64,000 nucleotides of DNA from an uncultured virus (IMG/VR IMGVR_UViG_3300032562_000011) (taxonomy: Duplodnaviria; Heunggongvirae; Uroviricota; Caudoviricetes), in the IMG/VR virus record IMGVR_UViG_3300032562_000011, one strand, 5' to 3'. Made by a program: the position numbers and the translations under genes. Position 1 is the first letter of the stretch; each line of letters opens with the position of its first letter. The notes beneath the pieces are model-generated. The model had not been told where the DNA came from and ran no database searches. It saw only the letters and a list, made by a program, of their open reading frames with translations. Below are positions 1 through 64,000 of this stretch, piece by piece.

Positions 1-5
1 TTGTG

Positions 6-64
6 TTGGTTATGCTATGTAGCATAACCAAATGCTTTTTTCAAGCAACATTGCTTGAAAAAAG
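6..64. repeat. two adjacent perfect inverted repeats (12 bp and 14 bp arms, 2-nt loops)
   Basis: TTGGTTATGCTA-tg-TAGCATAACCAA (6-31) and CTTTTTTCAAGCAA-ca-TTGCTTGAAAAAAG (35-64). Confidence 0.9.
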
Positions 65-106
65 ATAAGTTGTACCTCGCTCGCTCGGCCCAACACAAAC
101 ATTCTC

Positions 107-124
107 TATAACAATTTCGTTATA
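107..124. promoter_or_regulatory. operator-like palindrome TATAAC-N6-GTTATA
   Basis: TATAACaatttcGTTATA; near-identical copy at 1618-1635. Confidence 0.55.
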
Positions 125-129
125 AATAG

Positions 130-162
130 TTATCCACAGGCTGTGGATAAGCCTGTGGATAA
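130..162. promoter_or_regulatory. cluster of three perfect DnaA boxes
   Basis: TTATCCACA at 130-138 (+); TGTGGATAA at 142-150 and 154-162 (-). Confidence 0.7.
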
Positions 163-245
163 GTCCCCGTACCTAGGAGCCTAGGGCTATCGCGGCGGGA
201 TAGCGCGCCTCCCTAAGGAGCAAGTCTAAGAGCGATAGTCTTATG

Positions 246-449
246 TCATAGGAACCATTCTTTCTTTCTCGGCTTGGCGTCAGGCTTCTGTCCCTGGCTG
301 GTCAGGTGGTAGGAGCCACACACCCCACAGAAATAGGAGGCGCATGGCTTCTTTCTATTAGATTTCCAATTAGTGCGCCAAATACTATCTAGCGCGCGTT
401 CCGCATCTAACTTAGTGCGGAACCGCTTCTTCTCCGTACACTTCGCCAT
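246..449 (-). CDS. small zinc-ribbon phage protein
   Basis: YFCGVCGSYHLTS motif; translationally coupled to upstream ORF. Confidence 0.7.
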   Translation of the reverse strand: MAKCTEKKRFRTKLDAERALDSIWRTNWKSNRKKPCASYFCGVCGSYHLTSQGQKPDAKPRKKEWFL

Positions 450-670
450 TACTGGAACCTAAGTCCGTTAATGGTCTGACCGTCCTCACAACCTTGACAA
501 ATTCCTTGGTAAGTCTCTGATACGAGCCGTCCGCAAGAGCCACATTCGTGGCAATCACAGCCCTCGTTAGTATCTGTGTCACAAGACTCGCAGAGTTCAG
601 GCTCGGCTGGCGGTAACGCTGGCGGTGTAAAGTCGAATTCAAGTTGTGTCCATTCTCCGTTGGTAGTCAT
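449..670 (-). CDS. Cys-rich hypothetical protein
   Basis: several CxxC motifs; overlapping start/stop with neighbours. Confidence 0.6.
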   Translation of the reverse strand: MTTNGEWTQLEFDFTPPALPPAEPELCESCDTDTNEGCDCHECGSCGRLVSETYQGICQGCEDGQTINGLRFQ

Positions 671-873
671 TAGTAAGTTTCCTTTCCTAGGTGATAGTTT
701 TTATAGCGTAGTTCTTTAACCTCAGGCAAGTAGTAGAAATTGTCTATGGCGCTCGCCTCTTCGCCACCCCCACAGAAACAATCTGTGAGGGGAAATCCGC
801 AAGTATTACAGAGCATTAGTACCCCCCTAGTTCCGACAATGAAGGCTAAAACTACCGCACTCAAAGCACTCAA
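670..873 (-). CDS. hypothetical protein
   Basis: CxxC..CxC motif; coupled ORF. Confidence 0.5.
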   Translation of the reverse strand: MSALSAVVLAFIVGTRGVLMLCNTCGFPLTDCFCGGGEEASAIDNFYYLPEVKELRYKNYHLGKETY

Positions 874-971
874 ATACGGACGTGTAGTCGTGCTCGCCGT
901 ATTCGTTGAGTAATTCGTGGATGATTACCTCATTGTTACAGCATACAGAGCCTATTGGTTGTGACATTACA

Positions 972-1169
972 TTACTTCCATTCCGTTTGGCAGACAGTTA
1001 CGTCTAGCGAGTGGGTACAGCGCACCTTCTTGGTGTGCTGGTCAAGATAGTGAGCGCCCTCATAGGTAGCGCCCAATACGGCTAGGAGAAGGGCGCCCCA
1101 AAAGAGCGCCCTCACCCCCGTCCTCACGAGGAGATAAGCCTTAGAGCGAGGCACTGAGCCACTCCTCAT
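972..1169 (-). CDS. small membrane protein
   Basis: one hydrophobic helix (ALFWGALLLAVLGA). Confidence 0.6.
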   Translation of the reverse strand: MRSGSVPRSKAYLLVRTGVRALFWGALLLAVLGATYEGAHYLDQHTKKVRCTHSLDVTVCQTEWK

Positions 1170-1521
1170 CCTCGCGCGCTACCTCAAATTGAGCGATAGC
1201 GCTACCCTCATCCACCTCAACTACGCGCTTGCGCCTATCGTACACAGCGGATACTGCTTGCCCTTTGCTGGCTTCAAGTTCGGCGCGGAATAGTGCGCTA
1301 GCGGTTAGCGCGTGTAGTTCGTCATTATTGGTAGTGATAGGCGCGCGTAACGCCTTATCTATTGAACCAATGTGAAGGCGCAACTCCTCTAGTTGCTCAT
1401 GGGATAGGAATAGAGTGGTATCTAAGCCGTCACCCACTACGCTTAGGGAGACATAATCCTCACGAATAGATGTAGAGAACACTGCGACCTCACGGCTGAG
1501 GTGAACATCAACTGATGACAT
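1141..1521 (-). CDS. hypothetical protein
   Basis: 126 aa ORF heading the minus-strand block. Confidence 0.6.
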   Translation of the reverse strand: MSSVDVHLSREVAVFSTSIREDYVSLSVVGDGLDTTLFLSHEQLEELRLHIGSIDKALRAPITTNNDELHALTASALFRAELEASKGQAVSAVYDRRKRVVEVDEGSAIAQFEVAREDEEWLSASL

Positions 1522-1617
1522 AATCTGACCTTATCTGCTAGGGCTAGCGGTGTGCTTGCCATTAGGAGAATTCAATCAGATACGCATAGAGAGCGCAAGC
1601 CACAGCCCCCTATTCTG

Positions 1618-1673
1618 TATAACACTTTCGTTATAAACCTTTATAACAATTTGTTACATAACAAATTGTTATA
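1618..1673. promoter_or_regulatory. operator-like palindrome cluster
   Basis: TATAAC-N6-GTTATA at 1618-1635 and perfect 15-bp IR TATAACAATTTGTTA-ca-TAACAAATTGTTATA at 1642-1673, in the divergent intergenic region. Confidence 0.6.
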
Positions 1674-1832
1674 CAGCTACCTCTCAGGCTCCTCTCAGAC
1701 ACCCCCCAGAGTTAATTCAGGAACCTCTCAGGAAAGGGGCCAGGTGAAATTCGCAGGTATCACTTATATGGGGGAGGCAGTAGCCTAAGGTTGCAGAGGT
1801 TGCATAGGTTGCGTTTATGATAATGTGCGGTT

Positions 1833-2018
1833 ATGGATAGAAAACAGCAGCTGGACGAAGCGCTTGCGCTTATTGAGCGGAATTTCGGCAGGGGTAATCT
1901 GATTAAGGATACTCGGGTTGAGCGGGGTGTTATCTGTGCATCCTGCGGGAAACGATGTAGCAGCTGTCGCTGCGGGTGCAGTTACTGCTGGGGAAACCAG
2001 AACCGTATTTACTATTAG
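1833..2018 (+). CDS. small Cys-rich protein, leaderless; N-terminus resembles the RecA N-terminal helix
   Basis: TAATGT 6 nt before ATG; MDRKQQLDEALALIERNFGRGNL; Cys-rich C-terminus. Confidence 0.6.
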   Translation: MDRKQQLDEALALIERNFGRGNLIKDTRVERGVICASCGKRCSSCRCGCSYCWGNQNRIYY

Positions 2019-2131
2019 ATTATGGCCGAGGTTGCGGATTTTGCAGAGTTAGCGAAGATATTCGATTTGACAAATTCCGAATTTCGGAAGTGGCCTGAGT
2101 ACCTTCATCGCGCTTATGATAGGGTGCGGTT

Positions 2132-2308
2132 ATGACTACATTAACCCTAGAACAACTCGAAGCCCGTTTAAACATCATTACTGAGCTAAAGAACACGGAG
2201 TACAGTAAGAATTTTCCAGATGTGGACATCCTGTATAGGTTATCCACTGAGGCCTACGCCATTGAGGACAAGCTGCGCGAAAGTGGTTATTACTCAGACA
2301 AAAACTGA
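2132..2308 (+). CDS. hypothetical protein (58 aa, leaderless)
   Basis: TAGGGT-gcggtt-ATG, same upstream motif as 1833. Confidence 0.6.
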   Translation: MTTLTLEQLEARLNIITELKNTEYSKNFPDVDILYRLSTEAYAIEDKLRESGYYSDKN

Positions 2309-2488
2309 CTTGAACGCATTCATTGCGTTTATGCTAGTATTCGGATACGACTGGTTCCCGAGTACGAATTAAGGACTTAAAGCTTACAACGGGGTCGTAA
2401 CCGTATGTAACACCAGTTGCCTGCCAGTACCGCCGATAATGTCGCTCAAGCGATTTTCCTGTTGATGGATAGGTGGTACTGCGCTTAT

Positions 2489-2560
2489 TGGTCGTTAGCT
2501 CAGTGGCAGAGCGCCCTACCTATAATCGGGAGGCCCCTGGTTCGATTCCAGGATGACCAA
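2489..2560 (+). tRNA. trnI: tRNA-Ile (anticodon UAU)
   Basis: cloverleaf: acceptor TGGTCGT/ATGACCA, D arm GCTC/GAGC, anticodon arm CCCTA-CCTATAA-TCGGG, T arm CCTGG-TTCGATT-CCAGG; discriminator A; no encoded CCA. Confidence 0.85.
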
Positions 2561-2644
2561 CCGCTGTGACGCAATCGCGCGGAACAGGTAGGTTTTTCCA
2601 TAAACACAGGTGTAATACAGCCCCGCGTTGCGAAAAGAGGAGAA

Positions 2645-2749
2645 ATGCTAGTTAAGGTCTGTTTAGTCTGGCTAGTAACCATTGATACCCTTGCAATCCT
2701 ATTTGGGCTCTACGGGTACACCTCAGCCAAGATATGGGGTAAGAAGTAA
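2645..2749 (+). CDS. 34-aa hydrophobic peptide
   Basis: GAGGAG SD; MLVKVCLVWLVTIDTLAILFGLYGYTSAKIWGKK. Confidence 0.5.
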   Translation: MLVKVCLVWLVTIDTLAILFGLYGYTSAKIWGKK

Positions 2750-2812
2750 CGCTGAGTAACAACTCTCAGGTATATGTTGTCTTCTCCCGCTATATGGTGA
2801 ATAATTAAGAAC

Positions 2813-3166
2813 ATGAGTAATCGCGCTAAGAAAGTAAAGCCAGTAAAACCCTTTAAGGGCAAGAAGCCTCACGCTCGCGCTCAGTCGGGTACATCTAATG
2901 TTCCTACTATAGAGAAAGACTCTATGGGAAGAGTTCGTTCTGAAGAGAATAGAGCGAAGATAGAGGAAGAAACCCTGGCGGATAGAGCTCAAGCAGCCCA
3001 TAAGCTGGCTACGCGTACTCTAGGCACCAACGAGCTAGCCGCTTTGATGCAAGAGGCTCCTGGCGGAGCTCTACCTGACCAGATTAGAGTGCATTCCCGT
3101 CAGTTTAAGAAGTTTGTTAATGACGCTCCTGATGCGGGCGCAACCCGTGAATCGGGTGTAATGTAG
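2813..3166 (+). CDS. hypothetical basic protein
   Basis: 117 aa ORF; TTGTCT-N17-AATAAT promoter directly upstream. Confidence 0.65.
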   Translation: MSNRAKKVKPVKPFKGKKPHARAQSGTSNVPTIEKDSMGRVRSEENRAKIEEETLADRAQAAHKLATRTLGTNELAALMQEAPGGALPDQIRVHSRQFKKFVNDAPDAGATRESGVM

Positions 3167-3245
3167 TCAACACGCCCTAATGTAGGTTGCGTTTTACATT
3201 CTATGGGTGTAGTGTTCGGTTCCTAGTAACAATAAAGGAGTCGAA

Positions 3246-3326
3246 GTGAAAGCATTCATTGGAATAGGTATATACCTAGTTTTAGTCTCCCTAGCCCTTG
3301 CCTTTAATCATGGCGCACACAAATGA
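3246..3326 (+). CDS. 26-aa hydrophobic peptide
   Basis: AAGGAG SD, GTG start, ATGA overlap with next gene. Confidence 0.5.
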   Translation: MKAFIGIGIYLVLVSLALAFNHGAHK

Positions 3327-3595
3327 CCGACCTAGAGATTGTCCAAGAGGCGCAGAAGCGGGTTAAAGCGCAGATAAAAAATTATGAAGAAATAAATAGA
3401 TTGATAGGTGGCCTTGTTTTTAGGTTACCAAATTACAACTCATGGCTCGCCCATAAAGCGTTCTTTGAGAGGCATAAGCGACTTGAAACAAATGTGGGTG
3501 ATTTGTGTGAGATTTGCGAGTATTCAGAATACAGAGCGTCTTATCCCTGCCCTGAATCAGTAGCACAAGCCAAAGCGATTATGGGGGTGGAGTAA
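3323..3595 (+). CDS. phage protein, HK..CxxC..YPCP family (paralog 1)
   Basis: ERHK...CEIC...YPCP. Confidence 0.65.
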   Translation: MTDLEIVQEAQKRVKAQIKNYEEINRLIGGLVFRLPNYNSWLAHKAFFERHKRLETNVGDLCEICEYSEYRASYPCPESVAQAKAIMGVE

Positions 3596-3695
3596 TGTTA
3601 GAGACAGCCGTAACTCTGGCGATAATCGGTATGAATTTGTTTGGAATATATGTAGGGGTTCAAATTGGCAGATATTTATGGAATAGAGAGAACAA

Positions 3696-3947
3696 ATGAA
3701 ACACACTACCGCTGAATACTTAGCGTGGATTGATAACAAGTTGGCAATTCTTACTGAGATTGAAAATACAACTTTAGTAATGCCAATGGAAGTTATCGCC
3801 CGCGCCTCCCTCCTAGCCAACCGAGATGTGTTGGAGAGGCATAAGCCGATTCCGTATAACGATGGCTCAACTTTTTGTCGGGCTTGTAATGGCGTTCCCT
3901 GCCCTACCTACCTAGACATAGCCCAACGATTAGACGAGGTGATGTAG
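3696..3947 (+). CDS. phage protein, HK..CxxC..PCP family (paralog 2)
   Basis: ERHKP...CRAC..PCPT. Confidence 0.65.
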   Translation: MKHTTAEYLAWIDNKLAILTEIENTTLVMPMEVIARASLLANRDVLERHKPIPYNDGSTFCRACNGVPCPTYLDIAQRLDEVM

Positions 3948-4063
3948 GTGAAGTGTTGCGACAGACCATCCAAATGCAAGCACCCATTCTCTCTACTGAC
4001 TTATGAACAATTTTCTAAACAATTAGCAGGAAGTAATTGGATACAACAAAGCGAGGTGGAGAA

Positions 4064-4489
4064 GTGAGTGAAGAAACCGCAACTAAGACCTACATGACTA
4101 CAAAGCAATTCATAGAAGTATGGAAGTCGCTTGATGATGACAAGCGCAAAGAATTATCAGCCGCTTGGTACAACGCTCTGGACACCGCTTGGTACACCGC
4201 TTGGGGCACCGCTCGCGCCGCCGCTTTGCGCACTGCTTGGTACAACGATTGGTACAACGATTGGTACAACGATTGGCACAAAGATTGGTACAACGATTGG
4301 TACAACGCTTGGGACACCGCTTGGAACAACGCTTGGAACTCCGTTCGGGACGCCAACCTCGCTGTTCTTGTACGCGACAAAATCACAACTAAACAATTCG
4401 AGATACTGACTCAACCATGGACATCATGCCAGCTCTCACTATTTGCAGAGGATTGGCAGCGACTACAACAAAGTGAGGTGGAGAAGTGA
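4064..4489 (+). CDS. Trp-periodic tetrapeptide repeat protein
   Basis: W-Y-N-D/A repeats; probable GTG start at 4064 after GAGGTGGAG. Confidence 0.65.
   Translation: MSEETATKTYMTTKQFIEVWKSLDDDKRKELSAAWYNALDTAWYTAWGTARAAALRTAWYNDWYNDWYNDWHKDWYNDWYNAWDTAWNNAWNSVRDANLAVLVRDKITTKQFEILTQPWTSCQLSLFAEDWQRLQQSEVEK
4161..4340 (+). repeat. 12-nt tandem repeat (TGGTACAACGAT variants)
   Basis: visible directly, cleanest at 4238-4308. Confidence 0.9.
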
Positions 4490-4740
4490 TGGATAGCAAA
4501 CAATTCCTAGAAGTCGTTGAGAAATACAAGGCAGGATTTATCACTTTGCCCGATGTCATGGAATCTCTAGCCGTTTATACCTTTGGTGAAGTTGAAAAAC
4601 ATGGCGAGCAGATAGCGCGGGAGATTGAGGATTACGCTGAAAAGAATCATCCAAAGCATAAATCAAACATTCTGTGCCAAAGGTGTGACATCACTGCGGC
4701 TTATCGCAATGCCGCCAAAATCGCTAGGGGTGAGAAGTAA
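4486..4740 (+). CDS. hypothetical protein (EQIAREIE...AIARG family)
   Basis: shares motifs with 4808-5257. Confidence 0.6.
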   Translation: MMDSKQFLEVVEKYKAGFITLPDVMESLAVYTFGEVEKHGEQIAREIEDYAEKNHPKHKSNILCQRCDITAAYRNAAKIARGEK

Positions 4741-4807
4741 CATGAAACATACTCAACAGATATGTTTGGTAGTAATCCTATACATCCCCAACTGGGGTGT
4801 ATAGGAA

Positions 4808-5257
4808 ATGAACCTAACTAAGCGAATCCTCAGCGATGAGGAAGCAAATTCGTTTTCAACAAAGCGAGGTGGAGAAGTGAGTTACCTAAAAGATTTGCCC
4901 TGTGCGGGTTGTGGAACTGAAAGCACTTACTACTTCCCCGATAAACCAACGGCGCATTATTGCTATTGTGAGTTTCGGCATGAGATTGGCGAGCAGATAG
5001 CGCGGGAGATTGAGGCAGATAAAGTCGCTTGCCTAGCGGCTAGAGTCAAAACCAAATACATAGGTAGAAAATTTGAGTATAACCCCGTAGATACGGACAA
5101 AGAACGCGGTTTGGTAAAAATGGCGTACGACAAGTCGGCCGCTATCGCTAGGGGGCAAGATGAATTTCCATTGGTTTTAGATGGAAGAAATGATGGAAGC
5201 GTTATCCATGCAGAAGATGTGCGAAAAACTGCTCGTGAATGGAGGCGTGAAAAATGA
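4808..5257 (+). CDS. hypothetical protein, probably chimeric
   Basis: contains the boundary repeat at 4857-4882 and EQIAREIE/AIARG motifs. Confidence 0.55.
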   Translation: MNLTKRILSDEEANSFSTKRGGEVSYLKDLPCAGCGTESTYYFPDKPTAHYCYCEFRHEIGEQIAREIEADKVACLAARVKTKYIGRKFEYNPVDTDKERGLVKMAYDKSAAIARGQDEFPLVLDGRNDGSVIHAEDVRKTAREWRREK

Positions 5258-5348
5258 AGGGCTTATTTATGCCAATGGACGGTGCTACTTGGTGGTTAGA
5301 AAGTGAACAAGTTAGAGCCAAAGCCACCGCTATCGCTAGGGGTGAGAA

Positions 5349-5582
5349 ATGAAAAATACTCCTAAATGGTTTACCTTTTTTATGATTGTGCTACCTATCC
5401 TTTTCGTGTGGTTCGTAGTTCATGCAGCAACATCTGATAATCTTAAAGAGCCTACTGACCCACGATTGGGAACGGTATCTATTCCAAATACGCTTATATA
5501 TAAAATTTGCGATGGAACAACACTTGTCTATTCAAAAGGCGGGGTAGTAGTTAATAGTCCAGAATGTGAGCCAAAGAAATGA
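5349..5582 (+). CDS. small membrane-anchored protein
   Basis: N-terminal TM helix; KICDGTTLVY...NSPEC. Confidence 0.65.
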   Translation: MKNTPKWFTFFMIVLPILFVWFVVHAATSDNLKEPTDPRLGTVSIPNTLIYKICDGTTLVYSKGGVVVNSPECEPKK

Positions 5583-5836
5583 GATTAACGCTTAAAAAGA
5601 ACCGAATCGCAAAAAATACTTGCATAAATAGTTATGACATTATGGGATTCAAAGGTTTGGGTACTTGGTTTAATGCTTATGGAGTTAGTTACATTGGCAC
5701 ATTAGATGATTATGATAAACTGCTTAAAACCAATGATTTAACTCCGTTTAATTTGATACAAGACTTTAACTTTTTGGGTAGATTTCACATAGACAATTTA
5801 TCAACCAAGTTTGGGAAGTGGGTAGATACAGAGTGA
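5579..5836 (+). CDS. hypothetical protein
   Basis: coupled ORF, AT-rich. Confidence 0.55.
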   Translation: MRLTLKKNRIAKNTCINSYDIMGFKGLGTWFNAYGVSYIGTLDDYDKLLKTNDLTPFNLIQDFNFLGRFHIDNLSTKFGKWVDTE

Positions 5837-6084
5837 CCCACGATGAATTGCTGGCAAAGATAGACTCAATGGAAATGCGCTACAAGAACGAGGAACCAAG
5901 AAGAAATGCCCTTCGTGCAGTAGTTGAATTGCATAAGCCAGAACCACGATTAGATGAAACGCTAATACGAAAAAAAGTAATGGTTTGCGGGCATTGTTGG
6001 TTTAATAAAATCACTTGGGAACAGGCTTACCGTTATTCGTATCCCTGCCCCACTATTCAAGCAATTGAGAAGGAGTTGATGTGA
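5818..6084 (+). CDS. phage protein, HKP..CxxC..YPCP family (paralog 3)
   Basis: ELHKP...CGHC...YPCPTIQAI; true start probably GTG 5833. Confidence 0.65.
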   Translation: MGRYRVTHDELLAKIDSMEMRYKNEEPRRNALRAVVELHKPEPRLDETLIRKKVMVCGHCWFNKITWEQAYRYSYPCPTIQAIEKELM

Positions 6085-6350
6085 AAAAGATGAAAGAACC
6101 GCCTATCGGTTCAGTACTACTAGATGGCTTTGCCTGTGCATGGCAACGTGCGCCGTATGGCTGGAGCATCTGTGGGTCAGATGGCTCATGGTCATACACA
6201 TGGAAAGAGTTGTTAAAAGACCTTTACCCACAAGATAGAGAACACCTACAAAAGACTGCTATCTGGGCTGAAGCAACTAAAGATGTGGGTCAACTTCCCC
6301 GTATCATATTTGTCCCAGGAGAAGAGTTAATTGAGGAGGATGAGGAATGA
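6081..6350 (+). CDS. hypothetical protein
   Basis: EPPIGSVLLD..AWQR motif; SD upstream. Confidence 0.6.
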   Translation: MKKMKEPPIGSVLLDGFACAWQRAPYGWSICGSDGSWSYTWKELLKDLYPQDREHLQKTAIWAEATKDVGQLPRIIFVPGEELIEEDEE

Positions 6351-6467
6351 TTCATTGTTACTCCTGCGGGGGAAGTTTTAGCGCGAATACAGGCGTTGAT
6401 TTGGATAAGTGCATATTCTGCGATAGCGTGGACTTTGTAAAAGATACTACTAAAGGGGGTTCGGATA

Positions 6468-6956
6468 ATGGTTGAGGTAAAAGAAGCACGTCAGGTATAT
6501 GAGGCCAAGCTGGGTACGCTTAGCTTTACCCGCGGTAAGTTTGATGATTGGTGCGTCCACGTAGACGGTCACTATGTACCGCGCTTTCCTAAAGACGACT
6601 GGTACTTTATGAAGCTTCAAACCTTCAAAGAGGACATGGGAGACGCCGTATACGAGGACTTTAAGACTCTATACAGTGTAACTCGTAAAGATGTAGAACA
6701 GGACGTCTTTGACTGGATTAAGGCTAGAAGCGCTAGTTACCCTAACCCGCATGAGTTTGAGGTCGTATTCGCGGTTCTATACCTAACTATGATTGCAGAA
6801 GAGAATAAAGAGGGTGCTATTCTCAAAAAGCGCATTAAGCGCTTAGGGGTACACCAAGTACTCGTAGAAGGTATGCACTTCAAAGAGGCCGCTAACTGGT
6901 CTCGCGGTAAGCCTTCAATCGTCATAGCCAAGGAGTGTCACGCTAGGGGGTTTTAA
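6468..6956 (+). CDS. hypothetical protein
   Basis: 162 aa; GKFDDWCV and AEENK..LKKRIKRLGVHQ look like conserved motifs; family not identified. Confidence 0.7.
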   Translation: MVEVKEARQVYEAKLGTLSFTRGKFDDWCVHVDGHYVPRFPKDDWYFMKLQTFKEDMGDAVYEDFKTLYSVTRKDVEQDVFDWIKARSASYPNPHEFEVVFAVLYLTMIAEENKEGAILKKRIKRLGVHQVLVEGMHFKEAANWSRGKPSIVIAKECHARGF

Positions 6957-6992
6957 CTCCCTAGCGCTTTACTATTTTGTCATAATTGCGGT

Positions 6993-7706
6993 ATGCCTGA
7001 AAACCGTAAAGATACCTTTATCAACAGCCTTGGACTTAAAGGCATGGTCCAAAACGCACGTCTTCGCCCTGAAGGTCCTGGGCAGATTCCATGGGCTAGA
7101 AACTATGACGTGGGAAGCCCTGAAGAGTTAGAGCGCGGGACTACAGGTAACTTTGGGCGCTTATTGGGCACTACGCACACACCAGAGTCTAGTCAATTTG
7201 AAGAGCTAACTAAAGGTCAACAGCAGTTGCCCTTGTGGCAAGAAGGACCCGCCACTGTGGCTATGCACTTCGGTAACTCAGGGCCTAGAACATCTTCAGC
7301 CGCATTAGGACAAATGATTGAAGACGCACGTAAGATTACTGGACAAAATCCAGTTCAAGACGAAGAGCGCTCAAGTTATGGAGACGCTGCTGCTAAAAGT
7401 CTTGGCGTAAAAACTGATGGAGTTACCTGGCAAGGAGAAAGCCCAGAGCACACCGACTGGAGAGTACTTACGAATCGGTCCAACATAAGGGAACGTCGTG
7501 ATGACCCAGGCAGTAAGTATACTTTTGAAGATATTGCCCCCGAAGAGCTAGATAAAGGGTTTAATACCGTTATGCGCGCTAGAGCCGAGGCTAAAGGTAA
7601 GAACGGCGCAGTACAAGTAAAACCCCCAACGGATAACACTATCCAAAGACACTTACCACCTCATCAGTTCCTAGGAATGCCCGCGGTTCAGAAAACTCTA
7701 TTCTAA
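6993..7706 (+). CDS. hypothetical protein, divergent GNAT-like paralog 1
   Basis: leaderless CATAAT-N6-ATG; motif shared with 7964 and 8447. Confidence 0.65.
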   Translation: MPENRKDTFINSLGLKGMVQNARLRPEGPGQIPWARNYDVGSPEELERGTTGNFGRLLGTTHTPESSQFEELTKGQQQLPLWQEGPATVAMHFGNSGPRTSSAALGQMIEDARKITGQNPVQDEERSSYGDAAAKSLGVKTDGVTWQGESPEHTDWRVLTNRSNIRERRDDPGSKYTFEDIAPEELDKGFNTVMRARAEAKGKNGAVQVKPPTDNTIQRHLPPHQFLGMPAVQKTLF

Positions 7707-7939
7707 TGAGATTTAGCACGTGGTTGTTTGAACAGTTAGAGGATGTTGGGCCATTCTCCAAGATTGCAAAGATTTGCTGGGATGACGTTAACAATGGATG
7801 CGGAGTAGCAACTTTCACAGCATCTCAATGGGCTGACCACTTTATATTAAAACACCCTGTGAAATCGCGCTTACTAGTAGAGATGCTCTTCACCGCAAAC
7901 GATGAGTTCACTACATATAGACGAAAACTTGACGCCTGA
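7706..7939 (+). CDS. hypothetical protein (possibly YozE-like helical)
   Basis: MRFSTWLFEQ start; coupled ORF. Confidence 0.5.
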   Translation: MRFSTWLFEQLEDVGPFSKIAKICWDDVNNGCGVATFTASQWADHFILKHPVKSRLLVEMLFTANDEFTTYRRKLDA

Positions 7940-7963
7940 CACAAGAGCTTGTAGAGTTCTGCC

Positions 7964-8434
7964 GTGAGAACTTTAAAACATATATTCGCAAACGGTGAGC
8001 ACAACTTCATTCTAGAAACAGGTGAGAAGACTGCTCTAGGAACTCCTGCGGGTGTGTGGGCTTCCTACACCCCGCCTAAGGGCAAAAACCCAGGCGTAGT
8101 CATGATGCTCTACTCAACAAAGGAATCCCGTACCTATGTGCCCCACGTGTTGGGCGCGCTAGGTCTACACTCACTCCGTACCTACGGTGAGATGCCTGAA
8201 GGTTCCCACAACCTATCACCGCACAGCTTTGGAATTCAACAGCGCCTAGCAAATCTTTTGGGGCAACTTCCTGCCGATTCTGCGGTAAATCACGAGAACT
8301 GGTTCAACAGTCTAAACTACGTTAACGCATGGTCAAAGGGACTTCAGTCCGTACCGTGCGAGGATTTGACGTATGATATTGACAACGGAAAACAGTTCGT
8401 TCTCGACGTAGTGTCTGGGCGCGCTGTCTTATAG
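7964..8434 (+). CDS. hypothetical protein, divergent GNAT-like paralog 2
   Basis: TTGACG-N17-TAGAGT-N6-GTG promoter. Confidence 0.65.
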   Translation: MRTLKHIFANGEHNFILETGEKTALGTPAGVWASYTPPKGKNPGVVMMLYSTKESRTYVPHVLGALGLHSLRTYGEMPEGSHNLSPHSFGIQQRLANLLGQLPADSAVNHENWFNSLNYVNAWSKGLQSVPCEDLTYDIDNGKQFVLDVVSGRAVL

Positions 8435-8446
8435 ATAGGTGCGCTC

Positions 8447-9265
8447 ATGGCTCGCAATACAGGTGATTTCTTTAAAGGCACTTTTGCTAATGATGGAGGG
8501 GGGGACGGTAGTTATACTAAGTACTTCCACGGAACAGGGCAAAATGCTGTAGGTACCCAGTCAGGCGCAGTAATCAAAATAGAGCACCCTGACACGGCGT
8601 ACACACCTTACGATGAGTACGATTATCTAAACCATAGCGACGAACCTAACGCGGGAGATGAGCGCTTTAGACGCCATCTAGAAAGACATGAAGGCGACCA
8701 GTTTGATGACAGTGGGCGCCAATTTCAAGATACGGGCCAACTTCCCCTATTTACTACACACCACACCCCTCCAGTTCTTAATTACATGACCGCGACTAAA
8801 GACGCTACCATCCCAGCTATGGAGGTGGCCGCCCACGCGGCTGAAGAAACCCGTCGCAGATTTGGTGAACGCCCTTGGGCTTCTAATAACACTTCAGAGC
8901 ACTCTACCCCTATGGTTAATGCGGGAATTAAAGCTGGCATCATTAAGGGTGTAATTGGGAAGCAAGCAGGCGAAAAAGCCCAAGTATCAAATGATATGGA
9001 TTGGACTAGTAGCCTAAGTGATATGTCTCGGGCTCGTTCTGATTACGCCGAAGACTTTAGCGCGCTTCCAGAAAATGATTTCAAAACAACTACGGACGGG
9101 TGGAATGGTAATTTTAGACGCCACGACCCGCTTGTAGTTAAAACAGATATGGGTAACATTAAAGAAGAGATTAAAGAAAGACAATCTACAAACCCTAGAT
9201 TGTCTGCTTCACCTAAGCCAAGCCAATTTGAAAACATACCTCTTCCTGGTATGGATAAGATATGA
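8447..9265 (+). CDS. hypothetical protein, divergent GNAT-like paralog 3
   Basis: shared QLPL and R..G..P..S...S.HS motifs. Confidence 0.65.
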   Translation: MARNTGDFFKGTFANDGGGDGSYTKYFHGTGQNAVGTQSGAVIKIEHPDTAYTPYDEYDYLNHSDEPNAGDERFRRHLERHEGDQFDDSGRQFQDTGQLPLFTTHHTPPVLNYMTATKDATIPAMEVAAHAAEETRRRFGERPWASNNTSEHSTPMVNAGIKAGIIKGVIGKQAGEKAQVSNDMDWTSSLSDMSRARSDYAEDFSALPENDFKTTTDGWNGNFRRHDPLVVKTDMGNIKEEIKERQSTNPRLSASPKPSQFENIPLPGMDKI

Positions 9266-9477
9266 GTGACCCAGCATGGGGTCGTTCTAAAGCAGAACGC
9301 GCTTTAGGTGAGCACTTAACACCTAAAAAGAAAGTAAAGCCCGCACAAGCGCAAGACCTTCGCCGTGTGCAGACAGGTCAGTTCGATGGCCCACGTGCTT
9401 CTTACGGCCGCTATAATGTTTCCGAGCAATCAGCGGATATCCTTAACCGCTCTAAGCGCAACATGGATATGAGGTAA
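9262..9477 (+). CDS. hypothetical protein
   Basis: coupled ORF. Confidence 0.55.
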   Translation: MSDPAWGRSKAERALGEHLTPKKKVKPAQAQDLRRVQTGQFDGPRASYGRYNVSEQSADILNRSKRNMDMR

Positions 9478-9481
9478 TAAG

Positions 9482-9709
9482 ATGTCATTTATGCTACCAC
9501 TAGCAGAAGCAGCTGAAGGCGCTGGGGCTAAGGCCGCAACCGAAGGCGCAGCCTCTATGGGCGAAAAAGCTAAATCTGTAAATAATGAGACCTCAGGCGA
9601 TATGGGTCGCGTAGAGCAGATGGAAGTCGGAAGAAACGAAGGACAACCAGAAGGCCGTACAGGTACACCTTCTCTAAGCGTCGCAGACGTGACAGGACCA
9701 GTGATGTAA
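9482..9709 (+). CDS. hypothetical protein
   Basis: SD GAGGT; Ala/Gly/Glu-rich. Confidence 0.55.
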   Translation: MSFMLPLAEAAEGAGAKAATEGAASMGEKAKSVNNETSGDMGRVEQMEVGRNEGQPEGRTGTPSLSVADVTGPVM

Positions 9710-9763
9710 TGGCTAGCTCACCAGCATGGGAACGCTTAGATTATTTAGATGAGGAGCTTTTAA

Positions 9764-10060
9764 ATGGCGGAAAGTAAACGCTTTGGGCCATACAAGGGCT
9801 CTGACGCTAATGGCGGACGCCCTATCTACGTTTATAAGACTAAGGGAAAAGACGGTAAGTGGCACACCACTTCCAAGAATAAAGCCCGCGCTGATTATGA
9901 GTCTGAAAACGGCAAGATTAAATCTAAGAACAAAACTGTTGACCACAAAGACAACAACCACAATAACGACTCTAAGGGCAACCTTCGTATTCTAGATAAG
10001 GGCAAGAACACCGCAAAGGAAAATAAACGCCGTGCGGGTAAAAAAGAAAACGAAAAGTAA
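9764..10060 (+). CDS. HNH endonuclease-like protein
   Basis: VDHKDNNHNNDSKGNLRIL..KN; GAGGAG SD. Confidence 0.8.
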   Translation: MAESKRFGPYKGSDANGGRPIYVYKTKGKDGKWHTTSKNKARADYESENGKIKSKNKTVDHKDNNHNNDSKGNLRILDKGKNTAKENKRRAGKKENEK

Positions 10061-10293
10061 TGCGAATTCATAGCAAGTACGCCTACAAAGAGCAATTCCC
10101 TAACCGCGGAGCATGGGACGCCGTTCACCCTTCCTATTTAACTATAGGTGGCAGCGGCATTGTGGGAAACTTTGGCGCAGAGTCTCCTATGTCAGCTGCA
10201 CCAACTGGAGAACCTGTTGAAGGCGTTAGCATGAATACTGGTATGGGCGAAGCCGCAGGTGCCGCGCCTACATATGGAGGCAGTGGAATTTAA
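10060..10293 (+). CDS. hypothetical protein
   Basis: coupled ORF. Confidence 0.55.
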   Translation: MRIHSKYAYKEQFPNRGAWDAVHPSYLTIGGSGIVGNFGAESPMSAAPTGEPVEGVSMNTGMGEAAGAAPTYGGSGI

Positions 10294-10339
10294 GTAAGAG
10301 TTACCTTGTTTAAGTACTACAACTATCTAAGGGAGCGAA

Positions 10340-10531
10340 ATGATTACCACAGTTGAACATAGAGAATTAACCCTACAAGACCGTTGCGATTCATGTGGGG
10401 CCGCGGCTAAGGTTGCCGCTACCTTCCTTTCAGGTGACCTATTATTCTGCGGGCACCACGCTAAAAAGTCTAGTTCTATCCTTGAAGCCCAAGCGGCTTC
10501 CGTTTATGACCCAGAGGGTGTTCTGAACTAA
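10340..10531 (+). CDS. small zinc-finger protein of actinobacterial type
   Basis: DRCDSCGAAA...LLFCGHH. Confidence 0.75.
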   Translation: MITTVEHRELTLQDRCDSCGAAAKVAATFLSGDLLFCGHHAKKSSSILEAQAASVYDPEGVLN

Positions 10532-10642
10532 GTGTCCTCTACGGCTGACCGTTATACCTGCGAATGGTGCAAGAAAGTCTATGTCGTAGCCTCTTTAGCC
10601 CGCCATTGTGAGGAAAAACATTTAAACTCAGAGGATGAGTAA
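10532..10642 (+). CDS. 36-aa zinc-finger peptide
   Basis: YTCEWCKKVY...ARHCEEKH. Confidence 0.55.
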   Translation: MSSTADRYTCEWCKKVYVVASLARHCEEKHLNSEDE

Positions 10643-11144
10643 AAGAGCCATTGATTTAGAGCATGCTGATGTTATCGGCGGCATGGTCAAGCAAAGTCTT
10701 TATCACAAAGCGTCTAAGGTAAAAAAGAAAGCTGCTGGTAAGGCTTCTGGTAAAAAAGATGAAAAACCAACTAAAGCAGAAAAACCAACTAAATCAGAGA
10801 AGCCAACTAAATCAGAGAAGAAAGAAACCCCAACACAAACTTCTACGCCCCCTAACCCTAGTCCATCTAAGACTACCGAGACCCCTAAGCCTACCGCTAA
10901 GAAGACTTCTAAAAAAACTACTGAAAAGAAGTCATTCAAACCTGAGCCAGTAACTCGTGGCGACAACCCTACACACGCGATTAGTGCGGATACAGGCAAG
11001 CCTGTAAAGCTGTCTGAGGCTCATAAGAAGAATATTGATGCGTATAACGCGGGTAAGAACTACGCCCCAGCGGTTAACCTAGAGGAAGGCATGTTCACAC
11101 CTCGCCAGTTCTCTGTAACTGATAACCGTTCTAGCGCAAAATGA
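10635..11144 (+). CDS. Lys/Pro/Thr-rich basic protein
   Basis: EKPTK(S/A) repeats. Confidence 0.65.
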   Translation: MSKRAIDLEHADVIGGMVKQSLYHKASKVKKKAAGKASGKKDEKPTKAEKPTKSEKPTKSEKKETPTQTSTPPNPSPSKTTETPKPTAKKTSKKTTEKKSFKPEPVTRGDNPTHAISADTGKPVKLSEAHKKNIDAYNAGKNYAPAVNLEEGMFTPRQFSVTDNRSSAK

Positions 11145-11290
11145 AGAAAGTAAAGAAGAAAGTAGCGCCTACTGCTTCCCCAATGGTCCCTGAGTCTCGT
11201 AATGAGAGAGACCGCCTAACCCGAACCATTGCTCCTGTAATTAAAGGCCAAAAGACCAACGCTACACAGTGGGACCGATGGACGCCATGA
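11141..11290 (+). CDS. small basic protein
   Basis: ATGA coupling on both sides. Confidence 0.45.
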   Translation: MKKVKKKVAPTASPMVPESRNERDRLTRTIAPVIKGQKTNATQWDRWTP

Positions 11291-11448
11291 AGCGTAAGAA
11301 AGAGTTTAAAGAGTCAGTATTTAAGCCTATGCAGATTAAAGACTCTAGATTTGGGCTTCGTAAGCTATTTCAAAACACAAATGAAAGCCCAAGCATCGCC
11401 ATATACAGGCAGCCAGGAAAAGGCGTCTCAGGAGAGCATTTAAATTAG
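11287..11448 (+). CDS. small basic protein
   Basis: ATGA coupling. Confidence 0.45.
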   Translation: MKRKKEFKESVFKPMQIKDSRFGLRKLFQNTNESPSIAIYRQPGKGVSGEHLN

Positions 11449-11490
11449 TCTATTCTAATGTAAAATAAACAGTATTCTGAAGGGAAGTCC

Positions 11491-12363
11491 ATGACAGCTA
11501 CGTACCCAACACAGGTCAAAACCTTTAACACCCACAACACTCTTGATGTTATCAACGCGGGTGACCCAAACGCTATTCAAGACGAGGTTGTTGCCCTTGA
11601 GAGCACTGTAGGAGCTAACCCTACCCTGTCTACCACCCCAGCCACTACGGGTTGGAACGGAACTTCATACACTTATTCAACGGTAAGCGCTCGTATCGCC
11701 AACGTGGAGCTGGGCGTAGTCGGAGATTCTCATACTCAATACCTACGTAAGTCGGCGGATTCGGCTAACGTTATCACCCCAAGCGCAAATAACATCAAGG
11801 CTGCTGTGTTCAAAGCTGCAAGCGGACAATCTGTAAACCTTGTTGAATTTCAAAACTCATCTGGAACACCTGTCACCTATATTGATTCTAATGGTAACTT
11901 GCAGGGATTCAGCGTATCTGGAACCATAACTATTGGCAGCACTGCCATTTCCCTTAATGGCACAGCCACAACCATCGCTGGTTTGACGCTTACAGCGCCT
12001 GTGATTAATAACGGAACAATCAGCGGAGCTACTTACGTCACCCCTCCTAATAGCCAAACGGGAACGACTTACACAGCCGCGGCTATTGATGCCTATTCAT
12101 TTACGCTTCTCAGCAACGCTGCAGCTATCGCGGTGACAATCCCGCAAAATAACTCTGGAACTAACGGTTTCGGAGCAGGAACACAGCTTAACTTTGCTCA
12201 AATGGGTGCGGGACAGGTGACCATCTCTGGTGGTACAGGGGTAACCCTTCTTTCTACTGCGGCCACCCCAGCAGCGCCTAAGCTTAGACTTCAGTACAGC
12301 GTTGCAACAGCTGTTCAAACAAACGTAGCCAATACCTGGATAGTCACGGGGGACATAGTTTAA
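11491..12363 (+). CDS. virion fibre/structural protein
   Basis: Thr/Ser/Gly-rich beta content; QMGAGQVTI...LRLQYS...WIVTGD C-terminal fibre-tip-like domain. Confidence 0.7.
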   Translation: MTATYPTQVKTFNTHNTLDVINAGDPNAIQDEVVALESTVGANPTLSTTPATTGWNGTSYTYSTVSARIANVELGVVGDSHTQYLRKSADSANVITPSANNIKAAVFKAASGQSVNLVEFQNSSGTPVTYIDSNGNLQGFSVSGTITIGSTAISLNGTATTIAGLTLTAPVINNGTISGATYVTPPNSQTGTTYTAAAIDAYSFTLLSNAAAIAVTIPQNNSGTNGFGAGTQLNFAQMGAGQVTISGGTGVTLLSTAATPAAPKLRLQYSVATAVQTNVANTWIVTGDIV

Positions 12364-13361
12364 TGCCTAATTTCTTTGGGATTGTAGCTTCGTCTCTTGC
12401 TAAAGCTTTAGCGAGCGTGTTAGACACGTTTAACAGAGCTAATAATGCGTCTTCTTTGGGAACCGCTGATAATACGGTCGCCCCTACGGGTTCTTGGTCT
12501 GTTATTAGAGGCTCCTGGGGAATCGCGTCTAACGCCGCTAATAGTTCTACCGCCGCTTCTTCCTACCCGCTAGCTACGCTTAACTTTCAAAGTAATACAG
12601 TAACCTTAGGCGTAGATAACATCGGTCCAGGTGCTGGTACCGCTTTTTGGGTCACTGACTCTGGAACTTGGTGGGCTACTTATGTAGACGCCACACAGTC
12701 GTGCTCAACATGCTACAACGGTTCTAACACAAACTACACTACTTGCAATAACCCGTCTAACCCAATCAATGGAACTTGCAATAACCCGTCTAACCCAATC
12801 AATGGAACTTGTTATAACACATCTAACCCAATCAATGGAACTTGCTATAACCCGCCTAACTACGGCACCAATACTTGTATTAACATCGGATACTGCTATA
12901 ACGGAAACGCTTACACCTGTGTTACTGGGCATAACACGTCTAACCCTTACACGTGTGTTACGGGCTACAACACGTCTAACCCTTACACATGCGTAACTGG
13001 CCACAACACGTCTAACCCTTACACATGCGCATCTGGCTCCAACACGTCTAACGCCTATAGCTGTAGCTGCGTTACTAACACCTCAGTCAACCTCATAAAG
13101 TCTATAGCTAGCACTATCAGCACCGTAGCTACTTTCACCATGACCGCCACAGTCTTAGGTCTAAAGACCCTAATAAATGGTGTGACAGGGGTCATCACTG
13201 TGCGTGGGTATTCCACAACAGGATACACTACTCAAATTGGAACAGACCAAACAGCTACCGCTACAGGGTTTACCGCCAAAAATACCCATGGTATTATCCT
13301 CGGACCAACTACGTATAGCGCGGCTCAAACCGCTAATATTGACAACTTCCAAGTTAACTAA
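12363..13361 (+). CDS. fibre-associated beta protein with inserted 14-Cys repeat hairpin
   Basis: DTFNRAN..LG..W....GSW N-half and IDNF C-half flank the Cys/Asn repeats at 12702-13070. Confidence 0.75.
   Translation: MPNFFGIVASSLAKALASVLDTFNRANNASSLGTADNTVAPTGSWSVIRGSWGIASNAANSSTAASSYPLATLNFQSNTVTLGVDNIGPGAGTAFWVTDSGTWWATYVDATQSCSTCYNGSNTNYTTCNNPSNPINGTCNNPSNPINGTCYNTSNPINGTCYNPPNYGTNTCINIGYCYNGNAYTCVTGHNTSNPYTCVTGYNTSNPYTCVTGHNTSNPYTCASGSNTSNAYSCSCVTNTSVNLIKSIASTISTVATFTMTATVLGLKTLINGVTGVITVRGYSTTGYTTQIGTDQTATATGFTAKNTHGIILGPTTYSAAQTANIDNFQVN
12702..13070 (+). repeat. 33-nt and 36-nt coding tandem repeats
   Basis: TCxNxSNPING (11 aa) then TCVTGxNTSNPY (12 aa). Confidence 0.9.
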
Positions 13362-13370
13362 AGGACTAAC

Positions 13371-13709
13371 ATGCTGAAACAATATACGAAGTATGAGATA
13401 GAGAAAAAAAGGTTTCGTAAGGAAGCTCGACGTAAGTTCATAGATGATGTGGCGCACAAGCTTGGGCTTCACTTTCACTGGATTAGAGACCTACAAATAA
13501 AAAAGATTCTTGACCAAAACCTTGCCCCTGACACCTCAACTGTCACCGAGCGAATCGCTTTTGTAGTTAATGAAGAAGTAGTAGAGGTTATGTTCTGCCA
13601 GCCTAAACTTGCGGCTATTCTATTAAGCAACCCAACTATACTTGATGTATCATCAGACAAGCTAATACGACCTGGATATAAGTACAAAAACAATAAATTC
13701 ATAGCCTAG
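13371..13709 (+). CDS. hypothetical protein, paralog of 15324
   Basis: IAFVVNEEVVEVM..KLAAILLSNPT. Confidence 0.7.
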   Translation: MLKQYTKYEIEKKRFRKEARRKFIDDVAHKLGLHFHWIRDLQIKKILDQNLAPDTSTVTERIAFVVNEEVVEVMFCQPKLAAILLSNPTILDVSSDKLIRPGYKYKNNKFIA

Positions 13710-13718
13710 GAGCACTAT

Positions 13719-14483
13719 ATGAAGAAGGTAAACTTCTTACTTGACCGACACTACTCGTTGCCTATAACTAGCCCAGTACCCGCCTCATCCTTGCTGCCTA
13801 AATGGCACCGTGAGGGGGAGATGTACATAAATAAAAATACAGGGCTTTTGCATATAGCGGATGAGTTGGAACGTGCGGCTGGAATGCGCTTGTGTATGCC
13901 TTTCTTTGACTCTTTAAGCTCAGGGTTTTTCCTTACTACTTGGGCTGACATAGAGATAACTAGAAATGATGGACTTGCTATAGAGTGGCAGTACATTGAA
14001 AAAAATGTTAAAGGTGTTTGGATTAAAGCAAAAGATGATTGGGATATAGTAAAAGAGCGTCAAGGAGATATTGGCTACACAATCCCTAGACCTGCTGGTC
14101 ACGCCACTAACCACATGGTGTGGAACTCTAGGTGGGGTTGGCGCCTCCCTAAAGGTTGGAGCATGCTTGTTACTCACCCTCTAAACCAACATCAATTACC
14201 GTTTACTACTTTAGCCGCGATTGTAGACAGCGATAGATTTGCTTCCCATGGAAACATACCTTTCTTTCTACGTGAAGGCTGGACAGGTATTATTGAGAAG
14301 GGCACACCCTTCGCCCAATTAATTCCTATTAAACGCTCCGATTGGTTTATTGATACAAAAATTCAAGATAAAGAGGCGCTGTTTACTGCCCGTAGCGCTA
14401 GAGAAGTTTCTTATGGCTATTATCGGTCTAAGTTATGGGCTCCAAAAAAATACAAAAAGGAAGACAAAAATGGGTCTATTTAA
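13719..14483 (+). CDS. DUF6065-like protein (possible dUTPase-like fold)
   Basis: CMPFFDSLSSGF; LPKGWSMLVTHPLN; IVDSD; KGTPFAQLIPIKR. Confidence 0.65.
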   Translation: MKKVNFLLDRHYSLPITSPVPASSLLPKWHREGEMYINKNTGLLHIADELERAAGMRLCMPFFDSLSSGFFLTTWADIEITRNDGLAIEWQYIEKNVKGVWIKAKDDWDIVKERQGDIGYTIPRPAGHATNHMVWNSRWGWRLPKGWSMLVTHPLNQHQLPFTTLAAIVDSDRFASHGNIPFFLREGWTGIIEKGTPFAQLIPIKRSDWFIDTKIQDKEALFTARSAREVSYGYYRSKLWAPKKYKKEDKNGSI

Positions 14484-15267
14484 GAAGTCTAAGTGGGACA
14501 AGCGCTCTTCTGCTGACCCTTCAGATTCGGGAACTATTGACTTTTTATTAACTGAAACAGATGAGAGTACTTCTTACGTAGAAGTTAAAAAGGCCATTGA
14601 AGTTATACCTGACTGGTATAAAGATTTAGCGCCCAGGCGCATAATTAGAGAGGGAGACCTAAAAGACGACTTTACTATTAAGCGCTGCATTCCAGTCTTA
14701 GACGCGCTTACTACTGGTTACTATCTAGTTACTAAGTACGATATCACTTTTAAATATGACGAGGAACGGGGTTGGTGTGATTTAGAGGGTAACTTCAACC
14801 CCAATAAGCCAGAGGTTAGCATGCACCCTGTGCAACAACTAGGTAGCATGCCTTTTAGTCCAGAGTTTTCTAAGTATGCTTATAAATGGGATAACCCCTT
14901 CACCATTAAAACTCCTCCTGGTTATAGCGTCATGTTTACGCACCCAGTAAACGCCCCATATCTTCCCTTCTACACGCTAAGCGGCGTTGTAGACACAGAT
15001 ATGTATTTTCAACCTGTACTGTTCCCCTTCTTATCCAAAAATAACTTTAACGGCGTACTGCCCGCTGGAACACCTATTGTTCAAATTATCCCCTTCAAAA
15101 GAGATGATTGGAAGTCTGAGGTCTACACAGATGGGATGTCCAGGGAGTACCTACTCAACAGAAGTCAAATTAGTGAGGCTTATGAGAGCCAAAGGTACGA
15201 TAAAGACGGCAATGCCATGGGTGGTATGTACAAAAGGGACTACCGTAAAAAGAAAAAGTATTTATAA
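14470..15267 (+). CDS. DUF6065-like protein, paralog of 13719
   Basis: KRCIPVLDALTTGY; TPPGYSVMFTHPVN; SGVVDTD; GTPIVQIIPFKR; ATG at 14470. Confidence 0.65.
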   Translation: MGLFKKSKWDKRSSADPSDSGTIDFLLTETDESTSYVEVKKAIEVIPDWYKDLAPRRIIREGDLKDDFTIKRCIPVLDALTTGYYLVTKYDITFKYDEERGWCDLEGNFNPNKPEVSMHPVQQLGSMPFSPEFSKYAYKWDNPFTIKTPPGYSVMFTHPVNAPYLPFYTLSGVVDTDMYFQPVLFPFLSKNNFNGVLPAGTPIVQIIPFKRDDWKSEVYTDGMSREYLLNRSQISEAYESQRYDKDGNAMGGMYKRDYRKKKKYL

Positions 15268-15323
15268 CCTGAATCCGCAATTTAAATCTGTAAACTATAG
15301 TTAAGCTATAAGGAGGCTACTCA

Positions 15324-15626
15324 ATGTCTACACCCGTCACCGCTGCCCCAGGGTCTGCACCAGTTGTACCTGTATCACCCGACCTACCGCGGGTCGCTGT
15401 AATCGTAGGCGCAGAGGTCGCTGAGGTTATGGCTATTACTGAGAAGGCAAGAGCAGCTTTTCTTAGCAACCCTACTTTTGTTGATTTGGGCTTTAATCCA
15501 GAGCGTATCGCTGATGGAGACCAATACGACCCAGCTACAGGTAAATTTACTAAACTAGAAGATATTCTACAGAAGCAAGCAGACGAGGCCGCCGCGGCTG
15601 CAGCTGCTAATACAGCCACAGCTTAA
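15324..15626 (+). CDS. hypothetical protein, paralog of 13371
   Basis: VAVIVGAEVAEVM..AAFLSNPT; AGGAGG SD. Confidence 0.7.
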   Translation: MSTPVTAAPGSAPVVPVSPDLPRVAVIVGAEVAEVMAITEKARAAFLSNPTFVDLGFNPERIADGDQYDPATGKFTKLEDILQKQADEAAAAAAANTATA

Positions 15627-15641
15627 TTAGGTAGGTAATCT

Positions 15642-15929
15642 ATGTCTGATTACAAAAACAAATGGGAAGAGTACAAAGCCAAAAACGGCGCTACTCCACT
15701 TGACCTTTTTAAAGTGCGTGACCAAAACATCACCCATGCCGAAATGCAGCGTCGCTACGACATCTGTAAGGGCTGTCCTATGTTCGTAGGGCTAACTAAG
15801 CAGTGCCGTGAATGCGGGTGCTTTATGGGGATGAAGGTTAAAATTGATAAGGCTAGATGTCCGCTAGGGCACTGGGAACCTTATGAGGGTGAGCCTGAAG
15901 AGATAGAGTTGGATAATCCTTCAGAGTAA
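15642..15929 (+). CDS. Cys-rich metal-binding protein (DUF6171-like)
   Basis: RYDICKGCP...QCRECGCFM...CPLGHW. Confidence 0.7.
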   Translation: MSDYKNKWEEYKAKNGATPLDLFKVRDQNITHAEMQRRYDICKGCPMFVGLTKQCRECGCFMGMKVKIDKARCPLGHWEPYEGEPEEIELDNPSE

Positions 15930-15932
15930 AGC

Positions 15933-15961
15933 CTGACAGTCTGCTAATCCTATTGGAGAAT
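15933..15961 (+). promoter_or_regulatory. putative late promoter
   Basis: CTGAC-N18-GAGAAT; same spacing at four other late operons. Confidence 0.55.
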
Positions 15962-16009
15962 AGTGATGTGCGTCTTTTGGCGCGCTTTCTCTAGAGAATA
16001 GGAAATACC

Positions 16010-18067
16010 ATGGCAAGAGATAGTGGGTACAAGCAAGTACCTAGCGGCAATATTCAGACTGACTTTGTATGGGGCAACATGGCTCCTCAGACTAACATTG
16101 ACCGTGGCGTTGGAACCCCCGCATACAATGCAACTGGCGGAGGAACTGGCGATAAGGCGTGGGGAACCACAACAGATATTCAGAGCGGACAACTGGCTAC
16201 AAACGACATTTCTGTAACCGCTAACCAGCTCACACTCAAGGCATTCGCAGATAGCCACGTTAACTACGTCGGCAACTGGGAAGCTTTCCCAGGCTACCAA
16301 CAGATTGTTGGTTGGGGCGATAACAACCCAAGCACTTCCTCTGTAACTGGTGCCTCTGTAAGCGGTTCGGCTACTACGCCAACAACCGTAACTTACACAA
16401 CCATCCATCCTTTCGTTGTTGGACAGCTTGTTACCATCACAGGGCTTTCAAACTCTGTCTACAACATCTCAGGCGTAATCGCCACTGTAACAGCTGGTAC
16501 ATCGTTTACTCTCGTTGTCCCAAGCTCTGTAGTTCCTAACACCACAGCTACCTTGACTACTCAGACAGGCACCGCTACTGTTTACTACAACACATCTACC
16601 CTTACAGCCGCTTCTGGAAACGGAACAACTGTTACCTACACAGGAACAAACACCTTCGTAGTTGGTCAGCTCGTAAGCATCTTGGGCTTTACTGGAACAA
16701 CCTTTAACCTAAGCAACGCCCTAGTCGCTACTGCAAGCAGTACCCAGTTCACTGTTACAGCTCCTATTTCAGGAACAGCAACTATTGCTAACCCTGTAAA
16801 GGGTGCGAGCGCTGTCGCTTGGTATCTTGGCACTATTACTACAGTAACTGCTGCTTCTGCTTCAGGTACTACCGCAGTATCTTACACAGCTAACACTGGC
16901 TCAACAGCTACTGTTACAGCTGCTTCAAACGCAACTGTAAACGGCGTTAACGTTGTTACTTACGTAGCTAACAACACATTTAACCCAGGAAACACTGTTT
17001 CTATCTCAGGCATCACAGGAACAACTGCCTACAACCTCTCTAACGTATCTATCTTGAACGCAACTCCTACACAGTTCACTGTGCAGAACGCCGCTTCAGG
17101 AACTGCCGTAACTGGTCAATCAGCTACCGCTACTGCGTCTTCATTGATTGTTGGACAGCCTGTAAATGTTACTGGTCTTGCTACCAGCACAGGTACCTCT
17201 TTGAACCTCTCTAACCTCCCAGTGGCTACCGCTAACGCAACAGGATTTACACTTACCAATGGTTCAAACATCACTGGTACTTCTGTTGCTGGTGCTGGTA
17301 ACTGCGGGCTAGCTCAAGGATATGTAACTGCTACTGTTCCTAGCCTTGTTGGAAAGACAGCTGCGGAAGTAGACCGTCTTCTCGCCATTGCTGACTTGAA
17401 CACAGGAGTTACCAGCTACACCACAACTGGTGCTCTTGCACAAGACCAAAGCCTTACCGTCACAGGTGCGTCTAACTCAGGTGGAACTGTTACCTATGTA
17501 ACTAACACTGGTTATGCTCCAGTTGCAGGTCAGACTATCTCAGTCTACGGCTTGCCAACAGCAGCGTTCAACCTCCAGAACGTGACAGTTGCTACAGGAA
17601 GCTCAACAGGCTTCACAGTAACTAACGCAGCTACTGGAACAACTGTTACAGGCTTCGTTGGAACTTCTGGAACTGTTACCGCAGCATCTTCTGATGGAAC
17701 TAACCACACCTACACCGCGGCTAACACCTTCGTTGCAGGTCAAACAGTTACTATCAGCGGACTGGCTTACCCAGGATACAACGGAACATTCACCGTTATT
17801 GCTTCTGGTTTGAGCACAAGCTCATTCAAGGTAACACCTACATCACCAGTAGCAAGCGGTATCTCGCTCTCAAGCGCTAACGGCTTCTTCTTGGGTATCG
17901 GCGCAAGCGCTCGTATCCCACAGAACGCTAACTTGGTTGCTACTCAGAGCATCGCAGCTGGTGCTTCAAACATCCAGTCAGGTACAGCTATTAACTACAG
18001 CATCTTCGCTCCAATCGGAAACGAATCTGCTGGAACACAAGCTGGAACCTTTACCTATACCTATTAA
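16010..18067 (+). CDS. virion decoration protein with six beta-sandwich repeats and a split PASTA-like domain
   Basis: repeat TVTY..NTF..GQ.V.I.G....N......F.V; VPSLVGKT...LVATQSIAAG. Confidence 0.75.
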   Translation: MARDSGYKQVPSGNIQTDFVWGNMAPQTNIDRGVGTPAYNATGGGTGDKAWGTTTDIQSGQLATNDISVTANQLTLKAFADSHVNYVGNWEAFPGYQQIVGWGDNNPSTSSVTGASVSGSATTPTTVTYTTIHPFVVGQLVTITGLSNSVYNISGVIATVTAGTSFTLVVPSSVVPNTTATLTTQTGTATVYYNTSTLTAASGNGTTVTYTGTNTFVVGQLVSILGFTGTTFNLSNALVATASSTQFTVTAPISGTATIANPVKGASAVAWYLGTITTVTAASASGTTAVSYTANTGSTATVTAASNATVNGVNVVTYVANNTFNPGNTVSISGITGTTAYNLSNVSILNATPTQFTVQNAASGTAVTGQSATATASSLIVGQPVNVTGLATSTGTSLNLSNLPVATANATGFTLTNGSNITGTSVAGAGNCGLAQGYVTATVPSLVGKTAAEVDRLLAIADLNTGVTSYTTTGALAQDQSLTVTGASNSGGTVTYVTNTGYAPVAGQTISVYGLPTAAFNLQNVTVATGSSTGFTVTNAATGTTVTGFVGTSGTVTAASSDGTNHTYTAANTFVAGQTVTISGLAYPGYNGTFTVIASGLSTSSFKVTPTSPVASGISLSSANGFFLGIGASARIPQNANLVATQSIAAGASNIQSGTAINYSIFAPIGNESAGTQAGTFTYTY

Positions 18068-18080
18068 GATATAGAGTAAT

Positions 18081-18111
18081 AAAAAAGCCCCCTAGCAATA
18101 GGGGGCTTTTT
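18081..18111. terminator. bidirectional intrinsic terminator
   Basis: AAAAAAGCCCCCTAgcaaTAGGGGGCTTTTT between convergent genes. Confidence 0.9.
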
Positions 18112-18447
18112 CTATTTCATATACTTAGCTCTTCGGAGCCTACGCCTGTCTGTTTCTGTGGTTCCTGCCCAAATACCCTGCAGTGATGCGTCATTTAACG
18201 CGTATTCCAAACAAGGGTCTTTAAATTGACAAGCATCACATATAGGCTTAATACGCCTTAGGTTAGCCTTAGCGCCCTCTGGAGTCTCAGGAAAGAACAA
18301 CTCAGGGTCAACCTGAGTACATACCTGAGACCCGTCAAAATACGGCGCTTTAGTACCAGTTATGCTTTTGCCAGAACTTCCATGCGTTAATGATTCCTGC
18401 TGGGTCACTTGGGCTCCCGTATCGTTTTTGAATGTATCGTAGGCCAT
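18112..18447 (-). CDS. whiB: WhiB-family transcription factor
   Basis: C..DPELFFP...ICDAC...CLEYAL....GIWAGT...DR; start uncertain. Confidence 0.92.
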   Translation of the reverse strand: MAYDTFKNDTGAQVTQQESLTHGSSGKSITGTKAPYFDGSQVCTQVDPELFFPETPEGAKANLRRIKPICDACQFKDPCLEYALNDASLQGIWAGTTETDRRRLRRAKYMK

Positions 18448-18886
18448 ATTTAATTTGTAAAGACGCGCTATATGTCTTGGTTACCTTGTAATTTCCCCAT
18501 GTAGTTGGTAAGAACTGGGCGATACCTAAAGCGTGGCTTCTCATATTGAGAGCCTTAGGGTTGAAATGACTTTCAGACCCCCAAAGATGGTTTAAGGCAT
18601 TCCATTCCTTAATAGAGAGACCCTTAGAGTATGTCGTTAGGAACGCAATAGTCTGTGGGTCAAAGTACTTCACATATGGGCTGGCTAAGGCTTTCTTAGC
18701 GGCAGACCGTGTAGTAGTTACTGTTAGATATTCGAGCGAAACTGTTACAGTCTTCTCGGGCTTAGCTGTAATAGGCAAAGCATGTACTACAGGCATGAGC
18801 AACTGGCTCCACACTGTAAGGCATACACCCGCCGTTCTAGTTAACTTTTTTAAATCAATTACGAAATTGATTCTGATATTAAGCAT
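18350..18886 (-). CDS. secreted lytic transglycosylase (SLT/Rpf-like)
   Basis: signal-like N-terminus; LWGSESHFNP..A; ALGIAQ; QIKYGLRYI.KRYG; AW.FW..HNWY. Confidence 0.85.
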   Translation of the reverse strand: MLNIRINFVIDLKKLTRTAGVCLTVWSQLLMPVVHALPITAKPEKTVTVSLEYLTVTTTRSAAKKALASPYVKYFDPQTIAFLTTYSKGLSIKEWNALNHLWGSESHFNPKALNMRSHALGIAQFLPTTWGNYKVTKTYSASLQIKYGLRYIQKRYGSPSDPAGIINAWKFWQKHNWY

Positions 18887-19010
18887 CTCTGCTCCTCTCA
18901 GTCATAGCTTTAGCATACACAAGGAAGTACAGCCAACGCCAACTCATAAGGGCGCATTTAGGTAAAAATATTTACTTTTTTTCTGTAAACTTGCATATAT
19001 CGCACTTTTT

Positions 19011-19382
19011 GTGACCCTTATTACGGACAACTCAACGGCTCTCTGCATAAATCTACTATCGAGAACTGGGTTGACATTGGATACATCAACTGTTATAGCA
19101 ACTACCTCATCCGCGCTATTCATAGGAGGCGTCATTCTGGGTGTTGTCCGCTGGGCACTAAAGACTCATACAGAAGCTCTGGTCAAAGAATACTTTTCAG
19201 AGTTAAAGCCTAACCACGGGTCATCCCTCAGTGATGTAATCCGTCTACAAGTACTGCCGATAGTGCAAGAGCTTCGGGAGAACCAGAAGCACATAGAGAA
19301 GGTTGTAGACAAGGTGGATTCTAAAGTAGATAAGCTAGAAGGTCGCTTTGAGCAACACGTAGAGGAATGGGAATCTGAATGA
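19011..19382 (+). CDS. membrane protein in the lysis region
   Basis: one TM helix, ELKPNHGSSL.D motif, coiled-coil tail; start may be TTG 19077. Confidence 0.65.
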   Translation: MTLITDNSTALCINLLSRTGLTLDTSTVIATTSSALFIGGVILGVVRWALKTHTEALVKEYFSELKPNHGSSLSDVIRLQVLPIVQELRENQKHIEKVVDKVDSKVDKLEGRFEQHVEEWESE

Positions 19383-19804
19383 CCGACGCACACAAGCAGC
19401 GGATAACTAATAACTATGTGATGGTTTACCCTGACCACGCCCCTAGAGAAGATGACCCTCACTATAAAGATTTTGAGGCCTATCGCCGCAAGACCAAAGA
19501 CACAGCTCGATGCGCTATTGGCGACCACCGAGATGATTTCTCTGAATGTCTAGGCGGCCTTGAGCTGCACCATTCGCACGTGGAATTCGCCCTTTTGAAC
19601 AACGTTTCATTAGAGTGGCTAGAAAAAGATTACCCAGGCGTTTCTAATCCAGATGAGGTAGGCGCTTGGATTGAATCCGCAGATAACTTGACTTGGTATT
19701 GCGAAGCACATCACCGCGGGCCAGGGGGCGTTCACCACGCAGCAGCCGCGGACTTTGAGGCTGAGAAGTATGTAAAGGGTTTAATAACAAAGGATGATAA
19801 GTGA
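19379..19804 (+). CDS. HNH-like / His-rich metal-binding protein
   Basis: LELHHSHVE...NLTWYCEAHHRG..GVH. Confidence 0.6.
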   Translation: MTDAHKQRITNNYVMVYPDHAPREDDPHYKDFEAYRRKTKDTARCAIGDHRDDFSECLGGLELHHSHVEFALLNNVSLEWLEKDYPGVSNPDEVGAWIESADNLTWYCEAHHRGPGGVHHAAAADFEAEKYVKGLITKDDK

Positions 19805-20289
19805 GCTACACACCTGCTATAGGAGATTATGCTGTAGTACGCACTAATGGCGTGTTCGGTAAGCTTATTCGAGTTGGCACACTTTCTCGCTGGAACCACG
19901 TAATTGTTTATGTTGGAGACGGTTGGATTGTAGAAGCTAATCCTAAAGGTGTTCAGCTACGTCCGTTGAGCGAGTACGACGGAATGAGTCTGGCGTGGAA
20001 CCAGCACGAAAACTTAACCCCAGAACATCGTGCTGCTATCGCGGCAAACGCCCGTGCGCTTGTTGGTAAAGAATATAGCTTTGCCACCATCTTTATTTTA
20101 GCTTTACGTATTCTAGGATTAAAGATACTTTCTAATTTTGCTGTTTTAAGGTACTTAGCAAAGAAAGAAGGATATATCTGCTCAGAACTAGTGGTCACTT
20201 GCTATGACAAAGCGGGCATTTCCATATCCGATAAACCAGATTACTTAACTACTCCAGGGGACTTAGCAGAGAGGTTGATGTACCAGTGA
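19801..20289 (+). CDS. permuted papain-like amidase (YaeF/YiiX, NlpC/P60)
   Basis: WNHVIVYVG..IVEA; GKEY; ICSELV..CY. Confidence 0.85.
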   Translation: MSYTPAIGDYAVVRTNGVFGKLIRVGTLSRWNHVIVYVGDGWIVEANPKGVQLRPLSEYDGMSLAWNQHENLTPEHRAAIAANARALVGKEYSFATIFILALRILGLKILSNFAVLRYLAKKEGYICSELVVTCYDKAGISISDKPDYLTTPGDLAERLMYQ

Positions 20290-21155
20290 CTTCAGGCGTT
20301 GATATTGTAAACATTGCTCGTACTCAAATTGGTTTTGTTGAAGGCCCAAACAACGAGAACCCATACGGAACGTGGTACGGGATTCCAAACGAGAGCTACT
20401 GCGCGATGGGTGTTAGCTGGGTCTTTGCCCAAGCGAACGCATCTCATCTTGTTGCTGCTCAAACACCTAAAGGTTTTGCTTACTGTCCCGCAGGATTGAC
20501 TTGGTTTCAAAAGAATAAACAAATTGTTGATAAGTACTCAGCGCTTCCAGGTGATATTGTCTTTTATTGCTGGTCTGGGAACGGGGTGGCAGACCATGTG
20601 GAAATCGTGGAAGCGGCCTCAAAAGACGGCATAACAGCTATTGGGTTTAACACTGGCCCTGAGTCTTATACAGGTAACCAAGCAAATGGTGATGGCTGTT
20701 ACCGCCGTCACCGCCCCTACCTTTACGTAATGGCTATCGCTCGCCCAGCTTATACAGGTAGCTCTACGCCTACTAAATCTATTTCACAGAATAAAGGAGT
20801 AGCCGTAGGTGTTGCAGGCGCTACCGCTCTAACTGGAGGCGGTGTTGCGGCAATTCACACGGCCAACACCCCAGCTCCTATTCCTACGGCTAAGCCTACT
20901 GTAATAGTGGCTCCGCCTTTCCCAGGCTCATCCGTGTTCAAAGTAGGAGCTAAGGGCAAAGTAGAGTTGGTTGTGGCTAAGGCTTTGGCTAACGCTGGAC
21001 TCATGCCTGCTAACTTAGTCTCTAATGTTCTAACCGCAGAAGAGATTGCGCTTATCCCTGTGTACCAAGGTCTATACCCAGGGCTTAAAGCTTCAAAGGG
21101 CAAAGGTATTGATGCGGCTACTTACACGTCTATGGTGGCTAAGGCTAATGAATGA
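20286..21155 (+). CDS. endolysin, CHAP/NlpC-type amidase
   Basis: YCAMGVSWVF; PGDIVFY; DHVEIV; GFNT; Pro-rich linker to a C-terminal binding domain. Confidence 0.85.
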   Translation: MTSGVDIVNIARTQIGFVEGPNNENPYGTWYGIPNESYCAMGVSWVFAQANASHLVAAQTPKGFAYCPAGLTWFQKNKQIVDKYSALPGDIVFYCWSGNGVADHVEIVEAASKDGITAIGFNTGPESYTGNQANGDGCYRRHRPYLYVMAIARPAYTGSSTPTKSISQNKGVAVGVAGATALTGGGVAAIHTANTPAPIPTAKPTVIVAPPFPGSSVFKVGAKGKVELVVAKALANAGLMPANLVSNVLTAEEIALIPVYQGLYPGLKASKGKGIDAATYTSMVAKANE

Positions 21156-21478
21156 GACACTTTCAGAAAATATCTGACTGGTGCTCCTCCGCTTTTGGCT
21201 CACCTTGGTTCTTAATTATCCATCTAGTCTTTTGGTCTTTTTGGATGACCTTCGCGGCTTTTGACCCGTACCCATTTAATCTGCTCACATTAACCGTATC
21301 TTTAGAATCTATCCTCTTGTCAGGACTTCTCTTGAACGCGACTAACCGCTCAGGGGATGAAGACAGGCGTATAATTACTAAAGACCTAAAACTTGACCAA
21401 GAGACCCACAATCACATTGAGGAGCTCCGACATCACGTAAAAGAGATATTGGAGCACATCCGTGGGGATAAAGCTTAA
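21152..21478 (+). CDS. DUF1003-family membrane protein
   Basis: FGSPWF..H..FW; FDPYPFNLLTL.VSLE. Confidence 0.8.
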   Translation: MRHFQKISDWCSSAFGSPWFLIIHLVFWSFWMTFAAFDPYPFNLLTLTVSLESILLSGLLLNATNRSGDEDRRIITKDLKLDQETHNHIEELRHHVKEILEHIRGDKA

Positions 21479-21689
21479 CTTCAGTAGCCCAGCCCACTTA
21501 GCTATAGCTGGTTCGGCGGGGCTTGCAACATGGGCCGCGACAGGGTATTCTACTGACCCGAAACACCTTGTAGCTGTTGCCACAGCATCGCTAGCTGGTG
21601 TATCATCGCACACAGCGAGTTCGTCTTCACCTAACGTGCAGTCCGACTCGCACATCGTAACACCATACGTAAACAACATAGAGGAGTAA
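21462..21689 (+). CDS. holin-like small membrane protein
   Basis: two short hydrophobic segments; lysis cassette position. Confidence 0.5.
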   Translation: MGIKLNFSSPAHLAIAGSAGLATWAATGYSTDPKHLVAVATASLAGVSSHTASSSSPNVQSDSHIVTPYVNNIEE

Positions 21690-21692
21690 GAC

Positions 21693-22007
21693 ATGGCAAA
21701 GTTCACACGTTCAGAGGAAGTGCTCGTTGAGCACTATGTTTACACAACAGCGTCAGCTGCGGTTGTTTTGTGGCATGAAGGCCACCATAACATCCACACC
21801 ACACTATGGGCGGCACTAATTGGCGTAATTGCGCCAGTCGTTGCAAAGCTTAACCCACGCGGTGCTGTAGCAAAGCTTGCTAAGGAAGAGCACCTAAACG
21901 CGGCAACCACAGACGCTCTCCAGACTGTAGCCGCTTCTGCTGTTGCAGATGCCCAAAAGGTAGTCGCTAAGGCCGCTGTAGATGCTGCTGCTTCAGTAGC
22001 TAAGTAA
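21693..22007 (+). CDS. holin-like protein
   Basis: two TM segments, LNP motif, GAGGAG SD. Confidence 0.55.
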   Translation: MAKFTRSEEVLVEHYVYTTASAAVVLWHEGHHNIHTTLWAALIGVIAPVVAKLNPRGAVAKLAKEEHLNAATTDALQTVAASAVADAQKVVAKAAVDAAASVAK

Positions 22008-22020
22008 GTAGTCATACCAG

Positions 22021-22046
22021 AAGAGCGCCCTTCGGGGCGCTCTTTT
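22021..22046 (+). terminator. intrinsic terminator
   Basis: AAGAGCGCCC-ttcg-GGGCGCTCTTTT. Confidence 0.9.
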
Positions 22047-22076
22047 GCTATACTGATGCCTTAACTAGGAGGACTA

Positions 22077-22346
22077 ATGAAGTGCGATAACTGTTCTAAC
22101 GATGCTCAATACACTCACGCGGACCAAGGCGTAAGCCCTGCTCACTTCTGCCGCAACTGTCTGCCCCCAAATCTATACGAGCGCGCTCAGGCTGGGCATT
22201 TTCCTGTTCAGGACTCTGACACGGAAACAGATTCAGTTGAAGTGCCCGTTGCTAAAAGCAAGTCACAGGTGCGCCGAATCGCTAAAACTTTGGATATCCC
22301 AGAAGAAGATGTCGTATTAGAGACACCTGTAGATGAGGATAATTAG
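22077..22346 (+). CDS. zinc-finger hypothetical protein
   Basis: CDNC...CRNC; AGGAGG SD. Confidence 0.7.
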   Translation: MKCDNCSNDAQYTHADQGVSPAHFCRNCLPPNLYERAQAGHFPVQDSDTETDSVEVPVAKSKSQVRRIAKTLDIPEEDVVLETPVDEDN

Positions 22347-22629
22347 ACAAAAGGCTCTACAGGTACACCCAGTACCAGCACATGCCATGTCTCCAAAAGG
22401 ACCATTTCCAAAAGAAATGATGGCTGAGCCCGTAATTGTGTACGAGTATGACTCTGCGTATGAAGTAGACGGCTCAGACTTTGAGCTAGGGGCTACAGTT
22501 CAAAATAACTTTAAACCACCAAAGTACCTTAGATGTAGCGTATGTCTTGCCCGCGTCATAGAGACTGAAACCCAATACCATGTCTGTGAGGATGTAGATG
22601 GAGAACTACAACCGCCGTCGAACGAGTAG
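22333..22629 (+). CDS. hypothetical protein
   Basis: CSVC...HVC. Confidence 0.6.
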   Translation: MRIIRQKALQVHPVPAHAMSPKGPFPKEMMAEPVIVYEYDSAYEVDGSDFELGATVQNNFKPPKYLRCSVCLARVIETETQYHVCEDVDGELQPPSNE

Positions 22630-23050
22630 AAGCTTTAAAGACCTCCAACGCCAAGACGAGGCTAACAAACGCCTTAACATTGCGCTGGCGATGGGTGAAA
22701 AGGTCCGCGGTGAAGGTGAGACTCGTAAGCAGTGGAGCGACTTTGAGGTGCAAGACGCTAGAGAAGTTACTCCTGTTTATAATCAAATGACCGCCCCTAC
22801 TATTAATCCATCTAGGCCCAGAGCTCTAAAAATAGCCTACAGCAGAGAGGCAGAGAAGCTTGTAGTTAGATTTAGAGATGGAACTTGGTGGGAGTACAAC
22901 GAGGTTCCAGTAGACATCTGGAATGACCTTAAAGTCAGTGATTCCACTGGGCGTTATTTAAAACACTCAGGGCTAGACCAGCACGACAACATGGGACCAT
23001 TTAATCCAGATGAAATGCCAGAAGAAGTAAGGGTGATGTTTAACAACTAG
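22598..23050 (+). CDS. KTSC-domain protein
   Basis: IAY...KLVVRFRDG..WEY..VP..W..L..SDSTGRY. Confidence 0.8.
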   Translation: MENYNRRRTSRSFKDLQRQDEANKRLNIALAMGEKVRGEGETRKQWSDFEVQDAREVTPVYNQMTAPTINPSRPRALKIAYSREAEKLVVRFRDGTWWEYNEVPVDIWNDLKVSDSTGRYLKHSGLDQHDNMGPFNPDEMPEEVRVMFNN

Positions 23051-23340
23051 TGAAAACTTACGGACCACTATACGGCGGAACACTTAGATACTGGCATAAA
23101 AAGGCATTACCTATTGTAGAGGTAGGAAGTACACAAGAGACCGAGCATCCCTTTAGAAAAGGAAAGTGCCTAGTCCTCAGAGCCCCTTTCACAGAAACAG
23201 GCCTTTACTTTGGCCTCTGGTACTATAATCCTAAAGTTAATCCAGATGACGATTTAACAATAGATAAGATACTAGCTGAGGCTATGAAAGGCAGAGACGC
23301 CTGGAAGCCAGAGGACGGACTATTTGATGATATTTTCTAA
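23050..23340 (+). CDS. hypothetical protein
   Basis: coupled ORF. Confidence 0.6.
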   Translation: MKTYGPLYGGTLRYWHKKALPIVEVGSTQETEHPFRKGKCLVLRAPFTETGLYFGLWYYNPKVNPDDDLTIDKILAEAMKGRDAWKPEDGLFDDIF

Positions 23341-23569
23341 GCCTAAAGAACCTTGGACTAAACCTTTTTCAGAAAAAGTAGCTAAGCGCATCTCTAGGAT
23401 ACCAACAGGAGAACTTGAGCTTTGGGTAGACCAAGCCTTGTATGAAGTAGGGCGTTGCATGTCCAGCTACCAAAAGAATAGACAAGCCGTTTATCTAGAT
23501 GAAGCCCTCAAAGGCGCGGAAGCATTGCATGCAGTGGTTGACGAACTGCACAATCGAATGACGCGTTAA
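23324..23569 (+). CDS. hypothetical helical protein
   Basis: coupled ORF. Confidence 0.6.
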   Translation: MMIFSKPKEPWTKPFSEKVAKRISRIPTGELELWVDQALYEVGRCMSSYQKNRQAVYLDEALKGAEALHAVVDELHNRMTR

Positions 23570-23637
23570 TAACTAATCTTATTGGTGTGATACACTAAGC
23601 CTAGCCTCTTGTCCTCTCCCCGTAGGGGCAGCAGAAC

Positions 23638-23664
23638 GCCTGAGTTTAACAACTCAGGCTTTTT
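23638..23664 (+). terminator. intrinsic terminator
   Basis: GCCTGAGTT-taac-AACTCAGGC-TTTTT. Confidence 0.85.
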
Positions 23665-23687
23665 GTTCTAAATTAGACTAGAGGCAT

Positions 23688-26033
23688 ATGGAACACTTAA
23701 TAGACGAAGAAGACGAAGAGTTTGACCCCGAGATTGAGGGCGAACCCGCTCCTGAAGAACAGGAGGATGAGCTTGACGAGCTTTCTAAAGAGTTTGTAAA
23801 GAAGCTCATTGACCGTTGCATCCAATTTATGGATGCCCTTGTAGGCGTAGACGACGGTGAAGAACACGCTCTTCGCCCCTACCAACTACCTCTTGCCCGA
23901 CGCATCATTGAGTCTGTAATCATCAATGACGGTGAGGAAATCACAGCTCTGGCCGCTCGTCAGTCAGGCAAATCAGAAACTATTGCTAATACAGTAGCTA
24001 CTCTAATGGTACTTCTACCTCGCTTAGCAAAGATGTACCCAGACCTGCTAGGCAAGTATAAACATGGCCTTTGGGTAGGTATGTTTGCTCCAGTTGAGAC
24101 TCAGGCTGAAACTCTATTTGGGCGCACGGTTAACCGCCTAACTTCTGAGCGCGCCTTGGAGATTCTGGGTGACCCAGAGATTGACGATAGCTTGGGTAAG
24201 GTTCCTGGGGTAAAGCGTCAAATCAAATTGAAGAACTCTGGCTCTCGTATTGTAATGATGACTGCGAACCCACGAGCTAAAATTGAATCAGAATCGTTCC
24301 ATCTGGTAGTTATTGATGAGTGCCAAGAAGCTGATGATTTTATCGTTTCTAAATCTATTTCCCCTATGTTGGCTGCATATAACGGAACTATGATTAAAAC
24401 AGGTACTCCAACCACCCATAAGAACAACTTCTACAAGTCCATACAGTTTAATAAGCGTAGGCAGACCGCGCGTAACCGCCAGAACCACTTTCAATGGGAT
24501 TACAAAGATGTAGCCAAGGTTAGCCCTAACTATGGCAAGTACATCAAGAAAGAGATGCTTCGCATTGGCGAGGACTCTGATGAATTCCAGATGAGTTACA
24601 ACTGCCTTACTCCAGACACCAAGGTACTTACTGGAGACTTGCGCTATGTAGAAATAGGCTCAGTACAGGTAGGGGATATTTTAGTAGGCTTTGACGAGGA
24701 AACTCAAACAAAGGGCGCACATCGTAAGATACGTGAAACTACTGTAATTAAAGCGGAACGCATCTTTCGTCCTACCTATGAGATTGCGTTATCTGATGGC
24801 ACTGTGGTTAAGGCTTCTGACGGTCATTTATGGCTAGTATCAACCGCAGGTCGTCGCACCGTATGGAAGCGCACGGACGAGCTAACTTCCACCGACCGTA
24901 TATTTAAAATCTTTGATACGTGGAAGCACATTGAGGACTATCGCACAGGTTACCTATCCGCAGCCTTTGACGGAGAAGGTCACTTCTCTCGGCAAGCAAT
25001 GCTTGGGTTCTCTCAACGTGAAAACGTGATGCTTGGTAAAGTGCGAAAGTTCCTAGACGAATTAGGCTTTAAGTACTGGGAACGCCATGAGACTGGGACC
25101 AACAATGATGTGACGGTCCTTCATATTGCTGGTGGTCGAGCAGGGATGTCTCGTTTCTTAGGGCAAATTCGTCCTGAGCGTTTACTTCAAAAAGTGGACC
25201 TTAATTCATTTGGCTCTATTGGTCGCCATGATTTTGTGGGGCAGGACTTTGAGCACCCGCTAGTGCTATCGGTGACTTCTGTTGGAGAACAAGAAGTCGT
25301 TGCGCTTGAGACTACAACTCAAACTTTTATTGCAGAAGGCCTCGCGTCGCATAACTGTAAATGGCTTCTTGAACGAGGCATGTTCGTCACCTCATCCGTC
25401 ATGGATAAGCTTGGTGACACCTCTATGGAGATTCAGCGCGCTTGGCATAGAACCCCAGTAGTTGTGGGGATTGACCCAGCTCGTAAGATTGACTCTACTG
25501 TTGTTACCGTAGTGTGGGTCAACTGGGATACTCCAGATGAATTTGGGTACTACGACCACCGCGTACTTAACTGGCTTGAGCTACAGGGTGACGACTGGGA
25601 AGACCAGTACTTCCAGATTGTTAAATTCTTAGAGGCCTACGACGTTATGTACGTGGGTGTAGACGCCAACGGTGTGGGTGATGCTGTTGCCCAACGCTTA
25701 AAGCTTTTGTTACCCCGAGCTGAGGTATTTGCTGTGGGCAGTAGCCAACCAGAGCAGTCAAAGCGTTGGAAGCACCTAAAAGCTCTCATTGACAGAGAGT
25801 TGATTGGGTGGCCTGCACACGCTAAAACTCGCAGATTGCGCACATGGAAGCGCTTTTACCAGCAGATGACTGACCTAGAAACTAAGTTTACTGGGCCTAA
25901 CTTCTTGGCAAAAGCCCCTGATGAGGCGCATGCCCATGACGACTACGCGGATAGCCTAGCTATCGCCTGCGCTTTAACTTTAGATATGACACTGCCTCAA
26001 GTAGAGGTCTCTAGTTCACCATTCTTTAGATAG
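23688..26033 (+). CDS. terL: terminase large subunit containing an intein
   Basis: LRPYQ; ARQSGKS Walker A; VVIDECQ Walker B; GTPT; VGIDPA nuclease motif; HDDYADS. Confidence 0.95.
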   Translation: MEHLIDEEDEEFDPEIEGEPAPEEQEDELDELSKEFVKKLIDRCIQFMDALVGVDDGEEHALRPYQLPLARRIIESVIINDGEEITALAARQSGKSETIANTVATLMVLLPRLAKMYPDLLGKYKHGLWVGMFAPVETQAETLFGRTVNRLTSERALEILGDPEIDDSLGKVPGVKRQIKLKNSGSRIVMMTANPRAKIESESFHLVVIDECQEADDFIVSKSISPMLAAYNGTMIKTGTPTTHKNNFYKSIQFNKRRQTARNRQNHFQWDYKDVAKVSPNYGKYIKKEMLRIGEDSDEFQMSYNCLTPDTKVLTGDLRYVEIGSVQVGDILVGFDEETQTKGAHRKIRETTVIKAERIFRPTYEIALSDGTVVKASDGHLWLVSTAGRRTVWKRTDELTSTDRIFKIFDTWKHIEDYRTGYLSAAFDGEGHFSRQAMLGFSQRENVMLGKVRKFLDELGFKYWERHETGTNNDVTVLHIAGGRAGMSRFLGQIRPERLLQKVDLNSFGSIGRHDFVGQDFEHPLVLSVTSVGEQEVVALETTTQTFIAEGLASHNCKWLLERGMFVTSSVMDKLGDTSMEIQRAWHRTPVVVGIDPARKIDSTVVTVVWVNWDTPDEFGYYDHRVLNWLELQGDDWEDQYFQIVKFLEAYDVMYVGVDANGVGDAVAQRLKLLLPRAEVFAVGSSQPEQSKRWKHLKALIDRELIGWPAHAKTRRLRTWKRFYQQMTDLETKFTGPNFLAKAPDEAHAHDDYADSLAIACALTLDMTLPQVEVSSSPFFR
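24603..25355 (+). mobile_element. intein (251 aa) with LAGLIDADG-type motif in TerL
   Basis: N|CLTPDTKVL...ASDGHLW...GYLSAAFDGEG...LASHN|C. Confidence 0.92.
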
Positions 26034-26046
26034 TTATATCTTTAGG

Positions 26047-26075
26047 CTGACTTACACGTAAATATGTAGCACACT
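26047..26075 (+). promoter_or_regulatory. putative late promoter
   Basis: CTGAC-N18-CACACT. Confidence 0.5.
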
Positions 26076-26112
26076 TTTCTATGAGGTACCTCAACCTATA
26101 AGGAGTTTAATA

Positions 26113-26511
26113 ATGGCAATAGCACCAGAACCAAAGTTCCCAGAGCGTCCAGGAACAGTTTACGACCGCAAGTTCTCACCAGCTACACCTGGTCAACGCG
26201 GACCACTTCGTTTTGAAGAGGGAATTGCAACAGACACTGACGTCCCACAGGACTTCACAAAGGGCGCAATGTCGGGTTATATCCCAGCACCAGGCCGTCC
26301 AAACCACAATGCAAACGTTTTCGAGAAGCTTCCAGAAGAGACAATGCGTGAGCGCGCTCACGTTGGTTCTGCTGCATGGGTAGAAGCTCCAGACTACCTA
26401 GCTGAGTTCGCTGCTGGCGGTTTCGCTGACCACGGCGATAACCGTATCGAGGAAGTTGCTCGTAACGGCGGTTACCAAAAGGCTGGCAATCCAGCAGTCG
26501 TTAACGACTAA
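26113..26511 (+). CDS. head-region protein
   Basis: strong SD, own promoter and terminator. Confidence 0.75.
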   Translation: MAIAPEPKFPERPGTVYDRKFSPATPGQRGPLRFEEGIATDTDVPQDFTKGAMSGYIPAPGRPNHNANVFEKLPEETMRERAHVGSAAWVEAPDYLAEFAAGGFADHGDNRIEEVARNGGYQKAGNPAVVND

Positions 26512-26526
26512 GTTAGAAAAATAGCT

Positions 26527-26558
26527 CCCCGCCGTCCTCAGGGATTGGCGGGGGTTTT
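26527..26558 (+). terminator. intrinsic terminator
   Basis: CCCCGCC...GGCGGGG-TTTT. Confidence 0.8.
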
Positions 26559-26568
26559 CTAAGGATTA

Positions 26569-26880
26569 TTGATGGCACTTATTTCAGGTAAGTCAGTTAA
26601 GCAGGGGCCTAAGGGCGAACCCGCTAACCCAAAGCTATGGAACATGATTACAGCTCAAGCTCGTTCTAAGTTCAGCACTTACCCGTCTCCAGCCGCAGCT
26701 CACTGGGTTCACGCCAGATATGAGCAGCTTGGTGGAAAGTTCGTACCATCTAAGAAAGACATTGACCCACGTTTTAGAGATTACGCGCACGAAGAGCAAG
26801 AGAAAAAAGAAGAAACTGCTAAGAAAAAGGTTACTAAGCCAATCGGCAAAAACCTTATTCGCGGTGAGCATTTCAGATAA
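26569..26880 (+). CDS. basic hypothetical protein
   Basis: NPKLW..A..KF..YPS...WV...Y...GG.F motif. Confidence 0.7.
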   Translation: MMALISGKSVKQGPKGEPANPKLWNMITAQARSKFSTYPSPAAAHWVHARYEQLGGKFVPSKKDIDPRFRDYAHEEQEKKEETAKKKVTKPIGKNLIRGEHFR

Positions 26881-26947
26881 ACCTTCTTTAAATCTATTTA
26901 GGTATTTTAATGGTAAGATTAGCTTTCTATTTGAAAGAGGTGATTAG

Positions 26948-29665
26948 GTGAGCGGTATGGATTTCTCCCCACCGAGTTACCGCGCAGCATCCTCTGATTT
27001 AACCATCTCCATTTCTCCACTAGGACTAGTGGAATTGGCAGATGAAGAGTTTGAAGTACACGGTCCCCGCCTTAACCGTTATTCCCTTAACTGGGCTATG
27101 TACCTAGGCCACCACTACTCTTATCGCCGTCAAACAGGCGAAACCCAAATGATGCTCAACTATTACAGAGCATTCTCAGACTTTCTAATTAACTTTACAT
27201 TCGGTAAGGGCGTTAACTTCCGTAGCCCTAAAGAGACCGAAGCTATTGTCCCAGACCTGCTTGAGCGCGTATGGGAAGTAGATAACAATAAGGCTACTGT
27301 TCTATGGGAAATCGGACAACAAGGAACTGTCTCAGGTGACTGCTTTATTAAAGTCGCTTACGAAGAGGCCTACGTAGACCCAGCTGGGCGTCAACACCCT
27401 GGACGAGTCCGCATCCTCCCTCTTAACTCTTCTTTCTGTTTCCCAGAGTTCCACCCCCATGACCGCGAACGTCTTGTGCGTTTTAAGCTCAAGTACCGCT
27501 TTTGGGGTTGTGTAGACACTGAAACAGAAGCTCTAACACGCTCTGGGTGGAAGAGATATGATGAATTAGTTGATGGGGATGAAATTCTTACTCTTGACCC
27601 TAATACTGATGAAATCCAGTGGAAATCTGCTCTAATAAATATCTATGATTATTCAGGGCATATGGTTCAATGGTCTAATCACATCAATGCTGTCTCTACC
27701 CCTAATCATAGGTGGTTAGTCGAAAAACAAGTAGGTAGGAATGACACCCTAGCTTATGAGAGACAAATCGCCCGTACAGAGATAGGAATAGATGGAGACC
27801 CAAGTATCTCGGACCTCCGAAATGGAAGTCGCATTATAGTAGGTGGTGGAACTCCACGGGCTTTTTCTACTACTAAAACGATAGAAGATGAAGTTGTAGA
27901 GACGTTAGCTTGGTACATATGTGAAGGAAATGACCATACAAACCAAAATGGATATCGTTCTGGGAGAATATCTCAAAGTTCTATAGTTTATCCAGAAAAG
28001 ACAGAGCGTATCCGTACTCTTGCTAAATGGTGGAGGGATACTAAAGGAGCCAGTTTCTCTGAGGGAGTTATTAAACCTCGCGGGGTTGTTGAATTTTATC
28101 TGGGTAAGGGTACTTTTGGAGTATTAGATACTTTGGCACCTAATAAAGAAATAACTCCAGAACTTATAACCAGTTTGACCGCAGAACAAGCATCTCTCTT
28201 TTATGAAACGCTATTAGATGCAGACGGTTGCAGAACCCATGGAGATAAGAAAACTACCCGATGGACTCAATTAGATGCTGGTCGTAAGGATTCTTTCCAA
28301 ATGCTGGCAGCTATGCTAGGTATTCGTTCTAATATCACATCAGATAATGAAAAAGTACAGGTTTATAGTAAGAGACACATCCTCTCTGACTATACGTCAG
28401 CTAGTGCCCAAAGGGTATATTTAGAGGATGGAAAGATTTGGTGTCCTACAGTAGATGGTGGTATTTGGTTTGCCCGTAGAGAGGGGTCTACATATTGGAC
28501 GGGTAATACATCACTAGAAGGCACACGTCAGGTGTTTACCTATACAGAAATCCTGACAGACGACGTAATTGAGGAATACATCAATGATGAGCTTATTGAC
28601 TCCCGCCCTAATCCGCTCGGCACTATTCCTGTTATTCATATTCCGAATGTTCGTATTAGTGGTAGCCCTTGGGGTCTCAGCGACTGCAACGACATTATTA
28701 ACATTAATCGCGCTTATAATGAAACTGCCACTGATATTGCTGACATTGTTAACTACCACGCAGCACCAGTTACGGTCATCATTGGCGCAAAGGCCTCACA
28801 ATTAGAAAAGGGCGCCAACAAAGTATGGGGCGGACTTCCAAAAGACGCTCGCGTTGAGAACCTTGAAGGCGGAGCACAAGGACTAAAGGGAGCCATGGAG
28901 TTCATGGCTATGATGAAGAAGTCCATGCACGAGATGATTGGTGTTCCAGAGACTGCTCTTGGACAAGCACAACCTATCTCTAACACCTCAGGCGTTGCAC
29001 TTTCTATTCAATTCCAGCCTTTGATGAACCGTTACCACCAGAAGATTATTCAGTACTCGCACGGACTAGAGCGTGTTAATGAGCTTATCCTCCTAAATCT
29101 TGCTCTAAAAGAACCTGAGACCTTTATTTGGGACCCTAACTCAAGCACTACTCCGTTAAAGCAAGGTCAACTTGCACAGTTAGACGTTAACGACCCCCTT
29201 ACTTTCCGTTCATATGTTCACTTCCCACAGCCACTCCCACTAGACAAGCTGATTGCTCTTAACGAAATTCAATCTAAGTTGTCCCTTGGTCTTGAGTCTA
29301 AAGAGGGAGCGCTTCGCTCTCTTGGTGAAGAGTTCCCAGCAGAGAAGCTCACTGAAATTCGTCAAGAACTTCAAGATGACGCCCTTGCTGATGGCGCACT
29401 TAAACTTATTCAAACACAGATTGAGCAGGACATCCTGGCTCTTACAGGCGCACAGCCTGGTGCCGCTGGTGCTCCATCTACCCCAATGGGTGGTCCTGGA
29501 GCTCCTGGTGGAGATGTACCAATGACTCCTACTGAACCTGTCGTACTAGACGAGGCCACTATCGCCGCACAAATGGGTGACCAAGGCGTACGCGCCCGCC
29601 TCGTAACTGATGCTTACGGAACCAAACTCCCACAGAGAAGGGTCCCGCAAGACTACGAAAAATAA
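26948..29665 (+). CDS. portal protein (SPP1 gp6-like) containing an intein
   Basis: position after TerL; NPLGTIPVIHIPN..PWGLSD; SGVAL; 333-aa insert. Confidence 0.9.
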   Translation: MSGMDFSPPSYRAASSDLTISISPLGLVELADEEFEVHGPRLNRYSLNWAMYLGHHYSYRRQTGETQMMLNYYRAFSDFLINFTFGKGVNFRSPKETEAIVPDLLERVWEVDNNKATVLWEIGQQGTVSGDCFIKVAYEEAYVDPAGRQHPGRVRILPLNSSFCFPEFHPHDRERLVRFKLKYRFWGCVDTETEALTRSGWKRYDELVDGDEILTLDPNTDEIQWKSALINIYDYSGHMVQWSNHINAVSTPNHRWLVEKQVGRNDTLAYERQIARTEIGIDGDPSISDLRNGSRIIVGGGTPRAFSTTKTIEDEVVETLAWYICEGNDHTNQNGYRSGRISQSSIVYPEKTERIRTLAKWWRDTKGASFSEGVIKPRGVVEFYLGKGTFGVLDTLAPNKEITPELITSLTAEQASLFYETLLDADGCRTHGDKKTTRWTQLDAGRKDSFQMLAAMLGIRSNITSDNEKVQVYSKRHILSDYTSASAQRVYLEDGKIWCPTVDGGIWFARREGSTYWTGNTSLEGTRQVFTYTEILTDDVIEEYINDELIDSRPNPLGTIPVIHIPNVRISGSPWGLSDCNDIININRAYNETATDIADIVNYHAAPVTVIIGAKASQLEKGANKVWGGLPKDARVENLEGGAQGLKGAMEFMAMMKKSMHEMIGVPETALGQAQPISNTSGVALSIQFQPLMNRYHQKIIQYSHGLERVNELILLNLALKEPETFIWDPNSSTTPLKQGQLAQLDVNDPLTFRSYVHFPQPLPLDKLIALNEIQSKLSLGLESKEGALRSLGEEFPAEKLTEIRQELQDDALADGALKLIQTQIEQDILALTGAQPGAAGAPSTPMGGPGAPGGDVPMTPTEPVVLDEATIAAQMGDQGVRARLVTDAYGTKLPQRRVPQDYEK
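27509..28507 (+). mobile_element. intein (333 aa) with LAGLIDADG endonuclease in portal
   Basis: G|CVDTETEALTRSGW...STPNHRW...LAWYICEG...LLDADG...TYWTGN|T. Confidence 0.92.
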
Positions 29666-29676
29666 TGCTATTTAAG

Positions 29677-29705
29677 CAGACAATTTCGCAGTATAAAGAG
29701 AAAAT
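29677..29705 (+). promoter_or_regulatory. putative late promoter
   Basis: CAGAC-N18-GAAAAT. Confidence 0.5.
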
Positions 29706-29790
29706 AAAGATACTAATAAACGTTAGGTCATATGTGCTACGAGCTTAGGCTCATTCGGAAAACGACCCCTAGGATGCAAAGGATATAAGT

Positions 29791-30588
29791 ATGTCAGATA
29801 CTGCAAATGCAATGGCTAATGCTTTTGAAGCAGAAGCTGGTACAGCTCCAGTTGTAAATGTGTCGGGCGTTGACGCGCCTACTGTTAACACTACTGCTAC
29901 GAATGCAGCTACTCCAAAGTTTTATACTGAGGAAGACTTAGCTCGTGTTCGTTCGCAAGAGAAGGACAAGCTTTACCCAGAAATCGAAAGATTGAAGGAA
30001 CAAGTTAGCTCTCTTGCTAAGGAGAAGGAAGAAAAAGCCGCTCGTAAGGCAGCTCAAGCAGCAGAAGAAGCTGCAGAAGCTGAGGCTCAACAAAAGGCTA
30101 AATTGGAAAGTGACTTGGACGCCAAGGAACTTCTAAAGCTTAAAGAGCAAGAGTGGCAAGAGCAGTTGGCACGTGAGCGTTCGGAACGCGAAACGGCCTT
30201 CGCTCTTCTGGAGCGTGAACGAGAGTTCGCAAACTTGCAGAATTATAAGCAACAACTGCTTGACGCTGAAGGCGACAATGTTATGCCACAGCTTCTCAAG
30301 TATCTTCAGGGTAATACCCGTGAAGAGCTTGAAGCTAGCTTGGCAGATTTGAAGGCTCAGTCTGAAAGCATTTTGACAGATGCGCAAGCTGCTATCCAGC
30401 AGCAGCGTAAAGAGCAAGTTGGAACAAGGGCGACCTTGCCTCCTAACGGACCTCTCGAAACCAATATGGAGCAACGTCAGTTAACGCCGCAAGAAATTGC
30501 AGCAATGCCGCTAAACGAATACGCAAAGTACCGCGACAAGCTTCTAAGCCCTGCCGCTCGGAATCAATCCCGTGGTTTGTTCGGCTAA
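29791..30588 (+). CDS. capsid scaffolding protein
   Basis: charged coiled coil between portal and MCP; IAAM...EY.KYR C-terminus. Confidence 0.85.
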   Translation: MSDTANAMANAFEAEAGTAPVVNVSGVDAPTVNTTATNAATPKFYTEEDLARVRSQEKDKLYPEIERLKEQVSSLAKEKEEKAARKAAQAAEEAAEAEAQQKAKLESDLDAKELLKLKEQEWQEQLARERSERETAFALLEREREFANLQNYKQQLLDAEGDNVMPQLLKYLQGNTREELEASLADLKAQSESILTDAQAAIQQQRKEQVGTRATLPPNGPLETNMEQRQLTPQEIAAMPLNEYAKYRDKLLSPAARNQSRGLFG

Positions 30589-30626
30589 CCCACAACCTCA
30601 AAACTATTAACAAGGAGTCATAGCTA

Positions 30627-31697
30627 ATGGCATCAGGAATTACAGGTACAGGTAACCTTGCCGCGTCACCTACAGCCTATTCAGGCACAAACACCCAGCT
30701 CACCCAAGCGATTCAGACAATCTGGTCCAAGGAAATCTTGTTCCAAGCAATGCCTATTCTTCGCTTTGAGCAATTCGCAGTTAAGAAGACAGAACTCGGC
30801 GTAGCCCCTGGTCTTCAGATTAACTTCATGCGTTACAACAACCTCGGCTTTGCTTCACCGCTCGTCGAAGGTGTTCGTATGCAGACAAACGCACTTACAG
30901 CTCAACAGTTCTCAATCACAGTAACAGAGCATGGTTATGCTCTTGCTGTTTCTGAGCTTCTCTTGAACGCATCATTCGATGACGTTATGGCTTCAGCCTC
31001 ACGTCTTCTTGGCCGTAACATGGCTATCTATCTTGACCAACTCTCACGCGACACTCTCTACCAAGCATCTTCAACCATTTATGGTGAAGACCGTTCAGCG
31101 CTCACCGCTGTTAACAACTGGTACGCAGATGGAACAAAGGGTACATCTCGTGCGTCACTGACAGGTACTTACTACATGACTCCTCACACCGTCAAGGACG
31201 CTGTTGAGAGCCTAGCAACCAAGAACATCCCTCGCCTCGGTGAGACCTATGTATGTTTCGTTCACCCACACCAAAGCCGCAAGCTTCGTGACATGCCTGA
31301 ATTCATTGAAGTCACAAAGTACGCTGCTCCAGGAAACTTCATGCTCGGTGAAATCGGCCGTTTGTATGACTGCGTATTCATTGAGACCACTCAGGTTCTC
31401 AAGGTCGCTGGTGGAGCTGGTACTTCTTACACTGCTGATACAGCTGTAGCTAACCCAACCATCACCCCTGGTGGAGGTTACACAACTCCAGCTACCCTCA
31501 CAGGTAACGGAGCTAACGACCGCTACTCAGCTATCTTCATTGGAGATAACGCTTTCGGTCACGCTATCTCACTCCCAGTCGAGCTCCGCGATGGCGGTAT
31601 CTTGGACTTCGGTCGTGAGCACGCACTTGCTTGGTACTCAATCTTCGGTCTTGGTCTTATCACTGACCAAAGCGTCATCATAGCCGAAACCAATTAG
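30627..31697 (+). CDS. major capsid protein (N4-gp56-like, HK97 fold)
   Basis: IWSKEIL; G..INF.RY; YVCFVHPHQ..LR; GEIG. Confidence 0.92.
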   Translation: MASGITGTGNLAASPTAYSGTNTQLTQAIQTIWSKEILFQAMPILRFEQFAVKKTELGVAPGLQINFMRYNNLGFASPLVEGVRMQTNALTAQQFSITVTEHGYALAVSELLLNASFDDVMASASRLLGRNMAIYLDQLSRDTLYQASSTIYGEDRSALTAVNNWYADGTKGTSRASLTGTYYMTPHTVKDAVESLATKNIPRLGETYVCFVHPHQSRKLRDMPEFIEVTKYAAPGNFMLGEIGRLYDCVFIETTQVLKVAGGAGTSYTADTAVANPTITPGGGYTTPATLTGNGANDRYSAIFIGDNAFGHAISLPVELRDGGILDFGREHALAWYSIFGLGLITDQSVIIAETN

Positions 31698-31756
31698 CCT
31701 AAACAGTGGTGAGATTATCCTAGTAGGCAAATGACCTACTAGGAGGTCTTATTATT

Positions 31757-31839
31757 ATGGCAGTACAGCATGTTAAAAGTGAGTGCCCGAAAGGACCTTA
31801 AAGGCCGCGGTAAAGTACTTACAGTCAGAAACCAACTAA
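31757..31839 (+). pseudogene. deleted homing-endonuclease remnant
   Basis: AGGAGG SD in hairpin; MAVQHVKSECPKG fused out of frame to LKAAVKYLQSETN*, which duplicates the MCP end ETN*. Confidence 0.65.
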
Positions 31840-31856
31840 TACAACTAAATAGCTAA

Positions 31857-31885
31857 AAGGGCGGGGGCGTTGAACCCCCCGCCTT
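31857..31885 (+). terminator. terminator-like hairpin
   Basis: GGCGGGGG...CCCCCGCC. Confidence 0.65.
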
Positions 31886-31917
31886 ATCCAACCGAGATAC
31901 TAATTAGGAGAATACAA

Positions 31918-32283
31918 ATGGCTAAAGCAAAGCCCACCGATGTAACGGGTCGTATGCGCGAAGAGCTAGCTGCTAAGAACATTGAAGCTACTCAAGAGGC
32001 AGCGAACAAGATGTCTATGGCAACAGCTCAAGCAAAGATTGACCTTGAGACCAATGTTATTGACGCAACAGTTCCAGAGCGTCAAACCGTGATTGTAGAT
32101 GAAGTAATCACAGTCGCTAATCCAGATGAGGATTACGTTGAAATCCGCGTTGTTGAGGATGTTGAAAACATGACCTTAGGCGCAGGAAACACATACAGCT
32201 TTAAGGCAGGACAGCGTTACAAGGTAACCCGTCATGTTGCACAGCACCTGAAGGAAAAAGGTCGTCTAGCTGGAGTTATTTAA
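31918..32283 (+). CDS. head-associated protein
   Basis: AGGAG SD before ATG 31918. Confidence 0.75.
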   Translation: MAKAKPTDVTGRMREELAAKNIEATQEAANKMSMATAQAKIDLETNVIDATVPERQTVIVDEVITVANPDEDYVEIRVVEDVENMTLGAGNTYSFKAGQRYKVTRHVAQHLKEKGRLAGVI

Positions 32284-32295
32284 TAGATAACTAAA

Positions 32296-32330
32296 GAAGT
32301 GGGCGCCTCTTCGGGGGCGCTTCTTCGTTT
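32296..32330 (+). terminator. intrinsic terminator
   Basis: GCGCCTC-ttcg-GGGGCGC. Confidence 0.75.
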
Positions 32331-32333
32331 GTA

Positions 32334-32362
32334 CAGACTTTTATTAAAAAATCCGACACCAT
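32334..32362 (+). promoter_or_regulatory. putative late promoter
   Basis: CAGAC-N18-CACCAT. Confidence 0.5.
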
Positions 32363-32391
32363 TGGATATGTTGATGTGAGGAGTTTTCTTA

Positions 32392-33456
32392 GTGGCCACA
32401 GTAGTTGACCTAATCTCAAGAGTAAGACTTGAGCTTGGAGACCAAGCTTCACAGTTTTCTTACTCAGCGACGGGTGATGACTCTACAACCACCTTCAGCT
32501 TAGGCTATAAGCCTGTTGACCCCACTACTCTATTAGTAACTGTAGCCAACACAAACATACCTACCCCTGCTGGGTACACCCTTGAGCAGGATACTGGAGT
32601 AATCCATTTTGTTACACCCCCAGCCGCATCCGATTCTATAGTGGTCAGTGGCATTCATTATCGTTATTTTACGGATGATGACATCACTATCTTTCTTAAT
32701 ACAGCCATTGTTGAGCATACTTTTAACCGCACAGACGTCTACGGCTCTCAGATAACCGTAGCCACCATCCCTTCTGTAGAGGAGTACCCAATCGCGGTAC
32801 TTGCTATCGTGGATGCCCTTTGGGCTTTGGCAACCGACGCGGCGTTTGATATTAACATTACCGCCCCAGACGGCGTAGTTATCCCACGCTCACAACGGTT
32901 CTCTCAGCTCAGCATGCACATTGAAAAGCGCATGGAGAACTACAAGATGCTCTGCGCCCAGCTTAACGTGGGTCTTTATCGTATTGAAATGGGTACGCTT
33001 ATCCGCACCTCGCGTACAACTAACAAGTACATCCCTATCTACATGGGTCAAGAAGTTGATGACTCTCGCCAGCCAGAGCGCGTTTACATCAATAACAACC
33101 TCATGGGCCGCAATGCTCCCATTGCGTACTGCAACGTACAAGACATTGTTCTATATCAAGGTGACTCATTCTATACAGAAATAGATTTCCCATTTGATAT
33201 TACTGGACTCAACTTTAAAGCTCAGATTCGCACCTACCCTAACTCGCCATCTCTGTATGGAACCTTCACGATTACTGTACTCTCCACCAGCTCATCTGTC
33301 AGTACGATTAGCCTTACCCTTACCAATTCAGACACTGCGTACATGCCTGTCCGTGCTTTCTGGGACCTGCAAGCGACATCAGCCACAGACTCAACTTACG
33401 AGCAAACTTACGTGCGTGGACAAGTATTTACTATCCAGCAGGTGACCCTTGACTAG
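32392..33456 (+). CDS. head-tail adaptor/neck protein with fibre-anchoring C-terminal domain
   Basis: LISRVRLELGD; YFTDDDI; QGD..F..DITG..FKAQIR..WDLQ. Confidence 0.7.
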   Translation: MATVVDLISRVRLELGDQASQFSYSATGDDSTTTFSLGYKPVDPTTLLVTVANTNIPTPAGYTLEQDTGVIHFVTPPAASDSIVVSGIHYRYFTDDDITIFLNTAIVEHTFNRTDVYGSQITVATIPSVEEYPIAVLAIVDALWALATDAAFDINITAPDGVVIPRSQRFSQLSMHIEKRMENYKMLCAQLNVGLYRIEMGTLIRTSRTTNKYIPIYMGQEVDDSRQPERVYINNNLMGRNAPIAYCNVQDIVLYQGDSFYTEIDFPFDITGLNFKAQIRTYPNSPSLYGTFTITVLSTSSSVSTISLTLTNSDTAYMPVRAFWDLQATSATDSTYEQTYVRGQVFTIQQVTLD

Positions 33457-34624
33457 TTGTGGCTGTGGTTATAACGGAGGACCTGGCTGCACCTGCGTAG
33501 CCCAAACAATTACTATTATTCCTCCTGCGTCTATTCCTATTGTTATTGGAACTGGGCAAGGCGGAACTCGTGGCGTTCAAGGTATCCAAGGTGCACAGGG
33601 CGTACAAGGCACGCAAGGTGTGCAAGGCCCTAACGCGGCAATCTATTTTGGTTTAACCCCACCAGCTAACCCGCTTATCGGTGACCGTTGGATTGACTCT
33701 TCTTCTGGCTCTGAGTACACATGGGTATACGACGGAAATTCTTATGCGTGGGTAGAAGTATCCGCAAGCGGGTACGTAGGTACTCAAGGAACTCAAGGTA
33801 CCCAAGGTACTCAAGGTACTCAAGGATTTGTTGGGGCACAAGGAATTCAGGGTACACAAGGTGCGCAGGGCCTACTTGGGTTGCAAGGATTTGTTGGTAA
33901 TCAAGGAACAACTGGTGCACAGGGTACAACTGGTACTCAAGGTATTAACGGATTACAAGGCGCCATTGGTAGCCAAGGACTTACGGGGGCACAAGGTACC
34001 AACGGAACTCAAGGTACACAGGGTTCAACAGGTTTACAGGGCGCTCAAGGTGTTCAAGGCCTTCAAGGTACTCAAGGGCTTGTTGGTACGCAGGGGACCC
34101 TTGGTATGCAAGGTGCGCAAGGTACTAATGGTGCACAGGGACTACAAGGAATTTCTATACAGGGTATTCAGGGTATTCAAGGAACAACAGGTAGTCAGGG
34201 CACAGCTGGTTCGCAGGGATTACAGGGAACGATTGGTAGCCAAGGAGCTCAAGGCACTAGTGGTCTTCAAGGTACAGCTGGTAGCCAAGGAACTACAGGT
34301 TTACAGGGCAGTCAAGGCGTTCAGGGCGTACAGGGAACTACTGGAACCCAAGGTTTAACTGGGCTACAAGGATTCATCGGAACCCAAGGAGCAACGGGAA
34401 CTCAAGGTTTCACAGGCTCTCAAGGAACTATCGGAACAACTGGCTCGAATGGTTCGCAAGGAACACAAGGTATTCAAGGTATTCAAGGTATTCAAGGTAT
34501 TCAATCAACCCAAGGAACAACTGGACTTCAAGGTCTGCAAGGACCTCAGGGCGTACAAGGACTACTTAACACGGTAATCTATGATTCTGACCAAGGCGTT
34601 ATTTCACAACAGATGTTCAGTTAA
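33449..34624 (+). CDS. collagen-like fibre protein
   Basis: long Gly-X-Gln triplet run; PP.NP..GD.WID motif. Confidence 0.85.
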   Translation: MTSCGCGYNGGPGCTCVAQTITIIPPASIPIVIGTGQGGTRGVQGIQGAQGVQGTQGVQGPNAAIYFGLTPPANPLIGDRWIDSSSGSEYTWVYDGNSYAWVEVSASGYVGTQGTQGTQGTQGTQGFVGAQGIQGTQGAQGLLGLQGFVGNQGTTGAQGTTGTQGINGLQGAIGSQGLTGAQGTNGTQGTQGSTGLQGAQGVQGLQGTQGLVGTQGTLGMQGAQGTNGAQGLQGISIQGIQGIQGTTGSQGTAGSQGLQGTIGSQGAQGTSGLQGTAGSQGTTGLQGSQGVQGVQGTTGTQGLTGLQGFIGTQGATGTQGFTGSQGTIGTTGSNGSQGTQGIQGIQGIQGIQSTQGTTGLQGLQGPQGVQGLLNTVIYDSDQGVISQQMFS

Positions 34625-34633
34625 GGAGAACAC

Positions 34634-34984
34634 ATGGCAACTTATAGCAAAGTAGCGTTATCAGCCGCAACCACAGGCGTTCCAATCGCCGTTGTCGCTA
34701 CCGCCTCAACTGGTACGACTATCCACGCAACAGGCACATCAGCCATTGACGAAGTGTGGCTCTATGCCACCAATACCGATTCAGCGGCTCGCACACTTAC
34801 TATTCAATTTGGTGGAACTGCAACACTCAACCAGATTCAACAGGTAATCCCTGCTAACTCAGGTCTAACTCTTGTAATTCCTGGGCTAATCCTTGCCCCA
34901 TCAGGCTCGGCATTAACTGTTTATGCTTACGCCTCAGTAGCAAGCGTTGTAAACATCTCAGGCTATGTAAACCGAGTCGCATAA
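34634..34984 (+). CDS. fibre-associated small beta protein
   Basis: IDEVWLYA.N...GYVNR. Confidence 0.7.
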   Translation: MATYSKVALSAATTGVPIAVVATASTGTTIHATGTSAIDEVWLYATNTDSAARTLTIQFGGTATLNQIQQVIPANSGLTLVIPGLILAPSGSALTVYAYASVASVVNISGYVNRVA

Positions 34985-35943
34985 TGGCAGAGAGATTTAA
35001 GCGCGGAGAAGTTGGCTCACAGGTCAATTCGTGGATGCCATCTACTAACACAGTTACACCAAGCGGATTCACTTCCTCAATTGCGCCTTATGGACTTCAG
35101 CTTCAACAAACAGTATTGACAAGCGGAACTTTAGGTGGAACTGCAACAGGTTCATCACTTCTAAACCCATCTGCAACTGTTCCAATCCCTGCTGGTATCA
35201 CATTTGTCTATGTAATCGCAGTTGGTGGCGGTGGTGGCGGAGGCGGTTCGGGTTTTGGTGGCGGAGGTGGCGGAGGTGGTATTTCTTGGGGTTGGACTTT
35301 AGCAACTTCATCTTGTGTAGTCGGTGCTGGAGGAAATAACTCGTCAGGTGGTTACACCCGTTATGGAAACATTATTGCTGGCGGTGGCAGCGGTGGTTAC
35401 AACGTTTACGGCGCACTTGGCGGTGGAGGTTTTGGCGGTGGCAGCGGTGGTAACGGGGCTACTAATTATTGGGGAATACCAAGTGGCAATGGCGGGGCTT
35501 CTGGAAGCACACCCGTAAATGGAAACACAGGTTCTGGCGCAGGTGGTGGCGGCGGTAGCACTACCAATGGCAGCGTTGCAGGAAATGGTGGTAATGGCAT
35601 CTCAGGTGGTGGCGGTGGATACAGCAATATTGCTGGGTCAAGCACAAATACTGGGGGCAATGGCGGTAATGGTTTAACGGGCGGCGGCGGAGGTTTTGCA
35701 GGAAGCACATCTGGCACTCGTAATGGCGGTGCTGGCGGCAACGGAATAAACATCCTTACAGGTGCTATTACCACTGGTGGCGCACAAAACACTGGCAACG
35801 GTGGTGGCGGCGGTGGCGTTGCAGGTAACGGTGGAAGTGCATCTTCAACGATTGGTGGGGCTGGTGGGCTTGGCGGCGGAGGCGGCGGTGCTGGCACTAT
35901 TGGTACCGCTGGTGGCAACGGAATCCTCTACCTTTACTACTAG
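34984..35943 (+). CDS. glycine-rich adhesin-like protein 1
   Basis: VGGGGGGG, GGxGG repeats; GNGILYLYY end. Confidence 0.8.
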   Translation: MAERFKRGEVGSQVNSWMPSTNTVTPSGFTSSIAPYGLQLQQTVLTSGTLGGTATGSSLLNPSATVPIPAGITFVYVIAVGGGGGGGGSGFGGGGGGGGISWGWTLATSSCVVGAGGNNSSGGYTRYGNIIAGGGSGGYNVYGALGGGGFGGGSGGNGATNYWGIPSGNGGASGSTPVNGNTGSGAGGGGGSTTNGSVAGNGGNGISGGGGGYSNIAGSSTNTGGNGGNGLTGGGGGFAGSTSGTRNGGAGGNGINILTGAITTGGAQNTGNGGGGGGVAGNGGSASSTIGGAGGLGGGGGGAGTIGTAGGNGILYLYY

Positions 35944-35951
35944 GAGATAAA

Positions 35952-36782
35952 ATGACAACAACTATCTATAACAACTCATCATTTAGCGATTCTCCTTATG
36001 GGCTAAAACTTCAACAAACCTTTACTACAAGCGGTTCCGTAACAATCCCGTCAAACATCTTGCGTGTTTACGCAGTTGTTATTGGTGGAGGCGGAGCTGG
36101 TTCTACTCAAACTACTGGTGGTGGCGGTGGCGGTGGAGCAGGTGGGTATTCTGCTGGTTGGACTTTTATTTCTAACACAGTCACAGTCGGTGCAGGCGGT
36201 ACTGGAACATCAACTGCTGCTGCGGGTGCTAACGGCAATTCTTCACTTTATGGAATGGTTTTTGCAGGTGGTGGTTCAGGTGGATTGAGCTCAACAGTTG
36301 GTGGCGCTGGCGCAGGAGCAACAACTTCTACAGGTTCAACTTCAACAGTTTCTTACACAGGCGCTCCAACGGCTGCTGCTAACACAGTTGGTTATGGTGC
36401 AGGTGGCGGCGTAGGTGCTATTGGTGGTGCTGGTATTTCATCAGGTGGCGGTGCGGGTGTTGCAACGGCAACTGGCACACAAACTGCCTATGCTGGTGGT
36501 CGCGGACTTATCGCTGGTGGTGGCGGTGCTGCTGGAACTTCAGGTGTTGGAACAGGTGGAGCAGGCGGCACTGGCGATTTTTTTGCAGGTGGAACTGGTT
36601 CATCAGGAACAGGTACATCTTTTGGTGGCGGTGGTGGCGGTGCTGGGTATACTGGTGCAGGTTCTAACGCTTCAGGCAACAGCGGTGGTAACGGAGGTTC
36701 TGGTGGGGGTGGCGGCGGAGCTGGTTCTACACTTGGAACTGCTGGCAGTGGCGGCAATGGCGTTGTTTATCTTTACTACTAA
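35952..36782 (+). CDS. glycine-rich adhesin-like protein 2
   Basis: PYGL.LQQT shared with 34984; GNGVVYLYY end. Confidence 0.8.
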   Translation: MTTTIYNNSSFSDSPYGLKLQQTFTTSGSVTIPSNILRVYAVVIGGGGAGSTQTTGGGGGGGAGGYSAGWTFISNTVTVGAGGTGTSTAAAGANGNSSLYGMVFAGGGSGGLSSTVGGAGAGATTSTGSTSTVSYTGAPTAAANTVGYGAGGGVGAIGGAGISSGGGAGVATATGTQTAYAGGRGLIAGGGGAAGTSGVGTGGAGGTGDFFAGGTGSSGTGTSFGGGGGGAGYTGAGSNASGNSGGNGGSGGGGGGAGSTLGTAGSGGNGVVYLYY

Positions 36783-36791
36783 GGAGCAATA

Positions 36792-36944
36792 ATGAATTAC
36801 AGATACGAATATCTTTCAACCTGTTGTAATACTGGCTACATCGAAACACGCAATGTGAATGACCCACAGGTTAATACTGTATGCGTTCAATGTGGGCAGG
36901 GTGGGTACGAGCTAGTCAATCAAACTCTTATTTCAGGAGAATAA
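36792..36944 (+). CDS. 50-aa Cys-containing protein
   Basis: AAGGAG SD; CC..CVQC. Confidence 0.6.
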   Translation: MNYRYEYLSTCCNTGYIETRNVNDPQVNTVCVQCGQGGYELVNQTLISGE

Positions 36945-37064
36945 ATGTCACAGTTAATGTATTACGACACAGTTTCAGGGCAGTGGTTGCCTGTCGTAGT
37001 TGGGGCGCAAGGATTAACACAAGAAGAGATTAATGCTCTTATAGGAGATACAAGTGGCTATTGA
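36945..37064 (+). pseudogene. chimeric remnant: collagen-fibre N-terminus fused to chaperone-like C-terminus
   Basis: MSQLMYYD..SGQWLPVVVGAQG + LTQEEINALIG. Confidence 0.5.
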
Positions 37065-39240
37065 TTTCCCCGCATATCCTTCCCTTAATCAAATATATAC
37101 TTTTGGTTCCCGCACGTGGAAGTGGACAGGTCAAGGTTGGCAGGCTGTCTCTACAACATATGGACCTCAAGGCGTTCAAGGTTTACAGGGTCTTCAAGGT
37201 GGCGGTTTCAATCAAGCTCAAGGTTTACAAGGATTTTCTGGAGCGCAGGGCGCTCAAGGTGTTCAAGGCCTTCAAGGGACGCAAGGTTTACAAGGAGCAC
37301 AAGCCGCTCAAGGAACTCAGGGTTTACAAGGCCTTCAAGGTATTCAGGGTTTAACAGGCTCACAGGGAGCGACAGCTGCTCAGGGATTAAGTGGTACTCA
37401 AGGTACTGCTGGTACTGCGGGCTCTACTGGCGCGCAAGGAACCCAGGGCGTACAAGGAACTTTAGGTTCTCAAGGATATTTAGGTAACACAGGCGCTCAG
37501 GGAGCGCAGGGCACTCAAGGCCTTCAAGGTACGCAGGGTGTAGGCGGAGCCCAAGGCTATCTTGGTAATGCTGGAGCTCAAGGTGCTCAAGGCGCTCAAG
37601 GTACACAAGGATTACAAGGAGCGCAAGGTACTGCTGGTGCGCAAGGTTATCTTGGTAACGCGGGTGCTCAAGGAGCGCAAGGCGCACAAGGAACTCAAGG
37701 TATTCAAGGCTCATTAGGTGTACAAGGAACTATTGGAACTTTAGGCTCTCAAGGAGTTCAGGGGTCTCAAGGGCTTGCAGGTTCACAAGGTACCCAAGGA
37801 ACTCAGGGATTACAAGGAGCTCAAGGTTTCTTAGGTAATACTGGCTCCCAAGGTGCTCAAGGAACGCAGGGTGCTCAAGGTATTCAAGGCACTTTGGGAC
37901 TTCAAGGATTTACAGGAACTCAAGGAACTACTGGTTCAACAGGTTCTAATGGTGCTCAAGGCACTGCTGGAACTAACGGAACTAATGGTTCTCAGGGAAC
38001 TACTGGAGCTACTGGCTCACAAGGTACTAATGGCTCTAACGGCTCTCAAGGCACACAAGGCTTGCAGGGAACGCAAGGTCTTCAAGGTCTTCAAGGCGCA
38101 CAAGGAATTCAAGGCGCACAAGGAATTCAAGGCAGTTTTGGAACTAGCCCAGTAGTTTATCCCGCCGCCACCACTTCAGTTGGATTTACACTTCAAGGAT
38201 TGGCTTCTCAAACCGCTGATTTGCAAGAGTGGAAAAACTCTGTCGGAACTGTTATCGCCTCTGTTGATGCTAACGGAAACCATAACTTCCCTAATATGGG
38301 GTTTGCGGGCAAAAACGCCATCATCAACGGCGGTATGGACATTTGGCAGCGTGGTACTTCAACCACCTCTGGCGGATACCAAACGGCAGACCGATGGAAT
38401 AACTCGGTATCTGGAACCACAACAATTTCTCAAGAAACAACAGATTTGCCTAATGGATTTCAATACGGAATCAAGTTTGTTACTGCGGCATCTTCTTCTT
38501 TTGCTCAGTTCAAAACTTACCTAGAGCGCACTTCTGTAATTCCGCTAAGAAATCAAGTTGTAACCATATCTGGTTATCTAAAGATTACTGGCGGTTTTTC
38601 TGGTAATTGGGTTGGTCAGATTTATTACAGCAATACGACTGATACGGCTACATCTGTAACAACTCAAGTTGGCTCCAATGTAACTATTGGAACATCAGCA
38701 ACATCAGCTTGGACAAGATTTAGTTTTCAATCCACTATCCCATCTGATGCCGTAGGACTTGGCGTTTTGTTTGTCCCCGACACGTTGCAAGCATCTGGTG
38801 TTACAGTTCGTACGACTGGTATTCAACTAGAACTTGGCTCTACTGCTACCACCTTCTCTCGCGCTGGTGGAAGTATCGGGGGAGAGTTGGGGCTGTGTCA
38901 GAGGTATTACTACAGAAGTAGCTCTACAGGAGCCAACCCTGGCGAACAAACTAGACTAGGTGAAGCTATTGCCTACTCAACTACCCAGGGTTTAGGCTTT
39001 ATTAAATTCCCCGTAACAATGAGAATTATTCCTACCGCTTTAGATTTTGCTTCTCTTGTTGTTTATCAAGGAACTACAGGGCAACCATCTTTAACCAGTG
39101 TATCAATTAACACCGATTGGCAAAATCAAAATATGGGAGCAATTAACTTTGTCTCTAGCGGGCTAACAACTACAACCTCTTATTTCTTAGGTGTTACTCC
39201 TTCGGTTAGCGCATATGCTGGATTTAGTGCGGAACTATAA
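37054..39240 (+). CDS. collagen-like tail fibre with C-terminal carbohydrate-binding-like domain
   Basis: Gly-X-Gln run; KNAIINGGMDIWQRG...ADRW...IQLELGSTAT.F...ELGLCQRYY. Confidence 0.85.
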   Translation: MAIDFPAYPSLNQIYTFGSRTWKWTGQGWQAVSTTYGPQGVQGLQGLQGGGFNQAQGLQGFSGAQGAQGVQGLQGTQGLQGAQAAQGTQGLQGLQGIQGLTGSQGATAAQGLSGTQGTAGTAGSTGAQGTQGVQGTLGSQGYLGNTGAQGAQGTQGLQGTQGVGGAQGYLGNAGAQGAQGAQGTQGLQGAQGTAGAQGYLGNAGAQGAQGAQGTQGIQGSLGVQGTIGTLGSQGVQGSQGLAGSQGTQGTQGLQGAQGFLGNTGSQGAQGTQGAQGIQGTLGLQGFTGTQGTTGSTGSNGAQGTAGTNGTNGSQGTTGATGSQGTNGSNGSQGTQGLQGTQGLQGLQGAQGIQGAQGIQGSFGTSPVVYPAATTSVGFTLQGLASQTADLQEWKNSVGTVIASVDANGNHNFPNMGFAGKNAIINGGMDIWQRGTSTTSGGYQTADRWNNSVSGTTTISQETTDLPNGFQYGIKFVTAASSSFAQFKTYLERTSVIPLRNQVVTISGYLKITGGFSGNWVGQIYYSNTTDTATSVTTQVGSNVTIGTSATSAWTRFSFQSTIPSDAVGLGVLFVPDTLQASGVTVRTTGIQLELGSTATTFSRAGGSIGGELGLCQRYYYRSSSTGANPGEQTRLGEAIAYSTTQGLGFIKFPVTMRIIPTALDFASLVVYQGTTGQPSLTSVSINTDWQNQNMGAINFVSSGLTTTTSYFLGVTPSVSAYAGFSAEL

Positions 39241-39241
39241 A

Positions 39242-39412
39242 ATGATTATCACCTACCCGATTATTGTCGATACCAACGGAAACCTAATCAAAATGGTTTT
39301 ATTAGACCATGAAAACGGTTCTTTTACTTCAATGACTAAAACAGATTACGATGCACAACAGGCATCTAGCACACTCCCATCCGAGTCTTCTATCCCACAG
39401 GCAGGTAACTAA
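39242..39412 (+). CDS. small fibre-associated protein
   Basis: DHENGSFTSMTK..YD. Confidence 0.55.
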   Translation: MIITYPIIVDTNGNLIKMVLLDHENGSFTSMTKTDYDAQQASSTLPSESSIPQAGN

Positions 39413-39626
39413 TGAGCAGAGCGCAGAGTCGGTCGCAAGGGTTGAGCAGAATACAGGCAGAGGCTACGGCTCAGGCTAATTTCACGGCGCAGTTGGCGGC
39501 TACTAATGCGAAGTTAGAGGCATTGGGGCTGACGGCCCAGACACATTGACACTCGTAGTAACCAACGTAGGTTCTACGGCTCAATCAGTTCTTGGTCGTA
39601 TCTCTTGGACAGAAGCTCAAGCCTAA
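39412..39626 (+). pseudogene. mosaic of fibre/chaperone gene fragments
   Basis: MSRAQSR...AKLEALGL followed by out-of-frame DGPDTLT...RISWTEAQA*. Confidence 0.5.
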
Positions 39627-39641
39627 GCTAGACTATCTCCT

Positions 39642-40418
39642 ATGGAAAATTCCGTAGGAAATACATTTGAGATGTATGAGCGCGTTCTATCAATAAAGAA
39701 TGCGCTCAAACTCAAAACCCCACTTGATGTAAAGTTTACCCGCCTCGGTAGTGCACATGATGGCGGGTATATCCTTGTTGATGACGTAAATGGCGCAGAC
39801 CACGTAATATCTTTAGGCGTTGAGGGCAACGTTGATTTTGAAAAAGATATTATGGAAAAAGCCTGCCATATCTATATGTACGATAATTCTATTGATGGGC
39901 TTCCAGAGCCAGTAAAGCGCTCCACATTCTTTAAGAGAACGATGGGAAGCATACAAAACGGCCACGCCTCCTTAGGCAGTTGTATTCAAGACGGCTGGGT
40001 TGGTGATGACGAAGACGACGACTTTGCTGGGTTTGCTGGCGGTGACGACTACATTCTAAAGATGGATGTAGAGGGCGCCGAATACGATTTACTTGGGGAA
40101 GCCTCTCGGGACACCCTTACATATTTTAGACAGATTACGGTGGAGTTCCACGACACTGACCGCATTGAAGATGAAGACTTCTATAAGAAAATGCTTCATG
40201 CGTTAACCCATCTACGCGAAACGCATACCCCCGTATTTGTTCACGCCAATAACAATATACCGTTAACTATAAAAGGAAACTCGCCCTTTCCTCAAGTGTT
40301 TGAGGCAACTTTTCTACGCAATGATAGCTATAAGTTTGCGGAAGAGACTGATTTGTTTGAAGGTTTAGTTACAAGAAACGATTTGCCTAAGCCAGAGATT
40401 GGGCTTACTTTTCCTTAA
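39642..40418 (+). CDS. FkbM-family methyltransferase
   Basis: RLGSAHDGGY; SLGV; LKMDVEGAEY; QITVEFH; H.NN. Confidence 0.85.
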   Translation: MENSVGNTFEMYERVLSIKNALKLKTPLDVKFTRLGSAHDGGYILVDDVNGADHVISLGVEGNVDFEKDIMEKACHIYMYDNSIDGLPEPVKRSTFFKRTMGSIQNGHASLGSCIQDGWVGDDEDDDFAGFAGGDDYILKMDVEGAEYDLLGEASRDTLTYFRQITVEFHDTDRIEDEDFYKKMLHALTHLRETHTPVFVHANNNIPLTIKGNSPFPQVFEATFLRNDSYKFAEETDLFEGLVTRNDLPKPEIGLTFP

Positions 40419-40999
40419 TCTGTAAATTCCCAAACCATACCTAGTGAACGCATGTTGGCCTCTACTGCTTGTTTATAGATAGGGGCCAATTCTTGTTTGC
40501 GCAGTTCAGTGAATAGTCGTGCGCTTTCATCTTTTTGCCCAAACCACCAAGAGCTTACCGCCATCTCAAATTCAAGACAGTAAGACCCAAAGTACCCAAC
40601 ATCTGCTGGCAGGGGCTGTAGCCCATAATGATTTGCGGCGGCTAGTCCTATCTTTGCCCAGGTATAACACTCCTGCCAAGACTTCTTATATTCAAGAGAT
40701 TGGGACAGCAGGAAGTACCCTTCTGGTCTATTTGGCATATAAGCAACCGCTTGAAACAGACAAGTACCCACCGTGTGGTCTCTATTACCCAGCTCCCCAA
40801 AGCATCGGGCTAACTTCAAAAGCGATGTGTACACTGTGAGGGACCCGTCAACATCTGCCCCGTACTCAGCGGCGCGCATATAAAAAGATACAGCGGAGGC
40901 GTATTGCTCTAGCTCTTCATACTCACGGGCTACTGCAAAGTTTATATCTGGATTAAATGGGTCTTCAGATAACTTTACTATCAGCTCTTCAATTTGCAT
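40415..40999 (-). CDS. TPR-repeat protein
   Basis: AREYE..QYASA..FY; P.RPEGYF.LS. Confidence 0.8.
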   Translation of the reverse strand: MQIEELIVKLSEDPFNPDINFAVAREYEELEQYASAVSFYMRAAEYGADVDGSLTVYTSLLKLARCFGELGNRDHTVGTCLFQAVAYMPNRPEGYFLLSQSLEYKKSWQECYTWAKIGLAAANHYGLQPLPADVGYFGSYCLEFEMAVSSWWFGQKDESARLFTELRKQELAPIYKQAVEANMRSLGMVWEFTD

Positions 41000-41987
41000 T
41001 TAAAGCCTCCTGGACAAGCTCATCTACTACAGAGTGAGGGACTTTAAGAATAAAAGCCGCGTTATCTTGGAATCCAAAGCTAACTAGTAGGTCTTCCCCA
41101 TAGACGGCCGCCCCAACGCAGAACTCTACATAGGCATCTAGAAAAGTAAATTGATTGGTCAGCCCTAAGAAGTTAAAGTCTTTATCCCAAACACAAAGCC
41201 TATGCCTATACACGGCTCCCTTTTGCTCTAAGTAATTTTTAAATAGGTCTACGTCATGCGTGATAGATACTAAGTAATCTCCCCAAGCAAATACATGTGA
41301 AGACCCTCTTTGGTCTAAAGGAGCAGGCGGTGTTTGCTTTAACGCAACCTGCACAGTAGGGGCTTCAACATCTGGGAGTACGTGCACCAATTCTGTAGGC
41401 ATAGTCCACTTTACAAAGGTAAATGGCTGGTCTATAACGGGAACCCAATTCTTTTCACAATAAGAGGAGTCATCATTGGGCGCCGCAATACGCTTACGCG
41501 CCACCTCTCTAGCTTCCCATTTTCCCTTATTCAAAGAGATGGTGCTGTATTCCATGCGCCCTTGACCGTTTGTTGTAGTATCGCGGCGAACGCCAATCAA
41601 ATAGTAAACGCCTTTCCATTGGACTAGGCGGGCGTCCTCTAGGCCAAGAAACTCCCAGATGGGCTCGTGCAAGTTGAGCACGTCCACCAAGCAATAATCA
41701 GTCATTTCTAACTCTGAATTGAGGCGGCAAAGATAGTTCTCGGTTTCTAAGCGCAGGTTATTCTCAGGATGCAAGTAAGCCAAAGGCCCCCACATAGAAG
41801 GGAAACGTTGCTTGTGTTCTGCGTGGTAGAGGGCATAGTTTACGTGCCTAAGATTAACAAGTATCTCCCCGTCTTCGTCTACAAAAACAGAGGGGTTCAT
41901 CAGACCCGTACCCGCGGTAAAACGTTTAGGTATCACTATCGGAGCAAGTTTTCCGCCAGCTTGGACGGCGCGCTGAACTAGATTCAC
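40989..41987 (-). CDS. five-bladed beta-propeller glycosidase/phosphorylase-like protein (GH130/GH43-like)
   Basis: MNPSVF; LEDARL; EKNWVP; RGSS; VEFCVG. Confidence 0.75.
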   Translation of the reverse strand: MNLVQRAVQAGGKLAPIVIPKRFTAGTGLMNPSVFVDEDGEILVNLRHVNYALYHAEHKQRFPSMWGPLAYLHPENNLRLETENYLCRLNSELEMTDYCLVDVLNLHEPIWEFLGLEDARLVQWKGVYYLIGVRRDTTTNGQGRMEYSTISLNKGKWEAREVARKRIAAPNDDSSYCEKNWVPVIDQPFTFVKWTMPTELVHVLPDVEAPTVQVALKQTPPAPLDQRGSSHVFAWGDYLVSITHDVDLFKNYLEQKGAVYRHRLCVWDKDFNFLGLTNQFTFLDAYVEFCVGAAVYGEDLLVSFGFQDNAAFILKVPHSVVDELVQEALNAN

Positions 41988-42187
41988 TCTAAATCATCTG
42001 CGGCTAGGCCGTGAAAATCACAATGTGATTCGTACAAGGTATCGGCAAGCCATTCGTCCTCAGTAGGCTCAGAGACATAGGATGAGCATAGTTCACAATA
42101 TACAGCCCAGCGGATAGGGTCTAAATCCACAGCAACTACATCAACCGACATTGGGACCTCTTTATCCTGATTTATGTGCGTAAGCAC
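41984..42187 (-). CDS. hypothetical protein
   Basis: CELC..H...H; start probably ATG near 42151. Confidence 0.55.
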   Translation of the reverse strand: MLTHINQDKEVPMSVDVVAVDLDPIRWAVYCELCSSYVSEPTEDEWLADTLYESHCDFHGLAADDLE

Positions 42188-42195
42188 GAGAGAAT
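42167..42195 (+). promoter_or_regulatory. putative late leaderless promoter
   Basis: CTGAT-N18-GAGAAT-N6-ATG. Confidence 0.5.
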
Positions 42196-42201
42196 ATTAC
42201 C

Positions 42202-42744
42202 ATGAGCGAAGATATGTCTTGGGTCAAGAACGCCCCGTCAGCCCCGTCTAAAGAAGACACTAGGCTTTTAGCCAGTCGTCCACAGGAGGCGCAAGACTTT
42301 ATTGATAGCACCAAGAACTATGGCGGCGCGTCTATGAACCTTCAGTCTATGAAGATGGCACAACCTGGGGACAAAATGTATATCGTTGGTAAAGAGCCCT
42401 CTAAACATACAGGTCGCCCAGTAGACACTGCCTATGAAAATCCAGGTCAATCCACGTTAACTCCTCGCCAGTTTGCATCTCATTTTAATCGTTTAAAGGG
42501 AGAGACGAGTAACCCTAGCGCCATGATGGGCAGCTGGTACGATAAGAAAAATAAGGCATCTAAAGCCAAAGGAACTCAAATTGATTTATCAGTAGGCTAT
42601 AAATATAAGAAGCCAGCTGAAAAGAAAATGATTGAACGCAATGAAGACGCAGCGTTCAGCATGGGCAACATGCGCGAAATCCGTAACGAAGCCGCTCGTA
42701 AACGCCACGGCATTACAGAGCCCCGTCCCCCAAAAAATAATTAA
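42202..42744 (+). CDS. hypothetical protein
   Basis: MGSWYD...IDLS...NEDA.F; 180 aa. Confidence 0.7.
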   Translation: MSEDMSWVKNAPSAPSKEDTRLLASRPQEAQDFIDSTKNYGGASMNLQSMKMAQPGDKMYIVGKEPSKHTGRPVDTAYENPGQSTLTPRQFASHFNRLKGETSNPSAMMGSWYDKKNKASKAKGTQIDLSVGYKYKKPAEKKMIERNEDAAFSMGNMREIRNEAARKRHGITEPRPPKNN

Positions 42745-43268
42745 TGAGCAAGCCGTATACACCTGGCGGAAGATTCAACTCCGATTTTGAACGCGGTTCT
42801 ATCTTCCAAGGCATAGATGCTGACCTGAAGAACCCTGTAGGAACAGCGGCTCAGTGGTATATCTTTGACGCGGTTAACTCTGTTAAAGACCCAATTTACG
42901 ATGTAGGAGACGACCCAAGCTACGGAGTTGGTGGAAAAGTATGGACTGGGCCGTTCACTATCCCAGTTATCAGAGCTGTGATTGAACAAGGTAGCTCCAA
43001 GACATCCACAGCTGGTTTCTACAACGCCGATACTCTGCATCTAACTCTCAACTCTAATGATATTGAATTTATCGCCCCAGGCACCATGTTGAGCCCAGAC
43101 TTCCAAGACCGCAGCCGAGTTATCTGGAAAAACGAAGTGTTTCGTCCAGTAAGTGCCCAGCAACGGGGTATTATTTCTGAGACGTTTGTTCTACTAACCC
43201 TAGACCTTGTTCAGGTTATGCCTGAAGAAATGGTCAACGACCCTCAGTTCAGCGCCTACGCCAACTAG
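42744..43268 (+). CDS. head closure/neck protein
   Basis: DPIYD; position before tail genes. Confidence 0.6.
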   Translation: MSKPYTPGGRFNSDFERGSIFQGIDADLKNPVGTAAQWYIFDAVNSVKDPIYDVGDDPSYGVGGKVWTGPFTIPVIRAVIEQGSSKTSTAGFYNADTLHLTLNSNDIEFIAPGTMLSPDFQDRSRVIWKNEVFRPVSAQQRGIISETFVLLTLDLVQVMPEEMVNDPQFSAYAN

Positions 43269-43276
43269 GAGAAGCA

Positions 43277-43423
43277 ATGCCATTCAAATCTAAAGCCCAG
43301 GAAAAGTGGATGTGGGCTACCCATCCCCGCATGGCTGGTCAGTGGGAAGAACATACCCCAAAGGATAAGCCCCTTCCTGATAAACTAAAGTCAACAGCCC
43401 GCTCTAAATCAAAGGATAAGTAA
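43277..43423 (+). CDS. small basic protein (MPFKSKAQ type)
   Basis: AGGAG SD; coupled to next gene. Confidence 0.65.
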   Translation: MPFKSKAQEKWMWATHPRMAGQWEEHTPKDKPLPDKLKSTARSKSKDK

Positions 43424-43707
43424 TGACACTATCAGCTGCATCATCCCCTTATACAGTGGGCACAACCGCTGTTCAGGTATCTCCATCTACTGGAGCTACC
43501 AATGGATATACCCTTGTTGTTCAAAATAACCATGCCAGCAACATCCTCTATGTAGGAACGTCTAACACTGTCACTTCATCTGCTTACGGTATTCAACTAG
43601 GTACAGGCGCCAGCCTTTCTCTAGATGACTTGACGCCAACTGACCAAGTGTGGGTTATTGCCAGCGCGGCTTCCACCCCAGTTGGAGTTATGGCAATCCT
43701 ACGATGA
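43423..43707 (+). CDS. small beta-sandwich virion protein
   Basis: VQN...LYVG...VT...G..L..G. Confidence 0.65.
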   Translation: MTLSAASSPYTVGTTAVQVSPSTGATNGYTLVVQNNHASNILYVGTSNTVTSSAYGIQLGTGASLSLDDLTPTDQVWVIASAASTPVGVMAILR

Positions 43708-43783
43708 GCATTCGCGTAGCCCGTAAAGGCGAGCCTATCGGAACAAGTAAGAAATCTACCCCCAAAGTGAAAGGTAAGTAACC

Positions 43784-43975
43784 ATGTGCGCTACATGCGG
43801 ATGCCGCGACAAGGCAAAAGATAAGAAGCAAGATGCCAAGCTTATGAAAGGCATGACCCCAAAGCAGAAGTCAGCTTTTGAAAAGGCTGACAAGAAGATG
43901 GATAAGAAGAAGCCATCTGCTAAGGAAGATGCCAAGATGGACAAGGCGTTGGCAAAGAAGGTCAAAAAGAAGTAA
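43784..43975 (+). CDS. Lys-rich small protein with N-terminal MCxxCGC
   Basis: MCATCGC; followed by terminator. Confidence 0.65.
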   Translation: MCATCGCRDKAKDKKQDAKLMKGMTPKQKSAFEKADKKMDKKKPSAKEDAKMDKALAKKVKKK

Positions 43976-43981
43976 GCACTT

Positions 43982-44003
43982 AGCGCCCGCAAGGGCGCTT
44001 TTT
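43982..44003 (+). terminator. intrinsic terminator
   Basis: AGCGCCC-gcaa-GGGCGCT-TTTT. Confidence 0.85.
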
Positions 44004-44085
44004 GCTTTATTCTTATAGTAGTTCCCGTGCGGGGACTAAGCACTACCTTGCGATTTACTCTTGCTGCTCTCTTAGGAGATTACCC

Positions 44086-44238
44086 ATGTCTGACCGTATT
44101 GACCGAGCCTCTGATGCTGAATTCATTAAGGCTATCGTCGAGAACGTCCCTCAACAGGCAACCAAGAATGAAACTAACGCATGGGGTGCAGCATTTGTAG
44201 CAGCAACGGCAGTGAAGCATGCACTCAAGAAGCGCTGA
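44086..44238 (+). CDS. hypothetical protein
   Basis: AGGAG SD before ATG 44086. Confidence 0.55.
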   Translation: MSDRIDRASDAEFIKAIVENVPQQATKNETNAWGAAFVAATAVKHALKKR

Positions 44239-44557
44239 ATTTAATGCGCTAGCCAAGCGCACATCCTTTGAGCTAGTAAGACCCCTTGATGCTCTCCTTC
44301 AGTCTTTAGCTATTAAATCTGGCTGGCCTGAAGATATCGTATTTAAATTGAATGTAATTGTAGACTCTGATGAAACTATTAGAGTCCATTACCCAGACGA
44401 TATCAAGCAAGAGGTTGAAGACCTTGAATACGGACGCCCAGGTGAAACCCCTAACGCGGCAATACGCCCATTCCTTTTACGTGCCCCTGAGCTCATCCAA
44501 AATATTTTAGAAGAAAAAGCTCTAGCCCCACTAATAGATTTGATGGGAGTACTCTAA
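44219..44557 (+). CDS. neck/tail completion protein
   Basis: LEYG....P..IRPF motif. Confidence 0.65.
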   Translation: MHSRSAEFNALAKRTSFELVRPLDALLQSLAIKSGWPEDIVFKLNVIVDSDETIRVHYPDDIKQEVEDLEYGRPGETPNAAIRPFLLRAPELIQNILEEKALAPLIDLMGVL

Positions 44558-45192
44558 TGGGAAATCCATTTATTGTTGCTGAAGACTTGGCTCTAAAGAC
44601 CTGGTTGTCTGGCATTACGGTATCTGATGATAAAAACGCCAGTCGCCCTGTTAAAACTTGGTTTGGTTACCCAGACGTGGAAGTCCAAGACCAGGTGTTT
44701 CCTTTTATCACCCTTGACCTAATTGATATCAACGCGGGCAATGACAGGCAGAGCTCAGGTCTATTGACGGATACTGATTACCAAGGAACCATCGCTGCCC
44801 AATCTAATATTGAATATCAATACCAGATTCCTGTGGCGTACGACCTTGTGTATCAAATTACGTCCTATTCTCGTCACCCGCGCCATGACCGCGCCATTAT
44901 GTTTCAGCTGCTAAATAAGTTTCCATCAAAGTACGGACACCTTGAGGTACCTAATCAACTAGGAACTTTTACGGTAAGTCGTTCTATGTTCCTTGATGGA
45001 TTTGTAAAGCGAGACGCCGTTGAAGGTGAAACTGGAAACCGCCGCTTGCTTAGAAACGTTTTGACAGTCCGAGTAACTAGTCAGATGTCGCCTTTGGCGG
45101 CAGATGCGGTTGCCTCAGAGATTGTTCAATCTGTAACAATCAATGACACTACTACGTACATTCCGTCTGGCTACTATCCCGTTAAAAACTGA
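44557..45192 (+). CDS. tail terminator/completion protein
   Basis: FPFITLD; YDLVYQI; position before sheath. Confidence 0.7.
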   Translation: MGNPFIVAEDLALKTWLSGITVSDDKNASRPVKTWFGYPDVEVQDQVFPFITLDLIDINAGNDRQSSGLLTDTDYQGTIAAQSNIEYQYQIPVAYDLVYQITSYSRHPRHDRAIMFQLLNKFPSKYGHLEVPNQLGTFTVSRSMFLDGFVKRDAVEGETGNRRLLRNVLTVRVTSQMSPLAADAVASEIVQSVTINDTTTYIPSGYYPVKN

Positions 45193-45223
45193 CAACAACG
45201 ATAATCAATAAGGAGATACATTA

Positions 45224-47002
45224 ATGGCCGTTTATACACGCCCTGGGGTGTACGTTCAAGAAACGCTAAACCCTAATGCGCCAACACCTGGCGTAGCTTC
45301 ACTCTCAATCGCAGCCTTTATCGGCACCAGCGACCGCGGACCAACTTCCGCAGCAACCTTGGTAACCTCTTGGAGCCAATACGTAAGCAAGTTTGGCGGA
45401 TGGAATACCATCTCGAACAACAACTTGCCTATCGCTGTATACCTCTTCTTCGCTAACGGCGGAACTCAGGCGTACATCACACGCGTACTTGGTAACACAA
45501 CCTCTGCAGTTGTTACAGCCGCATCTTGGACATCTGCTTCAAGCGGTACTGTAACTTACACAGCTAACAACACCTTTACCTCTGGTCAAACAGTTACGGT
45601 TACAGGTTTGGCTAACTCTGCGTGGAACGTATCTGGCGCTACTATCGCAACAGCGACATCCACATACTTCACAGTTACAGGTATTGCTACAGCAACTAAC
45701 CTTACTGGAGTTACAGCAACGGCTACTGCTATTACTGGATACCCAACAGTAGCAACTCGTACACTCAGCGACCGCGCAGGTAGCCCTCTTCAAACCCTTA
45801 CGATTGCCTCTAATAACTCAGGTACTTGGGGAAATAACCTCTATATTGCTATCCAAGACAGCCTCTCAACAGGTTACTTTAACGTAATCGTATACCTAGG
45901 CGGAACTACCTCGGGATACATTGTTGAGCAATGGACTGACGTAACCATGAAGTCTACGGATGCACGTTATGCTGTAACCGTCATCAACCAGAACTCTGCG
46001 TACATTACAGCTACAGACTTGCTCTCTATCTCTGGAAGCCCAACCAGCAACCCAGCGGTTACAGGAACAAATACCAATCTAGTCCCAGTAGTTCTCAGCG
46101 GAGGTAGCGACAACAACAACGTATCTTCTGCTAACATCTCAAGCGCGCTTAGCTTGTTTGACACTATTGCCTCTACTCTAATCCTAAATATCCCAGGATT
46201 TACAGACGCAACAACAGTCAACCTAGCTCTGGCCTACGCTACAGGTTCTACTCGTTCTAACGACGTCTTTGTAATCATTGATGGAATCAACGACACCGCC
46301 ACCAACCAGCTGGCTCTTGCGGCAACTTACAGCGCAACATCCTCTGGAGCGGTTTACTACCCACAAATTACAATCTCTGACCCAACAGCCGCAGTTGGTT
46401 CACCTACAGGTGCAACTAAGACTGTCGGAGCGGGTGGAGCTGTCGCAGGTCTTTTTGCCCGCACAGACGCTTCTCGTGGAGTATTCAAGGCTCCAGCTGG
46501 TCTTCAAGCTCGTCTGTCTAACGTAGTTTCTGTACCATCACTCAGTACCACTGACCTTGGTAACCTTAACAACGGAACTGTGCCTGTCAATGCAATTCGC
46601 TACATCACAGGTTCAGGCTTTGTAGTTATGGGTGCTCGTACCCTAAAGCAGGGATATGTAGACAAGTACGTACCCGTTCGTCGAACCCTAACTTACTTGG
46701 AAAAATCTTTATCTGACTTGACGCAGTTCGCTATCTTTGAGCCTAATACCCAAGTTCTTTGGAACCGAATTAACTCTGTAGTCGGAAACTTCCTAAATCA
46801 GTTCTGGGGTCAAGGCGGTCTATATGGAAATACCCCATCAGCCGCTTTCTTCGTAAAGTGTGACTCAGACACTAACCCACAGTCATCTATTGATAACGGG
46901 TTTGTTAATATTCAAGTTGGAGTCTCTTTGCAGCGTCCAGCTGAATTCATCATCATCAATATCGGTCAGTTCAACGGTGGAACCACCGTTACTACGGCGT
47001 AA
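45224..47002 (+). CDS. tail sheath protein
   Basis: YTRPGVYVQE; FFANGG; RGVFKAPAG; GARTL; YVPVRR; FEPN; PAEFI. Confidence 0.95.
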   Translation: MAVYTRPGVYVQETLNPNAPTPGVASLSIAAFIGTSDRGPTSAATLVTSWSQYVSKFGGWNTISNNNLPIAVYLFFANGGTQAYITRVLGNTTSAVVTAASWTSASSGTVTYTANNTFTSGQTVTVTGLANSAWNVSGATIATATSTYFTVTGIATATNLTGVTATATAITGYPTVATRTLSDRAGSPLQTLTIASNNSGTWGNNLYIAIQDSLSTGYFNVIVYLGGTTSGYIVEQWTDVTMKSTDARYAVTVINQNSAYITATDLLSISGSPTSNPAVTGTNTNLVPVVLSGGSDNNNVSSANISSALSLFDTIASTLILNIPGFTDATTVNLALAYATGSTRSNDVFVIIDGINDTATNQLALAATYSATSSGAVYYPQITISDPTAAVGSPTGATKTVGAGGAVAGLFARTDASRGVFKAPAGLQARLSNVVSVPSLSTTDLGNLNNGTVPVNAIRYITGSGFVVMGARTLKQGYVDKYVPVRRTLTYLEKSLSDLTQFAIFEPNTQVLWNRINSVVGNFLNQFWGQGGLYGNTPSAAFFVKCDSDTNPQSSIDNGFVNIQVGVSLQRPAEFIIINIGQFNGGTTVTTA

Positions 47003-47016
47003 GGGAGATATAACTA

Positions 47017-47658
47017 ATGCCAACAAATACTAACTTCAACTCAACCCTAGCGACTGACCCTTTACGCGGTTTTAGGTTCACCGCTACGTTTACTGCGGCA
47101 GGGGCTGACGCAACATTCAACACTAAAATCACTACAGGTTTTACTGGAGGATTCAGCTCAATCTCTGGTTTGTCTATTAATACCCAAGCTATCCAGTACC
47201 GCGAAGGTGGAATGAACACCACAGTTCACCAGATTCCTGGTATGACTACATTCAACCCAATTAGCTTTAGCCGTGGAGTAATCCTAGGCAATGACCAAGC
47301 TATGGTGTGGATGCGCGGGCTGTTCTCAGCTGGAACTGGCGCAGGCCTTCCTGCGGGATATAACCCAGTTACTAACCCAAACCCAGGCGCTACTGCGGCG
47401 GGCGCAACAGGAAACTTCCGTACGGACATAATCATTAATGTCAATCAGCACCCAAATACAAGCACTACTGTGGATTACCCACAAATGGCTTTTAAAGTGC
47501 ATAACGCATGGATTACTGGCCTTAACTACACAGACCTGGATGCGACCAATGGTGCGATTCTGTTTGAAACAATGCAGCTTGTCCATGAGGGCATCTCTGT
47601 ATTCTTTACAAATACTACGGGAAGTCCTTCAGACGGTAAAAACACAAGCGACTACTAA
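47017..47658 (+). CDS. tail tube protein (T4 gp19-like)
   Basis: DPLRGFRF; GFSSISGL; YREGG; SRGV; NAW; LVHEG. Confidence 0.93.
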   Translation: MPTNTNFNSTLATDPLRGFRFTATFTAAGADATFNTKITTGFTGGFSSISGLSINTQAIQYREGGMNTTVHQIPGMTTFNPISFSRGVILGNDQAMVWMRGLFSAGTGAGLPAGYNPVTNPNPGATAAGATGNFRTDIIINVNQHPNTSTTVDYPQMAFKVHNAWITGLNYTDLDATNGAILFETMQLVHEGISVFFTNTTGSPSDGKNTSDY

Positions 47659-47696
47659 CTGATAAGATTAGCCCATTAACCTAAGGAGAATAATTC

Positions 47697-48500
47697 GTGA
47701 GCACAACTGATACACCAGTAGTAGTAACAGACGCTGATTTAATTAATAAGTATGCAGCTATGGCGACAGAGGAGCCAGAACAGGTCGTAGAGACCCAGGC
47801 TCCTCTCGGACCAGAAGTAACTCTTCCTGGAGGATTTATCCTCGACGGGGCTGTGGTAAACACCGCTGAAGTTCGTGAGTTAAACGGAGTTGATGAAGAG
47901 GCTATCGCTAACGCACCAACTACAGGAAAAGCTCTTAATATTCTTCTTCAAAGAGGTCTGGTAAAGATTGGCGGAAAAGACGTAACTAGAGACGACTTGG
48001 ATGCGCTTCTTGCGGGAGACCGAGACGCCATTCTTATCGCCATTCGTCGTGTTACTTTTGGTGGCACTGCAGAATACAGGGTCACATGCGCAGCTTGCGA
48101 TACAGACCAGAACACCGTAGTAGACCTAGATAAAGATGTTCCTGTTAAAAAGCTGGAAAATTCTGAGGAACGAACTTGGAATGTAGAAACGAAAAAAGGG
48201 TTTGTTACTGTGGGGCTACCTACAGGAATTACTCAAAAGAAGTTGCTTGAGAACTCAGAAAAAACATCTGCCGAACTCAACACTATTCTACTTTCTGGGT
48301 GTGTGCTATCAGTAAACGGTATTCCATCTATGGGAGCCAGCACAGTGCTAAAGCTTGGTATGGCTGACCGCGCAAACCTTGTAAAAGAAATTATTGAACG
48401 TAACCCAGGCCCACGCCTTGGGGAGGTGAAGAAGGCATGCGAGGCATGTGGTGAGGAGATGAATCTCCCTATCAGCCTCGTTGATTTGTTTCGTATATAG
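47697..48500 (+). CDS. tail/baseplate assembly chaperone
   Basis: VRELNG.DEE; GDRDAIL.AIR..TFG; two CxxC; DLFR end. Confidence 0.8.
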   Translation: MSTTDTPVVVTDADLINKYAAMATEEPEQVVETQAPLGPEVTLPGGFILDGAVVNTAEVRELNGVDEEAIANAPTTGKALNILLQRGLVKIGGKDVTRDDLDALLAGDRDAILIAIRRVTFGGTAEYRVTCAACDTDQNTVVDLDKDVPVKKLENSEERTWNVETKKGFVTVGLPTGITQKKLLENSEKTSAELNTILLSGCVLSVNGIPSMGASTVLKLGMADRANLVKEIIERNPGPRLGEVKKACEACGEEMNLPISLVDLFRI

Positions 48501-48642
48501 AAAAGAAGATTACGAACTTTTATTAGATGAGTACGAGTTTCTAACAAGAAACTTTACAGGTTGGACTCTCTCGGACATACGGGGATTATCCGTGCGAGAG
48601 AGGCGCAACTGGATAGAACGAGCGAAACGAAATAGGAGGTAG
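48490..48642 (+). CDS. chaperone extension, probably made by +1 frameshift
   Basis: +1 frame GWTLSDIRGLSVRERRNWI; no ATG; TTT-CGT at the junction. Confidence 0.65.
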   Translation, partial: FVYRKEDYELLLDEYEFLTRNFTGWTLSDIRGLSVRERRNWIERAKRNRR

Positions 48643-48644
48643 TC

Positions 48645-50966
48645 ATGGAAGATGACGTCAAGCTGGCCTTTGGCCTTGGCGGCAAGATGGGTACAGCCGT
48701 CACTAACATTAAGAACGACCTCCTAAGCTTAGCTAGCATTATCGAAACAACGCTTCTACCTAAGATTGATAAGATGGCTAGCCGCCTTGAGTCGGTTAGC
48801 AAAGATTTTAGTGGCCTTCTTATTGCTGATAAGTACGGGCGAGTTACGGGCACCTCAGGGGGTTCAAATAGAGTAGCCCCACCACCTCCTACGGATACTG
48901 GTAATAACGGAGCCCCTCCAACTAATAATCAAAGCCCTAAGACACCACAGGATAACTCCGCTGGTAAGCCTACTAACAATAAGATTGCGGCTGGGGCGCA
49001 GGCTGTGCTTGGCGGAATGTACGGGTCTAATCTACTTAGCATGGCCATGCCAAACGTGCAGACCTCCATCATGCAGGACTACCTCACTAACCGTGTAGCT
49101 TTTAATGGGGCTGGGGGGATAACGGGTAGTTTACAAGGTCAAACAAGCCAAATAAATGCTTTGCAACGCTCTATGGCAAACCAAGGAACAGCCACCAGCA
49201 GCATGGACGCAATTAATGCAATTATTGCTCTGCAAAATGCGGGGCTTGGCGGAGCAAAAAACTTTAAGCAATTAGCGTCGGGTGCCGCAGCCATTTCTAA
49301 TTTAGAACCTGGCATGGGTCTTGCAGGTGCCGCTCAAGCTCAAGGAGCTGCTCAAGCCCCTACTACTGTAAATATGCTTCGTTCTATTGGTATCAATATG
49401 CGTGACGCTAACGGTAATATGCTCACTACGGGTCAAATGATTGACCAAATATGGAACTTTTTAAATAAGAACAACGGTGGCAAGAATATGGATAAGGAAT
49501 CCATAACCATGTCCTTAGCCCCAGGTTATGGCCTATACAACATGCTTAGTAGCATGTTTAACGGCGACCCTATGATGATTAAACTTGTAGGAGACGGATT
49601 AAAGCTTAAAGCTCAAACAGGTGGGGCTGCTATTGATTCCCTTACCCGTAATCAAATGAAAACTTTGGGCGGAACCACTGGAACAGTTAATGCGATTGCT
49701 AACAAAACAGCTGCTCAAACAGAACTCTTAACCAATACGGCTGCAACTACTTCAGCTGGGTATGCGGCGTCTGCTGACTTAGCCGCGGCACTCAATAGAT
49801 TTGCAGATATGGTCCCACAATTAACTTCGGCTTTGGGCGGATTAAACGGATTAATGTCTGGAGTAAAGGGTATAGGGGGCGGAGCACTCACAAGCGTTGC
49901 GGGCGCGTACGCCGCTAATAAAGTCGCAAAGAAAGTTGAAAGTACAGGCTTACTAAAGGGTATTGGAAATCTATTTAGTAAAGGTTTTAACTTTCTTAAA
50001 GGTAATATGGTAAGAGCGGGGGAGGACATCGCAAAAGGTGATGTGCCTGATTTTGCCGCGGCGGTCATGGAAGACGTAGCTGCGGGTGGCATCGCTGGGT
50101 TTGCTGGCGGTACATCTCGTGTACCTGGAACAGGGGATGGGGACATCGTTCCAGCCATGTTGACCCCAGGCGAAGCTGTTATTAATAAGGACGCTGCTGA
50201 GAAGTACCGTCCAATATTATCCGCTATGAACGCAGGAACCCTGCAAATGCACGCTGCTGGTACTTCTAATGTAGCTAAAGCTGAGTCATATTTATCTAAG
50301 ATGAACTCTAATAAAGTAAGCGCGGGGGATTTTGCTCAAGCTATGCTCGTAGGATTAGGGGCGCCAACAGACGCGCAAAACGTCGCCAATCTAAAGCTAT
50401 GGATGAGCGCTGAAGGTGGTAACTGGCTAAACACTGCGCATTTTAATCCGTTAAACACAAGCTATGGTTTAAATGGGTCTACTAACTTTAATACTGGAAT
50501 GGCTGGGGGAGGCGTACAGGCGTACAAGAGTTGGAAAGACGGATTAGACGCAACTCTGGGCACTCTTACAGGTCAAAACGCTGGCGCCCGCGGGTATGCG
50601 AACCTTGTAAAAATGTTGCAGGGTGGAAAAGCATCTCAATCTGAATGGATTACTGCTTTACAGCAGTCTTCTTGGGATAATGGTCACTACTCTAACCTTT
50701 CGCATGGGGGCAACTCTAAATATAATCCAAATTCTCCGTACTCAGGCCACGGTAGCGGTGGAGCAACGAGCACCAACCCTGCAGTACCTACGCAGGCGCA
50801 AATAGCCGCACACGCAGCATCTCTTAATAAAGATGCGACTAATAACCATAACTACGGTGGGGTTAGCATCACGATTAATGCGCAAAATCAGTCATCAGAT
50901 GCACTACTAAGTCAACTACAACAACTATTTGCGGGCTCAGGTATCGTAGCCCAGATTTCAGGGTGA
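48645..50966 (+). CDS. tape measure protein with C-terminal lysozyme-like domain
   Basis: Ala/Gly-rich helices; PAMLTPGE.V; W..AEG...NPLNT...VQAY.SW.DG. Confidence 0.85.
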   Translation: MEDDVKLAFGLGGKMGTAVTNIKNDLLSLASIIETTLLPKIDKMASRLESVSKDFSGLLIADKYGRVTGTSGGSNRVAPPPPTDTGNNGAPPTNNQSPKTPQDNSAGKPTNNKIAAGAQAVLGGMYGSNLLSMAMPNVQTSIMQDYLTNRVAFNGAGGITGSLQGQTSQINALQRSMANQGTATSSMDAINAIIALQNAGLGGAKNFKQLASGAAAISNLEPGMGLAGAAQAQGAAQAPTTVNMLRSIGINMRDANGNMLTTGQMIDQIWNFLNKNNGGKNMDKESITMSLAPGYGLYNMLSSMFNGDPMMIKLVGDGLKLKAQTGGAAIDSLTRNQMKTLGGTTGTVNAIANKTAAQTELLTNTAATTSAGYAASADLAAALNRFADMVPQLTSALGGLNGLMSGVKGIGGGALTSVAGAYAANKVAKKVESTGLLKGIGNLFSKGFNFLKGNMVRAGEDIAKGDVPDFAAAVMEDVAAGGIAGFAGGTSRVPGTGDGDIVPAMLTPGEAVINKDAAEKYRPILSAMNAGTLQMHAAGTSNVAKAESYLSKMNSNKVSAGDFAQAMLVGLGAPTDAQNVANLKLWMSAEGGNWLNTAHFNPLNTSYGLNGSTNFNTGMAGGGVQAYKSWKDGLDATLGTLTGQNAGARGYANLVKMLQGGKASQSEWITALQQSSWDNGHYSNLSHGGNSKYNPNSPYSGHGSGGATSTNPAVPTQAQIAAHAASLNKDATNNHNYGGVSITINAQNQSSDALLSQLQQLFAGSGIVAQISG

Positions 50967-50970
50967 GTAA

Positions 50971-52107
50971 ATGCCTCAAAGTTCAGCGTATGCGGCAGCT
51001 TCTTATAAAGCATTAGCAGCTACCGCCGCAGCCACCGCGGCGGCTAACGCCCCTTTATTTCCAGTAGCTGCTGTTCAAACCAACCAAGTAGCTGCGCCAC
51101 CTCCAGGTTATTATATAGACCAATTTGGGCAAGCCGCACCTGTCTCATCTATTTCAAACATAACGGATAGTAAGGCGAGAGCGGTCGCTGCCGCATTGGC
51201 AACCAACGCAGTAAAAGCTAGCGCAGTAGCGGCTGCGAAAGCAAGTGCCGCTGCAACCTCTTCTCAAACGTCTACGGCGGCCAAAGCAAATACTCCGTAT
51301 AATATTCAATTCAATCTTCCACCCCATAAATGGAGTTTGCCAGTAGACCCCACTAATTTAGGGTATAACAAGACTAAGCAAACCAGCGCGTCCTTTAATC
51401 ACGGACTTCGTAGAGCAGCTATGTGGTTCTACGATGCACCGCCTGCGGGAGACACAGCCCCTAGCAGCGCGCAAGGTTTAGTTTCCACATCCAATGCTGC
51501 AGCGGCTACGGACAAAAATTTATTTGGTTTTCAATTTTTATGGAACCCAACCACACTAAGCAATTCTATTTCATATAATCCTGCGATGGCTCCATCATCA
51601 GCCGATGCATTTGCGCAACTAAACTCTTTGTTTACAGGCATGGAAAGCATGCAAGTTACCGCGCAAATCAATAGAGTGATGGACTTTGCGGCGTTTAAGG
51701 CTAACCCTAACATGTCATTAAGTGAAATGGCCAGCTCGTATGCAGCGTACAAAAACCCTCAATCTAAATCTAAGGCTGAAACCACTGAACAACAAATATC
51801 TGACCTGTTAAAACGCGGAACTATGGCGGACGTAGAGTACATCTATAGGATGGTCAACGGCATCGGAAACGCATCTATACCTACTTTTACTAACGTCTTA
51901 GGTCGTCAAACAGCTGATTTAGCTTTTTTAGCCCCAACGGCTATAGCAATAAAATTTGGCCCAAACCCTGATAGTTTGTCGTACGTAGGTTGGTTAACAC
52001 AGGTAGATGTTCAACACCTTCAATTTACTGAAGATATGATTCCGTTAGACACAACAGTAACCCTTAGCATTAGTGCGTTCTCTCGCACAACGTTAGCGAG
52101 CAACTAA
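50971..52107 (+). CDS. baseplate/tube initiator protein
   Basis: FQFLWNPT; F.EDMIP; position after TMP. Confidence 0.7.
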   Translation: MPQSSAYAAASYKALAATAAATAAANAPLFPVAAVQTNQVAAPPPGYYIDQFGQAAPVSSISNITDSKARAVAAALATNAVKASAVAAAKASAAATSSQTSTAAKANTPYNIQFNLPPHKWSLPVDPTNLGYNKTKQTSASFNHGLRRAAMWFYDAPPAGDTAPSSAQGLVSTSNAAAATDKNLFGFQFLWNPTTLSNSISYNPAMAPSSADAFAQLNSLFTGMESMQVTAQINRVMDFAAFKANPNMSLSEMASSYAAYKNPQSKSKAETTEQQISDLLKRGTMADVEYIYRMVNGIGNASIPTFTNVLGRQTADLAFLAPTAIAIKFGPNPDSLSYVGWLTQVDVQHLQFTEDMIPLDTTVTLSISAFSRTTLASN

Positions 52108-52388
52108 TGGCTATCTATAAAGGCTCTAGATATGAGTACTCTAAAGTAGACTTTGTGCAAACAAAAGCTGCGGGAAATGCAAACCCTATTATCTTCTACA
52201 ACATTCCTGTATTTACCAACCTTTCTTACTATGAGCATGTGTATGAAGCTGGGGAACGGATTGACCAGATATCTACTCAGTACTACAGAACACCTAAGCT
52301 TTGGTGGTTAATTGCTGCGGCTAACCCCGCAATAAATGATTTATACAATATACCTGCGGGAACTTCTTTAAAGGTGCCCCGTGTTTAA
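52107..52388 (+). CDS. LysM/tail-X-like baseplate protein
   Basis: GERIDQIS..YY..P.LWW.IA.AN...IPAG..L.VP. Confidence 0.85.
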   Translation: MAIYKGSRYEYSKVDFVQTKAAGNANPIIFYNIPVFTNLSYYEHVYEAGERIDQISTQYYRTPKLWWLIAAANPAINDLYNIPAGTSLKVPRV

Positions 52389-53721
52389 TTATTTAAAAGT
52401 AACTTTTCCTAACACTACGCTATCACCAAGCAGTGTGCTCTCTTTTAATTACTACCAAAACCGTTACAAGCATGAGGTTGCGGTCATAAAATTTAGAGAT
52501 TGGAACGTTGAGTACTCTGTAATTTCTTCGGGTTCTCCTGTGCAATTTCAGATGTTTCATGGAGTTACCGCTGGGGCAGTAAAAACATTTTATGGATATG
52601 TCCACCACGTTTCACCTACCAGAACACCTGGCCAAAACATAACCGAAGTAACAGTAATCGGAGCCTCGTGGGTTATGAAAAATGAAAGCCAACATATTTA
52701 TAAAGGACTATCAGCTGACGCTATAGTTACCCAAATGGCAAAAAAGTATAAGTTTGCCTCTTTTACTGTGAGTCACCCTCGCGTGTTCCCTCAGGTGTCT
52801 CAAGCGGGACACACAGACTGGGGTCTGTTAGTTCGTCTAGCTAAACAATGCGGCTACAGCCTACGTACAGAAAACACTGAGATTTACTTTCAGCCTATGT
52901 TGTATGAGTATACAAATTATCGTTCTCAAGCGCCTCGCTTTATTATGCGTGAGTCTAATAACCCTGGCGGTTCTACTATCTACAACTTTAAACCAATGAT
53001 TGGCGAATCTATACCGTACGAACAGGAAACTAAAGCGGCTACCGCTGTGTCTGGTATAGATAGACCCTCTATAAATGGTTTATCTCTTACGCAACCTACA
53101 AGAAATAAGAAAACTAGAAGCTCTTCTAGTTTAGAATTTTTTGATAAGTATGAGACTTCAATCGTCGCTAACAATGCCGATACTGCTAAGCACGAAGCTA
53201 AAGCGGCCGAAGACCGAGCCTCTTTCCCGTACCGCGCTACAGTTGAAGTTAAAGGAGACCCTTTACTTCGACCAGATATGCCTGTATACCTACAGGGAGT
53301 TGGAGCTCAATACGAGGGCTATTGGACAATCTTAGGCACAGAGCACAAGATTTACGAAAAAGAGCGCAATAACCAGATATACACAACAATTTTAACTGTG
53401 GGTAGCGACTCTTTAGGTGCGGCGGTTACTTGGACAGATAATCAGACTATTACTCAACCCGCGGCTACTCCTACTAGAACTATTATTCCAGGAGTAACGC
53501 AAACGGTTATTACCCCCAAGAGCACTTTAATAAACACAACCCCATACAACCTTCCTCAGAAAAAGGGAACATTTGGGACACTTAATAATAGAACTGGCGA
53601 CTCTATATCTAGTCCTACTTGGATTTCACAGACCGTTACGCTTAACCCTATCTTGACAGTGCCTGGAAGCTCCTCTCCTACGCGCAGCACCGCCCAAGCC
53701 TCTATTGGAACGATAAAGTGA
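52381..53721 (+). CDS. baseplate hub protein (P2 gpD-like)
   Basis: FYGYV; Q...TDW.LL.RLA; GDP.LRP; Y.G.W. Confidence 0.8.
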   Translation: MFNYLKVTFPNTTLSPSSVLSFNYYQNRYKHEVAVIKFRDWNVEYSVISSGSPVQFQMFHGVTAGAVKTFYGYVHHVSPTRTPGQNITEVTVIGASWVMKNESQHIYKGLSADAIVTQMAKKYKFASFTVSHPRVFPQVSQAGHTDWGLLVRLAKQCGYSLRTENTEIYFQPMLYEYTNYRSQAPRFIMRESNNPGGSTIYNFKPMIGESIPYEQETKAATAVSGIDRPSINGLSLTQPTRNKKTRSSSSLEFFDKYETSIVANNADTAKHEAKAAEDRASFPYRATVEVKGDPLLRPDMPVYLQGVGAQYEGYWTILGTEHKIYEKERNNQIYTTILTVGSDSLGAAVTWTDNQTITQPAATPTRTIIPGVTQTVITPKSTLINTTPYNLPQKKGTFGTLNNRTGDSISSPTWISQTVTLNPILTVPGSSSPTRSTAQASIGTIK

Positions 53722-54077
53722 TGAACGACGAATACGATAAAAGATTTTATGGAATTTACGAAGGCGTCTGCACTAATAATGCTGACCCAGACGGTAAATA
53801 TAAAATTAAACTTATTGTTCCGCAGGTGCTGGGCAATAATGAAACAGACTGGGCTGTTCCTTGCCTTCCTGTGGTAGTAGACGCTGACCATGGAACCTCT
53901 GGCGGCCTGACCACCACTACAAGTTCCGTTAATGATGGGGGCACTGGTTCTTCATCACACAGCCATACAGTGACGTTGACCACACATCAAAAAGTACCAA
54001 ACCTTAATCAAAAGGTTTGGGTTATGTTCATTGCTGGAGACCCTAATTTTCCAGTCTGGATGGGAGTTGAACTATGA
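53718..54077 (+). CDS. baseplate spike (gp5/gpV OB-fold)
   Basis: GIYEGV...DPD...IK..VP; VWVMF.AGDP.FPVW.G; HSH tip motif. Confidence 0.85.
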   Translation: MMNDEYDKRFYGIYEGVCTNNADPDGKYKIKLIVPQVLGNNETDWAVPCLPVVVDADHGTSGGLTTTTSSVNDGGTGSSSHSHTVTLTTHQKVPNLNQKVWVMFIAGDPNFPVWMGVEL

Positions 54078-54487
54078 GTTCTGACAGCGCTATAACTCTT
54101 CCTTTTTCTTTTAATAGCTCTGGGGGTATTAGCTATACGACCGATATTCGTAAAATCTGGCAAGACCGAGTGACCTTAGTAGTTATGTCGCTAGTAGGGG
54201 AGCGGGTTATGCGACCAAATTTTGGGACAAATACGCGAGGTGCTGACTTTGAAAACACATCTAATGCTTTGTCTTTAATACAGTCCGAAATTGCCGCTGG
54301 GTTTTCAACCTGGCTACCTAATCTAACTCTTTTAGAGGTTACTGGGGCCGTAGACCCTGTAGATAACTCATTAAATATAAACGTAAGCTACCAATATGGG
54401 TTAGGTACTACCGACTCCGTGGTCTTGCGTAATGCTATCCTTGACTCTACAGGCTCAATACTTTCGGAGGCTCCAATAAATGGCTAG
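54074..54487 (+). CDS. baseplate wedge protein gp25/gpW
   Basis: LPF; GERVMRPNFG. Confidence 0.9.
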   Translation: MSSDSAITLPFSFNSSGGISYTTDIRKIWQDRVTLVVMSLVGERVMRPNFGTNTRGADFENTSNALSLIQSEIAAGFSTWLPNLTLLEVTGAVDPVDNSLNINVSYQYGLGTTDSVVLRNAILDSTGSILSEAPING

Positions 54488-56228
54488 TTATGTTCCATCG
54501 GTAGACTATACCTCTAGAGACTACTCTGCCATTTTGTCAGATATGACTAGTCTTATCCCTAACTTTACGTCCAACTGGACTAACCGCGACCCCGCTGATT
54601 TTGGCGTGGTGTTGTTGGAGCTTTTTGCTTACATGGGAGACCTATTAAGCTATTACATTGACCGCGCTGCCAACGAAGCAATGATTACTACTGCTACTCA
54701 AAGACAAAGCCTTTTGGATATCTCCACAATGCTTGGTTACGTCCCAACGCTGGCTACACCAGCGACGGCATTAGTGACGTTTACTAACACTAGCGCTAGC
54801 GCTATAACTGTTCCAGCATTAACTCAAGTGGCGACATCCTTAATTGCAAATTCTACGACGTCTCAAGTAGTTTATGAAGTTACCTCTGCGGTAACAGTCC
54901 CTGCTCAAGTGGGGTCAACTGCTGGAACCGTAAGAACCTCAGTAACTCAAGGCGTAACTGTTTCTAACGAAAGCGTTGGAATTTCCAATGGATATCCTTC
55001 ACAAGTTTATCAATTAGCTAACACTTCTGTTATCAATAATAGCACTGTCGTAGTTATTAACGGCGTAACTTACGCTCAAGTTCCCTATTTGGTTGATTAT
55101 GGTAGCTATGACCCTGTTTATTCAACATACGTAGATGAAAACAATATTACCTACGTTAAATTTGGCGATGGAGTTAGCGGCTGCGTCCCACCTAATGGAG
55201 CAACCATATATGTTACCTACAGAGTAGGTGGTGGGGTACTTGGAAACGTAGCAACAGGCCTGATTAAATATATTTTAACAATGCCTGGGTTTAACGCTAT
55301 TCCAACAGGATTAAGCGCTGTCAACTCGGACGTAACTGCGGGAGATGGAGCAGCAACTGGGGGGGCGGATGCTGAATCCAATGACTCTATTCGCTATAAC
55401 GCTCCTTTAAGTATTCGTTCTATCAACCGCGCAGTTGCGGTTAATGATTACGCGTATTTAGCTACTCAAGTGCTTAACGTAGCAAAGGCTATAGCGTACG
55501 CTAGCGTTTATTCTTCTATCACTATTTACATGTTACCTTCTGGAGACCCTGGAGTATCTTCAGATAACGTTACGCCGAGCGCTACTTTTAATACGGTATC
55601 CGCAAATGTTCTTTCTTATTTAGTCAACAAAGCCCCAGGAAACACTACTATAACCGTACAACCCCCTAAATGGGTAGGCGCGTACATTAACTTAAACATT
55701 ACGGTAAATCCAACTTACAGTCAATCTGCAGTTAAAACAGCGGTTACAACCGCTATTAACAACTTATTTTTTGTGGATAACACTTACTTTAATCAAACTA
55801 TCTCTGTATCAAGTCTTTATAACGCGGTAGCGGCAGTCCCTGGTGTGGCGTATCAAAGCCTTACAAAGATGGTACGCGCAGATGCAGACCAGACCTATGT
55901 GGTTAATAACAAGCAGCTTGTATCTTCTGTGGCAACCCTAACCACGTCTACTACCCATACTTTGACCGTAGGACAAACAGTGTCGGTAACTAACGTAGAT
56001 GCCACATTCAACGGAACTTATGTAGTCACTGCGGTAACAAGTAACACGTTCTCATATGCCCTTATCGCCAGCCCTGTGAGCTCTACTCCAGTATCTGGTG
56101 GTGCAGTAACTGCGTTAACAGTTAAAGATATAGTATGCGCTGTTAGTGAAATTCCTATGATTTCCTACTCCAGTACTTTCACACTAGGAAGCTTAAATAT
56201 CACTGCTACAGGTGGTGTTACTAGCTAA
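54480..56228 (+). CDS. baseplate J / gp6-like protein
   Basis: DYTSRDY; D.G..LLELFAY; FGDG..G..P; GGADAES; RAV...DY. Confidence 0.92.
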   Translation: MASYVPSVDYTSRDYSAILSDMTSLIPNFTSNWTNRDPADFGVVLLELFAYMGDLLSYYIDRAANEAMITTATQRQSLLDISTMLGYVPTLATPATALVTFTNTSASAITVPALTQVATSLIANSTTSQVVYEVTSAVTVPAQVGSTAGTVRTSVTQGVTVSNESVGISNGYPSQVYQLANTSVINNSTVVVINGVTYAQVPYLVDYGSYDPVYSTYVDENNITYVKFGDGVSGCVPPNGATIYVTYRVGGGVLGNVATGLIKYILTMPGFNAIPTGLSAVNSDVTAGDGAATGGADAESNDSIRYNAPLSIRSINRAVAVNDYAYLATQVLNVAKAIAYASVYSSITIYMLPSGDPGVSSDNVTPSATFNTVSANVLSYLVNKAPGNTTITVQPPKWVGAYINLNITVNPTYSQSAVKTAVTTAINNLFFVDNTYFNQTISVSSLYNAVAAVPGVAYQSLTKMVRADADQTYVVNNKQLVSSVATLTTSTTHTLTVGQTVSVTNVDATFNGTYVVTAVTSNTFSYALIASPVSSTPVSGGAVTALTVKDIVCAVSEIPMISYSSTFTLGSLNITATGGVTS

Positions 56229-59071
56229 TGGCACGTTACGGAATTGATTACTACGGCCTTGGAACGTACTCAGGAAGCGCGGCTGCTACAGCATCGTACT
56301 CTGCGGGTACCTTTTTAGCGAAGCCTTATAACTATGGAGCTATACAATTAACGTGGTCTACCCCGACGGCCGCCGCAGGAACTTCTATAGCTAGCTTAGT
56401 AATCGTAAGAAATCAATACGGCTTTCCAGTTAATCCGTATGATGGTACCCAAGTCCTAGTAAGTAGTGATAACACTAACCCAACATCTTTTATAGATAGC
56501 ACAGGGCTATCTGGTGGTGGGTACTTTTACTATTCTTTATTTATCTACGTGTATACAGCGTCTACCAATTCATACGCATGGGTAAACGCGGGAACCGCTT
56601 ATGGATTTGCGGTCACCAAGGCTGGATACACAGACCGTTTGTATGGGTCTATTCCAGATATTTATAAGATTTTAGACCCGTCCTCTGCAACGGCGGACTG
56701 GAGTAACCAAGACTTATATAACTTTTTAGCTAACTTTGGCTTTCAGCTTGATTACATGCAAAACAGCATTGACCTTTTACGCCGTAGGTACAATATCGAA
56801 AAAGTAAACGGTAACCTAGTACCAACATTAATGAATCAATTTGGATTTACTTATGAAGGCTCCTTAGGTCTTCAGCAAAACCGTATTCTTCTTAGAGACG
56901 CTATTACATTAAATAAGCAAAAAGGAAGTAAACAAGGGCTTACCGCTTTTCTTAAAGACTTCACGGGCTATGCAATTCCTACGGCTTCTACAGCGCCTAA
57001 CCCAAATGTTACTGGGGTAACACTGGGTCACAATTTAATGCTGGACTACAATGACTCTTCTGCTGAAGAAGGCACAGGACACTGGGTTTCTTCAGATGGA
57101 ACTTCAGACATGGACTGGCTTGGTACATTAAACGTCACCTCCGTTTCTCTAACCTCAAATGTGGCCACACTTGTCGTTGGTCCTCATCAATATGATGTAG
57201 GAAATTACATAACAGTAACAGGACTGCCTGCCACTTTATTTAATCAGTCGGTGCCTCAAGTAATTACGTCTATTGACCAAACTAACTCTATTAGTTTTGC
57301 ATTGTCTTACGCCTCAAATGTGACCTCTACAAGCGGTTATAACTTAGCTACTAACACATACGGCCAAATACATCCTAACCCTATTCCTTGGTCAGAGCCT
57401 ACTGCCCCTAGTCTGTTTCCAAACAAGACAGGTGGAATTCTTGCGCTATACAACATGTCCGCTACCGCTCAAGCAATTTCTGCTTACTGCGGAGATTCCG
57501 ACGCTATCGGCCAAGGCATACCTGTAACTGCGGGAACTGTTTACTCTTTTAATTTTTATGTAGCAAACGGCGGGACCGCAAGAGCGGTAACCCCTGTTAT
57601 TAAGTGGTATGACCGTTTTGGTAAATACATTTCTTCTACAAGCGGAACTGCAATAACAGACACTGGGACACTGTTTTCTAGCTCGTACCGCCCTATAGTT
57701 AATGGCGTTGCTCCTACGTATGCTACAGCGCAAGCCATATCCACGTCATTAACTCAAGCGTATTACGCAGTACCTGGCTTATCTATTGCTAGCGTTGGTG
57801 GGTCAGCAACTAATGAGCACCACTACATTGATGCGGCACAATTTGAGGTGGCACCCGCGGCCACAGTAGCTGGATTAACCGTACCTATCACGGCGGCTTC
57901 TGGAAACGGAACCACGGTAACGTATACAGCGGTTAATACGTTTGTAGCTGGGGATACAGTAAACATCACGGGAATGCTCACATCATCTTTTAATTTTACA
58001 GCTGCAGTAATAACTAGTGCTACAAGCACACAGTTCACTATAGCAAGCACGTTAGCAACAGGTGTGGGCACCGTTACAGGTTCACCTGTTGCTGTTTTTG
58101 CTGGGAGTACTTTTGATGAGGCACGTCAACTTCATATCGTGCTAAAGGCTAATCGTATTAACGAGCTTATTAATCCACATTTTGCTTCTCCTTTAACTCC
58201 TTGGACGGTAACTAACGCGTCTAGCGTTGTTATTAATAGCATTGAAGAGCCTACCTCACCAGAATTTGCTGTTAGTACCACAGGAATTGCAGGGGGAGTA
58301 GCTACTGTAACGCTTTCTTCATACCATACATTTACAGTAGGTCAGTCTGTATTTTTAACTGGAATATCTGGTTCTGGGGTAACTCCTTCAAGTTTTAATG
58401 GGACTCAGACTGTGGCTTCTGTTACAAATAATACTTTTACATTTAATACGGGAGCTCCTTCTCAAGCAACAACAACAACTACGGGATTTGTGTACACCGC
58501 AGGAAACACTTTAGAGATTACAGCAACAGCGCCTAGCGTTACGGTGTCCTCTTGGGACGGGGCAACTGCTTCTCAATTAATGCCTATTTATTATCCAGGA
58601 ACGTCCTACTCGTTCAGCGTATGCGCGCAATCGCTATCCACCGCAGAAAACGTTCAGTTAGCTATACAGTGGTACAACTCTTCTAAAACATTGATAGGCA
58701 CCTCTCTTGGAGTATCAACCGCTCTAAGTATTGGTAACTGGGTTCGCCCTTACGTCACGGACACGGCCCCAACAACAGCCGCTTACGCTGTAGTTCAACT
58801 TTTATGGAGCACAACCACAGGACACTTCATCGCTATTGATGAGGCTCTGTTCGAGAATAATGGATTGGTCTTACCATACTTTGATGGCTCTAATGGACAA
58901 GGGCTACTCCCTTATGACTTTATGTGGGAAGGCAACGTGGTCAATGGAGCACGAAGCCATTTCTACAAGAATCGTTACAGCGTACAAACGCGTCTACTAG
59001 GTACCAATATCACTAACCAGATTAATGCGGGGTCTACGGTAGCGTTTTACCTAGCACAGCCACAAACGTAG
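56228..59071 (+). CDS. baseplate wedge protein (gpI/gp7-like) with inserted binding domains
   Basis: IP..Y..LD; L..FL; KGSKQGL; three beta-sandwich inserts and CBM-like segments. Confidence 0.75.
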   Translation: MARYGIDYYGLGTYSGSAAATASYSAGTFLAKPYNYGAIQLTWSTPTAAAGTSIASLVIVRNQYGFPVNPYDGTQVLVSSDNTNPTSFIDSTGLSGGGYFYYSLFIYVYTASTNSYAWVNAGTAYGFAVTKAGYTDRLYGSIPDIYKILDPSSATADWSNQDLYNFLANFGFQLDYMQNSIDLLRRRYNIEKVNGNLVPTLMNQFGFTYEGSLGLQQNRILLRDAITLNKQKGSKQGLTAFLKDFTGYAIPTASTAPNPNVTGVTLGHNLMLDYNDSSAEEGTGHWVSSDGTSDMDWLGTLNVTSVSLTSNVATLVVGPHQYDVGNYITVTGLPATLFNQSVPQVITSIDQTNSISFALSYASNVTSTSGYNLATNTYGQIHPNPIPWSEPTAPSLFPNKTGGILALYNMSATAQAISAYCGDSDAIGQGIPVTAGTVYSFNFYVANGGTARAVTPVIKWYDRFGKYISSTSGTAITDTGTLFSSSYRPIVNGVAPTYATAQAISTSLTQAYYAVPGLSIASVGGSATNEHHYIDAAQFEVAPAATVAGLTVPITAASGNGTTVTYTAVNTFVAGDTVNITGMLTSSFNFTAAVITSATSTQFTIASTLATGVGTVTGSPVAVFAGSTFDEARQLHIVLKANRINELINPHFASPLTPWTVTNASSVVINSIEEPTSPEFAVSTTGIAGGVATVTLSSYHTFTVGQSVFLTGISGSGVTPSSFNGTQTVASVTNNTFTFNTGAPSQATTTTTGFVYTAGNTLEITATAPSVTVSSWDGATASQLMPIYYPGTSYSFSVCAQSLSTAENVQLAIQWYNSSKTLIGTSLGVSTALSIGNWVRPYVTDTAPTTAAYAVVQLLWSTTTGHFIAIDEALFENNGLVLPYFDGSNGQGLLPYDFMWEGNVVNGARSHFYKNRYSVQTRLLGTNITNQINAGSTVAFYLAQPQT

Positions 59072-59083
59072 TAAGATACAAGC

Positions 59084-59362
59084 ATGCTTAATTTAATGTT
59101 GATTAGCCTGTCCACTGCATTCTTGTTAGCTCTATTCTCAGGAGTTTCTCAGCTTCTGTCTATGTTCGTTAATCCTGTGCTTGTTAACACTAGCTTTGTA
59201 TTAGTGTTTAGCATTGCAACAAGTTTTCTTGTCACGGTCCCAGGGTGGAGAGCGCACATTGTTTACATAATGGCTGGGGCGTTTCTAGGAAGAACTTTCC
59301 TCACTATTGCGGAAAAAACGGCGAATTTTCACGCGACTATAGTCAGAAATACACAAGTCTAA
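59084..59362 (+). CDS. membrane protein (leaderless)
   Basis: three hydrophobic helices; TAAGAT-N6-ATG. Confidence 0.65.
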   Translation: MLNLMLISLSTAFLLALFSGVSQLLSMFVNPVLVNTSFVLVFSIATSFLVTVPGWRAHIVYIMAGAFLGRTFLTIAEKTANFHATIVRNTQV

Positions 59363-59402
59363 AATCCTGTGTTAGTCTTCTCCTCCCCTAACAGGAGGTC
59401 CA

Positions 59403-60062
59403 ATGGACAAGCACTATGTATTAATAACAGGTAGAGGTACCACAAGTCGGGCAAATGTCGAAGCCCTTCTAGAAGACTATATCTACGCAGCAAAAGATGA
59501 ACTTGTATTCGTACTTGAGTACGAAAAGTCACCGAGCCAAGGGCAAGTGTTCATTGCTCAACTAGCAAGGGGTAAAGGCAAGGACATAATTGTCTTTGCT
59601 CACCCTGACGCTAAGTTTGACGGTTTGACAACAGGGTTCACTTTCAACCCCGTCATTGATACTTTTACTGAGGCAGTAGCCTTTGTAAAGGGCGAGAAAG
59701 CCACAGCCATATTTATCTGGGACGACGAAGATGAATCCCAGCCCCCGCGAGTCCGTTTACTAAAAGACGCGGGGATTAAAAGTCAAGATATCACTCAAGG
59801 CCTAATGTTGATTAAGGTAGCCGATGGTAGCCTTAGCGCGCCCGAACCAGTTGAAATCCCTGAAGCCGAGCAGGTCGAAGAAGAGCCCCTTGAGGATGAT
59901 GATTTTGAAGAGGCCGAAGAGGTTGAGGACGACGAAGAGGAACCTGACCTAGAGGATGATATCTACTATGGGATTCAGGCTTTCATTAAGGCTATCGCCA
60001 AGGCGGTCGTAGCCGAGCTCCAGAGTGCCCCAGAAACGCCTTCTAAGGGCGACGAGGCGTGA
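59403..60062 (+). CDS. hypothetical protein with acidic tail
   Basis: AGGAGG SD; heads the replication operon. Confidence 0.7.
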   Translation: MDKHYVLITGRGTTSRANVEALLEDYIYAAKDELVFVLEYEKSPSQGQVFIAQLARGKGKDIIVFAHPDAKFDGLTTGFTFNPVIDTFTEAVAFVKGEKATAIFIWDDEDESQPPRVRLLKDAGIKSQDITQGLMLIKVADGSLSAPEPVEIPEAEQVEEEPLEDDDFEEAEEVEDDEEEPDLEDDIYYGIQAFIKAIAKAVVAELQSAPETPSKGDEA

Positions 60063-60874
60063 TTACATCTCGCGCCCTAGGCGTCTACTACTACCTAAAG
60101 GGTTCAGGGGCTAATATAAGCGCTGAGAGCCTTTCCCGCGTTTTCCCCGAAGGGCGGAAGGTATTCCTCTCCGTCCTGAAGGAGCTCCGTGAGGTGGGTC
60201 TGATTTCGACCACCCGCGAGACGGTCAACGGCAAGTTCGTGACCGTATCCCGCTTAACCGATGGGAGTCCCAAAACGGAACTCCTGTTACAGCAGTATGA
60301 GCAGAATAGCAATTTAATACTAAATGCTTATTCACTTAAATCATTAGAAAGAGTTCACGGCGGAGCCGTGAAAGGAGCAAACGTGGAAGATTATTCTCTT
60401 GGAAGATACGAAGTTGACGAGGATGACCGTCAAGAGCAAATCCGCAAAGCCCGTAAGAAGACTCAAGACGATTACGCAGAACTCAAGACTGCTGAAGCCA
60501 CCCGTAAGAGCGAGGCTAAGTCCGCTCAGGCTCCCATAGATTGGAGCACGGATGCCTCGGTTTATGAATTCGCTGACCGCATGGGTCATATGTGGAACGT
60601 TCAACCTTGGACTACGGCTCGTACTCGGTTCAAGGGCGCTTTTGCTAAGTGCCGCAAAATCCACAGCACCAACGGCGAGATTGAACTCAAGATGATGGAC
60701 CGCTTCTTTGCAGGCCTTGAGCACCAGAAACACATCAACGACCCAGAAGTTATTTGGAAGATGTTTATTAAAAACTACGCTAGCATCCTGCTTGATGTTG
60801 AGCGCAGTACTGTGACCCAAGAAGATATAGCCGTTGCTGAGGACATCTCCGCGCGACAGATGGAGAGGTTCTAA
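60059..60874 (+). CDS. replication initiator-like protein (N-terminal winged HTH)
   Basis: ALGVY..L; L...F.EG......LKEL...G; directly upstream of DnaC-like gene. Confidence 0.7.
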   Translation: MITSRALGVYYYLKGSGANISAESLSRVFPEGRKVFLSVLKELREVGLISTTRETVNGKFVTVSRLTDGSPKTELLLQQYEQNSNLILNAYSLKSLERVHGGAVKGANVEDYSLGRYEVDEDDRQEQIRKARKKTQDDYAELKTAEATRKSEAKSAQAPIDWSTDASVYEFADRMGHMWNVQPWTTARTRFKGAFAKCRKIHSTNGEIELKMMDRFFAGLEHQKHINDPEVIWKMFIKNYASILLDVERSTVTQEDIAVAEDISARQMERF

Positions 60875-61560
60875 TGTTTAAACTTACCGACTTGAAGTTA
60901 CGTCGTCGTACTTGGATTAAGCTTGCCAATATCCCAGAGAAGCGCATTGGTTGGACCTTGGCTGACTGCACTGAGGTAGCCACGGATAAGATGCAGATGA
61001 TTAACCGCTGGTACAAAGCGGTTAAGGACCACGAAGTAATCCGCGCTACTGGTAACACTCGTTGCGGTAAAGGTTTACTACTATGGGGAGAGCCAGGGCA
61101 CGGTAAGACCACTCTTGCTTTGTCTATAGTTCAGGAAATGCTTACTACGTTTTCTCTTGAAGACTTTGACGCTAAAGACGGGGCTGCCCTAATCCGCCCA
61201 TGTTATTTTGCTACCTTCAACGACATTCTTGCACTCAAGGGAATGACCATGGAGAACTCTGCTACTGAAGACCAAGAGGTCTTATTTCAGGGGATTTTGG
61301 GGGAGTGCTCAAATGATGCGTATAACATCCGAGTCCTGATTATAGACGACTTGGGTAAGGAACACACCTCATTGTCAGGTTGGCAAAGTAGCATGTTTCA
61401 CCACATTTTACGCACACGGTTTAACAAAGGATTGCCTACCATTGTTACTACCAATATCAAGTTGGAGAACTGGGCTAGTGAGTACGGAGATGCCACAGAG
61501 AGCTTTGCTAATGAGGCCTTCGTGTACTTGCCTATTAATTCAACTGACCTACGAAAGTGA
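60874..61560 (+). CDS. DnaC/IstB-like AAA+ helicase loader
   Basis: GEPGHGKT; LIIDDLGKE; R.R....PTIVTTN. Confidence 0.88.
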   Translation: MFKLTDLKLRRRTWIKLANIPEKRIGWTLADCTEVATDKMQMINRWYKAVKDHEVIRATGNTRCGKGLLLWGEPGHGKTTLALSIVQEMLTTFSLEDFDAKDGAALIRPCYFATFNDILALKGMTMENSATEDQEVLFQGILGECSNDAYNIRVLIIDDLGKEHTSLSGWQSSMFHHILRTRFNKGLPTIVTTNIKLENWASEYGDATESFANEAFVYLPINSTDLRK

Positions 61561-61868
61561 GAGCAAACCTCGTGTCAGACATGCGTTTAGTCCAACTTTT
61601 TTTGAGCCCGTCTCAGACTGCTGGGCCAGGGATTTATGAGGTTACTAGTGACCCTAAAGGAAACCTGTATTGCACTTGCCCAGGGTTTATTGGACGCAAT
61701 TCGTGTAAGCACTCTAAATTTGTCGGTTCTCGCATTGACGATAACGACGGCCATTACCCGTTAGAGATATCTTCTCGCGCAACAGACGAAGACACAGCGA
61801 AAGCCAAAGCTTCAAATGAAGCATTCCGTGAGTTTGTTATTAAGTTTGGGAAAATAGAGGTGTACTAG
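61557..61868 (+). CDS. SWIM zinc-finger protein
   Basis: YEV...CTCPGF....CKH. Confidence 0.8.
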   Translation: MRANLVSDMRLVQLFLSPSQTAGPGIYEVTSDPKGNLYCTCPGFIGRNSCKHSKFVGSRIDDNDGHYPLEISSRATDEDTAKAKASNEAFREFVIKFGKIEVY

Positions 61869-61870
61869 CA

Positions 61871-62278
61871 ATGAGACACGGGGACATCAGTAACGAGCTC
61901 CCCAAAAGAATAATCGTGATATCAGACGTATTATTGAATGTGGAGCTCTCGGTTAAAAAACGGTACAAAGTAATACCAATAGTTTCAAAAGAAGTAACTA
62001 TCAAAAGAGAACTGCTTAGCTTTTTGTATTTGTATACAACAAAGAAAGGCGTGACTCTTGAGTTAGCCTCCTACACCTTAGACGATGAACAGTTGTCTGA
62101 GACTATGGAGTACTTAGATGAAAAGGGAACGAACCCCTTTAGATATTTCACTACATATCCATCTATACAAAGCCTTATAGACGAGCTACCATACCGCCCT
62201 GAAGTTGTTGGGGTGCTGGATGCTCCGCAAAACATATTACGATACGGACACTGGGGATTGGACTACAGCAACTTATGA
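61871..62278 (+). CDS. hypothetical protein (possibly degenerate HAD-like)
   Basis: 135 aa in replication operon. Confidence 0.6.
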   Translation: MRHGDISNELPKRIIVISDVLLNVELSVKKRYKVIPIVSKEVTIKRELLSFLYLYTTKKGVTLELASYTLDDEQLSETMEYLDEKGTNPFRYFTTYPSIQSLIDELPYRPEVVGVLDAPQNILRYGHWGLDYSNL

Positions 62279-63501
62279 ACAACGAAGCAAAACTATTAAG
62301 TAAAGTTATTGAGAGCCGTAACCTTGGATTAATCTTAGAGCGCGGAGTTGATGCAGAGTGGTTTGCTGATGCAAACGATAAAAAGATATTCACCTTCCTG
62401 CAAAAACACTTTACCTATTATCAAGAATGTCCAAGCCTTGATTTGGTAATTGAAAACTTTCCTACATATAGTCTTTTAAAAGTAGAAGACAACATTGAAT
62501 ACTTTTTAGACAGGCTTGTAGCAAGCCGCCGTAAGCTTTCAATCATTCATACGATTGGAGAAGCCCTCACCTCTATTGAAAAAGAAGCAGACCATGAGAG
62601 CGCACTGCTTGCTATGGAGCGCGGAATTATACGATTGGAAGAGGCAGGCCTCACCAAGTCTAATGATTTGGAAATTACTAAAGCAGCCAAACACGCTAAG
62701 ACAGAGTACGAGTTCCGCAAAAACAATCCAGGACTACTAGGTATCCCAACAGGTTTTCCCACTATGGATGAATCTACCTCGGGCTTACAACCTGGTCAGC
62801 TCATTGTTATCGTTGCTCCACCTAAGACTGGTAAATCTACATTAGCTTTGCAGATTGCTATTAACTGCCAGCTTGAGGGCAAGGTTCCTATGTTCATGTC
62901 CTTTGAGATGAGCAACAACGAGCAGAAGAACCGTTACTACGCTATGCGAGCTCGCATTGCATACAGGCGTTTAATGACGGGTACGCTTACTACTGAAGAA
63001 GAAAGTCGTTTCTATACCAAAGTAGACGCCATCCAAGATATGGAAGACAAGTTCCACTTTGTTGACTCTTCCAACGGGCAGACCGTTAGTTCTGTAGCCA
63101 GCAAGGTGCAGAGTAAAAACCCAGATATCATCTTTATTGACGGTACCTACTTGATGATTGATGAGGTGACTGGGGAATCCAACACCCCGCAATCAATTAC
63201 TAACATTACTCGTAGCCTCAAGCGTTTGGCGCAAAAGATTAATAAGCCTATTGTTATCTCAACGCAAGCGCTTTCATGGAAGATGCGTGGCGGTCAAGTT
63301 ACCGCTGACTCAATCGGTTACTCCTCTTCTTTCCACCAAGACGCCGACGTTATCTTTGGTCTACAGCGTGAGGACGAGGCCGTAGATGACACTCGCCTAC
63401 TGCGCGTTATCGCCAGCCGTAACTCTGGTCTTACCGAGGTTTCATTGACATGGGATTGGGATACCGCTACATTCCGTGAAATGAACGAGGATGACCTGTG
63501 A
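62275..63501 (+). CDS. dnaB: replicative DnaB-like helicase
   Basis: GIPTGF; APPKTGKS; SFEM; IFIDG.YL; STQ; QDADV. Confidence 0.93.
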   Translation: MNNEAKLLSKVIESRNLGLILERGVDAEWFADANDKKIFTFLQKHFTYYQECPSLDLVIENFPTYSLLKVEDNIEYFLDRLVASRRKLSIIHTIGEALTSIEKEADHESALLAMERGIIRLEEAGLTKSNDLEITKAAKHAKTEYEFRKNNPGLLGIPTGFPTMDESTSGLQPGQLIVIVAPPKTGKSTLALQIAINCQLEGKVPMFMSFEMSNNEQKNRYYAMRARIAYRRLMTGTLTTEEESRFYTKVDAIQDMEDKFHFVDSSNGQTVSSVASKVQSKNPDIIFIDGTYLMIDEVTGESNTPQSITNITRSLKRLAQKINKPIVISTQALSWKMRGGQVTADSIGYSSSFHQDADVIFGLQREDEAVDDTRLLRVIASRNSGLTEVSLTWDWDTATFREMNEDDL

Positions 63502-64000
63502 CAGTTGATGAAATGACTTCTACTCTTGAGCGCTTAGGGCTTGATGTCCTAGGTTCTCATGGGTACGAGATTCAAGGTCAATGCCCTGCTCATATTGAGC
63601 GCACGGGTCACGCTGACCGTAATCCGTCTTGGTATATCAACGCTGATACGGGCGCACACATATGTTTTTCTTGTGGCTGGAAAGGCAACCTTTACAGTTT
63701 AATTGCGTACGTAACCAAAGTTGATTACGAAAAAGCTAGTGAATGGCTTGGCTCTGTAGATAGTCTTGTCTCTAGGTTTAATGGATTACAGAAAGTAACT
63801 AAGCCTAAGATAGAAGAGCCCACGCACATCACGGGTTCCATGTTACGCGCTTTCTCTACCCCACCAGATTACGCGCTTAACGCTAGGGGCTTGAGTAATA
63901 CTGCTGTTACTACCTACGGGATTCTGTGGGATGAGCGTAATCGAAATTGGATTATTCCTATTAGAGACCCCCACAAAGACACTCTATTAGGATGGCAAGA
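63498..64000 (+). CDS. dnaG: DNA primase, N-terminal part (truncated by window end)
   Basis: GTGA overlap; CPAH...NPSW...CFSC..KG zinc finger; RG...IIPIRD. Confidence 0.85.
   Translation, partial: MTVDEMTSTLERLGLDVLGSHGYEIQGQCPAHIERTGHADRNPSWYINADTGAHICFSCGWKGNLYSLIAYVTKVDYEKASEWLGSVDSLVSRFNGLQKVTKPKIEEPTHITGSMLRAFSTPPDYALNARGLSNTAVTTYGILWDERNRNWIIPIRDPHKDTLLGWQ

Follow-up and report, generated by a model that had tools for sequence, protein, structure and literature searches.

In gp38-type adhesins, S16 gp38 for example, the gene lies directly after the fibre gene and the protein is built on a repetitive scaffold, with hypervariable polar/aromatic segments that are thought to set host range. 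Antiparallel arms with nested, ladder-like disulfides are found in theta-defensins, the protegrin/tachyplesin class and hepcidin; these cystine-ladder peptides are free, about 18-25 residues long and cationic, with 2-4 rungs at short, in-register spacing. Extracts of one report describe S16 gp38 and Pam3 gp24 as lattices of glycine-rich motifs with polar/aromatic richness (PMC9942802), and extracts of another state that the Douge CBM binds the mycobacterial surface and glycans (PMC13033339).

Here we consider a gene on 64,000 nucleotides of DNA from an uncultured virus (IMG/VR IMGVR_UViG_3300032562_000011), a stretch that we refer to as the window. What we observe is a Cys pattern with family-wide parity and mirror symmetry, a core fold and a gene context, and from these we argue that the ORF at 12363..13361 encodes a fibre-associated adhesin, that is, a receptor-binding protein, with a disulfide-stapled, length-tunable hairpin. 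We put the probability of this reading at roughly 0.62, and we infer the disulfides, their pairing, the fibre attachment and the binding. The gene and its neighbours are laid out as follows.

11491..12363, + strand: upstream gene for a minor tail fibre of 290 aa that ends in a conserved fibre-end domain of ~100 aa
12363..13361, + strand: ORF of 332 aa (ORF listing, translation), lectin-like beta-sandwich with a putative Cys-ladder hairpin insertion
12363..12701, + strand: N-terminal half of the beta-sandwich core, aa 1-113 (AF2 pLDDT 96-98 for residues 21-110)
12702..13070, + strand: putative Cys-ladder hairpin insertion, aa 114-236, with all 14 Cys (Cys positions, family parity and mirror symmetry)
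12723..12860, + strand: outgoing-arm tandem array, 33 nt x 4.2, 11-aa units TCxNxSNPING (Tandem Repeats Finder, 85% matches; direct-repeat family D2)
12876..12896, + strand: apex Cys172-INIGY-Cys178, where one repeat type gives way to the other, seven Cys lying to either side
12906..13052, + strand: returning-arm tandem array, 36 nt x 4.1, 12-aa units TCVTGxNTSNPY (Tandem Repeats Finder, 86% matches; direct-repeat family D1)
13071..13361, + strand: C-terminal half of the beta-sandwich core, aa 237-332 plus stop (AF2 pLDDT 97-98 for residues 231-332)
13371..13709, + strand: conserved small ORF, 112 aa, weak match to phrog_7753
13719..14483, + strand: DUF6065/phrog_7084 paralogue 1, 254 aa (phrog_7084 E 5.8e-32), dUTPase-like fold
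14350..15267, + strand: DUF6065/phrog_7084 paralogue 2 (PF19541 E 3.6e-06; phrog_7084 E 2.1e-42, match from residue 67)

The initial annotation had described exactly 14 Cys between two beta-rich halves, in the order CSTC, 11-aa units, an apex CINIGYC, 12-aa units and a closing CSC, with seven Cys on either side of the apex. The translation bears out all of this. The Cys residues are 114, 117, 128, 139, 150, 161, 172, 178, 186, 198, 210, 222, 234 and 236, all within residues 114-236 of the 332, and are separated by gaps of 3, 11, 11, 11, 11, 11, 6, 8, 12, 12, 12, 12 and 2. With an odd number on each arm, the Cys cannot all be paired within their own arm. The annotation also held that the arms have matched copy numbers, which is true of Cys count and arm length (58 residues apiece, Cys114-Cys172 and Cys178-Cys236) but not strictly of repeat number, the outgoing arm having five 11-aa gaps versus one 8-aa and four 12-aa gaps in the returning arm. 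At the DNA level the arms are two distinct tandem arrays with about 85% matches, and repeat analysis finds no inverted DNA repeat in the insertion, so that the symmetry of the hairpin is confined to the protein level. The hairpin, of 123 residues, is uncharged, with an abundance of Asn, Thr, Ser, Gly and Tyr. Because the mirror symmetry of the gaps is only modestly significant in this single protein (p=0.027 against gap shuffles, as calculated for the near-identical P0001, whose spacings are the same), the strength of the observation lies in the family.

Relatives comprise 278 cluster representatives (E<=1e-3), and 209 were found in IMG/VR contigs. We assessed parity and symmetry in the 205 full-length proteins among 242 collected, excluding 37 without a full N- and C-domain. 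Three proteins (P0126, P0150 and P0238) were rejected as compositional matches, being long, with unidirectional C-x10/11 repeats and without the core domain. The number of Cys in the insertion, which ranges from 0 to 46, is even in 201 of the 205 full-length metagenomic relatives and odd in four (P0062, P0103, P0108, P0119); Cys makes up 11.3% of the family's insertions versus about 0.0% of the flanks. Symmetry tests excluded members with fewer than eight Cys, odd counts or duplicate patterns and, in one test, also those with fewer than three distinct gaps. Across 180 distinct Cys patterns, mirrored gaps show a pooled correlation of r=0.753 (n=1436), as against controls on the same 180 patterns of r=0.084 for translated (direct-repeat) gaps and r=0.025 between proteins, and 125 of them have their centre of symmetry exactly at the central Cys pair. 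For 179 informative distinct patterns a mirror model is better than a direct-repeat model in 155 cases, worse in 13 and tied in 11, with a median gap difference of 2.0 (mirror), 5.0 (direct) and 4.95 (shuffled). Symmetry is non-significant in many individual members, p exceeding 0.5 in 15 of the 179. Arm lengths correlate at r=0.91 across the family, a figure that is partly built in because the apex is defined as the central Cys pair. As far as sequences can speak to it, the pattern fits putative cross-arm (nested) Cys pairing together with selection for balanced arms. Lanthionine or other Cys-Ser/Thr cross-links were rejected as the main chemistry, since even Cys counts would not result from them.

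Might the Cys bind metal instead, for example in Zn(Cys)4 or Fe-S clusters, so that metal knuckles follow one another along the hairpin? At its base, CxxC...CxC (114, 117, 234, 236) is reminiscent of a zinc knuckle or ribbon with four Cys, P0136 has just these four base Cys around a Cys-free loop of 101 residues, and a reducing cytoplasm would be no obstacle to folding around metal sites. However, a count divisible by four is no commoner than any other even count (96 proteins, versus 101 at 2 mod 4; 14 Cys here), and in the ladder there is a single Cys per repeat, 5-12 residues from the next, so that four could not readily converge on a metal. Other ligands are scarce, with His at 0.2% and Asp plus Glu at 2.3% of the family's insertions. 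Metal binding is improbable on these grounds, and the metal-stapled hairpin that had been offered as an option is disfavoured. A single Zn site might still sit at the base, with disulfides above it.

Coupled expansion of the arms had been proposed as well, with co-variation expected among homologues, and the family is in keeping with balanced change: besides even counts and mirrored spacing, there are relatives in which both arms have changed. With 65-70% identity, P0003 has one repeat fewer per arm, its 11-aa and 12-aa gaps numbering four and three where here there are five and four, and units added on both arms distinguish the members of each of the pairs P0075/P0066, P0033/P0086 and P0060/P0063. 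In P0005 an outgoing arm of C-x5-C-x8 faces a returning arm of CC-x13, and in P0017 this is reversed, the complementary arm types having been swapped. The base motifs are not mirror images of each other (CxxC...CxC here, CxCxxC...CxCxxC in another clade).

Structure prediction was run with AF2 on an alignment of 150 sequences (pTM 0.72). Residues 13-113 and 237-332 are modelled as a single beta-sandwich with pLDDT of about 98, in line with the earlier claim that the Cys-rich stretch is inserted between the halves of one beta-rich domain. As both flanks belong to one domain, the insertion must exit and re-enter at the same place. Its base is modelled as a beta-ribbon with paired strands (E102-118 with E231-248, E125-129 with E221-225), and a register of i+j=350, read from the strand limits, would bring Cys114/236, 128/222 and 172/178 to face each other. 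Residues 143-215 have low confidence (pLDDT 39-48), and with values below 50 in the middle of the hairpin the ladder itself is not structurally predicted. The nested hairpin expected from structure prediction is thus seen in the paired strands at the base but not in residues 143-215. Also, 11-aa facing 12-aa units shift the middle rungs by up to 3 residues from a simple beta-ribbon register, so that the real geometry is not a plain ribbon.

This last mismatch, which argues against a plain ribbon, counts in favour of a different arrangement, in which the repeats form a beta-solenoid or beta-roll resembling the antifreeze proteins of insects or grasses, its core a stack of Cys. There could then be two side-by-side or interleaved solenoids with a flat Thr/Asn array surface, rather than a flat two-stranded ladder. 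Units of 11-12 aa with a T-C-x motif and a richness in Asn, Thr and Ser would suit such a fold, and the return arm of P0005 matches PF21300, the grass antifreeze beta roll (30.2 bits at a gathering cut-off of 30, a borderline match, E 4.7e-07), whereas the other 18 of 19 relatives scanned have no match to PF21300 and the ORF at 12363..13361 has no Pfam match. The Tenebrio antifreeze protein has two Cys per coil; there is one Cys per unit here, and the 4-5 residue spacings seen in many relatives leave too little room for coils. Solenoids are, in our judgement, unlikely, and since mirror symmetry and parity would still demand matching arms, they concern the geometry of the ladder and not the topology of the hairpin.

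The position of the insertion also bears on whether disulfides might link subunits, joining copies of the protein to each other or the protein to the fibre or baseplate, as in cyanophage Pam3, for which extracts of the published account document cross-links of this kind between tail fibre and baseplate (PMC9942802). An antiparallel dimer would likewise give mirror-symmetric spacing, but it would tolerate odd counts, which the family hardly contains, and parallel homo-oligomers impose neither even counts nor mirror symmetry. In the model, moreover, a single domain holds both ends of the insertion, which would set the arms side by side in one chain. Linkage between subunits is accordingly very improbable as the origin of the pattern.

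At the level of the fold the core is, on the strength of the model, predicted to belong to the ConA-like lectin/CBM beta-sandwich superfamily. With VIA-align it superposes on CBM66 (4b1m_A; Z 15.7, rmsd 2.8, 149 aa), on the C-terminal receptor-binding domain of TM4 gp23 (Z 15.6, 169 aa) and on the Douge BppU CBM (Z 14.7, 175 aa), the fold matches spanning model residues 9..332. In all, 103 chains reach Z>=8, and the matches listed are mostly lectins, CBMs and accessory domains of GH16/GH43. Among the matches in BFVD are tail fibre and minor tail proteins from phages of Arthrobacter, Gordonia, Streptomyces and Rhodococcus (E 3e-5 to 2e-4). Other searches gave nothing: Foldseek against the PDB has no match at E<=1e-3 (the fold was found by VIA-align), no Pfam family matches the 332-aa protein at E<=0.01 and no PHROG family does either, and the family profile finds no chain at E<=1 among PDB sequences. 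The insertion alone has a sole, non-significant match among PDB sequences, to a thrombospondin TSR (E=1.5), and the hairpin has no usable match in the ESM Atlas.

Variation across the family affects the whole insertion and not the apex alone. Insertions are 52-423 aa long, apex loops range from 1 to 174 residues, and the largest group sharing a near-identical Cys pattern has 7 of the 205 members. Some insertions are free of Cys and consist of Tyr/Ser/Gly repeats. P0001, 98% identical overall, differs at eight positions, six of them in the hairpin and mostly from Asn or Tyr to an aromatic residue. The initial annotation had envisaged a stalk presenting a small tip loop; insertion-wide variation, Cys-free versions and apex loops of such different lengths do not favour this. 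Mutagenesis by a DGR, considered for this Asn-rich variable region, was ruled out for want of a template copy or reverse transcriptase: sensitive blastn finds no second copy of the insertion DNA within the window (best outside match 23 nt), and Pfam and PHROG scans find no reverse transcriptase among its ORFs.

The gene that follows a fibre gene often encodes an assembly factor, and one might suppose that the present protein acts as a chaperone in tail-fibre assembly or is a passive spacer, its hairpin a low-complexity loop under low constraint, the Cys merely stabilising and host recognition not involved. That Cys-free and very short insertions exist makes the hairpin dispensable for the core fold, as this proposal would have it. 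Three observations argue against it. First, the lectin/CBM-type core is shared with experimentally supported receptor-binding modules of actinophages. Second, substitutions cluster in the hairpin even at the 98% overall identity of P0001. Third, the insertions are enriched in aromatic and polar residues (Tyr 11.6% versus 2.9% in the flanks, family-wide), which is typical of glycan-contact surfaces and not of unconstrained linkers. We regard a chaperone or spacer as unlikely, and return to the adhesin.

Its neighbour upstream supports a place in the tail. Residues 156-289 of the product of 11491..12363 have PHROG matches to minor tail and virion structural proteins, and residues 187-289 are 46-48% identical (tblastn) to the C-terminus of annotated minor tail proteins; this C-terminal domain matches 197 GenBank phage records (tblastn), of which 191 are Gordonia phages. 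By sequence the fibre has no match in the PDB. Its stop codon TAA overlaps the ATG of the next ORF as TAATG, coupling the two genes translationally. In 44 of 78 related loci the gene immediately upstream ends in the same C-terminal domain, the fibres being 96-1989 aa long; this and the coupling place the gene within a tail/fibre gene module. A virion or tail role, as had been suggested, fits both fold and gene context, and gene order suggests that the protein may be attached to the fibre; no fusion of the fibre C-terminal domain with the Cys-rich protein was found among the 242 proteins. The window also contains a WhiB gene, which suggests an actinobacterial host, CHAP/NlpC-P60 lysins and a tail sheath closest to those of Streptomyces myophages (37% identity). 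The phage, uncultured and contractile-tailed, probably has an actinobacterium as host.

Downstream, relatives of the 112-aa ORF are found by tblastn just after the homologue in 34 of 80 related loci, and a DUF6065 ORF lies within 2.5 kb downstream of it in 37 of 70. The listed TTG start of the second DUF6065 paralogue overlaps the preceding gene, and the true start is probably farther downstream. DUF6065 has no match in the PDB by sequence. The model of the first paralogue (AF2 pLDDT 95) has a dUTPase/dCTP-deaminase fold in all of its top 22 structural matches (Z 8.8-5.0, then 3.2). The idea that these neighbours mature the hairpin, as thiol oxidase or 2OG oxygenase, is without support, the modelled fold being dUTPase-like.

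How might the adhesin work? On the model, the first and last thirds of the chain make up a core beta-sandwich, from which two adjacent long strands extend outward as a two-stranded ribbon and then as the 123-residue hairpin. The arms would most likely be stapled by seven cross-arm, essentially nested disulfides, with 114-236, 117-234, 128-222, 139-210, 150-198, 161-186 and 172-178 as putative pairs, which would form after the virion meets an oxidising environment and yield a thin, rigid, protease-resistant finger. Each arm being its own tandem DNA repeat, units could be gained or lost independently by slippage, and selection would retain only versions in which every Cys keeps a partner. Such selection for fully partnered Cys would explain why relatives cover a wide range of lengths (0-23 putative rungs) and yet remain balanced. 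Finger and lectin core together might contact a repeating cell-envelope glycopolymer through a surface that is both repetitive and hypervariable, the finger setting reach, valency and host specificity. The hairpin, then, seems to be a fast-evolving device for what may be host recognition. Two points count against the ladder: the cytoplasm in which phage proteins acquire their fold is reducing, and among the genes of the window none was recognised as encoding a thiol oxidase or a thioredoxin-like protein.

Neither tblastn with the protein nor megablast with 10 kb around the gene gives a match in GenBank phages, and bacterial and archaeal genomes (one for each of 185,579 species) hold one relative only, on a MAG contig, so that the family is not a common prophage gene. 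A full-text search, with subscription journals outside its coverage, found no published description of a Cys-ladder hairpin in a phage tail protein. A bolder reading, to which we give slightly less than even odds, is that the family represents a previously undescribed architecture, in which two different tandem repeats pair with each other to make an evolvable cystine-ladder finger on a lectin-like tail adhesin. Slippage in either DNA array would create length variants of which only balanced pairs survive, and the product, whose rungs would number from 0 to at least 23, would serve phages as a rigid, hypervariable scaffold for binding, possibly including 'two-disulfide rung' units (CC facing C-x5-C) that can be used in either orientation. 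So understood, the finger might be likened to stalk-and-knob antibody loops or engineered disulfide-rich binders, as their natural counterpart. If the ladder is real, it would provide a new and simple rule for making rigid protein rods of tunable length from low-complexity sequence, and a clear natural case of two tandem repeats co-evolving through residue-for-residue pairing. It would also mark the host-range determinant of a large uncultured phage group, probably actinobacterial, offer a ready-made hypervariable, protease-resistant scaffold for binder engineering, and raise the question of how 7-23 disulfides are correctly ordered in a phage assembled in a reducing cytoplasm.

Among described systems, the TM4 gp23 C-terminal RBD (PDB 9n6a), the Douge BppU/gp23 CBM (PDB 8zdo) and CBM66 (4b1m) have the same ConA-like fold, and the actinophage RBD modules have the tail location and likely actinobacterial host in common with our protein. 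Sequence identity to the three is 8-15%, however, over alignments that cover 149-175 core residues only, and the present protein is a free-standing gene product whereas the TM4 and Douge modules are domains of a larger tail protein. By analogy, its logic may resemble that of gp38-type adhesins in the post-fibre gene, the repetitive scaffold and the variable segments, and the Gly/Pro/Tyr repeats of the Cys-poor relatives P0136, P0179 and P0127 recall glycine-rich gp38/gp24. The S16 gp38 and Pam3 gp24 scaffolds, though, are polyglycine-II lattices without Cys; ours is a two-armed hairpin in a lectin fold with up to 23 putative disulfide rungs, and no homology to gp38/gp24 was detected. Cys/Thr-rich antifreeze proteins and thrombospondin type 1 repeats have a similarly thin, elongated, disulfide-braced and Asn/Thr-rich architecture, a likeness that is compositional and non-significant; those folds are unidirectional or three-stranded, and none has two complementary arms with mirrored Cys spacing. 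Compared with cystine-ladder peptides, finally, there are seven putative rungs here (0-23 in relatives), 4-15 residues apart and uncharged, on a hairpin that is inserted in a 30-kDa putative virion protein and made of two different tandem repeats.

The reading frame at 12363..13361 (+ strand) is open and encodes 332 residues, among them exactly 14 cysteines, all within residues 114-236 and spaced by 3, 11, 11, 11, 11, 11, 6, 8, 12, 12, 12, 12 and 2 residues. Translation bears out the order read in the initial annotation (CSTC, 11-residue units, the apex CINIGYC, 12-residue units and a closing CSC), as well as its claim of seven cysteines on either side of the apex: the arms Cys114-Cys172 and Cys178-Cys236 hold seven each and span 58 residues apiece, and the apex is marked independently by the change of repeat type. 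The hairpin segment contains no charged residue and is made up of Asn (23%), Thr (17%) and Cys, Ser and Tyr (11% each). Each arm is encoded by a tandem array of its own, and the two arrays are separate in the DNA:

12723-12860, tandem array of 33 nt x 4.2
12906-13052, tandem array of 36 nt x 4.1

No inverted repeat was found in the hairpin-coding DNA, so that the mirror symmetry described below is a property of the protein.

The protein has no matching family in Pfam or PHROG, no match in GenBank phages and no sequence match in the PDB. A word-indexed search nevertheless returned 108 metagenomic relatives and an exhaustive HMMER search 278 cluster representatives at E<=1e-3; 209 IMG/VR loci carry a relative, as does one of 185,579 species genomes, there on a MAG contig. 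Three long matches (P0126, P0150 and P0238) were rejected as compositional artefacts. Delimiting the insertion by HMMs of the conserved N- and C-terminal parts, we obtained 205 full-length proteins from the 242 collected. Their insertions range from 52 to 423 residues and are 11.3% cysteine, compared with about 0.0% of the flanks; the cysteine count (0, 2, 4 ... 46) is even in 201 of the 205 and odd in four, and four have none. Since the largest set of near-identical cysteine patterns has just 7 members, the insertion is hypervariable; a diversity-generating retroelement was considered as the source of this variability and rejected. Cysteine-free insertions are built of Tyr/Ser/Gly or Pro/Gly repeats, so the hairpin can evidently stand without staples. 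In six relatives (P0061, P0127, P0176, P0211, P0136 and P0179) the insertion has no cysteine or only a closing CxxC...CxC, the cysteine units being replaced by Tyr/Ser/Gly (PPSYYAG), Pro/Gly (TNPPPGGG) or NYG(I/V)T repeats.

How might the cysteines be joined? If they acted as metal knuckles they would be expected to come in Zn(Cys)4 tetrads, but counts of 2 mod 4 (101 proteins) are as common as multiples of 4 (96), which argues for pairs, that is, disulfides. The composition of the insertion likewise disfavours metal, although the four base cysteines may bind it. Inter-chain cross-links are disfavoured too, both by the parity of the counts and by the flanks forming a single domain.

Pairing across the arms was assessed with a mirror model, in which gap i between successive cysteines is paired with gap N-i, compared against a direct-repeat model. 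Among 179 informative distinct patterns, the mirror model gives the better fit in 155 and the poorer one in 13, with 11 ties. Its median gap mismatch is 2.0 residues, whereas the direct model leaves 5.0 and shuffled gaps 4.95. Taken singly, 79 of these patterns are significantly mirror-symmetric (p<0.01), and for 15 the p value exceeds 0.5. The best centre of symmetry is exactly the central cysteine pair in 125 of 180 patterns. The initial annotation had asked whether outgoing and returning repeat numbers co-vary in homologues. Mirrored gaps pooled over the 180 patterns correlate at r=0.753 (n=1436), compared with 0.084 for translated gaps and 0.025 between proteins. Arm lengths correlate at r=0.91, but part of this value follows from placing the apex at the central pair, and we therefore rely on the gap tests. 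Individual relatives illustrate the balance. P0003 (65-70% identical) has one unit fewer than our protein on each arm, P0128 has seven cysteines about 4 apart going out and seven about 5 apart returning, and P0084 carries a 92-residue gap on both arms. In P0005 the outgoing units are C-x5-C-x8 and the returning ones CC-x13, an arrangement that P0017 reverses; such a swap would make little sense if the two arm types did not touch. The units of these two relatives resemble complementary "two-disulfide rungs", C-x5-C-x8 (or C-x7-C-x5) facing CC-x13 (or CC-x12). We propose that variation is balanced because selection maintains a partner for every cysteine.

An antifreeze-like solenoid may be a variant of the ladder's geometry, and one borderline match points that way: residues 294-355 of P0005, in its return-arm repeats (CCAGSNPVVPGNPYT), match Pfam PF21300 (grass antifreeze beta roll) at 30.2 bits, just above the gathering cut-off of 30. 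The match may be compositional or may hint at beta-roll geometry.

AlphaFold2, run on a 150-sequence alignment, gave a mean pLDDT of 79.5 and a pTM of 0.72, with residues 21-120 and 231-332 at 94-98 and the flanks forming one beta-sandwich. Of the nested hairpin for which the initial annotation proposed a structure prediction, the base is modelled as long strands (E102-118/E231-248, then E125-129/E221-225), whereas the centre of the ladder (residues 143-215, pLDDT <50) has no confident model. From the limits of these strands we infer a register of i+j=350, in which 114/236, 128/222 and 172/178 would lie opposite one another. Judged from the model, the core is of the ConA-like lectin/CBM class: exhaustive structural comparison matches it to CBM66 (Z 15.7), the C-terminal receptor-binding domain of phage TM4 gp23 (Z 15.6) and the BppU CBM of mycobacteriophage Douge (Z 14.7). 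For the Douge CBM, binding to the surface of mycobacteria and to cell-wall glycans has been described (PMC13033339). Matches in BFVD comprise uncharacterised "uncultured Caudovirales" homologues and minor tail or tail fibre proteins of Arthrobacter, Gordonia, Streptomyces and Rhodococcus phages.

The gene's surroundings also point to the tail. Its ATG overlaps the stop of an upstream 290-residue gene as TAATG, with GGGGGA 9 nt upstream, and the last ~100 residues of the upstream protein show 46-48% identity with annotated minor tail proteins at their C-terminus. This C-terminal domain is shared by 197 GenBank phages, 191 of them Gordonia phages. Enough sequence precedes the homologue in 78 related IMG/VR loci, and in 44 of these an ORF that carries the domain at its end stops no more than a few bases from where the homologue begins, the fibres being 96 to 1989 residues long. 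In the cultured Gordonia phage Tolls (positions 21618-23452 of its record) a minor tail protein with the same domain is likewise followed by an overlapping hypothetical ORF of 143 residues. The pair sits after the lysis cassette and apart from the main tail genes, an arrangement close to that of the window. Some 37 relatives (P0007, P0146 and P0241, for example) have an N-terminal extension of 32-139 residues before the lectin core, with repeated "VKVSGxWK"-like motifs; it may be a built-in anchor that substitutes for docking on a separate fibre. A role as chaperone or spacer may also be envisaged for our protein. Downstream of the homologues a small ORF is conserved, and about half of the loci (37 of 70) also have between one and three DUF6065 paralogues. 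The AlphaFold2 model of DUF6065 (pLDDT 95) has a dUTPase/dCTP-deaminase-like fold (top 22 matches at Z 8.8-5.0, then 3.2), which offers no link to thiol chemistry; H153, N156, D170 and D172 each reach 90% conservation or more. These and other genes of the window are:

13719-14483 and 14350-15267, + strand, two DUF6065/phrog_7084 paralogues downstream of the adhesin gene
18112-18447, - strand, WhiB-family transcription factor (PF02467, E 1.6e-15), adjoining an SLT transglycosylase on the minus strand
23688-26033, + strand, large terminase subunit, 781 aa, split by an intein that carries a LAGLIDADG homing endonuclease domain (Pfam)
26948-29665, + strand, portal protein, unusually long at 905 aa, SPP1-portal match over residues 528-855 only
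33449-34624, 35952-36782 and 37054-39240, + strand, two collagen-repeat tail fibre genes with a Gly_rich_2 protein between them

The window is the genome of a contractile-tailed phage, with terminase, portal, capsid, sheath, tube, baseplate and collagen-like fibres. In the terminase, Intein_splicing and LAGLIDADG_3 lie between Terminase_6N and Terminase_6C; the ~500 N-terminal residues of the portal, outside the SPP1-portal match, have weak PHROG matches to PhoH-like and ThyX families. The Gly_rich_2 (PF21722) protein also matches a "tail fiber assembly" PHROG, and together with the collagen-repeat fibres it indicates several distinct fibre systems besides that of our protein. WhiB is characteristic of actinobacteria and of the phages that infect them. 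With the CHAP/NlpC-P60 lysins and a tail sheath closest to Streptomyces myophages (37% identity), it makes an actinobacterial host likely.

Taken together, we envisage a lectin-like adhesin that would be made together with the tail fibre, probably docks on the fibre's conserved end, and would extend from it a slender finger of two arms, held together by seven putative cross-arm disulfides whose predicted pairing is nested. An uncharged composition rich in Asn, Thr, Ser and Tyr is typical of glycan-contact surfaces, and of the 8 positions at which a 98%-identical relative differs, 6 lie in the hairpin. Because of this composition and its faster variation than the core, we propose that the finger is part of the host-recognition surface, where it would bind ligand and fix reach, valency and specificity.

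Full-text searches of the openly accessible literature turned up no account of a structure like this one in any phage protein. The core is of a known kind, the receptor-binding modules of lectin type found in phages, and hairpins with nested disulfides have precedents among short peptides. The element that appears to be new, and of relevance to phage structural biologists and protein engineers, is a multi-rung ladder of putative disulfides that is formed by two tandem repeats varying in concert and lies as an insertion within a tail adhesin.
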